The notes under the pieces are model-generated. The model saw nothing but the letters and a program-made list of their open reading frames with translations, did not search any database and was not told the DNA's origin. The translations under genes were made by a program, and so were the position numbers. Positions 1 through 42,183 of a stretch of DNA of 42,183 nt are shown here, one piece after another (the stretch's first letter is position 1; each line of letters starts with the position of its first letter). The stretch covers positions 1 to 42,183 of the forward strand of contig PIVZ01000002.1 of the NCBI GenBank assembly GCA_003354045.1, in the 5' to 3' direction. Source of the stretch: a bacterium. GTDB taxonomy: Bacteria; Desulfobacterota; Binatia; UBA1149; CAITLU01.

Positions 1-119
1 CGGCAGCCTGCGCGTATCCGCCATTCGCCGTCAGCGCAGAGAACTGCATGCGCAAACGAGTAGCCGCGAGGATCGGCGACCGGCAGTAGATGGAATCCTT
101 TCGCCCTGCGGAGGTCCGC
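1..119. repeat. Terminal overlap, copy A. It is identical to 42065-42183, so the unit genome is 42,064 bp and circularly closed.
   Basis: Direct string comparison of both ends: cggcagcctgcgcgtatccgcc...cctgcggaggtccgc occurs at both. The overlap lies inside a coding region, which fits an assembly overlap better than a physical end. Confidence 0.95.
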
Positions 120-524
120 ATCGATGAGGTTCGCCCACCGGAGGTTCGCCCTGCGGAGGTCCGCCTCGCTGAGGTCCGCCCACCGGAGGTTCGCCCCGCT
201 GAGGTCCGCCCCGCTGAGGTTCGCCTCGCTGAGGTCCGCCCACCGGAGGTCCGCATCGATGAGGTTCGCCCACCGGAGGTTCGCCTCGCTGAGGTTCGCC
301 TCGCTGAGGTCCGCCCCGCGGAGGTTCGCCTCGCTGAGGTTCGCCTCGCTGAGGTCCGCCCCGCTGAGGTTCGCATCGCTGAGGTTCGCATCGCTGAGGT
401 CCGCCCACCGGAGGTTCGCCCTGCTGAGGTCCGCCTCGAGGAGGTCCGGGATCGCACCACCATCTGCGCGGTGTGCGTTCCAGGCAGTTACGTCGGTGCG
501 TAGCGTGTCGATTGTTACTTCCAT
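1..524 (-). CDS. Pentapeptide-repeat protein, 5' (N-terminal) part. The full gene is complement(join(41938..42064,1..524)), 216 aa.
   Basis: Hand translation: ATG at 524-522 preceded by GGGGGGAG. Product [29 protein letters not shown], then about 22 consecutive A(D/N)LXX pentapeptides ([20 protein letters not shown] ...). The frame is still open at base 1, which explains its absence from the ORF track. Confidence 0.85.
106..450. repeat. Tandem array of 23 units of 15 bp; consensus on the + strand is tcgctgaggtYcgcc.
   Basis: Counted unit by unit. Several units are exactly identical (tcgctgaggtccgcc x5, caccggaggttcgcc x4). The array encodes the pentapeptide repeats on the minus strand and leaves several other frames open. 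Confidence 0.95.
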
Positions 525-552
525 CACTCGCTCCCCCCGTCAACTTCCCAGA

Positions 553-1281
553 TCATTTGAGCAGCGCCTTGACTGCCTTGGCCCCATCGAATGCCTTCCG
601 AATCTGCAGGAAGTAGTCGATTGCAGGCTGAACTGCAGCGCGTGTCCAGCTGCGATGTTCGAACGAAGCGATCTCCTTACTGAAGCGCAGGATGTGGACC
701 TCGTCGACGGGACCGAATAGGTCGTCTTGGTTCTCCTCAAGCAGGATGGTGTACCCGCCGCCAACTTGTACGAGGTGGTCTGCGTAGATCCCGTTCGAAG
801 TTTTCCAGTCGGGGACGACGAGCCGGTTCTCCTTGTCGCGCGCCACGAAGTCGATCCGGCCTCCGAAGTTGTGCTTGTCGGAGATGAGTGGAAGCTCGGT
901 CGCGAGTGGCGTGAGGCCTTGGGAGTCATACCAGCGCTTGAACTGGTCGAGGCAGTTCTCGGCTTGCTCGACCTGCTCCACGGTGAGGTGGTCGTAGTCG
1001 CTATTGTTCGCCATCGGCACCCCGGTCACCCAGACGTCGATAAGGTCGTGAGCGTACGTCCCCGTGTCTGCAGCGGCGCCTGCGACGGCATTGTGGGACT
1101 TCCCCTCCCGCTTACCACACTGAGCGCAACGCTCTTGGTCAGCGCATACAGGGTGCTCTCCCGAGCCAACCTGGTTCGCCCAGAACATCAGGCCACCCGA
1201 CTCCTTGAACCTGTTCGTGATGGTGGTGACGCCGGGGACTATCTCGCCCTTCGAGTTGCGGTACTTCTTGTGGGTTGCCAT
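553..1281 (-). CDS. PD-(D/E)XK (RecB/Cas4-type) exonuclease, the partner of the ERF annealase.
   Basis: 242 aa. Motifs GGRIDFVARD ... VVPDWKTS (D...D-x-K) and QVGGGY (QxxxY). Lies immediately downstream of the ERF gene. Confidence 0.8.
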   Translation of the reverse strand: MATHKKYRNSKGEIVPGVTTITNRFKESGGLMFWANQVGSGEHPVCADQERCAQCGKREGKSHNAVAGAAADTGTYAHDLIDVWVTGVPMANNSDYDHLTVEQVEQAENCLDQFKRWYDSQGLTPLATELPLISDKHNFGGRIDFVARDKENRLVVPDWKTSNGIYADHLVQVGGGYTILLEENQDDLFGPVDEVHILRFSKEIASFEHRSWTRAAVQPAIDYFLQIRKAFDGAKAVKALLK

Positions 1282-1282
1282 C

Positions 1283-2005
1283 TCAGTTCTCCTCCGGTGG
1301 GGTGTTCTCGGCCGCGATTTCCTTGAGGCGGTCGATGAGCTTGACGTGCTCCTTCTCCGTGATCGTCTTCGTGCTGCGGCTGTTGCCTTCGTCGTCCAGC
1401 CCGAGCAACTCGTCTATCACCGAGCGGAGGAGAGTCTCACGCTCAGGTCTGTCGAGTCCGCACGCTTCTCCGGTGGTGTTGGTCTGCGCCCACAGGTGAC
1501 GGCCGCGGATCACTGCGTCGTCTTGGGGGGCGGGGGGGTCCTGCCTCTTCTGTCGAGCAGGGGCTCCAGCGGCGGGCTCCGGCGGGCGGCGGGCGGGGTT
1601 CGCGTCGTCGTCCTCCTCCTCGAATGCCACCCCGAGGATGCAGGCCGCAGCGTACCGCCTCATGTAGGAGAGTTCGCTGCCGAGATCTTGGGCGTTGCCG
1701 GTCCCCTTCACGGGCAGGGTTGAGGAGATTGATTCCCCGTTCTCGTACATGAGGCATGACCTGAGCGAGAGCTTTCCATCGCGAATCGAAGTGGAGTTCG
1801 TCAAAGAGAAGTGGTGCTTCGCGAGAAGCGGCCTCACCTCATCGAGCAGATGGTCGTAGGTCGCGTAGCTGTAGCTGAACGAGCCACCACCCTTCATCTT
1901 CACGGTGACCTCGCGGTTGCACTTGACCGTCTTGAACTCGGCCTGCATGCTCGCGAGAGCGGTCGCCATAGCGGCTCGTTCGGTCCTGTCCTGTTCATCA
2001 TCCAT
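1283..2005 (-). CDS. erf: ERF-family single-strand annealing protein.
   Basis: YSYATYDHLLDEVRPLLAKHHFSL and GSELSYMRRYAAACILGV match the ERF pattern as I remember it. The ATG at 2005 has GGAAGGGGA 7 nt upstream; the ORF-track start at 2011 is a GTG. Confidence 0.85.
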   Translation of the reverse strand: MDDEQDRTERAAMATALASMQAEFKTVKCNREVTVKMKGGGSFSYSYATYDHLLDEVRPLLAKHHFSLTNSTSIRDGKLSLRSCLMYENGESISSTLPVKGTGNAQDLGSELSYMRRYAAACILGVAFEEEDDDANPARRPPEPAAGAPARQKRQDPPAPQDDAVIRGRHLWAQTNTTGEACGLDRPERETLLRSVIDELLGLDDEGNSRSTKTITEKEHVKLIDRLKEIAAENTPPEEN

Positions 2006-2023
2006 CGTCACATCCCCTTCCAG

Positions 2024-2052
2024 TTGACCCCATTCTACACGTAGGGTAAGCT
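2024..2052 (+). promoter_or_regulatory. Putative sigma70-type promoter for the Cro-like gene: TTGACC - 17 nt - TAAGCT.
   Basis: Hexamers at 2024-2029 and 2047-2052. The ATG at 2060 has no SD and lies about 7-8 nt after the -10, so the mRNA would be leaderless. Confidence 0.45.
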
Positions 2053-2060
2053 CGGCGCAA
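2032..2060 (-). promoter_or_regulatory. Putative promoter for the leftward ERF/exonuclease/pentapeptide operon: TTGCGC - 17 nt - TAGAAT.
   Basis: Reverse complement of 2055-2060 is TTGCGC and of 2032-2037 is TAGAAT. The -10 is formed by one arm of the palindrome at 2034-2045. Confidence 0.45.
2034..2045. promoter_or_regulatory. Candidate operator O1: inverted repeat TCTAC-AC-GTAGG.
   Basis: The same TCTAC-NN-GTAG(A/G) element occurs at 6861-6872 and 14534-14545, each in a control region. This one sits between the divergent ERF and Cro-like genes. Confidence 0.5.
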
Positions 2061-2296
2061 TGAAGAAACTACGCGACGCCATGGAAACGAAGGGCTGGGA
2101 GATTGCAGAGACCGCACGCCGGTGCCATGTGACCGACCAGTCGATCCGAAACCTCTTGGGGGAGGGGGCAACTCGCCCCACTGTCCCCGCCAAGGTAACT
2201 GCGGTTACAATGGTGCGCCTGATGGAGGTGTTCTTCCCGATGTTGGATTTCGAGGACTTCGTGCCTGGTACTACGCTGAAGATCTTCAAGGCATGA
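2060..2296 (+). CDS. Cro/XRE-like helix-turn-helix regulator.
   Basis: 78 aa. HTH-like segment WEIAETARRCHVTDQSIRNLLGEG. First gene of the rightward early island. Confidence 0.75.
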   Translation: MKKLRDAMETKGWEIAETARRCHVTDQSIRNLLGEGATRPTVPAKVTAVTMVRLMEVFFPMLDFEDFVPGTTLKIFKA

Positions 2297-2487
2297 CGAC
2301 GAAGATTCGGATGTGTTGCGATTGTGATTGGTCCGCGGGTGGAGTCACGCCAGGAGGGGAGGATGTGTTCGAGTGTCGAGCGAGGCCTCCTGTACTACGC
2401 CCAGACAACGCGCTCTTCAATGCCTTGTGGCCTGTCGTGATGGCGGAGGACTGGTGTCGCGAGTACTCCGAGATCGATGATGAGTGA
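2293..2487 (+). CDS. Small Cys/Trp-rich hypothetical protein.
   Basis: 64 aa. ATG at 2293 overlaps the upstream stop (ATGA). Product MTTKIRMCCDCDWS...WPVVMAEDWCREY. Confidence 0.55.
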   Translation: MTTKIRMCCDCDWSAGGVTPGGEDVFECRARPPVLRPDNALFNALWPVVMAEDWCREYSEIDDE

Positions 2488-2806
2488 GAAGCCTGTCATG
2501 AAGCCGGAGTTCTGGCAGATGCTGGCTGACGTCCGACCCCACGGCCGAGAACTCACCGCCGCAGATGTTGAGAGTTGGTTCGATCTGAAGTGGCCCTCGT
2601 ACTCGGCCAGCGGATACCGCAACCACAAGAAGGCCATCGCTTCGTGGTGGGCGCGTGTGTGGGAGAGCGAGATCGATGCGGCTATCGAACGTCGCGTTGC
2701 CATCGAAGACCTCGACGAGACCCGCAGGCTCGAAGCGCAACTCTCAGACGATGCAGAGGAGCGGGCTGAGACGCCGAACCACTTCCTCCAACTCGTGAAC
2801 AGGTAA
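2477..2806 (+). CDS. Hypothetical protein.
   Basis: 109 aa. Overlaps the upstream stop by 11 nt. Plausible composition and operon position; no motif recognised. Confidence 0.55.
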   Translation: MMSEKPVMKPEFWQMLADVRPHGRELTAADVESWFDLKWPSYSASGYRNHKKAIASWWARVWESEIDAAIERRVAIEDLDETRRLEAQLSDDAEERAETPNHFLQLVNR

Positions 2807-2829
2807 CCCGGCTGCTATGAGGAGTACGT

Positions 2830-3711
2830 GTGTTGTCAGACCATGATCGGTTTCTGCTTGGGCTCGAGCCCACCGCCACGCTAAGAGCCTGCAAGGCACT
2901 CCACGAAGCCCTGCAACTGAGAACCGAGAACACGTACTACAACATGGGCGAGTTACCCCCCGAAGAGGATCTGAAGCAATGGCCCTCGACGCTCGACTAC
3001 ATCGAGACTCAATGCGGCGGGTTCTACGGCATGAGTGTCATCGTTGGGGAGAAGGGCGCGGGCAAGACCATGCTGTGTATCGCATCTGCGATCGAGGCGG
3101 CGGCGAGTGGGAATTGGCAAGTCGTATACCTATGTGCCGAAGATGACATCCACGGCTTCGCGTATCGCTTCAATACCTACGTTGAGGCTCACCCAAGTGC
3201 GGCCGACTGTTTCGAGAACTTCCACTTCATCCACGTTGGCAAAGGCCAGGACCCCGCGTCACTCACTGCGGAGATCTTCGGGGTGCTCGACCAGCGACTC
3301 GATATCCCACTACTCGTTTGCATGGACTCGATCAACTCAATCGTGAACCTCGGCTCTGGCGACTACCTCAAGACGCTGAAGGAGTTTGGGATCTGGGCGA
3401 TGTTGAGCAGGCGGATCTCCGGGGCTGATGTGAGTTGGATGATCACGAGTGAGACGAACAAGTCAGGCAATGCGAAGGGCGAGGCTCTGCCGTTCTGGGC
3501 TGACGTCGTGATGCGGATCAAGAGCGCGAAGGACTCCGACGTGGTGGTGATGATGGATCTGGTCAAGTCTCGGCGTACGAGTCTCGGTCCAAGTGGCGGT
3601 GCGATGGGCAAGCTGGGACGCAATGTGAAGATTGGGAGGTTCGAACCTGAACATTTCACCCCGCGGCTGGTGGCGGTGGACGGAGGAGGGGGACACTTTG
3701 GGGAACTCTGA
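2830..3711 (+). CDS. RecA/DnaB-superfamily P-loop ATPase (putative replicative helicase or loader).
   Basis: 293 aa. GTG start with AGGAG upstream. Walker A GEKGAGKT and Walker B-like LLVCMDS. Confidence 0.8.
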   Translation: MLSDHDRFLLGLEPTATLRACKALHEALQLRTENTYYNMGELPPEEDLKQWPSTLDYIETQCGGFYGMSVIVGEKGAGKTMLCIASAIEAAASGNWQVVYLCAEDDIHGFAYRFNTYVEAHPSAADCFENFHFIHVGKGQDPASLTAEIFGVLDQRLDIPLLVCMDSINSIVNLGSGDYLKTLKEFGIWAMLSRRISGADVSWMITSETNKSGNAKGEALPFWADVVMRIKSAKDSDVVVMMDLVKSRRTSLGPSGGAMGKLGRNVKIGRFEPEHFTPRLVAVDGGGGHFGEL

Positions 3712-4084
3712 AGAGACGAAGACCGAGGAGCAACTCCACGAAGAGAACCACCGGGAGATCGCAACCCGCCTGGGCTCCGAGTTCGCGAAGATCTCGAGAA
3801 CCTTCCTGCCTGTGATGGGCGAGGCATTGGGCCGAACCGAGAAGGACATCACGTTTGGCTGCACAGTGACGATGAGGCGCGGCAAGGACCGTCTCGTCAT
3901 CTGCAAGATCAAAGCGAACGAGCCGAAGATCCCCACCGAGCCGATCGAGCCGGTCCACTTCGTCTGTGAGCGGTCCAAGATCGGAGAGCAGATGGCCTTC
4001 GTTTGGCCGGGTACGCTGAAGTCATTTCGCGCCGAGCTCGCGGATCGCGATGTTAGACCCGATCAGAAGCCAGGGGATGAGTGA
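3698..4084 (+). CDS. Hypothetical protein; start uncertain.
   Basis: ORF 3632-4084. TTG at 3698 follows GGAGGAGGGGGA. The earlier part of the ORF overlaps the ATPase gene. Confidence 0.45.
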   Translation: MGNSEETKTEEQLHEENHREIATRLGSEFAKISRTFLPVMGEALGRTEKDITFGCTVTMRRGKDRLVICKIKANEPKIPTEPIEPVHFVCERSKIGEQMAFVWPGTLKSFRAELADRDVRPDQKPGDE

Positions 4085-4532
4085 TCTGCGGGTCTGGCAC
4101 CTCCGCTTCGACGACCAGCCGCTACCCAAGACCCAAGCCGACGTCATGAAGAGGTGGGCGAGGGCAAAATACCGCACATTCTGGCACTCTCGGGTCCGAG
4201 AAGAGGTTCTCTGCTCCGGTGGCCCACCCCCATCTCCGCTCCTGTATGCCGCTGTGCGGGGCGAACGCCACTCGTCGAGTAGACCAGACCGGATCAACGT
4301 CTGGTACTCGTTCAAGGCGATCGTCGACGGCCTCAACCTGCATGTCATCCTGGACGACAACCCAGGAGTGATCATCCACGAGGATTACCAATGGGTGAAG
4401 GCCCCTCCGAAGAATGGCTTCGTGACGCTGGACGTGTATGAGTTGAGAGGTCCGGAGGATCGAGTCCCTTGGCTACCATACGCTCAGGCTGAAGTATCCC
4501 CACCCATACCGCCCAATCCGGCTCAGGGCTGA
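4077..4532 (+). CDS. RusA-like Holliday-junction resolvase.
   Basis: 151 aa from ATG 4077, which overlaps the upstream stop region. RPDRINVWYSFKAIVDGL...ILDDNPGVI resembles the RusA D-x-D-N...K...D-x-L...DD core (recalled E. coli RusA [25 protein letters not shown]). Confidence 0.6.
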   Translation: MSDLRVWHLRFDDQPLPKTQADVMKRWARAKYRTFWHSRVREEVLCSGGPPPSPLLYAAVRGERHSSSRPDRINVWYSFKAIVDGLNLHVILDDNPGVIIHEDYQWVKAPPKNGFVTLDVYELRGPEDRVPWLPYAQAEVSPPIPPNPAQG

Positions 4533-4737
4533 ACGTATTCACGTAGTGCAGTTCGACGAACCGCAGCTTCCCGCCCTTCTTGCGCCTTGAGATCTTGCAC
4601 GACCTCAGCACGTAGCCTCGGGGCTGGTTGTCGTCGGCGTACCTGTAGGTATTGCACGCTGCTTCGAGGTCGACCGCGTGGAGTCGAGCGTAGACCGAGC
4701 GCCCGTCTGCTTCGATGGTGAAGTCTTCCTTCCTCAT
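4372..4737 (-). CDS. Hypothetical protein. Its tail overlaps the RusA-like gene convergently.
   Basis: 121 aa from ATG 4737, which forms an ATGA overlap with the upstream micro-ORF stop. The N-terminal two thirds (MRKEDFTIEADGRSVYARLHAVDLEAACNTYRY...) look like a real protein. Confidence 0.5.
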   Translation of the reverse strand: MRKEDFTIEADGRSVYARLHAVDLEAACNTYRYADDNQPRGYVLRSCKISRRKKGGKLRFVELHYVNTFSPEPDWAVWVGILQPERMVAKGLDPPDLSTHTRPASRSHSSEGPSPIGNPRG

Positions 4738-4841
4738 CGGACCATGCACCAGATCCATCCGACGAGGACGAAGGCCCCAGCCCACAGCCCGCTCGCGACG
4801 GCAAACGCCTCGGGCCACCCCAACAACTCTTCGCACTCCAT
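4734..4841 (-). CDS. 35-aa single-pass membrane micro-protein (not in the ORF track).
   Basis: Hand translation gives MECEELLGWPEAFAVASGLWAGAFVLVGWIWCMVR. ATG at 4841 lies 8 nt after GGAGG. Both ends are translationally coupled to their neighbours (TAGATG upstream, ATGA downstream). Confidence 0.35.
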   Translation of the reverse strand: MECEELLGWPEAFAVASGLWAGAFVLVGWIWCMVR

Positions 4842-5150
4842 CTACTCCCCCTCCACCATCTCGGCCAGCTTATGTGATTCCTCCGATTCGTCCATCATCA
4901 TCTCAAGTGCCTCCTGGTCGGGCACTGCCGGCTCGGCCAAGATGTGGTTCGCCTCCATCCCATCGACCTCGTCCACAGTGCGCCCGTCGAACCCAACCTG
5001 CTTGCCGATGAGGTCCCAAGCCTCGTTGACTCGCCTCGTGTAGAGAGAGTTCGTGTCGTGGGCTGAGTGGATCCCCTCCCCGCGCTGGTACTCGCAGACC
5101 TTCGACAGGAAGGAGAGTTGCTTGTTGGTGAGGATGAAGCGCTGTTTCAC
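4842..5150 (-). CDS. Hypothetical acidic-tailed protein.
   Basis: ORF 4842-5216. GTG at 5150 forms a GTGA overlap with the upstream stop and has GAAGGGGA upstream. 102 aa. Confidence 0.55.
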   Translation of the reverse strand: MKQRFILTNKQLSFLSKVCEYQRGEGIHSAHDTNSLYTRRVNEAWDLIGKQVGFDGRTVDEVDGMEANHILAEPAVPDQEALEMMMDESEESHKLAEMVEGE

Positions 5151-5692
5151 TTCGCAATCCCCTTCATGCCACCCAGCTTGATCCAAGAGTCCACCGCCTC
5201 GCGAGAACCGCGGCACTGGGCGGGGGCGTGGACGTGGATCCAGGTCATGGTCGCCCGCAGGTCGTCGATAGTGTCGATAGTGCTGCTGACGACGACGCTG
5301 GAGAACAGTCTCAGATCATTCATGAATAGCGCGGCGACGAATCCGCGTTCTTGACCCGATACGTCGCCATCCAACACGTAGTTGACCATGGACGCATGGA
5401 GATGGGATGGCACCTTAAGCGTCTCAGCCCCCCCCCTCATCCAGCGCTCTTGCGTCTCCCAGTCAGTCAGGATGGAGGGCGGGGTGATCTCCGGAGACGT
5501 GTCCACCGCGATGGACTGTGGCTCAAGGATCCGCAGCGCCGCCTTCGATACCACCTCCACCACGTCGCCGAGCCTGTCGATCGACTCGCGGAGGTCGATC
5601 AGGATGTGGAGTTGCTGTTCTTGGGCCATGTCGTTGGGGTCGACGGTCGCTCCATCGCTCAAGTCTACCACTTGCTCGTGCTTGATTGCCAT
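5147..5692 (-). CDS. Conserved-looking hypothetical protein.
   Basis: 181 aa from ATG 5692, 1 nt after the recombinase stop. C-terminal segment VNYVLDGDVSGQERGFVAALFMNDLRLF...WIHVHAPAQCRGSREAVDSW resembles a widespread small phage family whose name I cannot place. Confidence 0.65.
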   Translation of the reverse strand: MAIKHEQVVDLSDGATVDPNDMAQEQQLHILIDLRESIDRLGDVVEVVSKAALRILEPQSIAVDTSPEITPPSILTDWETQERWMRGGAETLKVPSHLHASMVNYVLDGDVSGQERGFVAALFMNDLRLFSSVVVSSTIDTIDDLRATMTWIHVHAPAQCRGSREAVDSWIKLGGMKGIAK

Positions 5693-5693
5693 C

Positions 5694-6242
5694 TCAGTCC
5701 CTCGCTCCCATCTGTTCCGCCGCAGACTGCTCGATGGCCAATCCATCAAGGTAAATCTGGGTGGTGAGTAGGCTCTTGTGGCCCAGAATCTTCTGAATCA
5801 CCCGAACCTCGAAACCCTCCTTCATCAGATCCCGCGCGCAACAATGGCGAAGAGCGTGGGGGTTGATGTCGGGGTGGATGTACTTCATGCGGCTTAGAGT
5901 CCTGCGGAAAGTCGAGGTCGCCGCCTGGTGGCCGTGGCAGGTGTCGAGCAGCCAGCCAGACTTCCTGCGGCGGACCTGACGAGTGATGAACTTGGCGTAA
6001 ATCGCGCCGATTCGAACATCTCGAGCCACCCCGCCCTTCCCTCGGGCGATTCGAACTCGGATCTGGCCGCCCGACAGCTCCTTCAGGTCGCCCACCTTCA
6101 AGCACCGCGCCTCATCGCTGCGGAGGCCACCTCGCCACATCAAAACCACCATCGCCTTGTCGCGGGTCTTCTTGAGCTTCTGGAGCAACTTCTCGGGGAT
6201 CCCCGGCGGCAGAGCCTTCTCGGTGATGTTGCGGGGCCTCAT
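5694..6242 (-). CDS. Tyrosine recombinase, catalytic domain only.
   Basis: 182 aa from ATG 6242 (ATGA overlap). Full catalytic set is visible: R (GGLRSDE), K (ARGKGG), H-x-x-R (HALRH), H (LGHKS) and Y (TTQIYL). Only about 25 aa precede the first Arg box. Confidence 0.85.
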   Translation of the reverse strand: MRPRNITEKALPPGIPEKLLQKLKKTRDKAMVVLMWRGGLRSDEARCLKVGDLKELSGGQIRVRIARGKGGVARDVRIGAIYAKFITRQVRRRKSGWLLDTCHGHQAATSTFRRTLSRMKYIHPDINPHALRHCCARDLMKEGFEVRVIQKILGHKSLLTTQIYLDGLAIEQSAAEQMGARD

Positions 6243-6718
6243 TGGGAGAGTACTTCGCGAAGGCGGATGAGTTGCCATTCGTCCTCGGCCCCGGCGGTGG
6301 CACTGGCGGTGGCCCGGGCTGCCCTGGCGGCGGCCCTGGCCGCCTGCTGAGCGTCCGCCAGCTCTTCCGATGTGGCCTCGTTATTCGCAAAGCTGCGCAC
6401 CACGTCAAGCGTGTCTGAGGGCTGCCAAGTGCAGCCCGGTGGAGCAACCCAGAGGTGCGAAACGTGTTCGGCGAAATCTGCCGCGAGGAGTCTCGCAGTG
6501 CGCGCGTCCAGCACCTCGGCGCGTAGCAACAGCCACAATACGTCAGCGCATGGGATATCCAGATCACAAGCCTCGACAAGAGTGATCTCCTCACGACCCC
6601 CGGTGATGGAGAGTAGTTTCTCTCGCCCGTCGTAGCTCGGCGCGCAAGGACCCCAGCCAAGAACGGTATCGATGGTGAGCTTGGTCATTGTCATCATCGC
6701 GCCACTGATCTCTTCCAT
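6239..6718 (-). CDS. Hypothetical protein with an Ala/Arg-rich C-terminal segment.
   Basis: 159 aa from ATG 6718 (GGGAGG 7 nt upstream). Contains WGPCAPSY...DVLWLLLR...AQQAARAAARAARATASATAG. Confidence 0.6.
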   Translation of the reverse strand: MEEISGAMMTMTKLTIDTVLGWGPCAPSYDGREKLLSITGGREEITLVEACDLDIPCADVLWLLLRAEVLDARTARLLAADFAEHVSHLWVAPPGCTWQPSDTLDVVRSFANNEATSEELADAQQAARAAARAARATASATAGAEDEWQLIRLREVLSQ

Positions 6719-6860
6719 GATGTTGCCTCCCGTGGGCATCGTCGCGCCCGTCTACGTTCATATGTGCAGCCACCGTTGGCCCAGATTGCCCAAGCCAACC
6801 CAACCCCCCCAGGCGGTCCCTCGATGAGGAGTTTCCTCGTGAAGAAGGTGGCCGCACCCA

Positions 6861-6872
6861 TCTACGTGTAGG
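6861..6872. promoter_or_regulatory. Candidate operator O2: inverted repeat TCTAC-GT-GTAGG.
   Basis: Lies in the 171-bp intergenic region upstream of the 6718 operon. On the minus strand, TTGACT (6893-6888) is followed by 17 nt and then TACACG, the same geometry as at 14566-14538. Confidence 0.4.
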
Positions 6873-6889
6873 GGATCGGGAGACGAGAG

Positions 6890-7117
6890 TCAATGGGTCC
6901 AATTACCCGAGCCCGTCTTCTGGGGTGTGGGGAGATTGGCCCGCCCGTCTACCACCACCGCGAGCTCCCTTAGCGACTGGCCGATGTGGTGGGCGGCGAG
7001 TGAGATGTGGTGCTGTTCGGTCTCGTCGACGGGAGACTTGAGCCGGTGGCTCATCCCCGCCAGCAGATCGCTCAGGTCGGCGATGTGGGCCGCGAGTTGT
7101 CGGTCATCCATTCCCAT
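6890..7117 (-). CDS. Hypothetical protein.
   Basis: 75 aa. ATG at 7117 preceded by AGGAGGGA. Confidence 0.55.
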   Translation of the reverse strand: MGMDDRQLAAHIADLSDLLAGMSHRLKSPVDETEQHHISLAAHHIGQSLRELAVVVDGRANLPTPQKTGSGNWTH

Positions 7118-7204
7118 TGGTCGTTCCCTCCTGTGTTGTGGCTGCGATGATCGCCCTGGCCAGCATCCTGCCCATCGGGATAGGCTCCTCGGTGGGCCTG
7201 ATCT

Positions 7205-7795
7205 TCATGGGGCCTCTACCTCCCGGAGCGCGTGATATCTGCGCCAGTCTCCACCCCCGCTACCCTGAACGATCCGGCCCCGCTTTATACGCGGCTCTCG
7301 ATACTCCGCCCACGGGAATCGTCTCCGCAGGGTGGTATCTCTCACCGCGAGGCATCCCTCGCGTGCCGAGTCTGGTCGAAGCGGAAATACCCAGCGATCC
7401 TTTACGCTTTGCGGCCCACTACCCCAGTTGCCGTTGCCACTCGGGGGCGGGCGCAGGCGATGCCATGTGGGAGCCCAGGCCCAGCCACACGCGCGGTACA
7501 ATGCGCCGTCATGCCCCACTGCGGGGTCTGAGTAGCTCACGACGGTTGTCGGGGATCCGCTCCACGCCCGCAGCCATCCCAGCAGCCCACCCCACTGACG
7601 CGTGCCGGCGTTCGTGGCGCCGCTCACGATGCACCATCTAGATATTTCCAACCACTCGGTCGGGAGGCGTCTGCCTGTTGGGCTGGCGAGAACGATCACG
7701 CCATATTCATCCGACCATGCGATACCCCGACGGGTGGCGCCGAGGTAGTGATGTTCTGCGAGTATATGGTTCACCCTACGGAGCGCATCGATCAT
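7205..7795 (-). CDS. GNAT-fold protein of the XF1762/Mom-like type (putative DNA-modifying acyltransferase).
   Basis: 196 aa. Motif series EHHYLG ... WLEISRW ... NAGTRQW ... VVSYSDPAVGHDGALYRACGW matches my recollection of this family. No HMM check was run. Confidence 0.55.
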   Translation of the reverse strand: MIDALRRVNHILAEHHYLGATRRGIAWSDEYGVIVLASPTGRRLPTEWLEISRWCIVSGATNAGTRQWGGLLGWLRAWSGSPTTVVSYSDPAVGHDGALYRACGWAWAPTWHRLRPPPSGNGNWGSGPQSVKDRWVFPLRPDSAREGCLAVRDTTLRRRFPWAEYREPRIKRGRIVQGSGGGDWRRYHALREVEAP

Positions 7796-7847
7796 CTCCC
7801 GCCGCCCTCCCGGAGCGTTGGTCTTTCCTCCCCTTCGTGCCGGCCGT

Positions 7848-8210
7848 TCACGTCTTGTACGCCTTCAACGATTCCCGGCCGTTCATTTTCGTTACGTCGA
7901 TCTCCCAGCGTTCCGCCTCTTCTTGGATGGCGGACAGCGCGGCACTTTCAAGCTCATGAACCCGTACTTTGCCGGGGTACCACTTGTCGCGATTAGGCAA
8001 CGCATGCAGATATCCGCCGAGGATCACCACACGGCGTAGGCTCTTCTCCTGATCACTGAGCATCTTGAATCGCATTCTCTTCTCGTAGGTCCCGCTGCCT
8101 TCGGTACCGATCCACCGGATGAATCTCAGTTCCCGCAGTTGTCCCCAGTTTTTGAGGCCGCCTGACTGGTCTTCGGTTTTCGCTGGGGTTCTGACTTTGC
8201 CTACCGTCAT
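7848..8210 (-). CDS. Hypothetical protein.
   Basis: 120 aa from ATG 8210 (GGGGAGAGG upstream). The longer ORF-track version, 7848-8450, has an implausible N-terminus. Confidence 0.55.
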   Translation of the reverse strand: MTVGKVRTPAKTEDQSGGLKNWGQLRELRFIRWIGTEGSGTYEKRMRFKMLSDQEKSLRRVVILGGYLHALPNRDKWYPGKVRVHELESAALSAIQEEAERWEIDVTKMNGRESLKAYKT

Positions 8211-8277
8211 CCCGCCTCTCCCCTCGGCCCGTCGCCCTGATAGACTTTTCCTCGTTTTACTCGATCCTTGTCCGGCA

Positions 8278-8463
8278 TCAACCTGTCCCCCGTAGATCTC
8301 GGCCCCGCTCGGCGTCGTAACTGGTGCCGTGCTCGGCTTTGTACCGCTCTCTCCACTGCACCTGAGCGGACTTCTTGCAGCAGTGCTTGTTCGGCACGTT
8401 CTCAAGAACGTCGTGCACCCATGCTCGGTGCGTTCCGATGGTCCCATCACAGTGAGGGCACAT
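8278..8463 (-). CDS. Small Zn-finger protein (Com-like by size, Cys layout and position).
   Basis: 61 aa from ATG 8463, overlapping the methyltransferase stop by 1 nt. Product MCPHCDG...(22 aa)...HCCKK. Confidence 0.5.
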   Translation of the reverse strand: MCPHCDGTIGTHRAWVHDVLENVPNKHCCKKSAQVQWRERYKAEHGTSYDAERGRDLRGTG

Positions 8464-9191
8464 CACAGCGCACCCCCCATGTTGAGCACTTCTTGCCCCA
8501 TCCTCTCCGCCGCGATCTCGCAATACTTCTCCTCTATCTCGATGCCGATGGCCTTGCGGCCCAAGTCCTTCGCGGCGCGCAGAGTGGTGCCGCTGCCCAT
8601 GAAGGGGTCAAGGACGGTGCCGCCTTCGGGCACCGAACATCCAATTGGAATTGCGACAAGGCACTCACGCATCTGCGTTGGGTGACCATTTTTCCCCGGC
8701 TGCCCGTGTCTGTATGCGTCGGCCTCAATCACATTAGACCTCGGGGTATCCGATGGGCTCGGCACCCACTCACGCCCAGGCTTGTATGCGTAAAGGCAGA
8801 GGCTCGCGCCACTAGGCCATCCCGCCCCAGGTGGCGGCGGAGCAGGGCATTTACGCGCCCACACGAGGAACCTAGTAATCCACCCGTCATCCTCAAAGAC
8901 GCTTGTGGCGAGAGAAAATTGCTGGTGGCCTAGCCATGCGTAAACGGTCAGAGCGCCGGTCAATTCCGCTGCTCGCCGGATTGTTTCGACATGGGCTAGG
9001 CCGCAGCACATATCGTCATTCTCAAAGAAAACCACGCGGCGTCTGCGTCCGTGAGTCGCCTTTGCCCCTACCCCAGATAGTCCATATGGCGGGTCTGTCA
9101 CCACCGCATCCACCTTTGGCAGCGTTGGCAGTATCTCCCGGCAGTCGCCGTGATAGATCGTGATGCCAGCCTCGTCGTAGTACGGCTTCAC
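8463..9191 (-). CDS. Beta-class amino DNA methyltransferase (N6-adenine or N4-cytosine).
   Basis: 242 aa. Motif IV DPPYG lies near the N-terminus and motif I DPFMGSGTT near the C-terminus. GTG start with GAGGGGGG upstream. Confidence 0.9.
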   Translation of the reverse strand: MKPYYDEAGITIYHGDCREILPTLPKVDAVVTDPPYGLSGVGAKATHGRRRRVVFFENDDMCCGLAHVETIRRAAELTGALTVYAWLGHQQFSLATSVFEDDGWITRFLVWARKCPAPPPPGAGWPSGASLCLYAYKPGREWVPSPSDTPRSNVIEADAYRHGQPGKNGHPTQMRECLVAIPIGCSVPEGGTVLDPFMGSGTTLRAAKDLGRKAIGIEIEEKYCEIAAERMGQEVLNMGGAL

Positions 9192-9225
9192 TTCACCCCC
9201 CTCAAGCTTGATGGCAGTGGTCGAG

Positions 9226-9276
9226 CCCGTCTACCAGGCTGGGCCCGTCTGTGGATCGGCAGAGCTGCGCCCGTCT
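9226..9276 (+). repeat. Three direct copies of CCCGTCT (gagCCCGTCTACc, gggCCCGTCTGTg, gcgCCCGTCTTTc) upstream of the methyltransferase operon.
   Basis: Copies at 9226, 9244 and 9270, inside the 158-bp intergenic region 9192-9349. Related copies at 6747, 6912, 6944, 11053, 12033 and 4702, all in the same orientation. Confidence 0.6.
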
Positions 9277-9349
9277 TTCGAGCGTCGCACGACTGCGCAA
9301 TCGGACAAGAGAGCAGCCCCCACTACCCTCTTGCGCCCATCGTCCAGCC

Positions 9350-10156
9350 TCACCTCGACTGCAGAAACCTCTCAGCCCTTGATCGGTGGCCATCACGGTC
9401 GGCCGCTGCCTTGAAGTAGAGCCCTACCGCAACGGTCGACGGATCCATGAAACGGGCGTCTGTCTCGTCGCCCGATATCACCCGACGGCCCCGGAATCGA
9501 GCGGGCAGCGCGTCTGATTTGGTGGAGTCAAAGACTACGGCCACGTTGAATCCACGAGGGACGCTCCGAGACTTCTCGCTCCAAGAGTAGGTGAGATGGT
9601 AATTCGCGAGTTTCTTAGACCGCTCGAGTCGTGACTCAACTTTGGTGTAATCGTAGAATCGGACATTGGGGTGGCGAGTCGAGAGGATGGCGCCGTAGCC
9701 AGTATCGCTCGAACCGTCGAATCTGACTGCTGGCACCATCCCGAGTCGATCGGCCTTTCGCTCGAGCGCCCGCACCTCGAGGTCTATCAGCTCACCGAAG
9801 AGAGATCGAGACCCGAGAAACAAAGCCGTCTTCCAGAGCCGCGCCCGCTTGCTGGGACTCATTGAAAGCATGCCCGAATTGTGACCCAAACAGATATCAC
9901 CGCACTCGCCAGCCTTGGGACACAGTGACCGATGAGGAGTTGAGGTGCCAGCGAATGCCTCGGAATGAGGCGACATATAGCCGACCGCGGTCAGGATCCC
10001 GATGGCGTCGCCTTTCAGAGTCTTTACCGATGCTCCGAGTATCTCCACCCGATGCGATGGGAAGCAACGGAGCGCCTCTCGCGATACTCCGGAGCGCTTT
10101 ACGATCGCATGCCACTCGGAACGGATTTGACGAACTACCTCAGCCCGGCGCCTCAT
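9350..10156 (-). CDS. Conserved phage protein with a Cys-rich motif (possibly GP88 family).
   Basis: 268 aa. SLCPKAGECGDICLGHNSG ... VPAVRFDGSSD. The family assignment is from memory only. Confidence 0.65.
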   Translation of the reverse strand: MRRRAEVVRQIRSEWHAIVKRSGVSREALRCFPSHRVEILGASVKTLKGDAIGILTAVGYMSPHSEAFAGTSTPHRSLCPKAGECGDICLGHNSGMLSMSPSKRARLWKTALFLGSRSLFGELIDLEVRALERKADRLGMVPAVRFDGSSDTGYGAILSTRHPNVRFYDYTKVESRLERSKKLANYHLTYSWSEKSRSVPRGFNVAVVFDSTKSDALPARFRGRRVISGDETDARFMDPSTVAVGLYFKAAADRDGHRSRAERFLQSR

Positions 10157-10482
10157 GACCGAGAACAGCGGGCCAGAGTACGGCCGTCAATTATCTCGAT
10201 CACATGGTTCTCGTAGAGCGCTTGACCAGACTCGCGGCACTTCACCATCTCAGCCTGTGCAGCGTCGGGCATCCGATCGACAACACCATCCCAGCACGAA
10301 GTGCACCGGATCGACATAGAAGATGGGTTCTTGTGAGTGACGAGAGTACACTTGCGAAAGTCAAGAACCGTCCCGCATTCCTGACAATAGATCGCACGAC
10401 CCACTGCATATTTCAGGGTTTCGCGGTGCATCTTGCGTTCGAGGGGGGAGAAGATGGGATCTGAATTGATGGCGGTATTCAT
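10153..10482 (-). CDS. Zn-ribbon protein.
   Basis: 109 aa from ATG 10482 (GGAGAA upstream). CQEC ... CTSC. The stop overlaps the next start (ATGA). Confidence 0.6.
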   Translation of the reverse strand: MNTAINSDPIFSPLERKMHRETLKYAVGRAIYCQECGTVLDFRKCTLVTHKNPSSMSIRCTSCWDGVVDRMPDAAQAEMVKCRESGQALYENHVIEIIDGRTLARCSRS

Positions 10483-11473
10483 TGGGTGGTTCTCCAGTGG
10501 TCTCTCTCGACCGATCAAAGGCTGGGCTTCAATGCCCGGCCCACACTCTCTACGGCATCCGACCAAACTTCCACAGTGCCAATCTATGAGGCAGGCGCAG
10601 CTTTAAGTGGCGGGGTGATTTAACCACAGGTACCAGATCAACTCCCATTCATCTGCGCTCCGGTACTTGAAGTGAGAGAGTAGATCGAGGGGGGTGCAGC
10701 TTCTGTACTGCAGTGGGTGAATCACTACGAACAGTCGTTAGTTGAATTGTACGGTGAATGGGTGGGTTATTGGGAAGCACTACTACGGTAGGGTGAGAGG
10801 TATTGATGGACGAGGCCAGCTCGACTCAACTAAATGCCTTGATCCAGATGCATTGATAAAGGGATGAGCAGACAGGTTGACTGTCGAATGTACTGAGAAT
10901 CGACTCGATCTAGGTGCTGTAGACAGTGACGAGAGGCTGAGGGTCAACCTATTGAGTCTGGGATCGGATCGGGTCCCTTTGGGTCGGGCCAGGAGACCCC
11001 CCCCTACCCCCTTTTTGGGGCCCCAACGCGCGCCCGGCGCCTATGCGTGGGACCCGTCTGTGTATGAACTCATCCAGGATCCCCTCTGCCCCAGAACTCC
11101 CCCAAATATCCAGGCAGATGTCCTTCTGATCATGAGTTTTATCGGGTACTTGTGGTGATATTTGCTGGTTTGGTGTCCACTGGAGGGATGCACCGGGAAG
11201 TCGTTCTGGTGCAGTGGGGGCAGAGGTGGTCGAGTTACCTGATCCACCATTTGAAGAGGTTGATGAGGTGGTTCATCTCTCCTCTAGACCTCCCGAAGAC
11301 CTGGTGTTTTGGAGGGGTTGATGCAGGGCCCATTTTCCGAGCTCGAACAGGAATTGGGAAACCCGGTGCACTTGGACTGCGTGGTTGGAGTACTCCACTA
11401 TCGATCTGGAGCGGATTCGTCAAGGGGTGTGGTGGGTGACTTTAACGCTGTTATAGAGACTATCATCCTGATT
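10483..11473. other. 991-bp region with no convincing ORF and lower G+C (candidate origin, attP, ncRNA or decayed insert).
   Basis: Only short, mutually overlapping, SD-less ORFs. Hand-counted G+C is 43-50% in three 60-nt lines, against 55-67% in two coding lines. Confidence 0.6.
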
Positions 11474-11857
11474 TTATTGAGATTCTCGCCATCCAACTAT
11501 TTCTCCGTGGCGGTTGAATACGGGCTCAGTTCGGCGTTCGTAGATGTGGGCGAACTTCCGATCCCACTCTCGTCCGAGTTCTTCCCTCCACCTCTCCATC
11601 TTCTCCTCGGTGGTGATCTTCTGGATCTCAGGGACGGGTCTTTTGAGGCTCGAGATATCATTGAGATCCACCTCTTCGGCGTGGATGAGCCTGGCCTGCT
11701 CTCCGTGTGGGTTGGAGCGGTATCTGGCCTGGTTCTCGCCGTACCCAGACCGCCCCGCCTTGGTCTCGCTCCAATCGGTATCCCCAAGCGCCACGTCCCA
11801 AGGGTCGTAGGTCGAGTAGTCTCGGGGCCCCAATGAGTCGGCGTGGATCCGCTTCAT
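11474..11857 (-). CDS. Hypothetical protein.
   Basis: 127 aa. Protein-like composition (MKRIHADSLGPRDYSTYDPWDV...). Last gene of the RHH/HTH operon. Confidence 0.6.
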   Translation of the reverse strand: MKRIHADSLGPRDYSTYDPWDVALGDTDWSETKAGRSGYGENQARYRSNPHGEQARLIHAEEVDLNDISSLKRPVPEIQKITTEEKMERWREELGREWDRKFAHIYERRTEPVFNRHGEIVGWRESQ

Positions 11858-11962
11858 CCCAAGAGTGAACCAAGCGCGGCGGCGGCTGGCAAGAGGTGGA
11901 ATTCACCCTGCAGCCAATTGTTGCACTTGGAACACTCTCCCCTGCCTACGCAACCAGAGATC

Positions 11963-12292
11963 TCACGTATGGGTCTCCTTCAGGCGAGGATCGTCTCCCT
12001 TTTCCCGAAAGACCCCCCGCTCCCAGAGCAAACCCGTCTTCGGCCGCTTCGCCAACTGGGGCAGGAGCTCGACCAGAGAGCACCCGAGAGCGTTCGAGAT
12101 CGCCAGGAGGGTATCGAGCTGCATGCCGTAGAGCATCGGCGAATCGGTGCAAACCTTCGCCAAGCTCGGCATCGACACTTTGGACCGCGAGGCGATGTCG
12201 ACGCGCCGGAGCTCTCCGACCGCCATGAAGCGGCCGATGGGGAGCCTCATGAGGTGTTTCGGGGTGCGATTCGGGTGGAGGCTCTTATTCAC
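11963..12292 (-). CDS. CI/XRE-like helix-turn-helix repressor.
   Basis: 109 aa. HTH-like segment VSMPSLAKVCTDSPMLYGMQLDTLLAISNALGCSLVELL. ATGA overlap with the upstream gene. Confidence 0.75.
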   Translation of the reverse strand: MNKSLHPNRTPKHLMRLPIGRFMAVGELRRVDIASRSKVSMPSLAKVCTDSPMLYGMQLDTLLAISNALGCSLVELLPQLAKRPKTGLLWERGVFREKGDDPRLKETHT

Positions 12293-12573
12293 TTGGGGCC
12301 AACCTCTGGTTGCCGGAGCGCTTCAGCCTCCAAAAGTCTCAATGTGGCGGCAAACTCTATGCCAAGACAGCCCAGATTCAGCTGCATTTTGCGGATTTCT
12401 GCAAGTTCCTTGGCTACGAAGGCAAAACACACCGTGGCCATTCCCACACCCCAAGCATCGGCGATGGTTTTGAGGTCTTCGGCCTGGCCTTGGGTGAAGA
12501 GGAGCCGGACTGGCTCGCTTCTTGCAACCTCGGGGGGGAGTTTCTTCCTGCCTGAAGTGGAGTTGGCAGCCAT
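12289..12573 (-). CDS. Putative ribbon-helix-helix DNA-binding protein.
   Basis: 94 aa from ATG 12573 (GAGGAGG 5 nt upstream). VRLLFTQGQAEDLKTIADAWGVGMATVCFAFVAKEL fits a strand-helix-helix layout. Confidence 0.55.
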   Translation of the reverse strand: MAANSTSGRKKLPPEVARSEPVRLLFTQGQAEDLKTIADAWGVGMATVCFAFVAKELAEIRKMQLNLGCLGIEFAATLRLLEAEALRQPEVGPK

Positions 12574-12675
12574 CCAGCCTCCTCGGGTGAAAATGCAGGT
12601 TGGCCCCATCATCTCGGCCGATGGTAGCAAGAACCCGTCCTGCGCATGCTCATTCAGGGCGACCAACCTGGCTCC

Positions 12676-12704
12676 AATATACGCGCATTCCCCAGATCGC
12701 TCAA
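12676..12704 (-). promoter_or_regulatory. Putative sigma70-type promoter TTGAGC - 17 nt - TATATT for the RHH/HTH operon.
   Basis: Reverse complement of 12699-12704 is TTGAGC and of 12676-12681 is TATATT. Lies in the 210-bp intergenic region. Confidence 0.5.
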
Positions 12705-12783
12705 GTCCCCGGCTAGAAGATGGGCTCGAGCAGATCCGAGGCGAGGAGGAAGTTGAAGGCGATCAGGGCGTAGTCGATCCACC

Positions 12784-13140
12784 TCACTCACCGGGCGGTG
12801 GCACGAGGGCCAAGATCTCGGCCATAGCGTCGGCGAGGGCAGTTTCCGGAGTCGTGACGATCTCAAGCCGGTGCAGCCTTTCGAGGTGCCGGCCGACTGC
12901 CGCATAGGCCTCTTCCCTCCCAAGCCTGAATCCATTCACGACTGCCGCCCCGGTCTTCCAATCCTCGAGTTCCAGTTCCAGTTCCTTGACGCGCGCGGTG
13001 ATCTTCTCTTCGGCAGTGGGCTTACTGGGCGTTTCCATCTCGCACCTCTGGATGGCTCGGTTGAACATTGGGTTGTCGGGGTCGTAGAGAAGGGGGAAGA
13101 AGAGCTTCAGGGTCTTGAGGTCGGGGGGCTCTCCGTTCAC
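12784..13140 (-). CDS. Hypothetical protein; start uncertain (13140 GTG or 13161 ATG).
   Basis: GTG at 13140 forms a GTGA overlap with the upstream stop. Coiled-coil-like segment KITARVKELELELEDWK. Confidence 0.5.
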   Translation of the reverse strand: MNGEPPDLKTLKLFFPLLYDPDNPMFNRAIQRCEMETPSKPTAEEKITARVKELELELEDWKTGAAVVNGFRLGREEAYAAVGRHLERLHRLEIVTTPETALADAMAEILALVPPPGE

Positions 13141-13355
13141 GCCTCCCCCACAGCCTTGCACCGCATAGCAGCATCGCGACTTTCAAGAAGCTTGCGCATG
13201 GCCACCAGGTGCTCCGTGCCTGGCCTGATCCCATCCGCGAGTGCTTCGGCCATGTTCCAGTACGCCTCGCAGATCGGCTTCTTCGCCTCGGGGATGTCTG
13301 GGGTCTGTACGAAGCGGCGCAGTAGGATCTTGTACTCGGGTACTCGTGTGGCCAT
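13137..13355 (-). CDS. 72-aa protein, a divergent paralogue of the adjacent Acb2/Tad1-hairpin-like protein.
   Basis: IRPGTEHLVAMRKLLESRDAAMRCKAV aligns with CPLGREKSLAITKLEEAKFWASAAVA of the neighbour. Both proteins are 72 aa. Confidence 0.55.
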   Translation of the reverse strand: MATRVPEYKILLRRFVQTPDIPEAKKPICEAYWNMAEALADGIRPGTEHLVAMRKLLESRDAAMRCKAVGEA

Positions 13356-13573
13356 CAGCGAGTCGCCTTATTGCGGGCTACCGCAGCGCTCGCCCAGAAC
13401 TTCGCCTCTTCGAGCTTGGTGATGGCGAGGCTCTTCTCGCGACCAAGCGGGCAATTCTCGTCTACTTCGCAAATCGCAATGTGGATTGCCGCCGAAAGAG
13501 AAGCGTGGCGCTCGATGCCATCCCCACTCGGCGCATGGTAGGTGACTCGGTTGGTGATCTCTTCGTCGCTCAT
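13355..13573 (-). CDS. Acb2/Tad1-hairpin-like small protein (candidate cyclic-nucleotide sponge).
   Basis: 72 aa from ATG 13573 (GAGGGG upstream). NRVTYHAPSGDGIERH ... PLGREKSLAITKLEEAKFWASAAVARN matches the motif pattern I associate with T4 Vs.4/Acb2-type proteins. Assignment is from memory, not searched. Confidence 0.6.
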   Translation of the reverse strand: MSDEEITNRVTYHAPSGDGIERHASLSAAIHIAICEVDENCPLGREKSLAITKLEEAKFWASAAVARNKATR

Positions 13574-13584
13574 ACCCCTCAAGC

Positions 13585-13929
13585 TCACGGTCGTTCTCCT
13601 TGGTTGTTGCTGCGTGGACACAGCGCGTGAATCTCTTCGGCACAGCGTTGGCAGTACCGGCTGAATGAAAGGCTCTCCTCTCCACATCCGATGGAGGCGC
13701 ATGTCTCGACAGTCTTCTGTGATTCGAGGAAGACCTTGATGGAGGGGTACGTCCGCTCCTTCATCTCTCTCGGAGGGGCCAGCGGCTTTGCCCAGGAGGG
13801 TGCGTAGCTCTTGCCCTGATAGCTCACGAAAACAGTCCCCACCCAGAGGCGGCCCCAAGGAACAGCGCACCCATCACCGCCGCAATGACCCACGGCACGA
13901 GCCAGAGCCATGACGCAGCACCCTTGCAC
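13585..13929 (-). CDS. Small protein with a C-terminal Zn-ribbon.
   Basis: 114 aa. TCASIGCGEESLSFSRYCQRC. The reality of the N-terminal half is uncertain. Confidence 0.45.
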   Translation of the reverse strand: MQGCCVMALARAVGHCGGDGCAVPWGRLWVGTVFVSYQGKSYAPSWAKPLAPPREMKERTYPSIKVFLESQKTVETCASIGCGEESLSFSRYCQRCAEEIHALCPRSNNQGERP

Positions 13930-13932
13930 TCC

Positions 13933-14175
13933 TCACGCACCAAAGAATCCACCGAGGCATACAGTTCGTTCATATCGTCTCTTCCAGTACTGGTTGAAGG
14001 AATCGACCATGTTCACCACGCGACATGGCAAACAGTGGCGGTCGAGGACGGACTTCTCGCCCCGGACGAAGACCATTGCCGGAGCGCCGCACCCCGCCCC
14101 TGCGCAGAGTGTCGGGCCAGCGGCTGTGGTGATCGGGAGGAGTTCCGGGGCGAGACGTCGCTTACGCTTCTTCAT
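13933..14175 (-). CDS. Small basic Zn-ribbon protein.
   Basis: 80 aa. MKKRKRR ... LCAGAGCGAPAMVFVRGEKSVLDRHCLPC, the same C-x3-GC...C-x2-C layout as the next gene. Confidence 0.5.
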   Translation of the reverse strand: MKKRKRRLAPELLPITTAAGPTLCAGAGCGAPAMVFVRGEKSVLDRHCLPCRVVNMVDSFNQYWKRRYERTVCLGGFFGA

Positions 14176-14245
14176 GACGTGGACCCATCGTACTTCTCAT
14201 GAGCCCGTAGCCACGCATCGCCGATCGATGACGGGCTCAACTCTA

Positions 14246-14467
14246 TCATGGGATGTGGACCTGTTCGACGGCGTCGATACGGGATTCGAGGTCGATGACG
14301 TCAATCCAGTTCGAGATTACTGTCCCGATCAGGACGCCCAAGGCTATGGCTAGCGGCGCCATCCGTAGCACTCTCTTCCAGAAGTTCCGCCACGCTCTTT
14401 GCCGCTGGGATTTCAGGATGAGGGGTCTCGGGTCTCGCGGTTCGTCGTGTCGTCCTCTGCCAACCAT
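14246..14467 (-). CDS. Single-pass membrane protein.
   Basis: 73 aa from ATG 14467 (GGAGGA upstream). Basic N-terminus followed by the TM segment MAPLAIALGVLIGTVISNWI. Confidence 0.55.
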   Translation of the reverse strand: MVGRGRHDEPRDPRPLILKSQRQRAWRNFWKRVLRMAPLAIALGVLIGTVISNWIDVIDLESRIDAVEQVHIP

Positions 14468-14484
14468 CTCTTCCTCCAATCGGA

Positions 14485-14504
14485 AACGGGGCTGATTCCC
14501 CGTT
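14485..14504. other. Hairpin AACGGGG-ctgatt-CCCCGTT in the divergent control region.
   Basis: 7-bp perfect stem with a 6-nt loop. It would lie in the 5' UTR of the leftward transcript, just upstream of its SD. Confidence 0.4.
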
Positions 14505-14518
14505 CTCAGGATCCCCTC

Positions 14519-14547
14519 TTGCCAGAACCCGCCTCTACATGTAGATT
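14519..14547 (+). promoter_or_regulatory. Putative late-operon promoter TTGCCA - 17 nt - TAGATT.
   Basis: Hexamers at 14519-14524 and 14542-14547. The -10 is formed by the right arm of the 12-bp palindrome. Confidence 0.45.
14534..14545. promoter_or_regulatory. Candidate operator O3: perfect 12-bp palindrome TCTACATGTAGA.
   Basis: Lies between the divergent early (14467, leftward) and late (14582, rightward) genes. Same half-sites as O1 and O2. Confidence 0.5.
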
Positions 14548-14566
14548 GCCCTGCAGGGGAAGTCAA
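14538..14566 (-). promoter_or_regulatory. Possible leftward early promoter TTGACT - 17 nt - TACATG.
   Basis: Reverse complement of 14561-14566 is TTGACT. The geometry is identical to 6893-6865 (TTGACT-17-TACACG). The -10 is non-canonical. Confidence 0.3.
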
Positions 14567-14581
14567 CCACAGGAGGCAGAA

Positions 14582-14809
14582 ATGCCCACAAAGCACGTCA
14601 AGACCGTTCACATCTACGATGTTCGCAGGGTTCGACCCGCGCTGATCGAGAGTCTACGCGACGCGGAGGATGGAGAATTCGTCGCCGCGGAGCGTGTGGA
14701 GCTTGACTCGTTCGTGACGCTGGAGATCCTCGACGGGCAGATGGAGCGCATGTACGAGGAGCGAACCGGCCAGAAGCTGCCGAAGAAGAAGGCGGCGGGG
14801 AAGGGATGA
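14582..14809 (+). CDS. Hypothetical protein, first gene of the late operon.
   Basis: 75 aa from ATG 14582 (AGGAGG upstream). No TM segment. Confidence 0.6.
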   Translation: MPTKHVKTVHIYDVRRVRPALIESLRDAEDGEFVAAERVELDSFVTLEILDGQMERMYEERTGQKLPKKKAAGKG

Positions 14810-15282
14810 ACGCTTGGAGTCGTCAGTCGACCATCAATCTCGATTCCTGCCATGTGGACCTGAAGAGGCTTTTCGATCGCGTGCTGAAGATTCAGGACTG
14901 CACGGTGCTCTGTGGGTTTCGTGGTCCGGAAGAGCAGCGCGAGGCCTTCAGAACTGGCCACTCGAAGCTCGACTGGCCGGAATCGCTCCACAACTGCCGC
15001 AACGTCACCCCGCTTGAGCGTGGCGTGGATCCCAACACGGGATCGTGGGCGGAAGACGTCATCGGACTCGGGCGGTCGACGGTTACCCCGCGTAGCCACG
15101 CTGTCGACGTCGTGCCGTACCCGATCGACTGGACCGACCGCTACCGATTCGCGTGGTTCGCCGGGACCGTTCGGGGCGTGGCCTCCGAGCTGCGGATTCC
15201 GGTATACTGGGGCGGAAACTGGGACGGTGGGGACCTCGAGCGCCAGTCGTTCGACGACCTCGTCCACTTCGAAATCAGGTGA
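14806..15282 (+). CDS. Peptidase M15 (VanY / L-alanyl-D-glutamate peptidase type) endolysin.
   Basis: 158 aa. CGFRGPEEQREAF, RSHAVDVVP and DLVHFEI match the M15 zinc-peptidase motif series. Confidence 0.85.
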   Translation: MNAWSRQSTINLDSCHVDLKRLFDRVLKIQDCTVLCGFRGPEEQREAFRTGHSKLDWPESLHNCRNVTPLERGVDPNTGSWAEDVIGLGRSTVTPRSHAVDVVPYPIDWTDRYRFAWFAGTVRGVASELRIPVYWGGNWDGGDLERQSFDDLVHFEIR

Positions 15283-15288
15283 CACGCC

Positions 15289-15852
15289 ATGCCGAGGCCA
15301 TCTCGCCCCAGGTCCGAAGTCGACGATGTCCTCGATGAGGGGGACACCGTAGACATCCAAGCCCTCGCAAAGGAGCACGCGGCCGAGATGGTCGGAGTCC
15401 TCGTCCAGGGGGCGAAGAGCGTCAACGACGAGGGCAATCCGCTCCGGGGCAAGGCGAAGGTCCCGTGGTCAGTCCGAGCCAAGGCCGCCAAGGATGTGGT
15501 TGAGATCGCCGAGGGTCGCCCTGCAACGAAGGAAATCGCCCAACTCGATACGGGGCTCACGATCGTCGTCCAGACGCTCATAGGCGAAGGCAGGCGCGAA
15601 GAGAAGGTCATCCTCACCAATGTTGCGGGTGGGAATGCCCACGAGTTGCGGGAAACCCACACGATGGAAGTTGACGATCTCCAAATAGTGAGTGAACCTC
15701 TGCTGGGCAAAGGGGGGGAACCACCATGCGAGAGAAACCATCCGGATTCGGAAGAATGTCAGGAGGTGGAGGTCGAGCCCTCGATTCCCCATCCATCGGA
15801 CAAGAAGGATCCCTCTCAGGGCACGGCGAAGCAGAACCCGCGCCTTCCATAG
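15289..15852 (+). CDS. terS: Putative terminase small subunit.
   Basis: 187 aa, directly upstream of TerL. PWSVRAKAAKDVVEIAEGRPA resembles the (R/K)xxAAxxLLdRGxGKP segment common in TerS proteins. The 3' end is ambiguous (see findings). Confidence 0.6.
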   Translation: MPRPSRPRSEVDDVLDEGDTVDIQALAKEHAAEMVGVLVQGAKSVNDEGNPLRGKAKVPWSVRAKAAKDVVEIAEGRPATKEIAQLDTGLTIVVQTLIGEGRREEKVILTNVAGGNAHELRETHTMEVDDLQIVSEPLLGKGGEPPCERNHPDSEECQEVEVEPSIPHPSDKKDPSQGTAKQNPRLP

Positions 15853-15959
15853 GCAAGGACAAGCAGGCAGCCAAGAACAAGCCCAAGTCCCTGAACCTCG
15901 AGAGTGAGGATTGGGGCGGGAATGTTTGCGGGTCCTACAGCCGATCCTTCAACGTCTAG
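15726..15959 (+). CDS. Possible overlapping small ORF or frameshift extension at the TerS 3' end.
   Basis: The frame shows high third-position G+C only after 15852 (hand count). ATG at 15726 follows a G7 run. Confidence 0.25.
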   Translation: MREKPSGFGRMSGGGGRALDSPSIGQEGSLSGHGEAEPAPSIGKDKQAAKNKPKSLNLESEDWGGNVCGSYSRSFNV

Positions 15960-15972
15960 GCAGGAGCCACCG

Positions 15973-16158
15973 ATGGAACCCAAGCGACAGACCGGCGACG
16001 CGACCGGCGGGCCTTCGACCAAGTTCGAGAAGCCGACCGACAAGCCGCCCAAGCAGTACACCGCCAACGAGACGACTCCGCGTGACAACTTCCACGAAGA
16101 GCCGGTGGACAGCAGCTTCGAGAACCCAGGCGACCTCAGCACGCGCTTCATGAAGTAG
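15973..16158 (+). CDS. Small Pro/Thr/Lys-rich hypothetical protein.
   Basis: 61 aa from ATG 15973 (AGGAG upstream). Confidence 0.45.
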   Translation: MEPKRQTGDATGGPSTKFEKPTDKPPKQYTANETTPRDNFHEEPVDSSFENPGDLSTRFMK

Positions 16159-16162
16159 CCCG

Positions 16163-17473
16163 ATGCCCCAGATCGCGATGCCCCACCTGTGGCACCCCCG
16201 CGTCTACCAAGAGAAAGCGTGGGGCGCGTTAGAGAACGGCATCAAGAGAGTTGTCCTCGTCTGGCATCGTCGTACGGGCAAGGATCTCACCGCGCTCAAC
16301 TGGATCGCGACCGAGGCGTTCCGCCGTCCCGGCATGTATTGGCACCTTCTGCCAACCTTCTCACAAGGCCGCAGGGTCATCTGGGAGGGGATGGACCACG
16401 GCGGCCGGCCCTTCCTCGACGCCTTCCCCAAAGACGCCATCAAGCGCAAGCTCGAACAGCAGATGCAGCTGGAGCTCCACGGCGGCAGCAAGTTCCAAGT
16501 TGTCGGATCCGATGAGATCGATCGCCTAGTCGGAGCGAATCCAGTCGGGCTCGTGATGAGCGAGTACCCGCTCCAGAACCCGGCAGCCTGGGAACTGCTC
16601 TCCCCGATCATCGCCAGCAACGATGGATTCGTGATCTTCCCCTACACCCCGCGCGGCCACAATCACGGCTGGGATCTTCTGGAGTTCGCGCGCGGCCACA
16701 AAGACCGCTGGTTCTCAGAGATCCTCACGGTCGACGACACCAACATCGTGCCTCCGGAGATGTTGGCTGAAGAGAAGGAGATGCTGCCGAAGGAGATCTT
16801 CGAGCAGGAGTACTACTGCAGCTTCAACGCATCGCTGGTCGGCGCCTACTACAAGGAGCAGCTGGCCTGGATGGAGACCCAGGACCCGCCGCGCATCTCC
16901 GACAACGTCAGCTGGCTGCCCAACAAGCCAGTCATCTGCGGCTGGGACCTCGGATTCGCCGACATGGCGGTCTGCTGGTTTGCCCAAGTGATCGGAAGCG
17001 AGATCCGGATAATCGACTTCGAACAGGCCTCGGGACGCACGGTCGACGCTTGGGCCAAGGTGCTGCGGGAGAAGCCCTACACCTACGATGTGATGAAGCT
17101 GCCGTACGATTCGAGCCAGCACACGATGCTCTCCCAGTACTCGGTCGAGGAGCAGTTCACGAGCCTCGGGTTCAATTGTCAGCGCCCCTTCGTTCCCATC
17201 CCGCTCCACGAGCAGCATGCGACCGTCCGTCTCCTACTGCGCCAGTGTTGGATCCACAAGACGATGTGCAAGTTGGGCATCTCGGCCCTGCGCGAATACA
17301 CGAAGAAGCCGGTGCCAGGACAGCGCGGCCCGAACAACGAGCAGCTCTACCAAGACGTTCCCCTCCACAACTGGGCTTCTCACCCGGCCTCAGGGCTCGC
17401 GACGCTGCTCTGCGCGTTCCAGCCCGAGGACTACGGCGAGTTCAAACAGCCCGATGCGAGCTACGTCGTATGA
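16163..17473 (+). CDS. terL: Terminase large subunit.
   Basis: 436 aa. VVLVWHRRTGKDLTA (Walker A-like), ...GANPVGLVMSEYP (Walker B-like) and a C-terminal nuclease-like half. Lies before the portal gene. Confidence 0.9.
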   Translation: MPQIAMPHLWHPRVYQEKAWGALENGIKRVVLVWHRRTGKDLTALNWIATEAFRRPGMYWHLLPTFSQGRRVIWEGMDHGGRPFLDAFPKDAIKRKLEQQMQLELHGGSKFQVVGSDEIDRLVGANPVGLVMSEYPLQNPAAWELLSPIIASNDGFVIFPYTPRGHNHGWDLLEFARGHKDRWFSEILTVDDTNIVPPEMLAEEKEMLPKEIFEQEYYCSFNASLVGAYYKEQLAWMETQDPPRISDNVSWLPNKPVICGWDLGFADMAVCWFAQVIGSEIRIIDFEQASGRTVDAWAKVLREKPYTYDVMKLPYDSSQHTMLSQYSVEEQFTSLGFNCQRPFVPIPLHEQHATVRLLLRQCWIHKTMCKLGISALREYTKKPVPGQRGPNNEQLYQDVPLHNWASHPASGLATLLCAFQPEDYGEFKQPDASYVV

Positions 17474-17709
17474 AGATGAAACCAGAGGACGTGAAGGATC
17501 TCCGCACCATCCATCAGGCAGTGAGGGAACTGATGGTGAAGAGCGCTCAGGACGACCAGGCGATCGCCTGTCTTGAGGCGCGGTTGGAGGACGTCGAGAC
17601 AAAGCAGGGCTACCTCGCTCGGCGGCCGAAGATCGCGATTCCGAGATTTCCCCGTATCCTGCGGCAATACGGGATGGTTCCACCACATGAGAAAGGGGCC
17701 GCGCCATGA
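17470..17709 (+). CDS. Hypothetical protein.
   Basis: 79 aa. ATGA overlaps with both TerL and portal. Confidence 0.55.
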   Translation: MKMKPEDVKDLRTIHQAVRELMVKSAQDDQAIACLEARLEDVETKQGYLARRPKIAIPRFPRILRQYGMVPPHEKGAAP

Positions 17710-19829
17710 GTCTCGAACCGATGAGTTCTATGGATGCCGACGAAGGTCTTCCGCCGATGGGGCTCGATGCCGTCCGCGGTGAAGCAGGCCACCCGCTCGA
17801 CGAGATCGAAGTGAAGGGGATCCTCCAGCGCGAGATCGAGGATTCTCTTGGGGGGCTCGGGTCCCAGGTCTCCGAAGAGCGCCGCACCGCGATTCGCCTC
17901 TTCTACGGCCGCCCCCTTGGCAACGAGATCAAGGACCGCAGCCAGGTCGTGATGATGGACGTCCTCGAGGTAATCGAATGGACGATGCCTTCGCTCATGG
18001 CCATGTTCACGGGTGGGATGAGGACGGTGCGCTACACCCCGAAACGCCCCGACACCCAGCATGCCTGTGATATCGCTACTGCCGTCGTGAACGACCGCTT
18101 CTACTCCGACGACGTGAAGGGCTTCCAGGTCCTCTACGACTGGTTCAAGACCTGCTTGATGGAGAAGAACGGCTTCGTCGAGACGTTCTACGAAGAGCGG
18201 CACCACCCGTCTTGGAAGTCCTACACGGGCCTTACCGATGTCGAGCTCATGGGCTTGATGGACGACGAGTCGGCAGAACCCGTCGCCCACGAAGAGTACG
18301 AAGAGACCATCGGCGGGGAGACTCAGACATTCCACGACCTCACGATGAAGAAGATCAAGATCGAACGCGGCGTGAAGGTGGAGGGCATTCCACCCGAAGA
18401 GTTCCTGATTGCACGCCGTACGATCAAGCTGGACGACAAGACTGCATTTTGTGGGCGCCGGCGCAAGATGACGATCAGCGACCTAGTCGAGCTTGGCCAC
18501 GACTTCGAGGAGGTGGCGAACCTCCCGAACGACGATTCCCCAGAGTACTCCCAGGGCCGAACTGAGCGCCTCTCGGAGGACGAGACTTACCCTATCTCCA
18601 CCGCGGAGCGCATGGATCCGGCCTCTCGCGAGTTGTGGGTCACCGACTGCATCATCCGGATTGACGAGGATGGCGATGGTTACGCGGAGCTTCGGCGTAT
18701 CCGGGTGGTTGGCGAGCAATCGCTACACATCCTCTCCGACGAGATCATCAACCGGAATCCGTTCTCCTCGATCACTCCGGTGCCGATGCCCCACAAGTTC
18801 TTCGGCCAGTCGCTGGCGGATCTGGTTGCCGACCTCCAGATCATCCGGTCGACCATCATGCGGCAGATTCTCGATCACCTGTATCTGTCGACGAACCCGC
18901 GTCTCGCGGTGGTTGAGGGACAGGTGAATCTCGACGACCTCCTGACCGTCCGCCCTGGCGGCCTTGTCCGGCAGCGTCAGATTGGGATGATCGAACCGAT
19001 CCAATTGCCGAACCTTCCTCGCGAGGCCTTCGAGGCGCTCACCTACTTGGAGGAGGTCAGGACCAACCGCACCGGCATCCTCGCCCATGGCAAGGAGGTC
19101 GACGCCTCGGCAATCAACTCGACCGCGACGGGTCTGGCTCAGCTCATGGCCGAGAAGCAGCAGAAGATCGCGCTCATTGGCCGCATCCTCGCCGAGACTG
19201 GCCTGCAGGACATGTTCTACAAGTTCCTCTGCGAGACGATCGAGAACGCAACGAAGGCAGAACAGGTCCACGTTGCGGGTGAGTGGGTGGAATACGACGC
19301 ACGCGAGTGGGACATCGATATGGGCTGCGAGGTCGAGGTGGGACTCGGCGCGGCCCAGGCAATCGAGCGGCTTTCGAATCTCGATCGGGTACGAGATCGG
19401 ATGGGCGAGATGGACGCTTCGGGCCTTGGCTACACCGTGACTCCGGCGAATCGCTACAACCTCGCTCGAGCTACTGCCGAGGCAGCGGGGTTCAAGAACC
19501 CGGACCTCTTTTTCACCGATCCCGCTTCGATGGAACCGCCCCCGCCGCAGCCAGACCCAGAGATGGAGAAGCTCCAGTTCGAGGTCGAGAAGAGCAAGGC
19601 CGAGATGCAGCTGAAGGCGGCGCAGCTAGACCTCGATCGCTTCAAGGAGACGAACCTCGTCCGGCATCGCGCCGAGGAGTTGGCGATGAACGAGCGGATG
19701 AAGCTGGCCCAGATCGAGTCTCAGCGAATCATCGCCCTTGGTCAGCAGGAGGCGACCGAGGAGGCGGCACGCATCTCGGCTGAAGCGCGCGAGGGAGAGG
19801 GCGCCGAGACCGAGGAGGGAGAGGACTGA
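17706..19829 (+). CDS. Portal protein.
   Basis: 707 aa, immediately after TerL, with an acidic C-terminal tail. Call rests on size and position. Confidence 0.85.
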   Translation: MSLEPMSSMDADEGLPPMGLDAVRGEAGHPLDEIEVKGILQREIEDSLGGLGSQVSEERRTAIRLFYGRPLGNEIKDRSQVVMMDVLEVIEWTMPSLMAMFTGGMRTVRYTPKRPDTQHACDIATAVVNDRFYSDDVKGFQVLYDWFKTCLMEKNGFVETFYEERHHPSWKSYTGLTDVELMGLMDDESAEPVAHEEYEETIGGETQTFHDLTMKKIKIERGVKVEGIPPEEFLIARRTIKLDDKTAFCGRRRKMTISDLVELGHDFEEVANLPNDDSPEYSQGRTERLSEDETYPISTAERMDPASRELWVTDCIIRIDEDGDGYAELRRIRVVGEQSLHILSDEIINRNPFSSITPVPMPHKFFGQSLADLVADLQIIRSTIMRQILDHLYLSTNPRLAVVEGQVNLDDLLTVRPGGLVRQRQIGMIEPIQLPNLPREAFEALTYLEEVRTNRTGILAHGKEVDASAINSTATGLAQLMAEKQQKIALIGRILAETGLQDMFYKFLCETIENATKAEQVHVAGEWVEYDAREWDIDMGCEVEVGLGAAQAIERLSNLDRVRDRMGEMDASGLGYTVTPANRYNLARATAEAAGFKNPDLFFTDPASMEPPPPQPDPEMEKLQFEVEKSKAEMQLKAAQLDLDRFKETNLVRHRAEELAMNERMKLAQIESQRIIALGQQEATEEAARISAEAREGEGAETEEGED

Positions 19830-19830
19830 G

Positions 19831-20118
19831 ATGGCAGACGAAGAAGCCCAGAAGCAGCGAAGTCACGAAGCCGAAGCGCTGCTCAGCCACCCCCTCATGC
19901 TGGAGGCGTTCAGAGCCATCCGAGACGAATGTGTACGGGAGTTCTCGGAGTCGGAGATTGCCGATGAAGACGCACGCACGCGCGCTCGGCACAAACTCGA
20001 AGGATTGAAGCAGGTCACCGTCGCATTGTACCGCCACGTCGAGACTGGCAAACTTTTGCGTGAGGGTGAGGAGAACGACGAGCAGATGGAGGCGTTCCTT
20101 CACCAATTTGGTCTCTAG
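19831..20118 (+). CDS. Hypothetical protein.
   Basis: 95 aa from ATG 19831 (GGAGAGGA upstream). Confidence 0.6.
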   Translation: MADEEAQKQRSHEAEALLSHPLMLEAFRAIRDECVREFSESEIADEDARTRARHKLEGLKQVTVALYRHVETGKLLREGEENDEQMEAFLHQFGL

Positions 20119-20160
20119 ATAGCGGCTAAACGCCTACGGGCGTCAGGAGACGGTGAACGA

Positions 20161-21243
20161 ATGTCGATGGATCTCAGCGTGAACGAAGACGTCGCTCGTC
20201 TGTTCGAAACTCATTTGGACGAAGCAGACGGACTTTCACCCGAAAAAACTGCCACCACTTCAGAGGACCGGGATACCGAGGGGGAAGAACCCCACGCGGA
20301 AGAGCGCAGACCAAAGCTCCGGCAGGTAGAGGAAGAGACCGCCGAAGAGGCCCCCGAAGGCGACCAGGAAGAACTCGATACCAGCGCCGAAGAGGGCGCC
20401 GAAGCCGAGGGTGAAGAAGAGGGCGAGGATTTCATCGAGACGTGGGCAGAGCTTGCTGAGACGTTCGAAGTTCCTCCCGACGACCTGCTGGGCCACATCC
20501 AGATCGAGGGCCGTGGCGACGATCTCGTACCGCTTCAGCAGATCGTGAGCGAATGGCGAGAGGCTCCCAACCTGATTTCCCGCGGTGAGGCCGAACTCGG
20601 CGAACTCCGTGCTGAGCAGACCAAGGTCCACGACGAGCGCATCGAGCAGCTCCAGGCCCAGACCCTCACGCTGATGCAGCGCCTTGAGTCCGAGAACCAC
20701 AGTGAAGAGTGGTGGGCCAAGCTTCGCGACGATAACCCCGGCGAGTGGATCAAGCGCAACGAGCAGCGCAACCAGGACAAGCGCTCGGTCGAAGAGGCTT
20801 TCGCGACCATGAGGTCCGAGGGCGAACGCCGGTCGAAGGTCGAGGCCGAAGATCACGATCGCTACGTCTCCGAACAGGCCGACCTCCTCTACAAGCTTCG
20901 TCCCGCCTGGAAGGACGAGAATGCCGGCAAGGCTGCCCACGCCGACATCACCGAGATACTCAATCGCAGCAAGTTCTCAGACGAGCAGAAGCGGAACTTG
21001 GTGGATGCGAAGTCCATCGAGATCGTCTGGAAGGCTGCCCAGTGGGATAAGTCGCAGGACAAGAAGCCTGCGCTTAAAAAGCGTCTGCGTCGATTGCCAC
21101 GGAAACACCGTGCGTCTTCGGCTCGTGACGAACGGCCGCAGGTAGCTGCAGCCGACAAGCGCTATCAATCCTCCTCCGACAAACTCCGGGAGACCGGGAA
21201 GTTCGAAGATGGGGTTGAGGCATTTGAAAGGTTCCTCGAATGA
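20161..21243 (+). CDS. Scaffolding protein.
   Basis: 360 aa. Very acidic and helical (EEEGEDF..., long Glu/Lys/Arg/Gln stretches). Lies between portal and major capsid genes. Confidence 0.7.
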   Translation: MSMDLSVNEDVARLFETHLDEADGLSPEKTATTSEDRDTEGEEPHAEERRPKLRQVEEETAEEAPEGDQEELDTSAEEGAEAEGEEEGEDFIETWAELAETFEVPPDDLLGHIQIEGRGDDLVPLQQIVSEWREAPNLISRGEAELGELRAEQTKVHDERIEQLQAQTLTLMQRLESENHSEEWWAKLRDDNPGEWIKRNEQRNQDKRSVEEAFATMRSEGERRSKVEAEDHDRYVSEQADLLYKLRPAWKDENAGKAAHADITEILNRSKFSDEQKRNLVDAKSIEIVWKAAQWDKSQDKKPALKKRLRRLPRKHRASSARDERPQVAAADKRYQSSSDKLRETGKFEDGVEAFERFLE

Positions 21244-22280
21244 CTGTCACCTTCAACAAGTCTCACGAAACGTACATCACCGGAGGTTCGACCATGGTCA
21301 CGGCGATCCGGGAAGATCTATCCGATCTGATCTACAACATCTCGCCGACCGAAACGCCCTTCATGATGATGGCGGGTCGAGGCAGCTGTCAGTCCACGAA
21401 GCACGAGTGGCAGATGGACAAGCTCGACGCCGCCGCCGACAACGCAAAAGACGAGGGGCTTCTGGTCGACAACACGGAACTCGAGACTCCGGTGCAGTCG
21501 GTTCGCGTCTTCAACTACACCCAGATCAGCTCGAAGAGCATCTCGGTCACCGGGACGATGGAAGTCGTCAACAAGGCGGGTCGCAACTCCGAGCTGAGCT
21601 ACCAGCTGGCGAAGCGCTCGAAGGAGATCAAGCGAGACATCGAGTTCCAGTGTGTCGGCAACACCGCTGCACTCGGCGCTTCGGTAGCCGGTACTGCAGA
21701 TGGTGCCGCATCGCGTCGAGCTGGTTCCGTGCAGGCTTCCTTCCACGCCGACTGGTATCAGAGTGGCCCAGGCCTCGACGGCACCCACATCTCACGCGGC
21801 GCAGGTGCTGGTGCGGATGGCGGATGGGATGCCGCGACGGGTATCTGGGACGCCCATGTGCTGGGCACTGCTCGGCCGCTCTTGGAGAGCGATCTCAAGG
21901 GTGTGATCCAGGGTGCATGGACAAACGGTGGTGACCCGACTGTCATCATGGTCGGTGGATTCAACAAGACCCAGATCTCGACCTTCACCGGCAACTCGAC
22001 GCGGTTCGACCGTGGTGAGGACAAGCGCCTGGTGGCAGCGATCGACGTGTACGAATCCGATTTCGGGACCCACAGGGTAATCCCGAATCGCTTCCAGCGT
22101 GCCGATGATTGCTTCTGCTTCACGCCGGAGCTGAACACGATCTGCTACTTGCGGCCGTTCCGTCAGCACGCACTCGCGAAGACCGGCGACTCGGAAGAGC
22201 GACAGCTGCTCGCCGAGTGGACGATCAAGCACTCGAACAACGCTGGCAACGCGATCGTCGCGGATCTCACGACCTCTTAA
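21240..22280 (+). CDS. Major capsid protein (DUF5309/SU10-type, HK97 fold).
   Basis: 346 aa. REDLSDLIYNISPTETPFMMMAGRGSCQSTKHEWQMDKLD matches the N-terminal signature I recall for this capsid family. Confidence 0.85.
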   Translation: MTVTFNKSHETYITGGSTMVTAIREDLSDLIYNISPTETPFMMMAGRGSCQSTKHEWQMDKLDAAADNAKDEGLLVDNTELETPVQSVRVFNYTQISSKSISVTGTMEVVNKAGRNSELSYQLAKRSKEIKRDIEFQCVGNTAALGASVAGTADGAASRRAGSVQASFHADWYQSGPGLDGTHISRGAGAGADGGWDAATGIWDAHVLGTARPLLESDLKGVIQGAWTNGGDPTVIMVGGFNKTQISTFTGNSTRFDRGEDKRLVAAIDVYESDFGTHRVIPNRFQRADDCFCFTPELNTICYLRPFRQHALAKTGDSEERQLLAEWTIKHSNNAGNAIVADLTTS

Positions 22281-22299
22281 GGACCGAGGCGTGGTGGTT

Positions 22300-22315
22300 G
22301 GGGGCTTCGGCCCCT
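22300..22315 (+). terminator. GGGGC-UUCG-GCCCC hairpin after the capsid gene (attenuator or stabiliser; no U tract).
   Basis: 5 G-C/C-G pairs plus a closing G-U, with a UUCG tetraloop, 20 nt after the capsid stop. Confidence 0.35.
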
Positions 22316-22339
22316 GACCATCATCCGCTTGGAGGCAGT

Positions 22340-22747
22340 ATGCAGGTAGAGCAACACGACTACGTCCTCCAGGCCGGGCTCCTGAGTCTCGCTACTACGC
22401 TGAAGACGGAGCGCATCCCGGTCCCGGTGTCTTCGTGGCTCGTCGGCATCATGATCCATTCTCCCGGAGTCGTGATCGACACGCCATGTGACGTCGAGGT
22501 TTACAAGAACGACGCCGCGATGTCTCCGCGTGTATTCGCGACGTACTCCGTTGCAGCGCTTGCAGGCGACGTTGGTGCCACCGTGCGGATGGAGAGCATG
22601 AAGGACCACGTCGCGGCGGTGATAACCAGGGGCCAGGCTGCTCACTTTGACCTTGGGGATTCGATCGAGATCCTGTCTGGCGGGGACGCTACGGCCACCG
22701 GGCTCACATGCCAGGTGTCATTGATCATGCGGAAGGGTTCGCTTTAG
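22340..22747 (+). CDS. Capsid-associated protein, one copy of a roughly 115-aa module.
   Basis: 135 aa from ATG 22340 (GGAGG upstream). Shares ...HFDLGDSIEILSGGDATATG...QVSLIM with the two modules of the next gene. Confidence 0.65.
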   Translation: MQVEQHDYVLQAGLLSLATTLKTERIPVPVSSWLVGIMIHSPGVVIDTPCDVEVYKNDAAMSPRVFATYSVAALAGDVGATVRMESMKDHVAAVITRGQAAHFDLGDSIEILSGGDATATGLTCQVSLIMRKGSL

Positions 22748-22756
22748 GAGAAGTAC

Positions 22757-23476
22757 ATGAGCGCCGATTCGGACGTCTATGCACCGATGGGTGTCGCCGC
22801 CGACTACAGTGCCGCCACGGCTACGACCAAGAACTTCGTAGCAGTAGCGAATCAACTCGTGAAGGGTCTCGTGGTCCACGTCGACGACACGGGAGACACG
22901 ACCGCCACCGTCTGGGATCTGTACGTGAATGGCTCAGATGCGTCGGTAGGGTTCCTGCAGATGCTCTCAGCAGACGGAGGCCCAGCCAACAACCGCGGAG
23001 TATACGCTGGCGCGGATGCTCGGCATCAAGTGCATGCTGGCGACCTGCTCTCGATACAGCCGGATGGCAATGATGGAGGCATCTCTCCTGAGGCCTACTG
23101 CACGCTCGTGATGGATCGAGGCAACAGGTCGAACGGCGAGATCTACGCCTACATGGGCTTCACGACTGCGTACGATACGGCCGTGGCTCTCGATGAGAAG
23201 TTCGCTGCTCCGATGAACCTGAAGGTTGCTGGGCTGGCTGTCCACTACGTCGCGGCGCCAACCACGACCGCCACCGAGTGGCAGCTCTTCGTGAACGGGG
23301 CGGACTCTGGTTGTGGGTTCGTTGGGCCTATCGTCCACACGCTCAACACCGGCATCGTTCTCGCTCCAGACTCTCGGTTCGAGGTCAAGGAGGGCGACCT
23401 CCTGACGATCGTCCCGGACGGAAACGACGGCGGCACGGGCGTCGATGCCCATGCGCAGTTGATCTTGATGAGGTAG
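22757..23476 (+). CDS. Capsid-associated protein, tandem duplication of the same module.
   Basis: 239 aa. Halves align: VHVDDTGDTTATVWDLYVNGSDAS...GDLLSIQPDGNDGG...TLVM with VHYVAAPTTTATEWQLFVNGADSG...GDLLTIVPDGNDGG...QLILM. Confidence 0.7.
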   Translation: MSADSDVYAPMGVAADYSAATATTKNFVAVANQLVKGLVVHVDDTGDTTATVWDLYVNGSDASVGFLQMLSADGGPANNRGVYAGADARHQVHAGDLLSIQPDGNDGGISPEAYCTLVMDRGNRSNGEIYAYMGFTTAYDTAVALDEKFAAPMNLKVAGLAVHYVAAPTTTATEWQLFVNGADSGCGFVGPIVHTLNTGIVLAPDSRFEVKEGDLLTIVPDGNDGGTGVDAHAQLILMR

Positions 23477-23480
23477 TCCG

Positions 23481-24392
23481 ATGAACAATCTCCCCGGATG
23501 GCTGGGCAGTGGCACCCCTGTCCTGAAGCTGGACGGGGACGCGGACACGATCAACACCTCGACAACGCCTGTTGTCGGCACGATCCCCCTGTTGTCTAGC
23601 GGGGCGAAGGCTCCTTACCTTGCGCTTGGCGGTACGCTGAATGATCACGTCTTCAACGTCGGCACAACTGCGTCTGTGGATGCGACGAAGGGTGCTCTGC
23701 TCAGGACGAACGAATTGCCTGGGTTAATCTTCTCCACTAGGGGCAGGTCCCATTACGCCATTGCGACAACCGTTGGCGCCTCTTCAGATATCTCCGTTTC
23801 TCCGGTAGCGTCGATCTCGCAATGCGACGTCCCATTACAACTCGGCAGTGACAGTGTCCGAGATGCCACGATTGCGGTTGGGGGCACGACTGAGATTCTG
23901 ATTCCAATCCTGAGCGGAACGTGGCACGACCCTAACGAAGGCGCTGCGGTGACGTTTGTTGACGCCACACGCGTAAGCGTTGCTGAAATCGACGTCACCG
24001 CCCAGTTCCCTACCAACAAGAAGGTGAAGGTCACCCATGCCACGGGCAACGACGTCGTAGCATTCGTGGCCTCTTCCTCGTTCTCAACTAACACGTCGAT
24101 CACACTTGAGGGATTCGTCGCTGCAGCGCCTGACGATGCAGTGCGGGCCGATGCTGATGGGATCCTGTTCAACGATGGAGCACGGGCGCGGTTCGTTCTC
24201 GTGAACGGTCATAATAGAGTGTACGTGCGTCAGGGCCTCACTGGAGAAACGATTCACACCCCTGCCATCCAAGGCCTTCGTGTGCGCCAAGACTTCTCGT
24301 GGTGCCTCAACGTCACTGGTGCCACCCACATTCTCGCTACGTCTCGTGATGGCACTGGGCGAGATCTAACCGTCACACCAATCGAGGTCTAG
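23481..24392 (+). CDS. Structural protein with a fibre-anchor-like central domain.
   Basis: 303 aa. The central segment VTFVDATRVSVAEIDVTAQFPTNKKVKVTHATGNDVVAFVASSSFS aligns with residues near the N-terminus of the tailspike (34698). Confidence 0.65.
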   Translation: MNNLPGWLGSGTPVLKLDGDADTINTSTTPVVGTIPLLSSGAKAPYLALGGTLNDHVFNVGTTASVDATKGALLRTNELPGLIFSTRGRSHYAIATTVGASSDISVSPVASISQCDVPLQLGSDSVRDATIAVGGTTEILIPILSGTWHDPNEGAAVTFVDATRVSVAEIDVTAQFPTNKKVKVTHATGNDVVAFVASSSFSTNTSITLEGFVAAAPDDAVRADADGILFNDGARARFVLVNGHNRVYVRQGLTGETIHTPAIQGLRVRQDFSWCLNVTGATHILATSRDGTGRDLTVTPIEV

Positions 24393-24395
24393 TCC

Positions 24396-24728
24396 ATGGA
24401 CGCTCTGCAACTTGGTTCCGATTCCACCACGGTGGCACTTCATCTGACCGTCCCTGTAAGTGTGAGTACTGCCATCCCGACAGACAGTTCCGGTGCCGAA
24501 GCGCAGGCGTGTCTCATATCGTGCGATCTCGATCTGTACTTCCTGCTGGCGGGTCCGGCTGCCGATGCGAAGTCTGTGGGCGGTGCGTCAGCGGTCACTG
24601 CGGCTACGGGTTGCGTGTTGCGCGCGGCCCAGCCGATGGTCGTGAGGACGAGGGGCTTCTCCCACATCTTCCACATCGGTATCGCTGGGGCTGAGACGCT
24701 CACGATCACACCCCTGGAGAACGGATGA
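24396..24728 (+). CDS. Structural protein related to the terminal domains of the preceding gene.
   Basis: 110 aa. ...VVRTRGFSHIFHIGIAGAETLTITPLE compares with ...FSTRGRSHYAIATT...ISVSPVA and ...THILATSRDGTGRDLTVTPIE. Confidence 0.6.
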   Translation: MDALQLGSDSTTVALHLTVPVSVSTAIPTDSSGAEAQACLISCDLDLYFLLAGPAADAKSVGGASAVTAATGCVLRAAQPMVVRTRGFSHIFHIGIAGAETLTITPLENG

Positions 24729-24729
24729 C

Positions 24730-25182
24730 ATGAGCCTTCAAGGGAATCTGCGCGAGATGAGCGAGGCGACCGCAATCGTCCGTGGCGACATGGGCTTCGG
24801 CAACAAGGTTTCAGATAGTGCAATGGAGCGGCTGGCCACCGCGACTGGCAATGCGGAGGACGTTCACCACTTCGATCAGGTGACTGGAGAAACGACGATC
24901 GAGACCGTGCAGGACGTCAGTTCAATTCTTGAGGCCAACAAGCGAGATCGCCTCTCTGGCAATGACGGCTACTCACCGTCGAGAGACATGAGGCATGTGG
25001 CGCGGATCCCGTTGGGGCTCGTGAACGAGTTTCACAATATGGGGCTCAATATCATGAACCCAGACGACTGGAAGATCATCAAGGGCCTGCTCGACGACAA
25101 CGACTACTTGGCGTTGCGGACGTCTGACGGGAAGCTTTCGAGCAAGCCGCGTCGGCAATACATCGTGCCAGCTGGGAGGTGA
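24730..25182 (+). CDS. Hypothetical virion-module protein.
   Basis: 150 aa, tightly packed in the operon. Confidence 0.6.
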   Translation: MSLQGNLREMSEATAIVRGDMGFGNKVSDSAMERLATATGNAEDVHHFDQVTGETTIETVQDVSSILEANKRDRLSGNDGYSPSRDMRHVARIPLGLVNEFHNMGLNIMNPDDWKIIKGLLDDNDYLALRTSDGKLSSKPRRQYIVPAGR

Positions 25183-25188
25183 GGATCG

Positions 25189-25836
25189 GTGGCTGAACTG
25201 CAAAGCTACAAGGCGCTCATCGAGACGGTGGAGAGTTATCTTCATCGATCCGACATCGAGGATGACATCCGCGTGATGATCTGGCTCGCAGAGTGTGCCA
25301 TTCAGCGCACGCTCGACATGCGAATCAATGACACACAGATTGACGGCGTCACCATCGCTGGCCAGGATTACATCGATCTGCCGAGAGACTACGTCGAGGG
25401 AAAGTTCCTCAATTGGACGAGCGACTCTCAGTTGCCGAACCTCGAAATCACCTCTCTCGACATGACAACCTACACCCAGAAGAACCCTCAGCTCGTCCCA
25501 TCGACTGGCAACCGGGTGCGGGTGGCAACGGTCCACGGAAACCGGCTCATCATTGGCCAATCTCCGGGAGAGAAGGCGTACACGCTCTATTACCGCTCCG
25601 GGGTCAGTCATCTCAGCGAGGACGCACCGTCGAACATCTTGCTGCGGGAATACCCGGACACGTTGGTGTTCGGTGCGCTCACCGTGTCCGCTCCATTCGT
25701 AGGTGCTGATGAGCGAATGCCGGTGTGGCAGTCCTTCTACGCTGATGGTCTGGAAGAAACCCGTCAAGCAGTTTGGCGTGCGCGAGCGAGCAGCGGGACG
25801 CTTCGGATGAGACCCGAAGTGACCATCTTGGTATAA
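25189..25836 (+). CDS. Adaptor / tail-tubular-A-like protein (by size and position).
   Basis: 215 aa. GTG start with GGGAGGTGAGGA upstream. Precedes the 532-aa protein, as T7 gp11 precedes gp12. Confidence 0.5.
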   Translation: MAELQSYKALIETVESYLHRSDIEDDIRVMIWLAECAIQRTLDMRINDTQIDGVTIAGQDYIDLPRDYVEGKFLNWTSDSQLPNLEITSLDMTTYTQKNPQLVPSTGNRVRVATVHGNRLIIGQSPGEKAYTLYYRSGVSHLSEDAPSNILLREYPDTLVFGALTVSAPFVGADERMPVWQSFYADGLEETRQAVWRARASSGTLRMRPEVTILV

Positions 25837-25847
25837 GAGGAGGTGAG

Positions 25848-27446
25848 GTGGCAGAGAAGCCGGCAAGAGTGCCCTTCGGCGACTACAAGCCAGACCTGTC
25901 AGATATGCTCAACGACGGGCTCGAGGTCGCCGAGAACACGATCCCCATTCAAGGGGGCTACGACGGCATCCTTGCGCTTGCTGACCTCCCCACATTCACA
26001 GCGCTCTCTGAGCGTCCCAAGGGAGCGATAGCCGGGATCGACGCGAAGGGGAACCCGTACAACTTCGCAGGCACCGAGTCGAAGCTCTACGCACTCCGCA
26101 GCGCTACGACCGATGTGACCCGAGCCTCCGGTGCGTACAGCTGCAAGGGTGACAAGCAGTGGGAGTTCGGGGTTCACGGAAACAACATCATTGGCGTTCA
26201 GCGTGGCGATGTTCCTCAGTACTACACGCTGGGCGCCGTTCAGCCGTTCAAGGATCTCGGCAACCCGGACACGACGGGCACAGTCGCTCCGAAGGCTGCT
26301 CACATCGGGATCGTTGGTTCATTCGTGATGCTCGGCAACACGGTGGATTCGATCAATGGTGCGGATCCCGCCGCAATCCACTGGTCGGCCCAAAATGACC
26401 CGTTCAACTGGCCAACCCCAGGAGGAGATGTCGCGCGTGCATTGCTGTCTGGCAGGCAGTCGCTGATTGGAGACGGTGGTGCTGTTCAACGGATTGTCAC
26501 CGGGAGCGACGTCACCTCTGTCTTCCAAGAGCGGGTGATCAACCGCGTTGAGTTCGTGGGCGGGGACGGGGTCTTCCAGATTGATCCGGTCGAGCCCAAC
26601 CGCGGCCTTCTCATCCCTGCGATCTGCGTTCCGTTCGGGCGCAACATCTTCTACTTGGCCGAGGACGGCTTCTACGTCTTCGACTCGGTCCAGTCTACTT
26701 CGGTGGGTCGCGAGATCATCGACCAGACATTCCTCGCCGACATCGACACCCAGTACTTCGGAAGAGTTTCGGCAGCGCGAGACCCAGACCGACAACACAT
26801 CTGGATCGTCTACCCAGGTGCTGGGAATACGGCTGGCGCTCCGAACAAGTACCTCGTCTACGACTGGGGTCTCAACCGCTTCTCCCACGGCGACTTCGTG
26901 GGAGAGTTGATCACTCAGGCGGTCGACGCTGGCGTGACGCTAGACACCCCTCTGACCGGATCCGGAGACTCACGCTTGGTTGGAGACCCGGATGCGGTGG
27001 GAGACGACCCGAACTATGTGAAAGGTGGCATTGACGGTGTCCACCTCACCACCGCCGTGCCGCTGCCTTCGCTTGATGCTCGGATTGCCAATCCCGGAGC
27101 GCTGAAGCTCGGGGCGTACTCCTCGACGAACTTCTTGCAGGACTTTAGCGGCTCGGGAACGGCAGCGACTCTTGAGACCGGGAATCGTGAGCTCATTCCC
27201 GGCGCGAGGTCGCTTGCCACCCGAGCCCAGATCATGGTCGACAGCGTGAACCCGACTCTCCAAGTTGCTGGGTTGAAGCGCACGAATGCCACCGCTCGAT
27301 TCTCGAAAGCGAAGCGGGTGGACGATGATGGGGATGCTCCCGCTCTCGTCGATGGTCGGTTCCACAAGTTCCGAGTGAATCTCCCAGGAGGCTTTGGCTC
27401 GGCGCTCTACATGGACGTCTACCATCAGCAATCGGGGAAGTGGTGA
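25848..27446 (+). CDS. Nozzle / tail-tubular-B-like protein (by size and position).
   Basis: 532 aa from GTG 25848 (AGAGGAGGTGAG upstream). Confidence 0.5.
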   Translation: MAEKPARVPFGDYKPDLSDMLNDGLEVAENTIPIQGGYDGILALADLPTFTALSERPKGAIAGIDAKGNPYNFAGTESKLYALRSATTDVTRASGAYSCKGDKQWEFGVHGNNIIGVQRGDVPQYYTLGAVQPFKDLGNPDTTGTVAPKAAHIGIVGSFVMLGNTVDSINGADPAAIHWSAQNDPFNWPTPGGDVARALLSGRQSLIGDGGAVQRIVTGSDVTSVFQERVINRVEFVGGDGVFQIDPVEPNRGLLIPAICVPFGRNIFYLAEDGFYVFDSVQSTSVGREIIDQTFLADIDTQYFGRVSAARDPDRQHIWIVYPGAGNTAGAPNKYLVYDWGLNRFSHGDFVGELITQAVDAGVTLDTPLTGSGDSRLVGDPDAVGDDPNYVKGGIDGVHLTTAVPLPSLDARIANPGALKLGAYSSTNFLQDFSGSGTAATLETGNRELIPGARSLATRAQIMVDSVNPTLQVAGLKRTNATARFSKAKRVDDDGDAPALVDGRFHKFRVNLPGGFGSALYMDVYHQQSGKW

Positions 27447-27447
27447 T

Positions 27448-27780
27448 ATGGCTGAACGGCACGCAGTTCCTCCGAGGTTCTGGACGCAGGAGAGTCCGGA
27501 TGAGATCTTCAGGAAGATTTCGCAGACGGTACAAGGTCTGCTAAAGGGTCTTTCTAACAACTGGCGGAAGGTGGAACTCGTCGAGGACGAGACTGTGACT
27601 GAGATCGGTGTTGAGTACGCGATGTCGGGCATGGTGGCACTCTTCTCTCCGCAAGACGCAACGACCGCAGCCGAGATCGCCGCAGGGACGATCTGGGCAA
27701 CCGTCGAAGAAGGCAAGGTGGTGATTCACCATGGCGCAGCCTCTGGAACAAGAACCCTTGGTGTCTGCCTGCTTGGTTGA
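27448..27780 (+). CDS. Hypothetical virion-module protein.
   Basis: 110 aa from ATG 27448. Confidence 0.55.
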   Translation: MAERHAVPPRFWTQESPDEIFRKISQTVQGLLKGLSNNWRKVELVEDETVTEIGVEYAMSGMVALFSPQDATTAAEIAAGTIWATVEEGKVVIHHGAASGTRTLGVCLLG

Positions 27781-28198
27781 GATCATACGCATCCTCCCTG
27801 ATGACGTTGAACTCGCATGGCAGCCTGCTAAGGAGTTCTTGCGCCGCGCATTCGATACGACGAAGAAGCTCGACAATGACGATGCGATGGCGCTCTGCTC
27901 GTCAGGAGAGGCGGATTTGTGGATTGGCGTGGATCCGTACTCATCTGAACCCTGCGTGATGGGTGCTGCGATCACCACGATCGAGGACTACACGAACGGC
28001 TACAAGGTCGTGACGCTTCTCGCGATGGGTGGGGACGACTTCCACTCTTGGGACATTGCGCTGCTGCGTTCCGTCGAAGAGTACGGTCGCCTCCACGGGT
28101 GCGATGCGATAGAGATCCAAGGCCGGAAGGGCTGGGGGCGTTGGTTCCGCGACGAGGGCTTCGAGCCCACCTCGTGGCACTACGCGAAGGAGTTGTAG
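27731..28198 (+). CDS. GNAT-like acetyltransferase-fold protein; start uncertain.
   Basis: 155 aa. ALLRSVEEYGRLHGCDAIEIQGRKGWGRWFRDEGFEP resembles the motif A/B region of GNAT enzymes. Overlaps the previous gene by 50 nt. Confidence 0.45.
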   Translation: MAQPLEQEPLVSACLVEIIRILPDDVELAWQPAKEFLRRAFDTTKKLDNDDAMALCSSGEADLWIGVDPYSSEPCVMGAAITTIEDYTNGYKVVTLLAMGGDDFHSWDIALLRSVEEYGRLHGCDAIEIQGRKGWGRWFRDEGFEPTSWHYAKEL

Positions 28199-28199
28199 G

Positions 28200-29030
28200 A
28201 TGGGTGGTGGAAGCTCAAAGAATAAGTCGTGGTCGAAATCTGAGGAAAATTCGAGCGCTGGAATTTGGGGCGAACAGGCTGCCTACATGCAAGACGTCTA
28301 CTCTCGTGCCCAGGGGCGTGCCGGAGCCGATCCGTACAGCTACGGCGCTAGTCGCATTGCAGACCTTGACCCTCGCATGCAGCAGGCTCTCGGCGCTGCC
28401 GGTGGGCAGTTCGCTAGCGGTCAGGAGCAGCTCGGCCAAGCAGGGCAAGTTCTCGGCCAAGCGGACGCAGCGATCGGCGACACTCTGGGTGGGAAGTATC
28501 TCGACCCGTCTCAGAACACCTCACTCGAGCGGACTCGCCAGATTGGTGCTCGCGGACTCACCGAGGACTTTTACGGCGCGACCAACGCCCTTGGCTCGTC
28601 GATGGAAGCAGCGGGTCGCACGGGCTCCGGAGCTCACGCTTACGGCACCGACGTCAATCAGCGAAACCTCGCCACCGGGCTCGGCGACATGAACGCCGCG
28701 CTCTACGGCCAGAACTACCAGTCGGAGCGTGACCGCATGATGGGGGCAGCCTCCCAGGCCGGAGGTCTGGCACAGGGTTACGGCCAACAGGCGCAGGCCG
28801 GGTGGGGCAACGTGATGGGCCTCGCCGGAGTTGGAAATATCGGATACCAGCGCGATAGCGCCCTTGCTCAGGAGGGTGGGGCACGTCACATGTTCGGCCA
28901 GACCGCTGAAGACGAGCAGCTCATGCGCTACCAGCAGATGCTCGGAGGCCCGGTGATGACCAGTCGGTCCAATGCGTGGTCGGAGACCAGGAGCAAGGGC
29001 AAGTCTGCATCCGGGGGACTTGGACAATGA
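28200..29030 (+). CDS. Internal virion protein (Gly/Gln/Ala-rich).
   Basis: 276 aa, starting MGGGSSKNKSW. Position corresponds to T7 gp13/14-type proteins. Confidence 0.55.
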   Translation: MGGGSSKNKSWSKSEENSSAGIWGEQAAYMQDVYSRAQGRAGADPYSYGASRIADLDPRMQQALGAAGGQFASGQEQLGQAGQVLGQADAAIGDTLGGKYLDPSQNTSLERTRQIGARGLTEDFYGATNALGSSMEAAGRTGSGAHAYGTDVNQRNLATGLGDMNAALYGQNYQSERDRMMGAASQAGGLAQGYGQQAQAGWGNVMGLAGVGNIGYQRDSALAQEGGARHMFGQTAEDEQLMRYQQMLGGPVMTSRSNAWSETRSKGKSASGGLGQ

Positions 29031-29386
29031 TCGGCTTCTCTTGGTTGGGCATGATCGCGAAACTCATCGCGAGCAAGGTTGGCTCAAGCCCAAACAAAGG
29101 CATAGCCGGCCAGCCTGAGGGCGGCCAGGAGGGGTTCAGAATGCCCCAAGCCGCCAAGGACTTCACTCAGTCCAAGCCTGGGGCTCAGACCGCGATGGCC
29201 TTGCTTGGCGGTGCTCGGAACGTAGGGTCAGCGATGCGCGGCGATCAGACGTTCGGCGACGTGGCGGCCAAGGGCGGGAACTATTTGATGAACCGTGGAC
29301 TCGGCGCTGCTGGCTTTGATAATGCAACCGGCGATATGGCGCAGAAGAAGATCGGCGGTTTCATTGGCGGACTCTTCGGGAGATAA
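29027..29386 (+). CDS. Small internal virion protein with a hydrophobic N-terminus.
   Basis: 119 aa from ATG 29027 (ATGA overlap). Product MIGFSWLGMIAKLIASKV... Confidence 0.55.
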   Translation: MIGFSWLGMIAKLIASKVGSSPNKGIAGQPEGGQEGFRMPQAAKDFTQSKPGAQTAMALLGGARNVGSAMRGDQTFGDVAAKGGNYLMNRGLGAAGFDNATGDMAQKKIGGFIGGLFGR

Positions 29387-29388
29387 CA

Positions 29389-30720
29389 ATGGCACTTGGA
29401 GTAGACGCACTATTCGCGAAGAAGAGGCTTGGCAGTGGTTACGGGGTTCTCGCAGCAGAGGATCCCAACGACTTCGCCATGCCCGATCGTACCGCTCGTC
29501 CGATGCCTTCAGACAGCTCTTCGTCGATGCCGAGGACGGGTGAGGCCGAGAAGTTCGATTTTGCCAAGTACCAAACACCATTGGAAGATCCGAACAAGAT
29601 TCTTGCTGGCCTCTCTGCGCTAATGGGCATGACACGCAAAGACCCGTTCGGCGGGTGGAACGAGAGCATTGAGTACCAGCGTGGTTCGGCGCAGCGCGAC
29701 CGCCGTGAGGAACTCCACTCCGACCTTGCTTCTTTCCTGAAGGGTCGCGAGATGACTCCGGCTGAGGGCGCGAGCCTCTACGAAGCGGAGCACTACCTCG
29801 GCAACATGAGCGCCACGAGGCCTCCTCAGGCTCGTCAGCCAAACCAGCAGAGCGTCTTCGACCAGCGCATTGCTCGCCAGAGTCCAGCGATGAGGCAGCG
29901 CTTCGACGACATGAGCGACGCTGAGCTGATCAACATGATCGAGATGTCGGAGATTGGGATTGCGGAGCAGGATGAGAAGTCCATCATCGCGAGCGGTCGT
30001 CTTCCCAATCGCCCTGCCGACAAGTACTCCTACGAGTCATTGGCTGCGTTCCGAGAATCCTTCTTGCCGACAATCAACGATACGCCGGAGGATGCGGCTG
30101 AAAATCGCAAGAGGCATCAGCGCCTCGACAGGCTCAGGCGCGAGCGCGGTCTTCCCCCCGCACCTCCTCCATCCGGTGTTGAGGCAGAGATCGACGCGCT
30201 CGGCGCTCCTGACAGCGGTTCGTCATATCTGCCACCGGAGGCCGCGCCTTCCTCGGTGCCGTCTCCGTTCGAGGCCGAGAGTGCTCGCGAGGCAGGTCAG
30301 GCAGTCATCCCGTGGATGGCAGATGCCGCCATGGGGAACAATCCAGTCGATCGATACCTGGCAGGCCAAGTTAGCGGTGCGATGGATTGGTGGGAAAAGA
30401 ACGCAAGGTTTGGCACTCCAGAATCAGTCCGGCATGGCACTCAGTATTTGACCCGACCCGATCCTGACGAGGAGGCTGCCCGAGAGGCCGCCAACAAGCC
30501 ACTGGAAGAGTTCATCGGTGGCATCGGAGACTTTGCGATGCCTAGCGTCAAGGGCCTCTCCGACGTAGGTCAGCACCCGACCTCCCCCTCGGCAATGAGC
30601 GGCTTGGATCAGCTCGAGGGCATGGACGCGCGGGACCTCCAGTTGACGCTGCTCGGCTACGACGTCGCGAACATGACCGATGAGGAGAAGCGGGCGGCCT
30701 ACCGGGATCATGGTCTATGA
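29389..30720 (+). CDS. Internal virion protein.
   Basis: 443 aa. No motif recognised. Call is by position. Confidence 0.6.
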   Translation: MALGVDALFAKKRLGSGYGVLAAEDPNDFAMPDRTARPMPSDSSSSMPRTGEAEKFDFAKYQTPLEDPNKILAGLSALMGMTRKDPFGGWNESIEYQRGSAQRDRREELHSDLASFLKGREMTPAEGASLYEAEHYLGNMSATRPPQARQPNQQSVFDQRIARQSPAMRQRFDDMSDAELINMIEMSEIGIAEQDEKSIIASGRLPNRPADKYSYESLAAFRESFLPTINDTPEDAAENRKRHQRLDRLRRERGLPPAPPPSGVEAEIDALGAPDSGSSYLPPEAAPSSVPSPFEAESAREAGQAVIPWMADAAMGNNPVDRYLAGQVSGAMDWWEKNARFGTPESVRHGTQYLTRPDPDEEAAREAANKPLEEFIGGIGDFAMPSVKGLSDVGQHPTSPSAMSGLDQLEGMDARDLQLTLLGYDVANMTDEEKRAAYRDHGL

Positions 30721-31382
30721 GCACGCTGTTTCCGGAGAAGGGGACGGCGGCTCGTCGTGATCTCGAAGAGGCGGGTGGCGTTCCTCGTCGCGAGCGCATG
30801 TTGCGTCGTCAGATGCTTCAGGAGAGCGTTGGCGACCCCTCCGCGAGGAACAGCAGAACCGGAGCGGCCGGCTTGATGCAGGTCATGCCAGCAACAGCGA
30901 GGAAGCCTGGGTACGGCGTCCGGCCGATGGATTGGAACATGCGTTTCGACGCGGAGGAGAACCAGCGCTTCGGTACCGACTACATGGACGCGATGATGTC
31001 GAGGTTCGGCGGTGATGAGCGGCGTGCTCTGGCTGCCTACAACTGGGGGCCTGGTCGCGCTGCGCGCTGGAGCGGGCGAGATGAGGATCTACCGTCCGAG
31101 ACCGACAAGTACATCGAGAACATCCTGGGCGAGGGCGAGATCTACGGCTTCGCTTCGCTGAAGGACGCTCAGGACCACTTCGGCCACAAGCACGTCGGAT
31201 CCATCCGGCCTTCCGCGGGGGCTCGTCAGAGGCTCCTCGACGCTTCTGATCCCGGTGCTGACGATGACGACATCACGATGCGCCGCCGGCGGGGCAAGAG
31301 GTCGGTAGGCAATTACTTGTCCTCAATGCAGGAGGCTCGTGGCTTCCGCTTCCCGCAACTAAGAGAGGGATCGAAGTACTGA
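30717..31382 (+). CDS. Lytic transglycosylase (SLT domain), virion-associated.
   Basis: 221 aa. Catalytic-Glu context LQESVGDPSA, plus AAGLMQVMPATA and AAYNWGPGRA. Confidence 0.85.
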   Translation: MSTLFPEKGTAARRDLEEAGGVPRRERMLRRQMLQESVGDPSARNSRTGAAGLMQVMPATARKPGYGVRPMDWNMRFDAEENQRFGTDYMDAMMSRFGGDERRALAAYNWGPGRAARWSGRDEDLPSETDKYIENILGEGEIYGFASLKDAQDHFGHKHVGSIRPSAGARQRLLDASDPGADDDDITMRRRRGKRSVGNYLSSMQEARGFRFPQLREGSKY

Positions 31383-31383
31383 T

Positions 31384-34300
31384 ATGGCTGGTGTGTTCGA
31401 GAGCCCTGAGTTTCTGGGAATGCCTGAGGAGAAGCAGCTCGACTATCTCCGCGAGCGCAGCCCTCAGTTTGCCGAACTCCACACTTCGAGTCCCAGCGAG
31501 GCGTTGGCGCTCCTGCGCTCTCGCACCCAGAAGCCGGAGAGCGAGAAGTCCGCTGTGGGGGAATCCATACGCCAGTTTGGGTCTGGGCTTGGCGAGTCGA
31601 TGACCGACGTCGCGGCGCTTCCGTTTGATGCTGCGGAGTGGGTGGCTTCGAAGGCCGGCAGCGAGTGGTCGACGGACCGCGACGATCGGATTGAGTCCTA
31701 CGCTGCCGAGAAGTTCCCGGCCCCCACGACGACCGAGGGCAAAGTGGCTCGCGAGATCGGGTATTGGTCCGGCGCCGGCCTCCAGACGTACCTCACGGGC
31801 GGCGTACTGGGCTGGGCTGCACGTTTCCCCGGCATGGCGAAGGCTGGCAAGGTCGGGAAGCTTCTCTCAGGAGGGGCGAAGGTAGAGGCTGCAACGGCTC
31901 TGGGTGGTGGTTCTGCAGCTGCCGCGGTGGAAGTGGGGATGGATGATACGAATCCCGCCAAGCCGCTCTACAAGCTTGGAGCTTCGATTCTTGCCGCGGG
32001 TGGTCTTGGCATTGCGGTGGCCGCTCGAGGTGCTGCGAAGCGCTCTCGTCTCGAAAGGACGGCAGGGGGGGAGCAGCCGCCTTCTCCTACGGGAGAGGAT
32101 CTTCCCCTGCTTCCTTCTGAGGCGGATCTTGCGGGGATAAAACCCCAGTCCGCTGCACTCGACGCGGTCGACGAAGTTCGCACGAACGAACTGAACGAGA
32201 TCCACGGGATGAGTGGGGACCCCGCGGAGTCGATGGCTAGGTGGAACGCCGACGTTCGCGAGTCGGGGCAGCTCGAGATGGCGGGGTTCTTCCCTGACGA
32301 CGTGCAGCAAAGTCTCTCGGATCCGAAGCTCAGGACCCTCATCAACGGGATCACCGCGGTGATCGACGAGGCTGGACTCCCCCACGATCTAACCCAGCGG
32401 TTCTACCCGCAGCTCATGTCGGCGATGAAGCAGGTCCCTCGTGATCAGGCCGACCTCATCCTCGCGAAGTTCGATACGAGCCTTCCTGAGCTCGCCGCCC
32501 TGGAAAATCCGCTAGGCGCGTCGGCTTCGATGGCAGGCCGGGCCCTTCAGGCCTTTCAGGCGGGACGCAAGCGTCTCCGCAAGCTTCTGACGAAGAAGGT
32601 CGACGCCGGCGACGCGGATCCGGCCGAGATTGCGATGTTGCAGCAGATCGGCGGCCCGGACGTCGCGATGAGGCAGGCTTGGAACCCGCCTTGGAAGCGG
32701 CTCGAAAACGTGCGACGTGGACTGTTGGTGACCCAGGTCGCCACCGCGATGCGGAACTTCGAGACCCAGGCGGCGAACCTCACGCTCCACGCGCTCGAGG
32801 ACACGTTCGAAGCCGGGATCCAGAGCCTCGTCCCTCGGTGGGGCGGACCCTCAGCGTTCATCCCGAGCGTCAAACAGGCTTGGAACTCGTGGTTCCGGAT
32901 GGCCGATTCGCTCACGCCAGGCCAGGCCAAGGGCTTCAATCAGATGGCGGCGGTCGAGGGGGAGCTGAGCGGCAAGACCCAAGTCATGTCGAAGTTGGAG
33001 GAACTTGTCGATTCCGGCACGGCCACCGACGCGAATAAGGCGATGTTGCGCGAACTGCAGAAGACGAAGCCCTCGGATGTGGGTGCGCTTGAGGGATTCG
33101 ACAACTACGCCCAGGCACTCGACGTCCCGATGGCAGACCGGGTGCTGATGGAGCCGCTCACGGGCTCCTTCAACGCCGACATCCTGATCAACCCGGAGCC
33201 TGGGGCCCTCGGTGGTCTCGAACGGCTGACGCTGAAGCTCAACACGATGAACAGGGCTCAGGAGCAGATGTTTCGTCGGTCGGTCTTCACCGCGGAGCTA
33301 GACCGGGTGCTCGCCGCCAAGGGCCAGTCACTCGACGGTCTCATCGACGCCGGTCAGATCGGAACCCTTGATCGCGGAGACATCAAGCAGGCCATCGGCA
33401 AGTCGTTGGAGATGACCTACGCCAAGGAGTTCGATCGCAACGCCCACGGTGCGGAAGGGGTGGTGGGGACGGCGATCCACCTCGTGAACCGATCGGGACT
33501 CGGGCCGTTCCGGCTCACCCAGGTCATCCCGTTCCCGCGCTTCATGGCGAATTCGCTGAAGTGGCAGTACGAACATTCTCCGCTTCGTCTCGTGAAGGCG
33601 CTCTTCTCCCCTGATGATTGGAGAGCGATCGGGCGGGGTGAGGTGAAGCCTCTCATCACGGGCACGGTGGGCATGGGGATGTTTGGGGCAGCTTACCAGG
33701 CGCGCAACTCCGAGTACGCAGGAGAGCGATGGTACGAAGTCAGGCCTCCTGAGCAGGTTGCCGAAGCGCTGAACCTCGTGAACGAGAAGGGCGAGATTGG
33801 CACGATTGACGTGCGGCCGTTCAACCCGTTTGCGTCGTATCTCTTCGCCGCAGATTTGGTGACTCGCGCTCGGGACCAGACGCTTCCCTCGATGACGACT
33901 CGCGACATGATGATGGGGATCGCCTCGATCAATCTTCGTGCTGGGGCTGGGATGTTCGTGTTGGACAAGTTCCTCGATCAGATAGGCCAAGTCGCCTCCG
34001 GCAACGCGAACCCCGAGGACGACCTCATCAGTGCACTCACCCAAGGCACGGGCGAGTACCTCGGGGCTGCTTGGTCGGGGATGTTCGTGCCGTTCCAGCA
34101 ACTCCGCGACATCGCCGCGAACTTCGACGAGATGACGGGGATGGACAACCAGACGATTCGCGACACCGCCGACGCTCCGTTTGCAGGCGCACTTGCACGC
34201 AAGCTCCCCGGTGCCGACGAGAACCTCCCTCCGGTCGAGCTTCCCACCCGAGAGGCAGCACCTCGCTCGATTGGCGGGAATTGGCGCCAAGGGCTCGGGC

Positions 34301-34701
34301 TCACGATGAGAGACCCGAAGAACCCGGCAGAGCGAGAGTTCGATCGCCTTGGCTTCTCCCGCTCGAACATCCTCCAGTCCTCAGGTGATCACAAGTGGGA
34401 CCAGCTCAACGCCAAACACATGGGACCTCTGGTCGAGAAGCACATCTCTCCATTCGTCCAGTCCGAGCGGTATCAGCGGGCCAGCAACGAAGAGAAGTTC
34501 GTCGCTCTTGAGCAGCGCATGGCCAGGGTCCGAGCGATAGCCAAGCGCAAGGCCACATCGGAAGACTTCGAACTCGCACGCAAGGTGTACTACGCCAGGG
34601 AGAAGAAGAGCAGGAAGCGTCTTCGGCGAGCGAGAGAGCGAGAGAATGATACTCTGGAACGAGAGGCTCGGCTTGGCGCCGAACTCGAAGGGGCAGGTTG
34701 A
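31384..34701 (+). CDS. Large internal / DNA-ejection protein.
   Basis: 1105 aa. Follows the SLT gene, like the body of T7 gp16. Call rests on size and position. Confidence 0.6.
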   Translation: MAGVFESPEFLGMPEEKQLDYLRERSPQFAELHTSSPSEALALLRSRTQKPESEKSAVGESIRQFGSGLGESMTDVAALPFDAAEWVASKAGSEWSTDRDDRIESYAAEKFPAPTTTEGKVAREIGYWSGAGLQTYLTGGVLGWAARFPGMAKAGKVGKLLSGGAKVEAATALGGGSAAAAVEVGMDDTNPAKPLYKLGASILAAGGLGIAVAARGAAKRSRLERTAGGEQPPSPTGEDLPLLPSEADLAGIKPQSAALDAVDEVRTNELNEIHGMSGDPAESMARWNADVRESGQLEMAGFFPDDVQQSLSDPKLRTLINGITAVIDEAGLPHDLTQRFYPQLMSAMKQVPRDQADLILAKFDTSLPELAALENPLGASASMAGRALQAFQAGRKRLRKLLTKKVDAGDADPAEIAMLQQIGGPDVAMRQAWNPPWKRLENVRRGLLVTQVATAMRNFETQAANLTLHALEDTFEAGIQSLVPRWGGPSAFIPSVKQAWNSWFRMADSLTPGQAKGFNQMAAVEGELSGKTQVMSKLEELVDSGTATDANKAMLRELQKTKPSDVGALEGFDNYAQALDVPMADRVLMEPLTGSFNADILINPEPGALGGLERLTLKLNTMNRAQEQMFRRSVFTAELDRVLAAKGQSLDGLIDAGQIGTLDRGDIKQAIGKSLEMTYAKEFDRNAHGAEGVVGTAIHLVNRSGLGPFRLTQVIPFPRFMANSLKWQYEHSPLRLVKALFSPDDWRAIGRGEVKPLITGTVGMGMFGAAYQARNSEYAGERWYEVRPPEQVAEALNLVNEKGEIGTIDVRPFNPFASYLFAADLVTRARDQTLPSMTTRDMMMGIASINLRAGAGMFVLDKFLDQIGQVASGNANPEDDLISALTQGTGEYLGAAWSGMFVPFQQLRDIAANFDEMTGMDNQTIRDTADAPFAGALARKLPGADENLPPVELPTREAAPRSIGGNWRQGLGLTMRDPKNPAEREFDRLGFSRSNILQSSGDHKWDQLNAKHMGPLVEKHISPFVQSERYQRASNEEKFVALEQRMARVRAIAKRKATSEDFELARKVYYAREKKSRKRLRRARERENDTLEREARLGAELEGAG

Positions 34702-36809
34702 TGGCAGAATTCAAAGACTACGAAATCGTGTCGGCAGACAACGACGCGGCACCTCCTGGCGGCGCCCCGGAAGAGATGGATCGAGCGGATGCCAATGACG
34801 TGATGCGCGAGATGATGGGCGCGATGGCCCGTGATACTCGTGGAGTGGCGACGGGTGGTGGTGCTTGGCGTGACCCCAACGAGGGCAACACGATTACTCG
34901 TGTGTCAGACACAGAAATCTCCATCGCCGTCGTGGACGTCACGCTGCAGTTCGTGGCCAATCGCAAGGTTCGGATCGACTACGCCACCGGGAACAACGGC
35001 TACGCCTTCGTGACGAGTTCGTCGTTCTCAGGCGGTTCCACCAACGTGATCCTAGAGGACTTCGATGGAGCCGGTGCCGATAGCGTAGTGCGCTCCGGGG
35101 TAGTCATCAACGAGGTCACATTTTCCTCCCTATTCGGAGACTCCACTGACGGGCAAGCCGGCCGACAGGCGTACGAAGACGAAGAGTCTGCCTTCGTCGT
35201 CCCGAGTGCCCTTACCTCGACAGCCATCGCAGCCGCTTTGACCTCGGCATCCTCCTCTGGCAAGACGGTGTTGCTCCAGAAGGGAACCTACGACATCACA
35301 TCGGTGATCTCGGTACCCGACAACGCCCACATCCTCGGACTTGGTGTTGGGGTATCCATCCTGATGCCCAAGACAGACCTGAACGATGCCGTATTCGAAC
35401 TCGTAGACAGCGCCTCCGACGTATCATTTGAGAACTTCGAGATCGATGGCAATGCGGCGAACCAGACCACCGCGGGTATCGCAATCGAAAGCGGCGAGGC
35501 GAATGTTCGAATCTTGATGCGCGATCTATACATCCACGACATCTACGCAGGCGGGATCCAGTTTGCTCCGTCAGTGACTTCCGTGAAGGGTCTCACTATC
35601 GAGGAGTGCGTATTCGAGGACACAGGCGGCGATGCGATTCGGATTGAGAATCCCGACTCGGTGGGATCCGACGTGTTCATGTCGAACGTATCCATCGTGG
35701 ATTACGGAGTAGGTGGGGCTGCGCTGCTTACAGCAGACGGCATTTCCTCCGCAATCAATCTTGGCATGATCGGCTGCCGGATCACTGTGAACTCGAACTT
35801 CCACACTGGCGCCGGGATCCATTGCCGCAGCGCAGGAGGTGACCATCTCACAGACGTTGACATCACAGGTTCGCTCGCAGCGGCCAGCACGACCTACGGA
35901 CTCATCATAGAGGGAGACAAATGCGACATCTTGGGATGCAGCTTCTCGCTGGCTGAAGGTTCTGGCACTGCGGTTCCGTTCGAGCTGCGCGGCGACCACA
36001 ACTCGCTGTATAACTCGTCGATCAATGATGGATCCTCGTGCTCTATCACTGGCGATCACAACCACATCTCCAACTGCCACATACTAGACACGGGCAGCAT
36101 CTCCGAGGATGTGGCGGCAATCAACAACATCATCCATGCGTGCGTGTTCGACAACATGCCCGACAAGTGCGTGGAGTTGGCCGGCACAGACTCGATCGTT
36201 CGCGGCTGCACGTTCACGAGTTGGGCCGTGGTGACGTCAAGTTCCTACGCTGTGACGCTGTCTGGCGCGAGGAATATCGAGTACGGCAACCTCTACCAAG
36301 GCCACACCGCAACCGCGCCGGACGTGTCTGCCACCGGAACATTCCCTGGCACTGGAGCGTTTTTTCATGATGCGATTGCCTCGACCCAAAATCTCCCCCT
36401 TTCTCCCGGGGTAGCCATCGAAGGCGACTCCGGGACGCTGGAAGGCGTCAACTGGCCACTTCCGCCAAATGGCAAGAGGAGATTTGTCATCGATGCGTAC
36501 GTGTCGATCGACTTCGCTGGCAGTAACACGGTTGGACTGGCTGTACGCAACGGGACAATTGGTAATATCAGCGACGCCATCATGATCCCAGCCCAAGCGA
36601 TCTATTCCAAGGCAGGAGGTGCTGGCTATGGGACTCTAATCCTGGGTGCGTGCATAGTGACTCCGGCGGTAAATACGACGTTCACAGTCGCAGCGTTCTC
36701 AACAGCGGACAGCGTTGACGATGTTCGCCCAAATAACTGGAATGTGGCTGTTTTTGACTCGAATGCCGCCTTCCCGTCGTATGTCACCGTGAGATACTTG
36801 GACGGGTGA
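34698..36809 (+). CDS. Tailspike/tail fibre with a right-handed parallel beta-helix (pectate-lyase-like) domain.
   Basis: 703 aa. GKTVLLQKGTYDITSVISVPDNAHILGLG ... VSFENFEIDGNAANQ ... repeated short beta-helix rungs. Confidence 0.8.
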   Translation: MMAEFKDYEIVSADNDAAPPGGAPEEMDRADANDVMREMMGAMARDTRGVATGGGAWRDPNEGNTITRVSDTEISIAVVDVTLQFVANRKVRIDYATGNNGYAFVTSSSFSGGSTNVILEDFDGAGADSVVRSGVVINEVTFSSLFGDSTDGQAGRQAYEDEESAFVVPSALTSTAIAAALTSASSSGKTVLLQKGTYDITSVISVPDNAHILGLGVGVSILMPKTDLNDAVFELVDSASDVSFENFEIDGNAANQTTAGIAIESGEANVRILMRDLYIHDIYAGGIQFAPSVTSVKGLTIEECVFEDTGGDAIRIENPDSVGSDVFMSNVSIVDYGVGGAALLTADGISSAINLGMIGCRITVNSNFHTGAGIHCRSAGGDHLTDVDITGSLAAASTTYGLIIEGDKCDILGCSFSLAEGSGTAVPFELRGDHNSLYNSSINDGSSCSITGDHNHISNCHILDTGSISEDVAAINNIIHACVFDNMPDKCVELAGTDSIVRGCTFTSWAVVTSSSYAVTLSGARNIEYGNLYQGHTATAPDVSATGTFPGTGAFFHDAIASTQNLPLSPGVAIEGDSGTLEGVNWPLPPNGKRRFVIDAYVSIDFAGSNTVGLAVRNGTIGNISDAIMIPAQAIYSKAGGAGYGTLILGACIVTPAVNTTFTVAAFSTADSVDDVRPNNWNVAVFDSNAAFPSYVTVRYLDG

Positions 36810-36816
36810 GAAATGT

Positions 36817-37548
36817 ATGTGGTCGAAGCAGCGGCAGAGGATTGAGCGCCTTGAGGGACTCCGGGTAGGTGAACTGTTCCTGCGCGATGCTCGGGATCTA
36901 AAGACCGCTGAATACACACCGAAGGAATTGGCACCCGTTCGGAGAGCGTGGGGATTGCTCCATTCGTTCATGGCCAAGCGACGACCTGGGGTCCAGACCT
37001 GCGCGGCGAGCACGGTGATTCAGGACGGATACCACGAGGCCTTTGCGAGTTACCAGAAGGACCACCTCGACGCAACCACCGACGACTTTGAACTGGCGTA
37101 CGATCCAATCATCGACGACACGCTTGCAGACCCGCGTCTGCACACACTTACGTTTGTAGTCTCAATTGTGGGGAGCGGGGAACTCGCTGGGCTCTTCCAC
37201 CTCCACAACATCCGGGTCTTGGAGTCTTCGCCAAGGGCCCTCGTGGTGAGTGCGATGGCGTCGCCTGCATTCAAGACTCGACGCGGCTTCATCCACCCCG
37301 ACGATCTCGGACCCCTGATGAACGCGCTGCTGGAGCGTGACATCAAGTTCCGCGACAGCTCCCGCGTCTTCGACATGAAGGAATGGATCTTCCCGACAGA
37401 CCGCCGGGGGCATACCTGGGTAGATCGTGGTCCTATGGAGACCTGCGCGCTGACCCTGGGACACCTCGACGACCACGACCGCACCGACAAGACCGTCGAA
37501 GGCCAGGCGGCGCCGCATCGGATCACACGCAAGGCTGTGAGGCGGTAG
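36817..37548 (+). CDS. Hypothetical protein downstream of the tailspike.
   Basis: 243 aa. Operon position and protein-like composition. Confidence 0.6.
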   Translation: MWSKQRQRIERLEGLRVGELFLRDARDLKTAEYTPKELAPVRRAWGLLHSFMAKRRPGVQTCAASTVIQDGYHEAFASYQKDHLDATTDDFELAYDPIIDDTLADPRLHTLTFVVSIVGSGELAGLFHLHNIRVLESSPRALVVSAMASPAFKTRRGFIHPDDLGPLMNALLERDIKFRDSSRVFDMKEWIFPTDRRGHTWVDRGPMETCALTLGHLDDHDRTDKTVEGQAAPHRITRKAVRR

Positions 37549-37550
37549 GC

Positions 37551-38681
37551 GTGGCCTTGAACCTCTCCACATTCCACCCGCACCACGCTACGAGTGAGAA
37601 CGCCGATGCGTGGGCAACGCACAGCAGTACCACGGCCAACGATCCGGCCGGCGCGACAGTTCGGATCGGTCTCGGGGCGAAGGACGTGGGCAAGAGTTCG
37701 CTCGCAACCCGGTACGACCTATCGGTCCCCACGACGGGGCTGGCGATCACCAGCAGAGCCATCATCACGAGGGCGATGTTTTCATTCACAGTCTCGGAGC
37801 AAGCGATCACATCTGACGGGCTCGGCCACTTCTCGGTAGGCATCGATGCGGGCACTGGGGACTGGTTCGACGGTGGTTACTCGGCGGCCATCTGCCCGAC
37901 GCGGGACGATGTCCCGCACTTCAGCGACGACAACGACGTGATCCACCCGGGGACGATGTTCGGTGATACGTGGATCGTAGGGACGATCCTGTATGCCGCG
38001 GCTACCTACACGGTCGGGAGCGCGCAGTTCGCGGGCCAGGGCTTCCCGATCTTCTTTGGTACAAACGCCGATCGCCTGCAGAATCTGACCAGCGAGCTCA
38101 ACAGGTGGATCTCGCGTCCCGCATTCGCCGACTCCCAGGTGATCTGCATCGGGTTTGACTCGCGGTTCGTGCCACCTCCGGGAGGGGATGAATTCTTCGG
38201 CCTCTACAGTTCGGACGCTCCCGCCTTCCCTGGCGTGGGCTTCATCATCGAGTGGGAAGAGCTGCCATCCATCATCACGACCAAGGGGTTCGAAGCGGGC
38301 CCCTCGGTAACGGACGCTGGAATGGAGTCTGGCGCCTCAGTAACGACCGTAGGAACATCAGCGGGTCCTTCCTTGACAACCTCAGGTCTAAGGGGGATTC
38401 CCTCTATGGAGGCATTCGGGATAGACGCTGAGCCTGCATTGTCGGGGGGTCTGATTACGGCGGGCCGCTCGATGACGAATCGAGGTCTCGAGGCTGATTC
38501 TTCAGTGTCGAATTTTGGGATAGCGACGGAGGCTGAAACCTCCATATCAATCGAGGGGTTTGAGGCTGGAGCCTCTGTGGTAAGTTCACCATTGGCAGCT
38601 GCTCCCTCCATCTCCAGCAAGGCCCTCGAGCCGGGTCCCGCGATAGAGTCCAGATTGAAGATGAAGGAGCACGACGCATGA
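37551..38681 (+). CDS. Fibre-like protein with 11 C-terminal repeats of 11 aa.
   Basis: 376 aa from GTG 37551, 2 nt after the upstream stop. Repeats KGFEAGPSVTD / AGMESGASVTT / VGTSAGPSLTT ... Confidence 0.6.
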   Translation: MALNLSTFHPHHATSENADAWATHSSTTANDPAGATVRIGLGAKDVGKSSLATRYDLSVPTTGLAITSRAIITRAMFSFTVSEQAITSDGLGHFSVGIDAGTGDWFDGGYSAAICPTRDDVPHFSDDNDVIHPGTMFGDTWIVGTILYAAATYTVGSAQFAGQGFPIFFGTNADRLQNLTSELNRWISRPAFADSQVICIGFDSRFVPPPGGDEFFGLYSSDAPAFPGVGFIIEWEELPSIITTKGFEAGPSVTDAGMESGASVTTVGTSAGPSLTTSGLRGIPSMEAFGIDAEPALSGGLITAGRSMTNRGLEADSSVSNFGIATEAETSISIEGFEAGASVVSSPLAAAPSISSKALEPGPAIESRLKMKEHDA

Positions 38682-39535
38682 GTCTAAAACGCTACGCAGG
38701 CAACCTGATCCGGTACGTGGGTCCGGTACTCGTCTCCACCAATACCGCGCTCGACGAATCCAACACCGACAGCCGCACTCTTCGCCTCTACATCGAGAAC
38801 TTCGGCATGACCACCATTGTTGCGAAGACCATGACGGTCGACGCTGACGCGGCGATCAGTTCCGGCTCGTTCACGATGCCCTACTACGCGGTGGCGTGGC
38901 TCGAGGTCGGCGACGAGATCGAGTGGACGAATGAATACGGCGAGCGGCGCACTGCGACGATCACGGTGGTCACCCCAGCCAACGACAGGTACACCCCGGC
39001 CACCAACACCACGGCGGTGTCTTTCACCCCGGTAAATACCGACATCATCCGCGAAGGCACCGAGATCCGGATGATCAAGAAGGGTGCCGACAACGTGAAG
39101 ATCCCGGTTCAGCTCACTGCCGATGCTCCGGTGGGTGCCTCGCTCCAGGCCGAGATCGAGACCGACACCATCGGCGCAAACCAGACTGTTTCGATCGATG
39201 CCGACGACGCAGTGCCTTGGGTGGAAGCTACGTTTGAGGGGGAGACTGCCCCCAACCAGGAACTATTCAGGATCTTGGACGTCACGGGGCTTTCGGGTGG
39301 CGGCACGATCTCTCCCGGCCGGCGGGTTCGCGTGCAGCTCGGCAGCGATATCGCCATGACCGAATACGGGACTGCAGTGGCGGGGGCCGACGACTACGGG
39401 TTCGAGGGCACGATTCCAGACACGTTGACCCCATCCCAAGCAGCTCAGGCGATCAGGCTGGAGGTTACCTGCATTGCAACGGCGGGCACCACCAAGGACA
39501 TCTCTTCCATCATTGAATCGTTCGTCGAGGCGTAG
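38678..39535 (+). CDS. Hypothetical structural protein.
   Basis: 285 aa, ATGA overlap. Confidence 0.6.
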   Translation: MSLKRYAGNLIRYVGPVLVSTNTALDESNTDSRTLRLYIENFGMTTIVAKTMTVDADAAISSGSFTMPYYAVAWLEVGDEIEWTNEYGERRTATITVVTPANDRYTPATNTTAVSFTPVNTDIIREGTEIRMIKKGADNVKIPVQLTADAPVGASLQAEIETDTIGANQTVSIDADDAVPWVEATFEGETAPNQELFRILDVTGLSGGGTISPGRRVRVQLGSDIAMTEYGTAVAGADDYGFEGTIPDTLTPSQAAQAIRLEVTCIATAGTTKDISSIIESFVEA

Positions 39536-39549
39536 CGGGAGGTCGTCCA

Positions 39550-39849
39550 ATGTCGCTTGGGAAGATGGGGGTTTCGGACCTCGTCAGCCTGTTCACGCTG
39601 GTTGCCGTCGTCGCGGGTGGCGGGATGTGGATGGCCAAGGCTGACGGAGTCCACGGTGAGCACACTGCCATCGAGAAGACCCTCTCCGAGCACGATCAGG
39701 TTCTCACGCTCCTGAAGGGCAACCTCGCTCAGCGAGAGAATCTGATGGCGACGTACGTGGCATGGTGCGATGGCGGGAAGTTCGGTAAAGAGTCGCCCGA
39801 GTGCGCGCAGGCCAGAATCTGGCAGGCCAGCAAAAGGAGCAACCCGTGA
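39550..39849 (+). CDS. i-spanin-like protein (N-terminal TM plus helical periplasmic part); a holin is the alternative.
   Basis: 99 aa. TM segment LVSLFTLVAVVAGGGMWMA. Immediately precedes a lipoprotein gene. Confidence 0.55.
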   Translation: MSLGKMGVSDLVSLFTLVAVVAGGGMWMAKADGVHGEHTAIEKTLSEHDQVLTLLKGNLAQRENLMATYVAWCDGGKFGKESPECAQARIWQASKRSNP

Positions 39850-40109
39850 AGAGGATCAAGCAACTCGTGACCGTATCTGTCATAGCCTTGGCGCTGGGTG
39901 TGGTTGGATGCCCCAAGAACCCCACGCAGATCGATCCGGATCGCTGTGAGCGGATGGTGGATATTGCCTACGCCCTCGCAGAGGCGGCTACAATCGCGAT
40001 AGACGAGGAAAAGATCGCGAAGGTGCGGAAGTACCGGGCTGTCGTGACGACGTTGGGATCCTTGGGCTGTTCGTTCGTCCCACCTCCGAATGCCCCGGCT
40101 GAGGACTGA
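39846..40109 (+). CDS. o-spanin-like outer-membrane lipoprotein.
   Basis: 87 aa from GTG 39846 (GTGA overlap). Signal peptide KRIKQLVTVSVIALALGVVG followed by Cys (lipobox VVGC). Confidence 0.6.
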   Translation: MKRIKQLVTVSVIALALGVVGCPKNPTQIDPDRCERMVDIAYALAEAATIAIDEEKIAKVRKYRAVVTTLGSLGCSFVPPPNAPAED

Positions 40110-40171
40110 GTCGCTCACAGGCGATCCTCGGGCTTCTCAGAGCCCCCCAGTCCTCTCGGGTCTCACCCCCA

Positions 40172-40447
40172 TTACGATGTGGTGCTTTCCCCGCCATCTG
40201 ATTGTGCGAGGAACGCGAACTTCCGAGGCTCGGCGGGCATGGGCGGCTTGAACGCAGCGTCCAACTCCACGAGCTTCGCGCCGATGGCTCCCCCGATCTC
40301 GTTCACCTCATCCTCCGTGAACTCGTAGGGCTTCGCGTTCCCGCACTTCGCCAGGTGGTCCAGCGCATCGAGCACCTTCTGAACGCGCCCAGGGGCTACG
40401 CTCAGGAATCGCTCGCGCGGGGTCTTCGTCTCTGTTGCTTCTGCCAT
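40172..40447 (-). CDS. Hypothetical protein, last gene of the wrap-around leftward block.
   Basis: 91 aa from ATG 40447 (GAGAGGA upstream). Confidence 0.55.
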   Translation of the reverse strand: MAEATETKTPRERFLSVAPGRVQKVLDALDHLAKCGNAKPYEFTEDEVNEIGGAIGAKLVELDAAFKPPMPAEPRKFAFLAQSDGGESTTS

Positions 40448-40588
40448 GTAGTGGATCCTCTCGTTTGATCGGCAGGAAGGGGCGGCACCGCCGTGATGCC
40501 ACCCCAACCCCGCCAGCCGTGGACTGCCTTCGAGGGTGCTATGAGCCAGGTGGTTGGACACCCGACGACCCGCCCCCCTCGGAGCAGG

Positions 40589-40646
40589 CAGACCCGTCAC
40601 CTACCCCGACTGACGCGCTTGGGTAGGTGGAAGTAGGGCGGGTCTG
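40589..40646. other. Long imperfect hairpin (8-bp outer and 9-bp inner stems).
   Basis: CAGACCCG (40589-96) pairs with CGGGTCTG (40639-46). CACCTACCC (40598-606) pairs with GGGTAGGTG (40621-29). 14-nt loop and a 9-nt 3' bulge. Confidence 0.5.
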
Positions 40647-40702
40647 AACTCTGTGTGGGCCTCCCACCGACTCGCGGGGCTGATGATTATTTCTCCGGTC
40701 CT

Positions 40703-40924
40703 TCATCCCCGTTGTAGTGGACCGCGAAGCATCGCCAGCAGCAACGCACCCGCCACAAGCGAGAGAGCTACCGACGGTTCGGGCACTGCGGTCACGTCGC
40801 TTTGCGGTGACGCTGTTTGCCCATCCGTTGTACTGTAACTGATGGTGAGGTTGCCCTCGGTGTGGACGTGGACCTCATGCACACACTCTGCGCTTGGCAG
40901 ATGTAGTCGGTAGCGAGGCATCAC
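40703..40924 (-). CDS. Small ORF with a PEP-CTERM-like C-terminus; start uncertain.
   Basis: ...DVTAVPEPSVALSLVAGALLLAMLRGP: a VPEP motif, a hydrophobic helix, then a basic residue. No N-terminal signal peptide is seen. Confidence 0.4.
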   Translation of the reverse strand: MMPRYRLHLPSAECVHEVHVHTEGNLTISYSTTDGQTASPQSDVTAVPEPSVALSLVAGALLLAMLRGPLQRG

Positions 40925-41270
40925 CCCCCCCCTCGATATCTAGAGGTGCGTCGGTCGTTACATCCCTCGCTGCCCGGGAGGGAGCGAATGCGGTGCATTC
41001 ACAGGCGACGTTGTTGCAGCCGCTGTTGCGATGCCAAAACCAACTATGTCCGCACTTGCACCGAACGGGCTCCGGCTGCCCCTCCGCAGCAGCGAGGCGC
41101 TTCGGGCAAGCCCATCCTTTGGGGTGGCGAGTTCGGCACTTAGGGCAGTCATCCGGCATTGGTTCTTGCTCCTTGACATTCGTTTGCATCTCAACCACTA
41201 GACGCAGCACCCGAGCGAATGCCTCGCCGAGGTGCGTATCTATCTCGATATCACCTGTCCATGATGTCAT
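40875..41270 (-). CDS. Cys-rich (Zn-finger-like) protein.
   Basis: 131 aa. CPKCRTRHPKGWACP ... CKCGHSWFWHRNSGCNNVACEC. Confidence 0.55.
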   Translation of the reverse strand: MTSWTGDIEIDTHLGEAFARVLRLVVEMQTNVKEQEPMPDDCPKCRTRHPKGWACPKRLAAAEGQPEPVRCKCGHSWFWHRNSGCNNVACECTAFAPSRAARDVTTDAPLDIEGGGDASLPTTSAKRRVCA

Positions 41271-41616
41271 TCTGCACGCGACGCAGGGCAGCCAAGTCAG
41301 TCAAGCCCTCCCCATGAGCGTACTCATTGCCTTTAGACAGTCCCCAGAACGTGTGGCTATCGCCGTCCTGCCGGTAGTCATGGTGGCCTACGACCGCCCA
41401 CCCGGCGTCTTGGAGTTCTCGTCGTAGTTGTGACGTTCTCGCATGAAGCTTGAGGCTTGCGATCTCCTTGTCCCTCTCGGCTAGCTGGGCTTGGAGCTTC
41501 TGGATCTCGATGCCCTGCGCTTCAAGGCTTTGCTCGTAGCTATTACTCAATCCCAATACCATTCTCCCCATCGCTGCAGTGCGCATGACTGTAGGTTGCG
41601 GTTCTCCGTCAGCCAC
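41251..41616 (-). CDS. Coiled-coil protein, a paralogue of the upstream gene; start uncertain.
   Basis: 121 aa. QLAERDKEIASLK parallels QLAERGKEIEGLK in the 41547-41885 product. Confidence 0.5.
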   Translation of the reverse strand: MADGEPQPTVMRTAAMGRMVLGLSNSYEQSLEAQGIEIQKLQAQLAERDKEIASLKLHARTSQLRRELQDAGWAVVGHHDYRQDGDSHTFWGLSKGNEYAHGEGLTDLAALRRVQNDIMDR

Positions 41617-41885
41617 TGGAGTTGAGCCTCTGGTGTAGCGTCGCGAGGTGGCCCCATGACTTGGTATTTATCTGATGGCAATGCACGCCGCTTCAAGCCC
41701 TCGATCTCCTTGCCCCTCTCGGCGAGCTGGACCTCGTATGTGTCGCAGTTGTTGATCTGGTCTGCCAAGTCCTGCCTGAGCGTCGCGGCTTCTACGTCAG
41801 CCTCCCCGAGTTGGGCTTCGAGCCGATCGATCTCGTGTCCGCACTCTTCGTGAGCGTCTCTAGGTTCTTCGTCGAATCCCATCAT
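41547..41885 (-). CDS. Coiled-coil protein.
   Basis: 112 aa. ATG at 41885 with GAGGAG 8 nt upstream. Confidence 0.55.
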   Translation of the reverse strand: MMGFDEEPRDAHEECGHEIDRLEAQLGEADVEAATLRQDLADQINNCDTYEVQLAERGKEIEGLKRRALPSDKYQVMGPPRDATPEAQLQWLTENRNLQSCALQRWGEWYWD

Positions 41886-41937
41886 CAGTCAGTCTCCTCA
41901 CTCAGTAGGGCCGCGCACTCTTCTCGAACCGTCTCCA

Positions 41938-42183
41938 TCACCTCGTGCCGTCGGCAATCCTGCCCTCAAGCCAGTCGAGCGCGTGCAGGTACATGTCCCC
42001 GATCCAGCGCTCTCCGGTGTAGCCCTCGCCCCAATGCTCGCGAGCCTCGGCGATTGTAAGGAAACGGCAGCCTGCGCGTATCCGCCATTCGCCGTCAGCG
42101 CAGAGAACTGCATGCGCAAACGAGTAGCCGCGAGGATCGGCGACCGGCAGTAGATGGAATCCTTTCGCCCTGCGGAGGTCCGC
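41938..42183 (-). CDS. Pentapeptide-repeat protein, 3' (C-terminal) part. 42065-42183 duplicates 1-119.
   Basis: Hand translation across the junction: ...GEWRIRAGC|RFLTIAEAREHWGEGYTGERWIGDMYLHALDWLEGRIADGTR, then TGA at 41940-41938. Confidence 0.8.
   Translation of the reverse strand, partial: ADLRRAKGFHLLPVADPRGYSFAHAVLCADGEWRIRAGCRFLTIAEAREHWGEGYTGERWIGDMYLHALDWLEGRIADGTR
42065..42183. repeat. Terminal overlap, copy B (identical to 1-119).
   Basis: Direct string comparison. Confidence 0.95.

Follow-up and report, generated by a model that had tools for sequence, protein, structure and literature searches.

The gene that spans the two ends of the window (the whole stretch of DNA analysed, 42,183 bp in length) is best explained as a genuine, intact, early phage gene of 216 residues, in which an N-terminal cap and a predicted beta-helix of 22 pentapeptide units are followed by a C-terminal domain (C-dom) that defines a protein family with a fluid repeat module. 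This reading as a whole was given a probability of roughly 0.6. The source of the gene is a tailed phage of roughly 42 kb, which is known from metagenomic sequence alone and may be temperate, because it carries an integrase-like ORF. To our knowledge, a function is known for only a minority of pentapeptide-repeat proteins, and the annotation of phage copies goes no further than the repeat. Here, one set of phage pentapeptide proteins is instead defined by its C-dom, which in relatives follows solenoids of no fewer than three unrelated kinds, and the focus moves from a "DNA-mimic helix" to the binding partner of the tail. The features of the gene and its surroundings were as follows (positions of the window):

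41938..41940, minus strand: stop codon TGA, read from the sequence
41941..42168, minus strand: C-dom, residues 141-216, contiguous at the right window end (42065-42168 duplicates 1-104)
42065..42183, no strand: duplicate of window positions 1-119, from the identity of the window ends
complement(join(41938..42064,1..524)), minus strand: full CDS, 651 nt, 216 aa, translated across the 119-bp overlap
1..524, minus strand: 5' part of the CDS, codons 1-175, with ATG at 524
105..434, minus strand: array of 22 A(D/N)LXX units, residues 31-140, with a 15-bp unit and a 45-bp higher-order period
435..524, minus strand: N-terminal cap, residues 1-30, AlphaFold2 helix at residues 5-19 (low confidence), similar to other N-termini of the family
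531..538, minus strand: Shine-Dalgarno-like GGGGGGAG, 6 nt upstream of ATG 524, read from the sequence
553..1281, minus strand: PD-(D/E)XK exonuclease, immediately upstream (Pfam PF12705; PHROG 298 exonuclease, E 2e-24)
1283..2011, minus strand: ERF-family single-strand annealing protein, first of the recombination pair (Pfam PF04404, E 3.7e-12; PHROG 2324 and 155)

Positions 1-119 of the window are identical to 42065-42183, which leaves a unique length of 42,064 bp. An exact 119-bp duplicate of this sort is a hallmark of assemblies that are circular or concatemeric, and it represents no additional genome. The initial annotation had proposed a gene of 216 aa spanning this junction, and the minus-strand reading from ATG 524 to TGA at 41940-41938 is indeed intact, with an in-frame GTG at 527 as a less likely alternative start. 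Its layout is a 30-aa N-terminal cap, a 110-aa pentapeptide array, and a 76-aa C-dom, and the cap resembles the helical N-termini of three relatives (P0080, P0085, and P0090). The three ORFs listed over the same DNA (31-543 on the minus strand, 90-503 and 124-720 on the plus strand), earlier called artefactual, proved to be read-throughs of the repeat in other frames, with translations consisting of low-complexity GEPQR, AEVRP, and LRSA/LRFA strings. The position of the gene as the third after ERF and exonuclease was confirmed as well, both being directly upstream on the same strand, with 28 nt between the stop codon of the exonuclease and ATG 524.

All 22 units of the array are canonical and consecutive, with Ala always at position 1 and Leu always at position 3. 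The earlier count of about 22 consecutive A(D/N)LXX pentapeptides agrees with this, and a degenerate PDLLE ahead of the first canonical unit explains why "22-23 units" could be read. Tandem Repeats Finder reported a period of 15 (22.4 copies, 76% matches) and a period of 45 (7.8 copies, 84% matches), and the longest exact repeat inside the array was 46 bp at an offset of 45. The units comprise 12 distinct 15-mers, the two commonest occurring four times each, at a mean pairwise identity of 0.80, so that the description of the DNA array as near-perfect was overstated; its other half, that the DNA is more uniform than the protein motif requires, is upheld by the codon counts. Every codon class that was counted is invariant in the array (Ala GCG 22/22, Leu CTC 22/22, Ser AGC 12/12, Asn AAC 12/12, Asp GAC 10/10), compared with 33% GCG, 43% CTC, and 20% AGC in the genes of the phage, and the joint probability of this uniformity under the phage's own usage is about 1e-30.5. 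Such invariant codons point to a recent amplification of the array, and the recent expansion or homogenisation suggested earlier agrees with the codon uniformity found here and in the relatives. The near-repeat between unit triplets 1-3 and 10-12 in plus-strand order (units 20-22 and 11-13 on the minus strand) was likewise recovered, 41 of the 45 bases being matched.

A beta-helix is the fold class predicted for the array. Pfam PF00805 matched the protein in four stretches with 167.8 bits against a cut-off of 20.2 (E 2.9e-50), and its nearest sequence relatives in the PDB are pentapeptide beta-helices (best E 1e-37 to 1e-39). In the AlphaFold2 model, residues 100-140 show one bridge per five residues at a pLDDT of 88-92, and residues 40-90 have a pLDDT of 37-59; residues 40-75 are modelled poorly because the alignment does not cover the extra units. 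With 22 units, a right-handed quadrilateral beta-helix would have about 5.5 coils. Among solved PF00805 proteins, Np275/Np276 (2j8k), All3740 (3du1), Alr5209 (6omx), and the designed "beta1" (4yc5) share the tandem A(D/N)LXX motif and this fold, which is predicted for the window protein; unlike it, they have no C-dom. Compared with solved pentapeptide proteins, the array of the window is unusually regular (22/22 canonical units) and homogeneous at the DNA level.

The C-terminal 76-77 residues had been described as unrecognisable, which holds for the libraries searched (C-dom gave no match in Pfam, NCBIfam, PHROGs, PADLOC, or the PDB), while this part turned out to be the conserved, family-defining one. 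Its motif is LLPV.DPRGY...W.IRAGCR.[FL]TI.EAR.HW...GDMYL.A.DWLE, and the core shared by the family, [IV]RAGCR.[FL][TS][IL].EAR.HW after (D/S).(R/D)GY, is present in the window as DPRGY...IRAGCRFLTIAEAREHW. Twelve columns are invariant among 21 sequences, and the conserved Arg, Cys, and His residues are R153, R169, R171, C174, R175, R183, and H185. AlphaFold2 predicted four strands and two helices for the domain (pLDDT 89, pTM 0.79). Two homologous subtypes were distinguished (hhalign probability 99.5%, E 7e-23), the window carrying subtype i. Foldseek searches with the full-length and C-dom models against the PDB gave a best E of about 1, and no defence system was matched in the PADLOC search. 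Fold matches of C-dom in BFVD reached a probability of 1.0 and a TM of 0.58-0.74, the targets being phage proteins with pentapeptide, hexapeptide, or bactofilin-like annotations. C-dom is a domain absent from the current domain and structure libraries that were searched. Scattered weak matches to USP/Josephin deubiquitinases (Pfam Josephin E 0.14, a single member) and to the MuDR DNA-binding domain (E 0.06, a single member only) were treated as noise. Literature searches yielded no work on the function of C-dom or of any phage pentapeptide protein, and a match pairing "pentapeptide" with "RecBCD inhibitor" was irrelevant.

Relatives were collected from several sources. In the representative search, the profile included repeat columns, and the 49,722 proteins found at E<=0.001 were mostly generic pentapeptide proteins; among the best 150 matches, about 97 of the 149 new representatives were small proteins (90-273 aa) matched at their C-terminus, and 52 were long, unrelated proteins. 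In IMG/VR, C-dom was found at 29 loci, preceded by arrays of pentapeptide, hexapeptide, or Cys-rich repeats. A few peptide patterns, scanned against 185,579 species genomes, found C-dom in five MAG contigs only, so that its restriction to phage DNA is to be read as a lower bound. With C-dom of subtype i alone, tblastn against 50,697 phage records returned nothing; subtype ii found only Caulobacter phages (E 8e-5) and EBPR siphovirus 2. On these sequence comparisons, C-dom defines a family found, within this lower bound, almost only in viral contigs and metagenomes. Its members (about 90-360 aa) consist of a short N-terminal cap, a tandem-repeat array, and C-dom at the extreme C-terminus, a layout into which the window protein fits. 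Matches by tblastn to Listeria, Acinetobacter, Ralstonia, and Rheinheimera phages (seemingly reaching residue 205-213) were driven by the repeat, and C-dom of subtype i alone found none of them. Likewise, the sharing of about 10% of sequence words with sediment, wetland, soil, and wastewater metagenomes was confined to the array (positions 121-456); such words are shared by GC-rich pentapeptide genes in general and are uninformative on the distribution of the phage.

The module ahead of C-dom varies widely in the family, from 0 to about 49 pentapeptides, with hexapeptide or Cys-rich repeats in their place in some members and no array at all in P0106. Among the wider representatives, the longest run without interruption comprises 3-27 units, with a median of 11, which rules out the 22 units of the window as an outlier expansion, as a set of 20 homologues with 3-11 units had suggested. 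In arrays of all 15 relatives examined, Ala and Leu codons are uniform (with one exception) but lineage-specific. Since these codons are invariant within arrays and differ between lineages, the array of each lineage was amplified and homogenised independently (part of the main reading and covered by the same probability), the probable cause being slippage during replication or unequal recombination among the 15-bp units. Copy-number instability, which had been suspected for the window, was borne out in relatives rather than in the window phage: two IMG/VR loci (L020 and L023) have 8 and 25 units between flanks that are 98-99% identical, and gp016 of Caulobacter phage RW and gp015 of GB2A are identical except for an exact 125-aa block (25 units). 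The published genomes of the two phages differ by this 375-bp deletion and otherwise by two SNPs and two extra Cs (PMC11053796). Such cases provide a clean natural example of protein-coding tandem arrays changing by whole units between otherwise identical phages, and with RW and GB2A being cultured members and a natural pair 25 units apart, the question is directly testable.

The conserved function of the protein would be seated in C-dom, and the solenoid would serve as a tolerant, rapidly resizable rod, i.e., a scaffold, a spacer, or a steric, mildly acidic DNA-like body. The protein may be an accessory factor in phage recombination, docking via C-dom on a host DNA-end-processing or DNA-binding enzyme (candidates being nucleases of the RecBCD/AddAB type and those of restriction or defence) and thereby blocking it, in parallel to the role of Gam or Abc beside other phage recombinases. 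This proposal was made because the gene lies next after ERF and exonuclease in the same orientation, and because six other lineages have the gene beside YqaJ, ERF, or SSB. A tail-anchored inhibitor of host DNA-end processing is tentatively put forward as the most likely mechanism. Recombination genes were found near a family member in 7 of about 25 independent lineages, the window included, which is a modest degree of synteny; in the other lineages concerned, YqaJ, ERF, or SSB lies within a few genes (L006, L007, L013, L018, L019, and L020/21/23). The window has an early/DNA-metabolism context, its gene following ERF and exonuclease, and in another lineage (L001) the surroundings comprise a Cro-like gene and a primase and helicase region. 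It is conceivable, at a similarly low level of confidence, that C-dom represents a new class of early proteins in which a conserved docking domain is joined to an interchangeable, slippage-prone solenoid of the pentapeptide, hexapeptide, or Cys-rich kind, the array being a phage "contingency locus" that retunes a rod blocking a host DNA-processing or defence complex; whole units would be gained or lost in a few generations, which would change the length or surface of the rod. If true, phage recombination modules would be accompanied by a family of inhibitors that is structurally novel and has so far gone unrecognised. Lambda Gam, P22 Abc, and T7 gp5.9, which are RecBCD inhibitors encoded beside phage recombinases or early genes (Gam and gp5.9 acting as DNA mimics), are similar in genomic logic only, as small acidic early proteins with an annealing-protein/exonuclease pair, and searches for homology to Gam, Abc2, and gp5.9 gave no Pfam or PHROG match and no PDB fold match for the window protein.

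Three alternatives were weighed against the main reading. The exact number and order of the 22 units and the circular join are given by the window assembly alone, and the array or the join could be chimeric, put together from reads of several related genes, in which case the 216-aa protein would not exist as written. The contig ends do fall in or beside the array, as in relatives that also sit at contig ends, and in X1, the single read run found to hold the phage, the unique ends of the gene have a depth of about 41x compared with 21.8x for the backbone and are also joined to a second, foreign flank, while unitigs found only in the C-proximal array half (depth 5.9-12) coexist with alternative paths at 14-18. 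For this second context, two foreign 30-mers and one gene-specific 30-mer were absent from viral, genome, and metagenome contig collections, and exact-protein look-ups of the neighbouring genes found nothing. Against a chimera, every 31-mer path of the window array is tiled by exact X1 unitigs, and the 46-bp longest repeat is far shorter than the 119-bp overlap, so that k-mers of the size of the overlap are unique. Moreover, both halves of the gene are in frame, the cap/array/C-dom architecture matches about 100 independently assembled relatives, and either resolution of the graph places an intact C-dom gene after the exonuclease, which makes an artefact improbable. Arrays of this family break or circularise assemblies at the gene, which is consequently split or missed routinely by ORF callers. 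An equally small probability was assigned to a mimic of the Qnr/MfpA type, in which the acidic beta-helix would dimerise, imitate B-form DNA, and bind gyrase/topoisomerase IV or a type I restriction enzyme. With Qnr, MfpA, AlbG, and McbG, the window protein shares the predicted fold class, a length of around 200 aa, and an overall acidity (the array has a net charge of -9 over 110 aa and a pI of 4.27, and also contains 11 Arg and 5 exposed Trp), and the repeats gave weak matches in sequence to chains of Qnr, MfpA, and the AlbG/McbG-like kind. However, the gyrase DNA mimic of this type considered in the initial annotation was unsupported as family membership. The NCBIfam models scored 6-9-fold below their cut-offs in bits (Qnr NF033086, 38.4 against 240; MfpA NF000349, 40.6 against 360), models of QnrA, B, C, D, E, S, and VC gave 23-41 bits against cut-offs of 425-500, and by these scores the window protein is placed outside the Qnr and MfpA families. 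In Qnr structures (QnrB1, AhQnr), loop insertions interrupt the helix and a C-terminal helix mediates dimerisation, and MfpA has about 8 coils; the window array is uninterrupted and without loops A or B, has C-dom in place of the dimerisation helix, would form fewer coils than MfpA, and belongs to a phage early operon. Among relatives that share C-dom are proteins with 0-5 units, with a different type of repeat, or with neutral-to-basic arrays, and array net charge in the family ranges from -15.6 to +20 per 100 residues (median -3.7). With the array absent, reduced to three units, swapped, or variable in charge, a DNA-like rod is not the conserved function; such a body is not general to the family, whose arrays are mildly acidic and in some cases basic. 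Phage gyrase inhibitors exist in general (PMC10886550), which counts for a mimic, and McbG and QnrB failed to block BREX defence in the sole such test found (PMC7261183), which counts against it.

It is harder to set aside the possibility, doubtful as it is, that C-dom acts outside DNA-end processing, for example on a transcription, replication, or defence protein, or by binding nucleic acid itself, and that the array is a neutral, slippage-driven appendage of drifting length. Conservation is confined to C-dom, with its Arg, Cys, and His residues; relatives exist without the array or with another kind in its place; RW and GB2A are both viable despite a difference of 25 units; and 18 of the about 25 lineages have no recombination gene nearby. 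On the other hand, the register of the solenoid is perfect throughout the family, with every array in frame, and an array is retained by most members, which speaks for a folded rod under selection and against junk; recombination genes also recur in seven lineages.

Cultured counterparts of the window protein are RW gp016 and GB2A gp015, annotated as "pentapeptide repeat family protein" in Riverwalkvirus (PMC11053796), which also consist of an N-terminal cap, a long array, and C-dom. They have about 49 (RW gp016) and about 24 units (GB2A gp015) compared with 22 in the window, and their C-dom is of the divergent subtype ii (RAGCRTFTLEQFRAHV), for which the hhalign probability to subtype i is that given above. 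The two phages differ from the window phage in host and phage type, and the neighbours of their genes are hypothetical genes and not ERF and exonuclease. At the level of the fold, C-dom resembles L0LC68 of Bacillus phage phiAGATE (hexapeptide-like), A0A0A0PQW0 of Bacillus phage Bp8p-T (bactofilin-like), and A0A514CST6 of Achromobacter phage Motura (Foldseek probability 1.0, TM 0.68-0.74). In these three proteins, a solenoid is followed by C-dom as in the window protein; the repeat chemistry and handedness differ, and the sequence identity is 13-19%.

The window begins and ends with the same 119 bases, which leaves 42,064 bp of unique sequence and marks the record as a circular or concatemeric assembly that was opened within a gene. 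Translated across the join, the coding sequence comprises 651 nt and 216 aa and matches Pfam PF00805 at 167.8 bits (E-value 2.9e-50). The features of the gene and of the two genes directly preceding it are as follows:

1283-2011, minus strand: ERF annealing protein
553-1281, minus strand: PD-(D/E)XK exonuclease, between the ERF gene and the pentapeptide gene
538-531, minus strand: GGGGGGAG, upstream of the start codon
524, minus strand: ATG start; the frame runs to base 1 and resumes at 42064
41940-41938, minus strand: TGA stop codon
residues 1-30: cap
residues 31-140 (window 434-105, minus strand): array of 22 uninterrupted A(D/N)LXX pentapeptides
residues 141-216: non-repeat tail

The three ORFs mechanically listed over the repeat DNA translate as GEPQR, AEVRP, and LRSA/LRFA strings and are the same repeat in other reading frames. 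The intact frame, the PF00805 match, these read-throughs, and the upstream ERF and exonuclease genes confirm the initial annotation, which had described a junction-spanning pentapeptide gene with artefactual ORFs following an ERF/exonuclease pair. That finding is real and its emphasis is misplaced: pentapeptide proteins are commonplace among phages, as 486 phage records match the window protein through the repeats, and what is new is a C-terminal domain without earlier description that is fused to interchangeable solenoids, together with arrays that are demonstrably unstable, unit by unit.

It is the tail of the window protein that is conserved. A search with the last 86 residues retrieved 20 proteins from metagenomes (43-79% identity); all are small, and most combine a helix and a few pentapeptides with this tail. 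In an exhaustive profile search, 97 of the best 150 representatives (50% clustering) were 90-273 aa long with a C-terminal match; another 52 were long generic pentapeptide proteins, retrieved because the profile also held repeat columns. For the tail alone, AlphaFold2 predicted four strands and, after them, two helices (pLDDT 89, pTM 0.79). Sequence, profile, and Foldseek searches of Pfam, NCBIfam, PHROGs, PADLOC, and the PDB gave no match to the tail. Among predicted structures of viral proteins, it matched the C-terminal portions of phage proteins (probability 1.0, TM 0.58-0.74) whose annotations read pentapeptide, "beta solenoid," hexapeptide-transferase-like, or bactofilin-like. A scan of IMG/VR located the domain at 29 loci, preceded by pentapeptides (classic or ARLDG), hexapeptides (GNAQVS/GDARVF or LGNWVT), or Cys-rich repeats (CRNCRN or CSDCSG), and at least one member, the representative P0106, carries the domain with no array. 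Its two sequence subtypes (i, including the window's copy, and ii) score 99.5% in hhalign (E-value 7e-23) and are clear homologues. Pattern scans of one genome per species across 185,579 bacterial and archaeal species returned five MAG contigs only. Among cultured phages, the domain occurs only in Caulobacter phages RW, RLK, KcrB, and GB2A and in EBPR siphovirus 2, all of subtype ii, and a cultured test system thus exists for the family.

Hexapeptide arrays (GNAQVS/GDARVF, LGNWVT) are joined to the domain at IMG/VR loci L015-L017, L022, and L031; L016 matches YdcK, a family of left-handed beta-helix proteins (E-value 8e-23), and the same tail is therefore found behind solenoids of differing handedness. 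The Cys-rich 3-/6-residue repeats (CRNCRN..., CSDCSG...) occur with the domain at L012, L013, L014, and L026, where a conserved N-terminus, W.TDDNGN.ASVEYWGS, lies ahead of the repeat; L012 and L014 are opposite ends of IMGVR_UViG_3300024520_000069, and L014 holds two such genes in tandem. The sole library match of this repeat was a weak one to the His-Xaa-Ser repeat protein HxsA4 (E-value 0.16).

At the DNA level, Tandem Repeats Finder reported two periods in the window's array: 15 bp, with 22.4 copies and 76% matches, and 45 bp, the stronger of the two, with 7.8 copies and 84% matches. The longest stretch repeated exactly within the array measures 46 bp, at an offset of 45, and units 11-13 match units 20-22 at 41 of 45 bases. 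The array had been called near-perfect, which is too strong given 12 distinct 15-mers (two of them present four times each) and a mean pairwise unit identity of 0.80; the underlying uniformity was correctly seen, as Ala is GCG in 22/22, Leu CTC in 22/22, and Ser AGC in 12/12 codons, and Asn and Asp are AAC and GAC throughout. In long genes of the phage itself, GCG accounts for 33%, CTC for 43%, and AGC for 20%, and under this usage the array pattern has a probability near 1e-30; the units are therefore of recent common descent. The array of each of 15 relatives likewise uses one Ala codon and one Leu codon throughout (with the exception of one Leu codon in L009), and the pairs differ by lineage: GCC/CTT, GCC/TTG, GCT/CTC, GCG/CTC, GCG/CTG, and GCC/CTG. 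Uniformity within arrays combined with differences between lineages is the mark of independent amplification or of concerted evolution. Two IMG/VR loci with flanks 98-99% identical (3.4 and 2.9 kb) hold 8 and 25 units, respectively, and RW gp016 (356 aa) and GB2A gp015 (231 aa) are identical save for an exact 125-residue block. According to the published comparison, the RW and GB2A genomes are distinguished, apart from the 375-bp deletion that its authors note, by two single-base changes and two extra Cs (PMC11053796). Because the longest uninterrupted runs in 86 members span 3 to 27 units (median 11), the window's 22 are high for the family and not exceptional.

Many relatives lie at contig ends, one 64.9-kb contig carrying one at each end, and arrays evidently break assemblies, the window's included. 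Among public runs, only X1 held the window's phage; it was examined as k = 31 contigs. Depth was 21.8 for the backbone contig (window 490-41977) and about twice that (~41) for the unique ends of the gene (41948-42170 and 447-519), both of which also join foreign sequence (...GGGCTCATCC|41948 and 519|GTACCCATGCGCC...). Hence, a second context at similar depth in the same sample holds a nearly identical gene body, which would start with MGTVTIDTL and continue past ...RIADG; possible explanations are a recent exchange of the gene between two phages and a pair of copies on either side of the 41.4-kb segment. Exact X1 unitigs tile the array completely; those specific to its C-proximal half, however, have depths of only 5.9-12, and there are alternative paths at depths of 14-18 and a variant N-terminal boundary joined after ~5 or 7 units. 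The sample evidently contains more than one allele or array length. The gene architecture is safe whichever way the graph resolves; the exact count of 22 units and, strictly, the circular join are provisional. Window 121-456 also matched hundreds of short unitigs at 95-100% identity and very high summed depth in X2, X3, X16, and X19, which are unrelated marine-sediment, wetland, soil, and wastewater metagenomes. The shared words are confined to the array, and GCG-RAC-CTC-AGC-GRG words are evidently generic to many GC-rich pentapeptide genes.

The suggestion of a Qnr/MfpA-like DNA mimic holds for the predicted fold class and not for family membership. In the PDB, the closest relatives by sequence are pentapeptide helices, with Qnr and MfpA matched only weakly (E-values 1e-9 to 1e-7); the protein scores 38.4 bits against the NCBIfam Qnr cut-off of 240 and 40.6 bits against the MfpA cut-off of 360, its helix lacks loop insertions, and a globular domain takes the place of the C-terminal dimerisation helix. 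With a net charge of -9 and a pI of 4.27, the window's array is moderately acidic, and in this phage a DNA-like rod may play a part. Such a rod cannot be the family's conserved mechanism, since across the family array charge has a median of -3.7 per 100 residues and ranges up to +20, and arrays are sometimes nearly absent or built of another repeat type. A literature search found no functional study of a phage pentapeptide protein; a transcriptomic paper noted only an HHpred resemblance for one Listeria phage gene (PMC12282133), and in another study McbG and QnrB failed to block BREX defence (PMC7261183).

A YqaJ exonuclease (identity confirmed by Pfam), ERF, or SSB gene lies within a few genes at L006, L007, L013, L018, L019, and the L020/21/23 group, so that such genes are close to the domain in 7 of ~25 independent lineages, the window's included. 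At L001, the gene is flanked by a Cro-like gene on one side and by primase and helicase genes on the other; like the surroundings of the window's gene, all of these belong to early or DNA-metabolism regions. An inhibitor of the host's end-processing nuclease is a common component of phage recombination modules, examples being lambda Gam and P22 Abc. From this combination, we infer that the C-terminal domain might dock onto a host DNA-end-processing or defence nuclease, with the solenoid as a resizable steric or DNA-like body, a proposal to which we give a probability of roughly one in four. The main alternative, to which we give the same odds, is that the domain has some other target and array length merely drifts.

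In the same early arm, the minus strand encodes a Mom-like DNA-modification protein (7205-7795, PHROG 1384) and a DNA methyltransferase (8463-9191, PHROG 67, E-value 4.5e-52), and the phage appears geared to anti-restriction DNA modification. A tyrosine-integrase-like gene (5694-6739, minus strand) is apparently split across two frames: ORF 5694-6278 (194 aa) matches integrase PHROGs 1 and 216, phrog_1 being aligned at profile positions 277-435 of 611, and the overlapping ORF 6239-6739 (166 aa) matches only PHROG 18326, whose function is unassigned in PHROGs. The split may reflect a frameshift in the integrase, its decay, or else misassembly, and it hints at temperate ancestry. ARAGORN reported zero tRNA and zero tmRNA genes in the whole window, and two very large ORFs (1105 and 703 aa) in the structural arm (31384-36809, plus strand) as well as a 432-aa ORF (37383-38681) have no PHROG match. 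The terminase shares at most ~40% identity with any cultured phage, the best being Acetobacter phage phiAX1 and Stenotrophomonas phages; the lineage is poorly sampled. The G+C content of the window is 60.6%.

What the first reader, a model, noticed from the sequence alone, without database searches (positions are those of the whole stretch)
7205..9349. Methyltransferase / Com-like Zn finger / Mom-like GNAT operon: a candidate self-contained DNA-hypermodification module
One leftward operon encodes four products in order:
- a beta-class amino-DNA-methyltransferase (8463-9191; DPPY then FMGSGTT);
- a 61-aa Zn-finger protein whose start overlaps the methyltransferase stop (8278-8463; CxxC, about 22 aa, then HCC);
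- a 120-aa unknown (7848-8210);
- a 196-aa protein (7205-7795) with the HHY...ELSR-like...SY-D..GH.G.lY.A.GW motif series, which I associate with the XF1762/Mom-like GNAT-fold family.

In phage Mu, Mom (adenine N6-methylcarbamoylation, anti-restriction) is translationally activated by the 62-aa zinc-finger protein Com, encoded just upstream. Its transcription also depends on DNA methylation. Here a similar set of parts, plus a dedicated methyltransferase, sits in one unit behind a triple CCCGTCT repeat. A Cys-rich GP88-like gene (9350-10156) and another Zn-ribbon gene (10153-10482) lie directly upstream.

The combination could install more than simple methylation on the phage DNA. Neither the chemistry nor the role of the 120-aa protein can be read from the sequence.
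Basis: partly seen in the sequence, partly recalled or inferred. Interest (0 to 1): 0.7.

Follow-up and report, generated by a model that had tools for sequence, protein, structure and literature searches.

The report
Stand-alone Mom-like DNA-modifying enzyme in phage
A metagenomic phage carries a distant relative of the phage Mu Mom enzyme, which decorates adenines in DNA to escape host restriction, next to an ordinary DNA methyltransferase, but the small zinc-finger gene between them is not a Com-like regulator and the four genes are not a conserved unit.

Summary
The four leftward ORFs exist as described. The 196-aa product (7205-7795) belongs to the Mom family. It passes Pfam PF25680's cut-off. 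A profile of its homologues finds only Mu Mom in the PDB, and its pLDDT-92 model matches Mom best. Six residues needed in Mu Mom are conserved, but the essential Ser124 is Thr here and Arg151 is absent. It belongs to a divergent clade: 1,492 database clusters, no tblastn match in 50,697 cultured-phage records.

The 242-aa product is a common beta-class (DPPY, then FMGSG) amino-methyltransferase.

The "Com-like" reading fails. The 61-aa protein shows no similarity to Com, is separated from the Mom-like gene by the 120-aa gene, and no hairpin masks the Mom-like start. Its only homologue lies on a contig with no Mom-like gene. None of 67 Mom-like loci carries the 61-aa or 120-aa gene. Only 5 of 50 have a small Cys-rich ORF upstream, against 8 of 50 downstream.

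Methyltransferases are modestly enriched beside Mom-like genes (8 of 218 flanking ORFs against 0-1 of 150 distal). They vary in type and position.

Verdict: two independent DNA-modification genes in a mosaic early arm. This is a new member of a known kind, and its chemistry is untested.

The parts
7205..7795 (-). 196-aa Mom-family GNAT, the candidate DNA base-modifying enzyme. Mu residues H58/Y59, R111, S124, D149 and Y159 correspond to H16/Y17, R53, T65, D90 and Y100.
   Evidence: Pfam PF25680 scores 29.9 bits against a 27.1 cut-off, and PHROG 1384 matches at 1.3e-8. The homologue profile hits only 8bv8 in the PDB (E 0.0089), and hhalign against Mu Mom gives E 2.7e-5. The AF2 model has pLDDT 92, and Foldseek's best PDB match is Mu Mom (E 1e-5, TM 0.54). 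Residue conservation over 120 homologues is.
7848..8210 (-). 120-aa protein with no cysteines, predicted helical, function unknown. It belongs to a small phage-only family that is not linked to Mom.
   Evidence: It has no Pfam, NCBIfam or PHROG match. Only two true relatives were found: 77% identity and P0125 at 1.7e-31 (53% identity by tblastn). dN/dS is 0.236. The relatives lie on contigs without a Mom-like gene. The AF2 model has pLDDT 56 and is not interpretable.
8278..8463 (-). 61-aa CxxC...HCC protein whose start is coupled to the methyltransferase stop (TGATG). It is not a Com homologue.
   Evidence: ORF and junction are. It has no significant family match. BLASTP against Mu Com gives E 0.28. 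It has one homologue at 78% identity, with all Cys/His ligand candidates conserved. dN/dS is 0.105, and the TGATG junction after a methyltransferase gene is the same in L076.
8463..9191 (-). 242-aa beta-class amino-DNA methyltransferase without a restriction partner, probably N6-adenine specific. It has a GTG start preceded by GAGGGGGG.
   Evidence: Pfam N6_N4_Mtase matches at 1.3e-23 and PHROG 67 at 4.5e-52. DPPY is at aa 33 and FMGSG at aa 197. The best solved relative is the adenine methyltransferase 5hek (1.1e-19). Relatives occur in 1,040 cultured-phage records.
9225..9276 (-). Three direct copies of AGACGGGC, with start-to-start spacings of 26 and 18 nt, upstream of the methyltransferase start. 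This is a candidate operator or promoter-associated element.
   Evidence: Simulated sequences rarely give such a triple (5 of 100). All 7 exact copies in the window lie on the minus strand between 4701 and 9276.
9305..9334 (-). Stem-loop of 13 pairs (several G-U) with a 4-nt loop, just after the GP88 stop and without a U-tract. It may mark a transcript boundary.
   Evidence: RNA fold of 9170-9352: -81.7 kcal/mol, z = -2.42. The consensus terminator scan does not call it.
9350..10156 (-). GP88-family protein of 268 aa, function unknown. It is the upstream neighbour and not part of the modification genes.
   Evidence: Pfam GP88 matches at 3.8e-27 and PHROG 1617 at 1.7e-47. A GP88-family ORF flanked a Mom-like gene in only 1 of 105 upstream ORFs examined.

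Best explanation
The window is a complete, circularly assembled phage genome of about 42 kb. Its leftward early, DNA-metabolism arm carries two independent DNA-modification genes.

- The first is a common beta-class amino-methyltransferase without a restriction partner, probably N6-adenine specific.
- The second is a divergent Mom-family GNAT. By analogy with Mu Mom, I infer that it acts on double-stranded phage DNA after replication. It would take an aminoacyl group from a charged host tRNA (glycine from Gly-tRNA-Gly in Mu), transfer it to the N6 of a flipped-out adenine, and the adduct would rearrange to N6-carbamoylmethyl-adenine. That modification blocks host restriction enzymes.

The Mom-like enzyme needs no phage-encoded partner. 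The 61-aa zinc-finger-like and 120-aa proteins are real small early proteins of unknown function, placed between the two enzymes by mosaic recombination. They are not parts of a Com/Mom-type circuit.

Shown here: family membership, fold, conservation of catalytic residues, lack of conserved partners, and real coding status of the small genes. Inferred: the donor, the target base, the product and the anti-restriction role.
For: Mom-family membership:
- Pfam Mom scores above its cut-off, and PHROG 'Mom-like' matches.
- The profile of 30 homologues hits only Mu Mom among 177,635 PDB sequences, and hhalign gives E 2.7e-5.
- The pLDDT-92 model matches 8bv8 best, ahead of generic GNATs. BFVD matches include an annotated Mom and Mom-endonuclease fusions.

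Catalytic residues:
- Six residues are needed for Mu Mom activity and conserved among Mom homologues: H58, Y59, R111, S124, D149 and Y159 (PMC7261163, PMC13219725).
- They align to H16, Y17, R53, S/T65, D90 and Y100. Over 120 homologues: R53 is Arg in 115 of 115 matched sequences, D90 Asp in 120 of 120, Y100 Tyr in 116 of 119, and position 65 is Ser in 104 and Thr in 8.
- R111 is specific to Mom rather than to GNATs in general (PMC7261163).

Acting alone:
- Mu Mom is a single enzyme that uses host Gly-tRNA (PMC13219725).
- No neighbouring gene family is conserved in the 68 sequences compared (67 other loci plus this window). The 61-aa, 120-aa and GP88 genes are absent from 67 loci.
- Flanking genes are replication and recombination genes such as DNA polymerase A, helicases, RusA and RecT.

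Small genes are unlinked to Mom.

The methyltransferase is ordinary.
Against: - Identity to Mu Mom is only about 17% and TM about 0.5. The Pfam score is just above its cut-off and covers only aa 44-108.
- The essential Mu residue R151 aligns to A92, which is S, A or G across the family.
- The window protein has Thr where Mu has the essential Ser124.
- The HTH-like insertion essential in Mu (residues 175-209) cannot be aligned by sequence. This clade instead has an invariant WAPTWHRLRPPP segment and a different C-terminus.
- No member of this clade has been assayed, as far as I could find.
- Methyltransferases are modestly enriched next to Mom-like genes (8 of 218 flanking ORFs against 0-1 of 150 distal; p 0.014-0.06). 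Some functional interplay therefore cannot be excluded.
Confidence: 0.6

Rival explanations
1. The four genes form one functional module in which the 61-aa zinc-finger protein activates translation of the Mom-like gene, as Com does in Mu, and the dedicated methyltransferase controls or cooperates with it.
For: - The genes are co-directional and closely spaced or overlapping, and sit behind a triple repeat.
- The zinc-finger candidate is the same size as Com (61 against 62 aa).
- Methyltransferases are somewhat enriched beside Mom-like genes.
Against: - There is no sequence similarity to Com.
- The ligand pattern is CxxC...HCC rather than Com's two CxxC pairs.
- The 120-aa gene lies between the 61-aa gene and the Mom-like gene, whereas com overlaps mom in Mu.
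- The Mom-like start region has no stable structure (z = +0.95).
- The 61-aa homologue occurs on a contig without a Mom-like gene.
- 0 of 67 Mom-like loci carry the 61-aa gene.
- Small Cys-rich ORFs are no more common upstream (5 of 50) than downstream (8 of 50) of Mom-like genes.
Confidence: 0.06
2. The 196-aa protein is a Mom-family GNAT with a different chemistry. It could use another aminoacyl-tRNA or an acyl-CoA donor. Or it could act on another base, on already methylated adenine, or on RNA or protein rather than DNA.
For: - The clade is deeply divergent, with R151 missing and a clade-specific invariant segment WAPTWHRLRPPP...KDRW.
- The C-terminal half cannot be aligned to Mu Mom.
- Silva et al. 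state that GNAT donor and acceptor cannot be predicted from structure (PMC13219725).
- The gene lies in an early arm, whereas Mu expresses mom late.
Against: - The Mom-specific R111 equivalent and five further active-site residues are retained.
- The gene is carried by phages, next to DNA-metabolism genes.
- The nearest solved structure is Mom, not another GNAT.
Confidence: 0.25
3. The 61-aa zinc-finger-like protein is functionally tied to the methyltransferase, for example as a regulator or DNA-binding accessory, rather than to Mom.
For: In both known occurrences, the 61-aa gene starts at a TGATG overlap with the stop of an N6_N4-type methyltransferase gene. The two methyltransferases have diverged beyond tblastx detection, while the 61-aa genes are 81% identical in DNA.
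Against: Only two occurrences are known, so shared ancestry of the junction explains it as well. No family match suggests a function. Most phage methyltransferases of this type have no such partner (inference annotations).
Confidence: 0.15

Closest known systems
Phage Mu Mom (PDB 8bv8; Pfam PF25680), a Gly-tRNA-dependent adenine N6 carbamoylmethylase
   Same: - Both have the GNAT fold, and Mom is the best solved match.
- The window protein passes the Pfam family cut-off.
- The H-Y, Arg (Mu R111), Ser/Thr (S124), Asp (D149) and Tyr (Y159) positions are conserved.
- Both are phage-borne and similar in size (196 against 231-241 aa).
   Different: - Identity is about 17%.
- The R151 equivalent is missing, and the window has Thr for Ser124.
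- The HTH-like insertion is not recognisable by sequence, and a clade-specific WAPTWHRLRPPP insertion follows helix alpha-4.
- There is no com gene.
- The gene lies in the early, replication arm rather than at the late end of the genome.
- The clade has no tblastn match in the 50,697 cultured-phage records searched.
Phage Mu Com, a 62-aa zinc-finger translational activator of mom
   Same: Small size (61 aa), an N-terminal CxxC, and a position upstream of a Mom-family gene on the same strand.
   Different: There is no detectable homology. The ligand pattern differs. The gene is not adjacent to or overlapping the Mom-like gene. There is no target hairpin. It does not co-occur with Mom-like genes elsewhere.
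Phage beta-class N6/N4 DNA methyltransferases without a restriction partner (Pfam PF01555; for example the DpnA-type enzyme 5hek, and CcrM-like enzymes)
   Same: Motif order is DPPY before FxGxG. The full length matches 5hek at 1.1e-19. It falls in PHROG 67. Relatives occur in more than 1,000 cultured-phage records.
   Different: Nothing notable. The target sequence is unknown.
Mom-REase fusion 'momylation' systems of jumbo phages (Iyer et al. 2021, PMC7824862)
   Same: The Mom-family GNAT domain. Several BFVD structural matches are such fusions, annotated as endonucleases.
   Different: The window protein is a single domain with no nuclease fused to it or next to it.

Membership tests
Mom family (Pfam PF25680) | Scores above the curated Pfam cut-off | tested here: met
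   29.9 bits against a 27.1 cut-off, covering aa 44-108 only. All 120 listed homologues carry a precomputed PF25680 hit.
Mom family (Pfam PF25680) | GNAT fold with Mu Mom as the nearest solved structure | tested here: met
   The model has pLDDT 92. 8bv8_B matches at E 1e-5 with TM 0.54/0.52; the next match is a generic GNAT at 4.8e-4.
Mom family (Pfam PF25680) | Active-site residues H58, Y59, R111, S124, D149 and Y159 (Mu numbering) are conserved | tested here: met
   They align to H16, Y17, R53, T65, D90 and Y100. They are invariant or nearly invariant across the clade. Position 65 is Thr in the window, Ser in 104 and Thr in 8 of the 112 homologues where the motif could be read.
Mom family (Pfam PF25680) | R151, essential in Mu Mom | tested here: not met
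   It aligns to A92. The clade has S, A or G at this position.
Mom family (Pfam PF25680) | HTH-like insertion (Mu residues 175-209), essential for activity | tested here: inconclusive
   The sequence alignment stops at residue 108. The model has short helices at 145-159 after a beta strand at 133-138, which might be equivalent. No structural superposition was available.
Mom family (Pfam PF25680) | Installs N6-carbamoylmethyl-adenine on dsDNA using Gly-tRNA-Gly | not testable with these tools
   Needs biochemistry or mass spectrometry.
Com (Mu translational activator of mom) | Sequence homology to Com | tested here: not met
   No Pfam or NCBIfam match at E <= 0.1. BLASTP against Mu Com gives E 0.28.
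Com (Mu translational activator of mom) | Gene directly upstream of mom and overlapping it | tested here: not met
   In Mu, com ends 80 nt inside mom. Here the 120-aa gene and two spacers separate the two genes: the 61-aa gene ends at 8278 and the Mom-like gene starts at 7795.
Com (Mu translational activator of mom) | A stem-loop that masks the mom start and is opened by Com | tested here: not met
   The fold of 7760-7870 gives z = +0.95, no better than shuffled sequence.
Com (Mu translational activator of mom) | Co-occurrence with Mom-family genes | tested here: not met
   0 of 67 Mom-like loci carry the 61-aa gene. Its only homologue is on a contig without a Mom-like gene. A Cys-rich small ORF lies upstream in 5 of 50 loci and downstream in 8 of 50.
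Beta-class amino-DNA methyltransferase (Pfam PF01555) | Pfam match, with motif IV (DPPY) N-terminal to motif I (FxGxG) | tested here: met
   Pfam 1.3e-23. DPPY at aa 33 and FMGSG at aa 197.
   No NCBIfam family matches the 196-aa protein at E <= 0.1.

The most novel reading that the evidence does not exclude
This uncultured-phage clade of Mom-like GNATs has an invariant WAPTWHRLRPPP segment, no R151 equivalent and a different C-terminal half. It could install a DNA modification other than N6-carbamoylmethyl-adenine, for example another amino acid taken from a charged tRNA. It could also act together with the neighbouring N6-adenine methyltransferase on the same adenines. That would explain the modest enrichment of methyltransferases beside these genes.
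Probability: 0.12. Interest if true: 0.75.

Novelty: new member of a known kind. Interest (0 to 1): 0.35.

Why it matters
Mom is the only known enzyme that takes an amino acid from a charged tRNA to hypermodify DNA, and its mechanism was established only in 2026 (PMC13219725). This window gives a complete genome context for a large, deeply divergent Mom-like clade. The clade has 1,492 clusters in public metagenomes and no tblastn match in the 50,697 cultured-phage records searched. Testing one member would show how far tRNA-dependent DNA modification extends and whether the chemistry varies. The specific claim that made the finding attractive, a Com/Mom-type regulatory module with its own methyltransferase, does not hold. 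What remains is a useful but unsurprising annotation.

Tried and rejected
- DNA similarity of 7000-10500 to cultured phages found only short methyltransferase matches.
- A single-sequence PDB search with the 196-aa protein found nothing relevant. A profile was needed.
- NCBIfam has no model for the 196-aa protein.
- All-against-all clustering of ORFs within 3.5 kb of 68 Mom-like genes found no conserved neighbour. The top clusters were the Mom gene and its shadow frames.
- The 200-aa and 81-aa alternative ORF extensions were rejected on codon statistics and homologue lengths.
- An exhaustive HMMER search for the 120-aa protein found one further true relative. The three weaker hits (to long or repeat-rich proteins, one a peptidase) I judged spurious.
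- The AF2 model of the 120-aa protein was too poor (pLDDT 56) to justify a fold search.
- The supplementary files of Silva et al., with the sequences of the active 'Mom homologs A and B', are not held. I could not test whether an assayed homologue belongs to this clade.
- The consensus promoter and terminator scan gave nothing useful in 6700-11900.
- A 23-codon ORF (8210-8281) bridging the 61-aa and 120-aa genes with TGATG/ATGA overlaps has no coding signal and no counterpart in L076. I treat it as a spacer.
Full report
**Observation**

- The 242-aa ORF (8463-9191) starts at a GTG preceded by GAGGGGGG. It carries DPPY at residue 33 and FMGSG at residue 197, the beta-class order of motifs.
- The 61-aa ORF (8278-8463) begins at an ATG that overlaps the methyltransferase stop as TGATG. 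It has C2-x2-C5, then 21 residues, then H27-C28-C29.
- The 120-aa ORF (7848-8210) and the 196-aa ORF (7205-7795) follow. A 52-nt gap separates them.

Longer alternative ORFs exist: 81 aa from a TTG at 8523, and 200 aa from a GTG at 8450. Three lines of evidence favour the short calls. The public gene calls for this contig are 61 and 120 aa, and the homologues are 61 and 121 aa. dN/dS between the window and the homologous contig L076 is 0.105 for the 61-aa gene and 0.236 for the 120-aa gene. Both are therefore real protein-coding genes.

The triple repeat is real. AGACGGGC, read on the minus strand, lies at window coordinates 9269-9276, 9243-9250 and 9225-9232. In first-order Markov simulations of the window, a triple 8-mer within 60 nt arose in only 5 of 100 sequences.

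**The 196-aa protein is a Mom-family GNAT**

- It scores 29.9 bits against Pfam PF25680 (Mom), above the 27.1 cut-off, over residues 44-108.
- It matches PHROG 1384, 'Mom-like DNA modification protein', at 1.3e-8 over residues 9-106.
- A database search found 1,492 clusters at E <= 0.001. The best 120 are 55-67% identical to the window protein, and all of them carry a precomputed PF25680 hit.
- A profile of 30 homologues (alignment A1) hit one sequence among 177,635 distinct PDB sequences: Mu Mom, 8bv8 (E 0.0089). hhalign against Mu Mom gave E 2.7e-5.
- An AlphaFold2 model built on A1 has mean pLDDT 92. Its best Foldseek match in the PDB is 8bv8 (E 1e-5, TM 0.54), followed by generic GNAT acetyltransferases.
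- In the viral structure library the matches are uncharacterised phage GNATs, an annotated Mom, and long proteins annotated as endonucleases. The last group fits the Mom-REase fusions described by Iyer et al. (PMC7824862).

**Active-site comparison**

Karambelkar et al. (PMC7261163) and Silva et al. (PMC13219725) identified residues needed for Mu Mom activity. In the 241-aa numbering these are H58, Y59, R111, S124, D149, R151 and Y159. They also found W48, W181 and an HTH-like insertion at residues 175-209 to be important. I checked the numbering on the Mu sequence itself.

In the profile alignments the Mu residues map onto the window protein as follows.

| Mu Mom residue | Window residue | Conservation in the clade (120 homologues) |
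|---|---|---|
| H58 / Y59 | H16 / Y17 | His in 119 of 120; H16 and Y17 invariant in the 30-sequence alignment A1 |
| R111 | R53 | Arg in all 115 where the motif could be read |
| S124 | T65 | Ser in 104, Thr in 8 |
| D149 | D90 | Asp in 120 of 120 |
| R151 | A92 | Ser, Ala or Gly |
| Y159 | Y100 | Tyr in 116 of 119 |

R111 matters most here, because it is conserved among Mom homologues but not among GNATs in general (PMC7261163).

Two features do not carry over. The essential R151 has no equivalent. The sequence alignment ends at residue 108, so the HTH-like insertion cannot be assessed. This clade instead has an invariant WAPTWHRLRPPP segment after helix alpha-4, a conserved KDRW strand, and a variable C-terminus.

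The window protein also has Thr at the position of the essential Ser124. The hydroxyl group is kept, and Thr recurs in 8 homologues, so I do not read this as inactivation.

**The methyltransferase is ordinary**

It matches Pfam N6_N4_Mtase at 1.3e-23 and PHROG 67 at 4.5e-52. Its best full-length solved relative is an adenine-specific enzyme, 5hek (1.1e-19). tblastn finds relatives in 1,040 cultured-phage records, mostly phages of Mycobacterium and Gordonia. From general knowledge of these enzymes, DPPY rather than SPPY/F points to N6-adenine specificity. The target sequence is unknown.

**The Com analogy fails every test I could apply**

- The 61-aa protein matches no Pfam or NCBIfam model. 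Its PHROG matches are weak (E 0.016-0.037) and to families of unknown function.
- BLASTP against Mu Com gives E 0.28.
- In Mu, com ends inside mom. Here the whole 120-aa gene lies between the two.
- The RNA around the Mom-like start folds no better than shuffled sequence (z = +0.95).
- The 61-aa protein has a single homologue in 5.8 billion clusters, at 78% identity. That homologue lies on a 2,994-bp contig, L076.

The gene order on L076 is: the C-terminus of a different N6_N4-type methyltransferase (GRRFIGAELKESY...), the 61-aa gene at the same TGATG overlap, ORFs of 65, 134 (RusA-like by eye), 34 and 74 aa, the 120-aa homologue, and three unrelated genes. There is no Mom-like gene. Only the 61-aa and 120-aa genes are shared with the window at the DNA level, at 80-81% identity.

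An exhaustive HMMER search added one further true relative of the 120-aa protein (P0125, 1.7e-31). It lies on phage contigs of 35-38 kb, and tblastn found none of the window's methyltransferase, 61-aa, Mom-like or GP88 genes in the sequence held (up to 6 kb each side).

**No conserved module across the clade**

I collected 7 loci from exact-protein look-ups, 60 IMG/VR loci and 6 loci from metagenome-assembled genomes.

- tblastn with the window's proteins against 67 of these loci found the 61-aa, 120-aa, GP88, 75-aa and 166-aa genes in none. It found a related methyltransferase in 4.
- All-against-all clustering of ORFs within 3.5 kb of the Mom-like gene found no neighbour family in more than 5 loci.
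- A Pfam scan of 218 flanking ORFs, two on each side, gave DNA methyltransferases 8 times (5 N6_N4 and 3 C5) and DNA polymerase A 6 times. It also found helicases, RusA, RecT and similar genes.
- Among 150 control ORFs lying 3-6 kb away in the same loci, no methyltransferase family appeared in the 25 families listed of 29.
- The difference gives p = 0.014, or p = 0.06 if one unlisted control hit is allowed.

Methyltransferases are therefore modestly enriched next to Mom-like genes, in about one locus in eight. Their type and position vary. I read this as clustering of DNA-modification genes in the replication arm, not as an obligate partnership.

Small Cys-rich ORFs lie within 600 nt upstream of the Mom-like gene in 5 of 50 loci, and downstream in 8 of 50. 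This clade has no Com-type partner.

**Genome setting**

The contig ends share an exact 119-bp overlap, which indicates a complete circular assembly of about 42,064 bp.

- The leftward arm (about 1-11,857) encodes an exonuclease, an Erf-like annealing protein, a short integrase-like protein, the genes discussed here and GP88.
- The rightward arm, from 11,843, encodes the large terminase, portal, scaffold and tail proteins.
- A 13-pair stem-loop (9305-9334) follows the GP88 stop. The intergenic region folds better than shuffled sequence (z = -2.42). The three AGACGGGC copies and the methyltransferase ribosome-binding site come next.

This layout is compatible with a transcription unit starting there, but that is not shown.

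**Mechanism**

The best-supported reading is that the 196-aa enzyme works as Mu Mom does. On this reading it binds double-stranded DNA and a charged tRNA acceptor end. It transfers the aminoacyl group, glycine in Mu, to adenine N6. The adduct then rearranges to N6-carbamoylmethyl-adenine, which blocks restriction enzymes (PMC13219725).

Family membership, fold and active-site conservation are shown here. The donor, the acceptor, the product and the biological role are inferred. The divergence of the clade leaves real room for a different donor or product.

**Novelty and score**

Mom-family genes in phages are known and catalogued in Pfam, in PHROGs and in the literature. This is a new member of a known kind.

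The clade is large in metagenomes and gave no tblastn match in 50,697 cultured-phage records. In one-per-species reference genomes it appears only in six metagenome-assembled genomes, from Hyphomicrobium, Hyphomicrobiaceae, Alcaligenaceae, Myxococcota, Solirubrobacteraceae and one unclassified marine bacterium.

The feature that drove the original interest, a Com/Mom-like circuit with its own methyltransferase, is not supported. Interest: 0.35.

Noticed in passing
window 1-119 and 42065-42183: The first and last 119 bases are identical. The contig is therefore a circularly closed assembly, a complete phage genome of about 42,064 bp.
   Followed up: partly
window 100-448: A tandem array of a 15-nt unit (TTCGCCCCGCTGAGG), about 22 copies with a 45-nt super-period. 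It lies inside overlapping ORFs 31-543 (-) and 124-720 (+). The minus-strand product has a weak match to a pentapeptide-repeat family, GETHR (E 2.3e-4).
   Followed up: partly
window 4701-9276: All 7 exact copies of AGACGGGC in the window are on the minus strand and fall within 4.6 kb of the leftward arm. By my own base-composition estimate, about 2.5 copies would be expected on both strands of the whole window. Besides the triple at 9225-9276, one copy lies 6 nt upstream of the start of the 166-aa gene (6746-6753), and three copies share the longer form GTAGACGGGC. This may be a regulator-binding motif.
   Followed up: partly
window 8210-8281: A 23-codon ORF (MPDKDRVKRGKVYQGDGPRGEAG) links the 61-aa and 120-aa genes through TGATG and ATGA overlaps. 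It has no coding signal and no counterpart in L076, where four other small genes occupy this position. It is probably a recombination scar.
   Followed up: partly
L076 1-302 and window 8278-8580: In both known occurrences, the 61-aa zinc-finger-like gene starts at a TGATG overlap with the stop of an N6_N4-type methyltransferase. The two methyltransferase C-termini are unrelated at the tblastx level, while the 61-aa genes are 81% identical. The mosaic junction lies exactly at the gene boundary, or the 61-aa gene is linked to methyltransferases.
   Followed up: partly
window 5694-6278: A short (194 aa) tyrosine-recombinase-like ORF that matches only the C-terminal catalytic part of phage integrases. 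It overlaps the end of the 166-aa gene, which is weakly Imm5-like and matches PHROG 18326.
   Followed up: no
Loci L002-L074 (Mom-like clade): DNA methyltransferases (5 N6_N4, 3 C5) and family-A DNA polymerases (6) are the most frequent Pfam families among the 218 ORFs flanking Mom-like genes. Neither appears among the listed families for 150 ORFs lying 3-6 kb away.
   Followed up: yes
window 10483-11860: The lowest G+C content in the window (0.54-0.57) lies at the boundary between the leftward and rightward arms. It holds only small ORFs and several short direct and inverted repeats. This is a likely regulatory or origin region.
   Followed up: no
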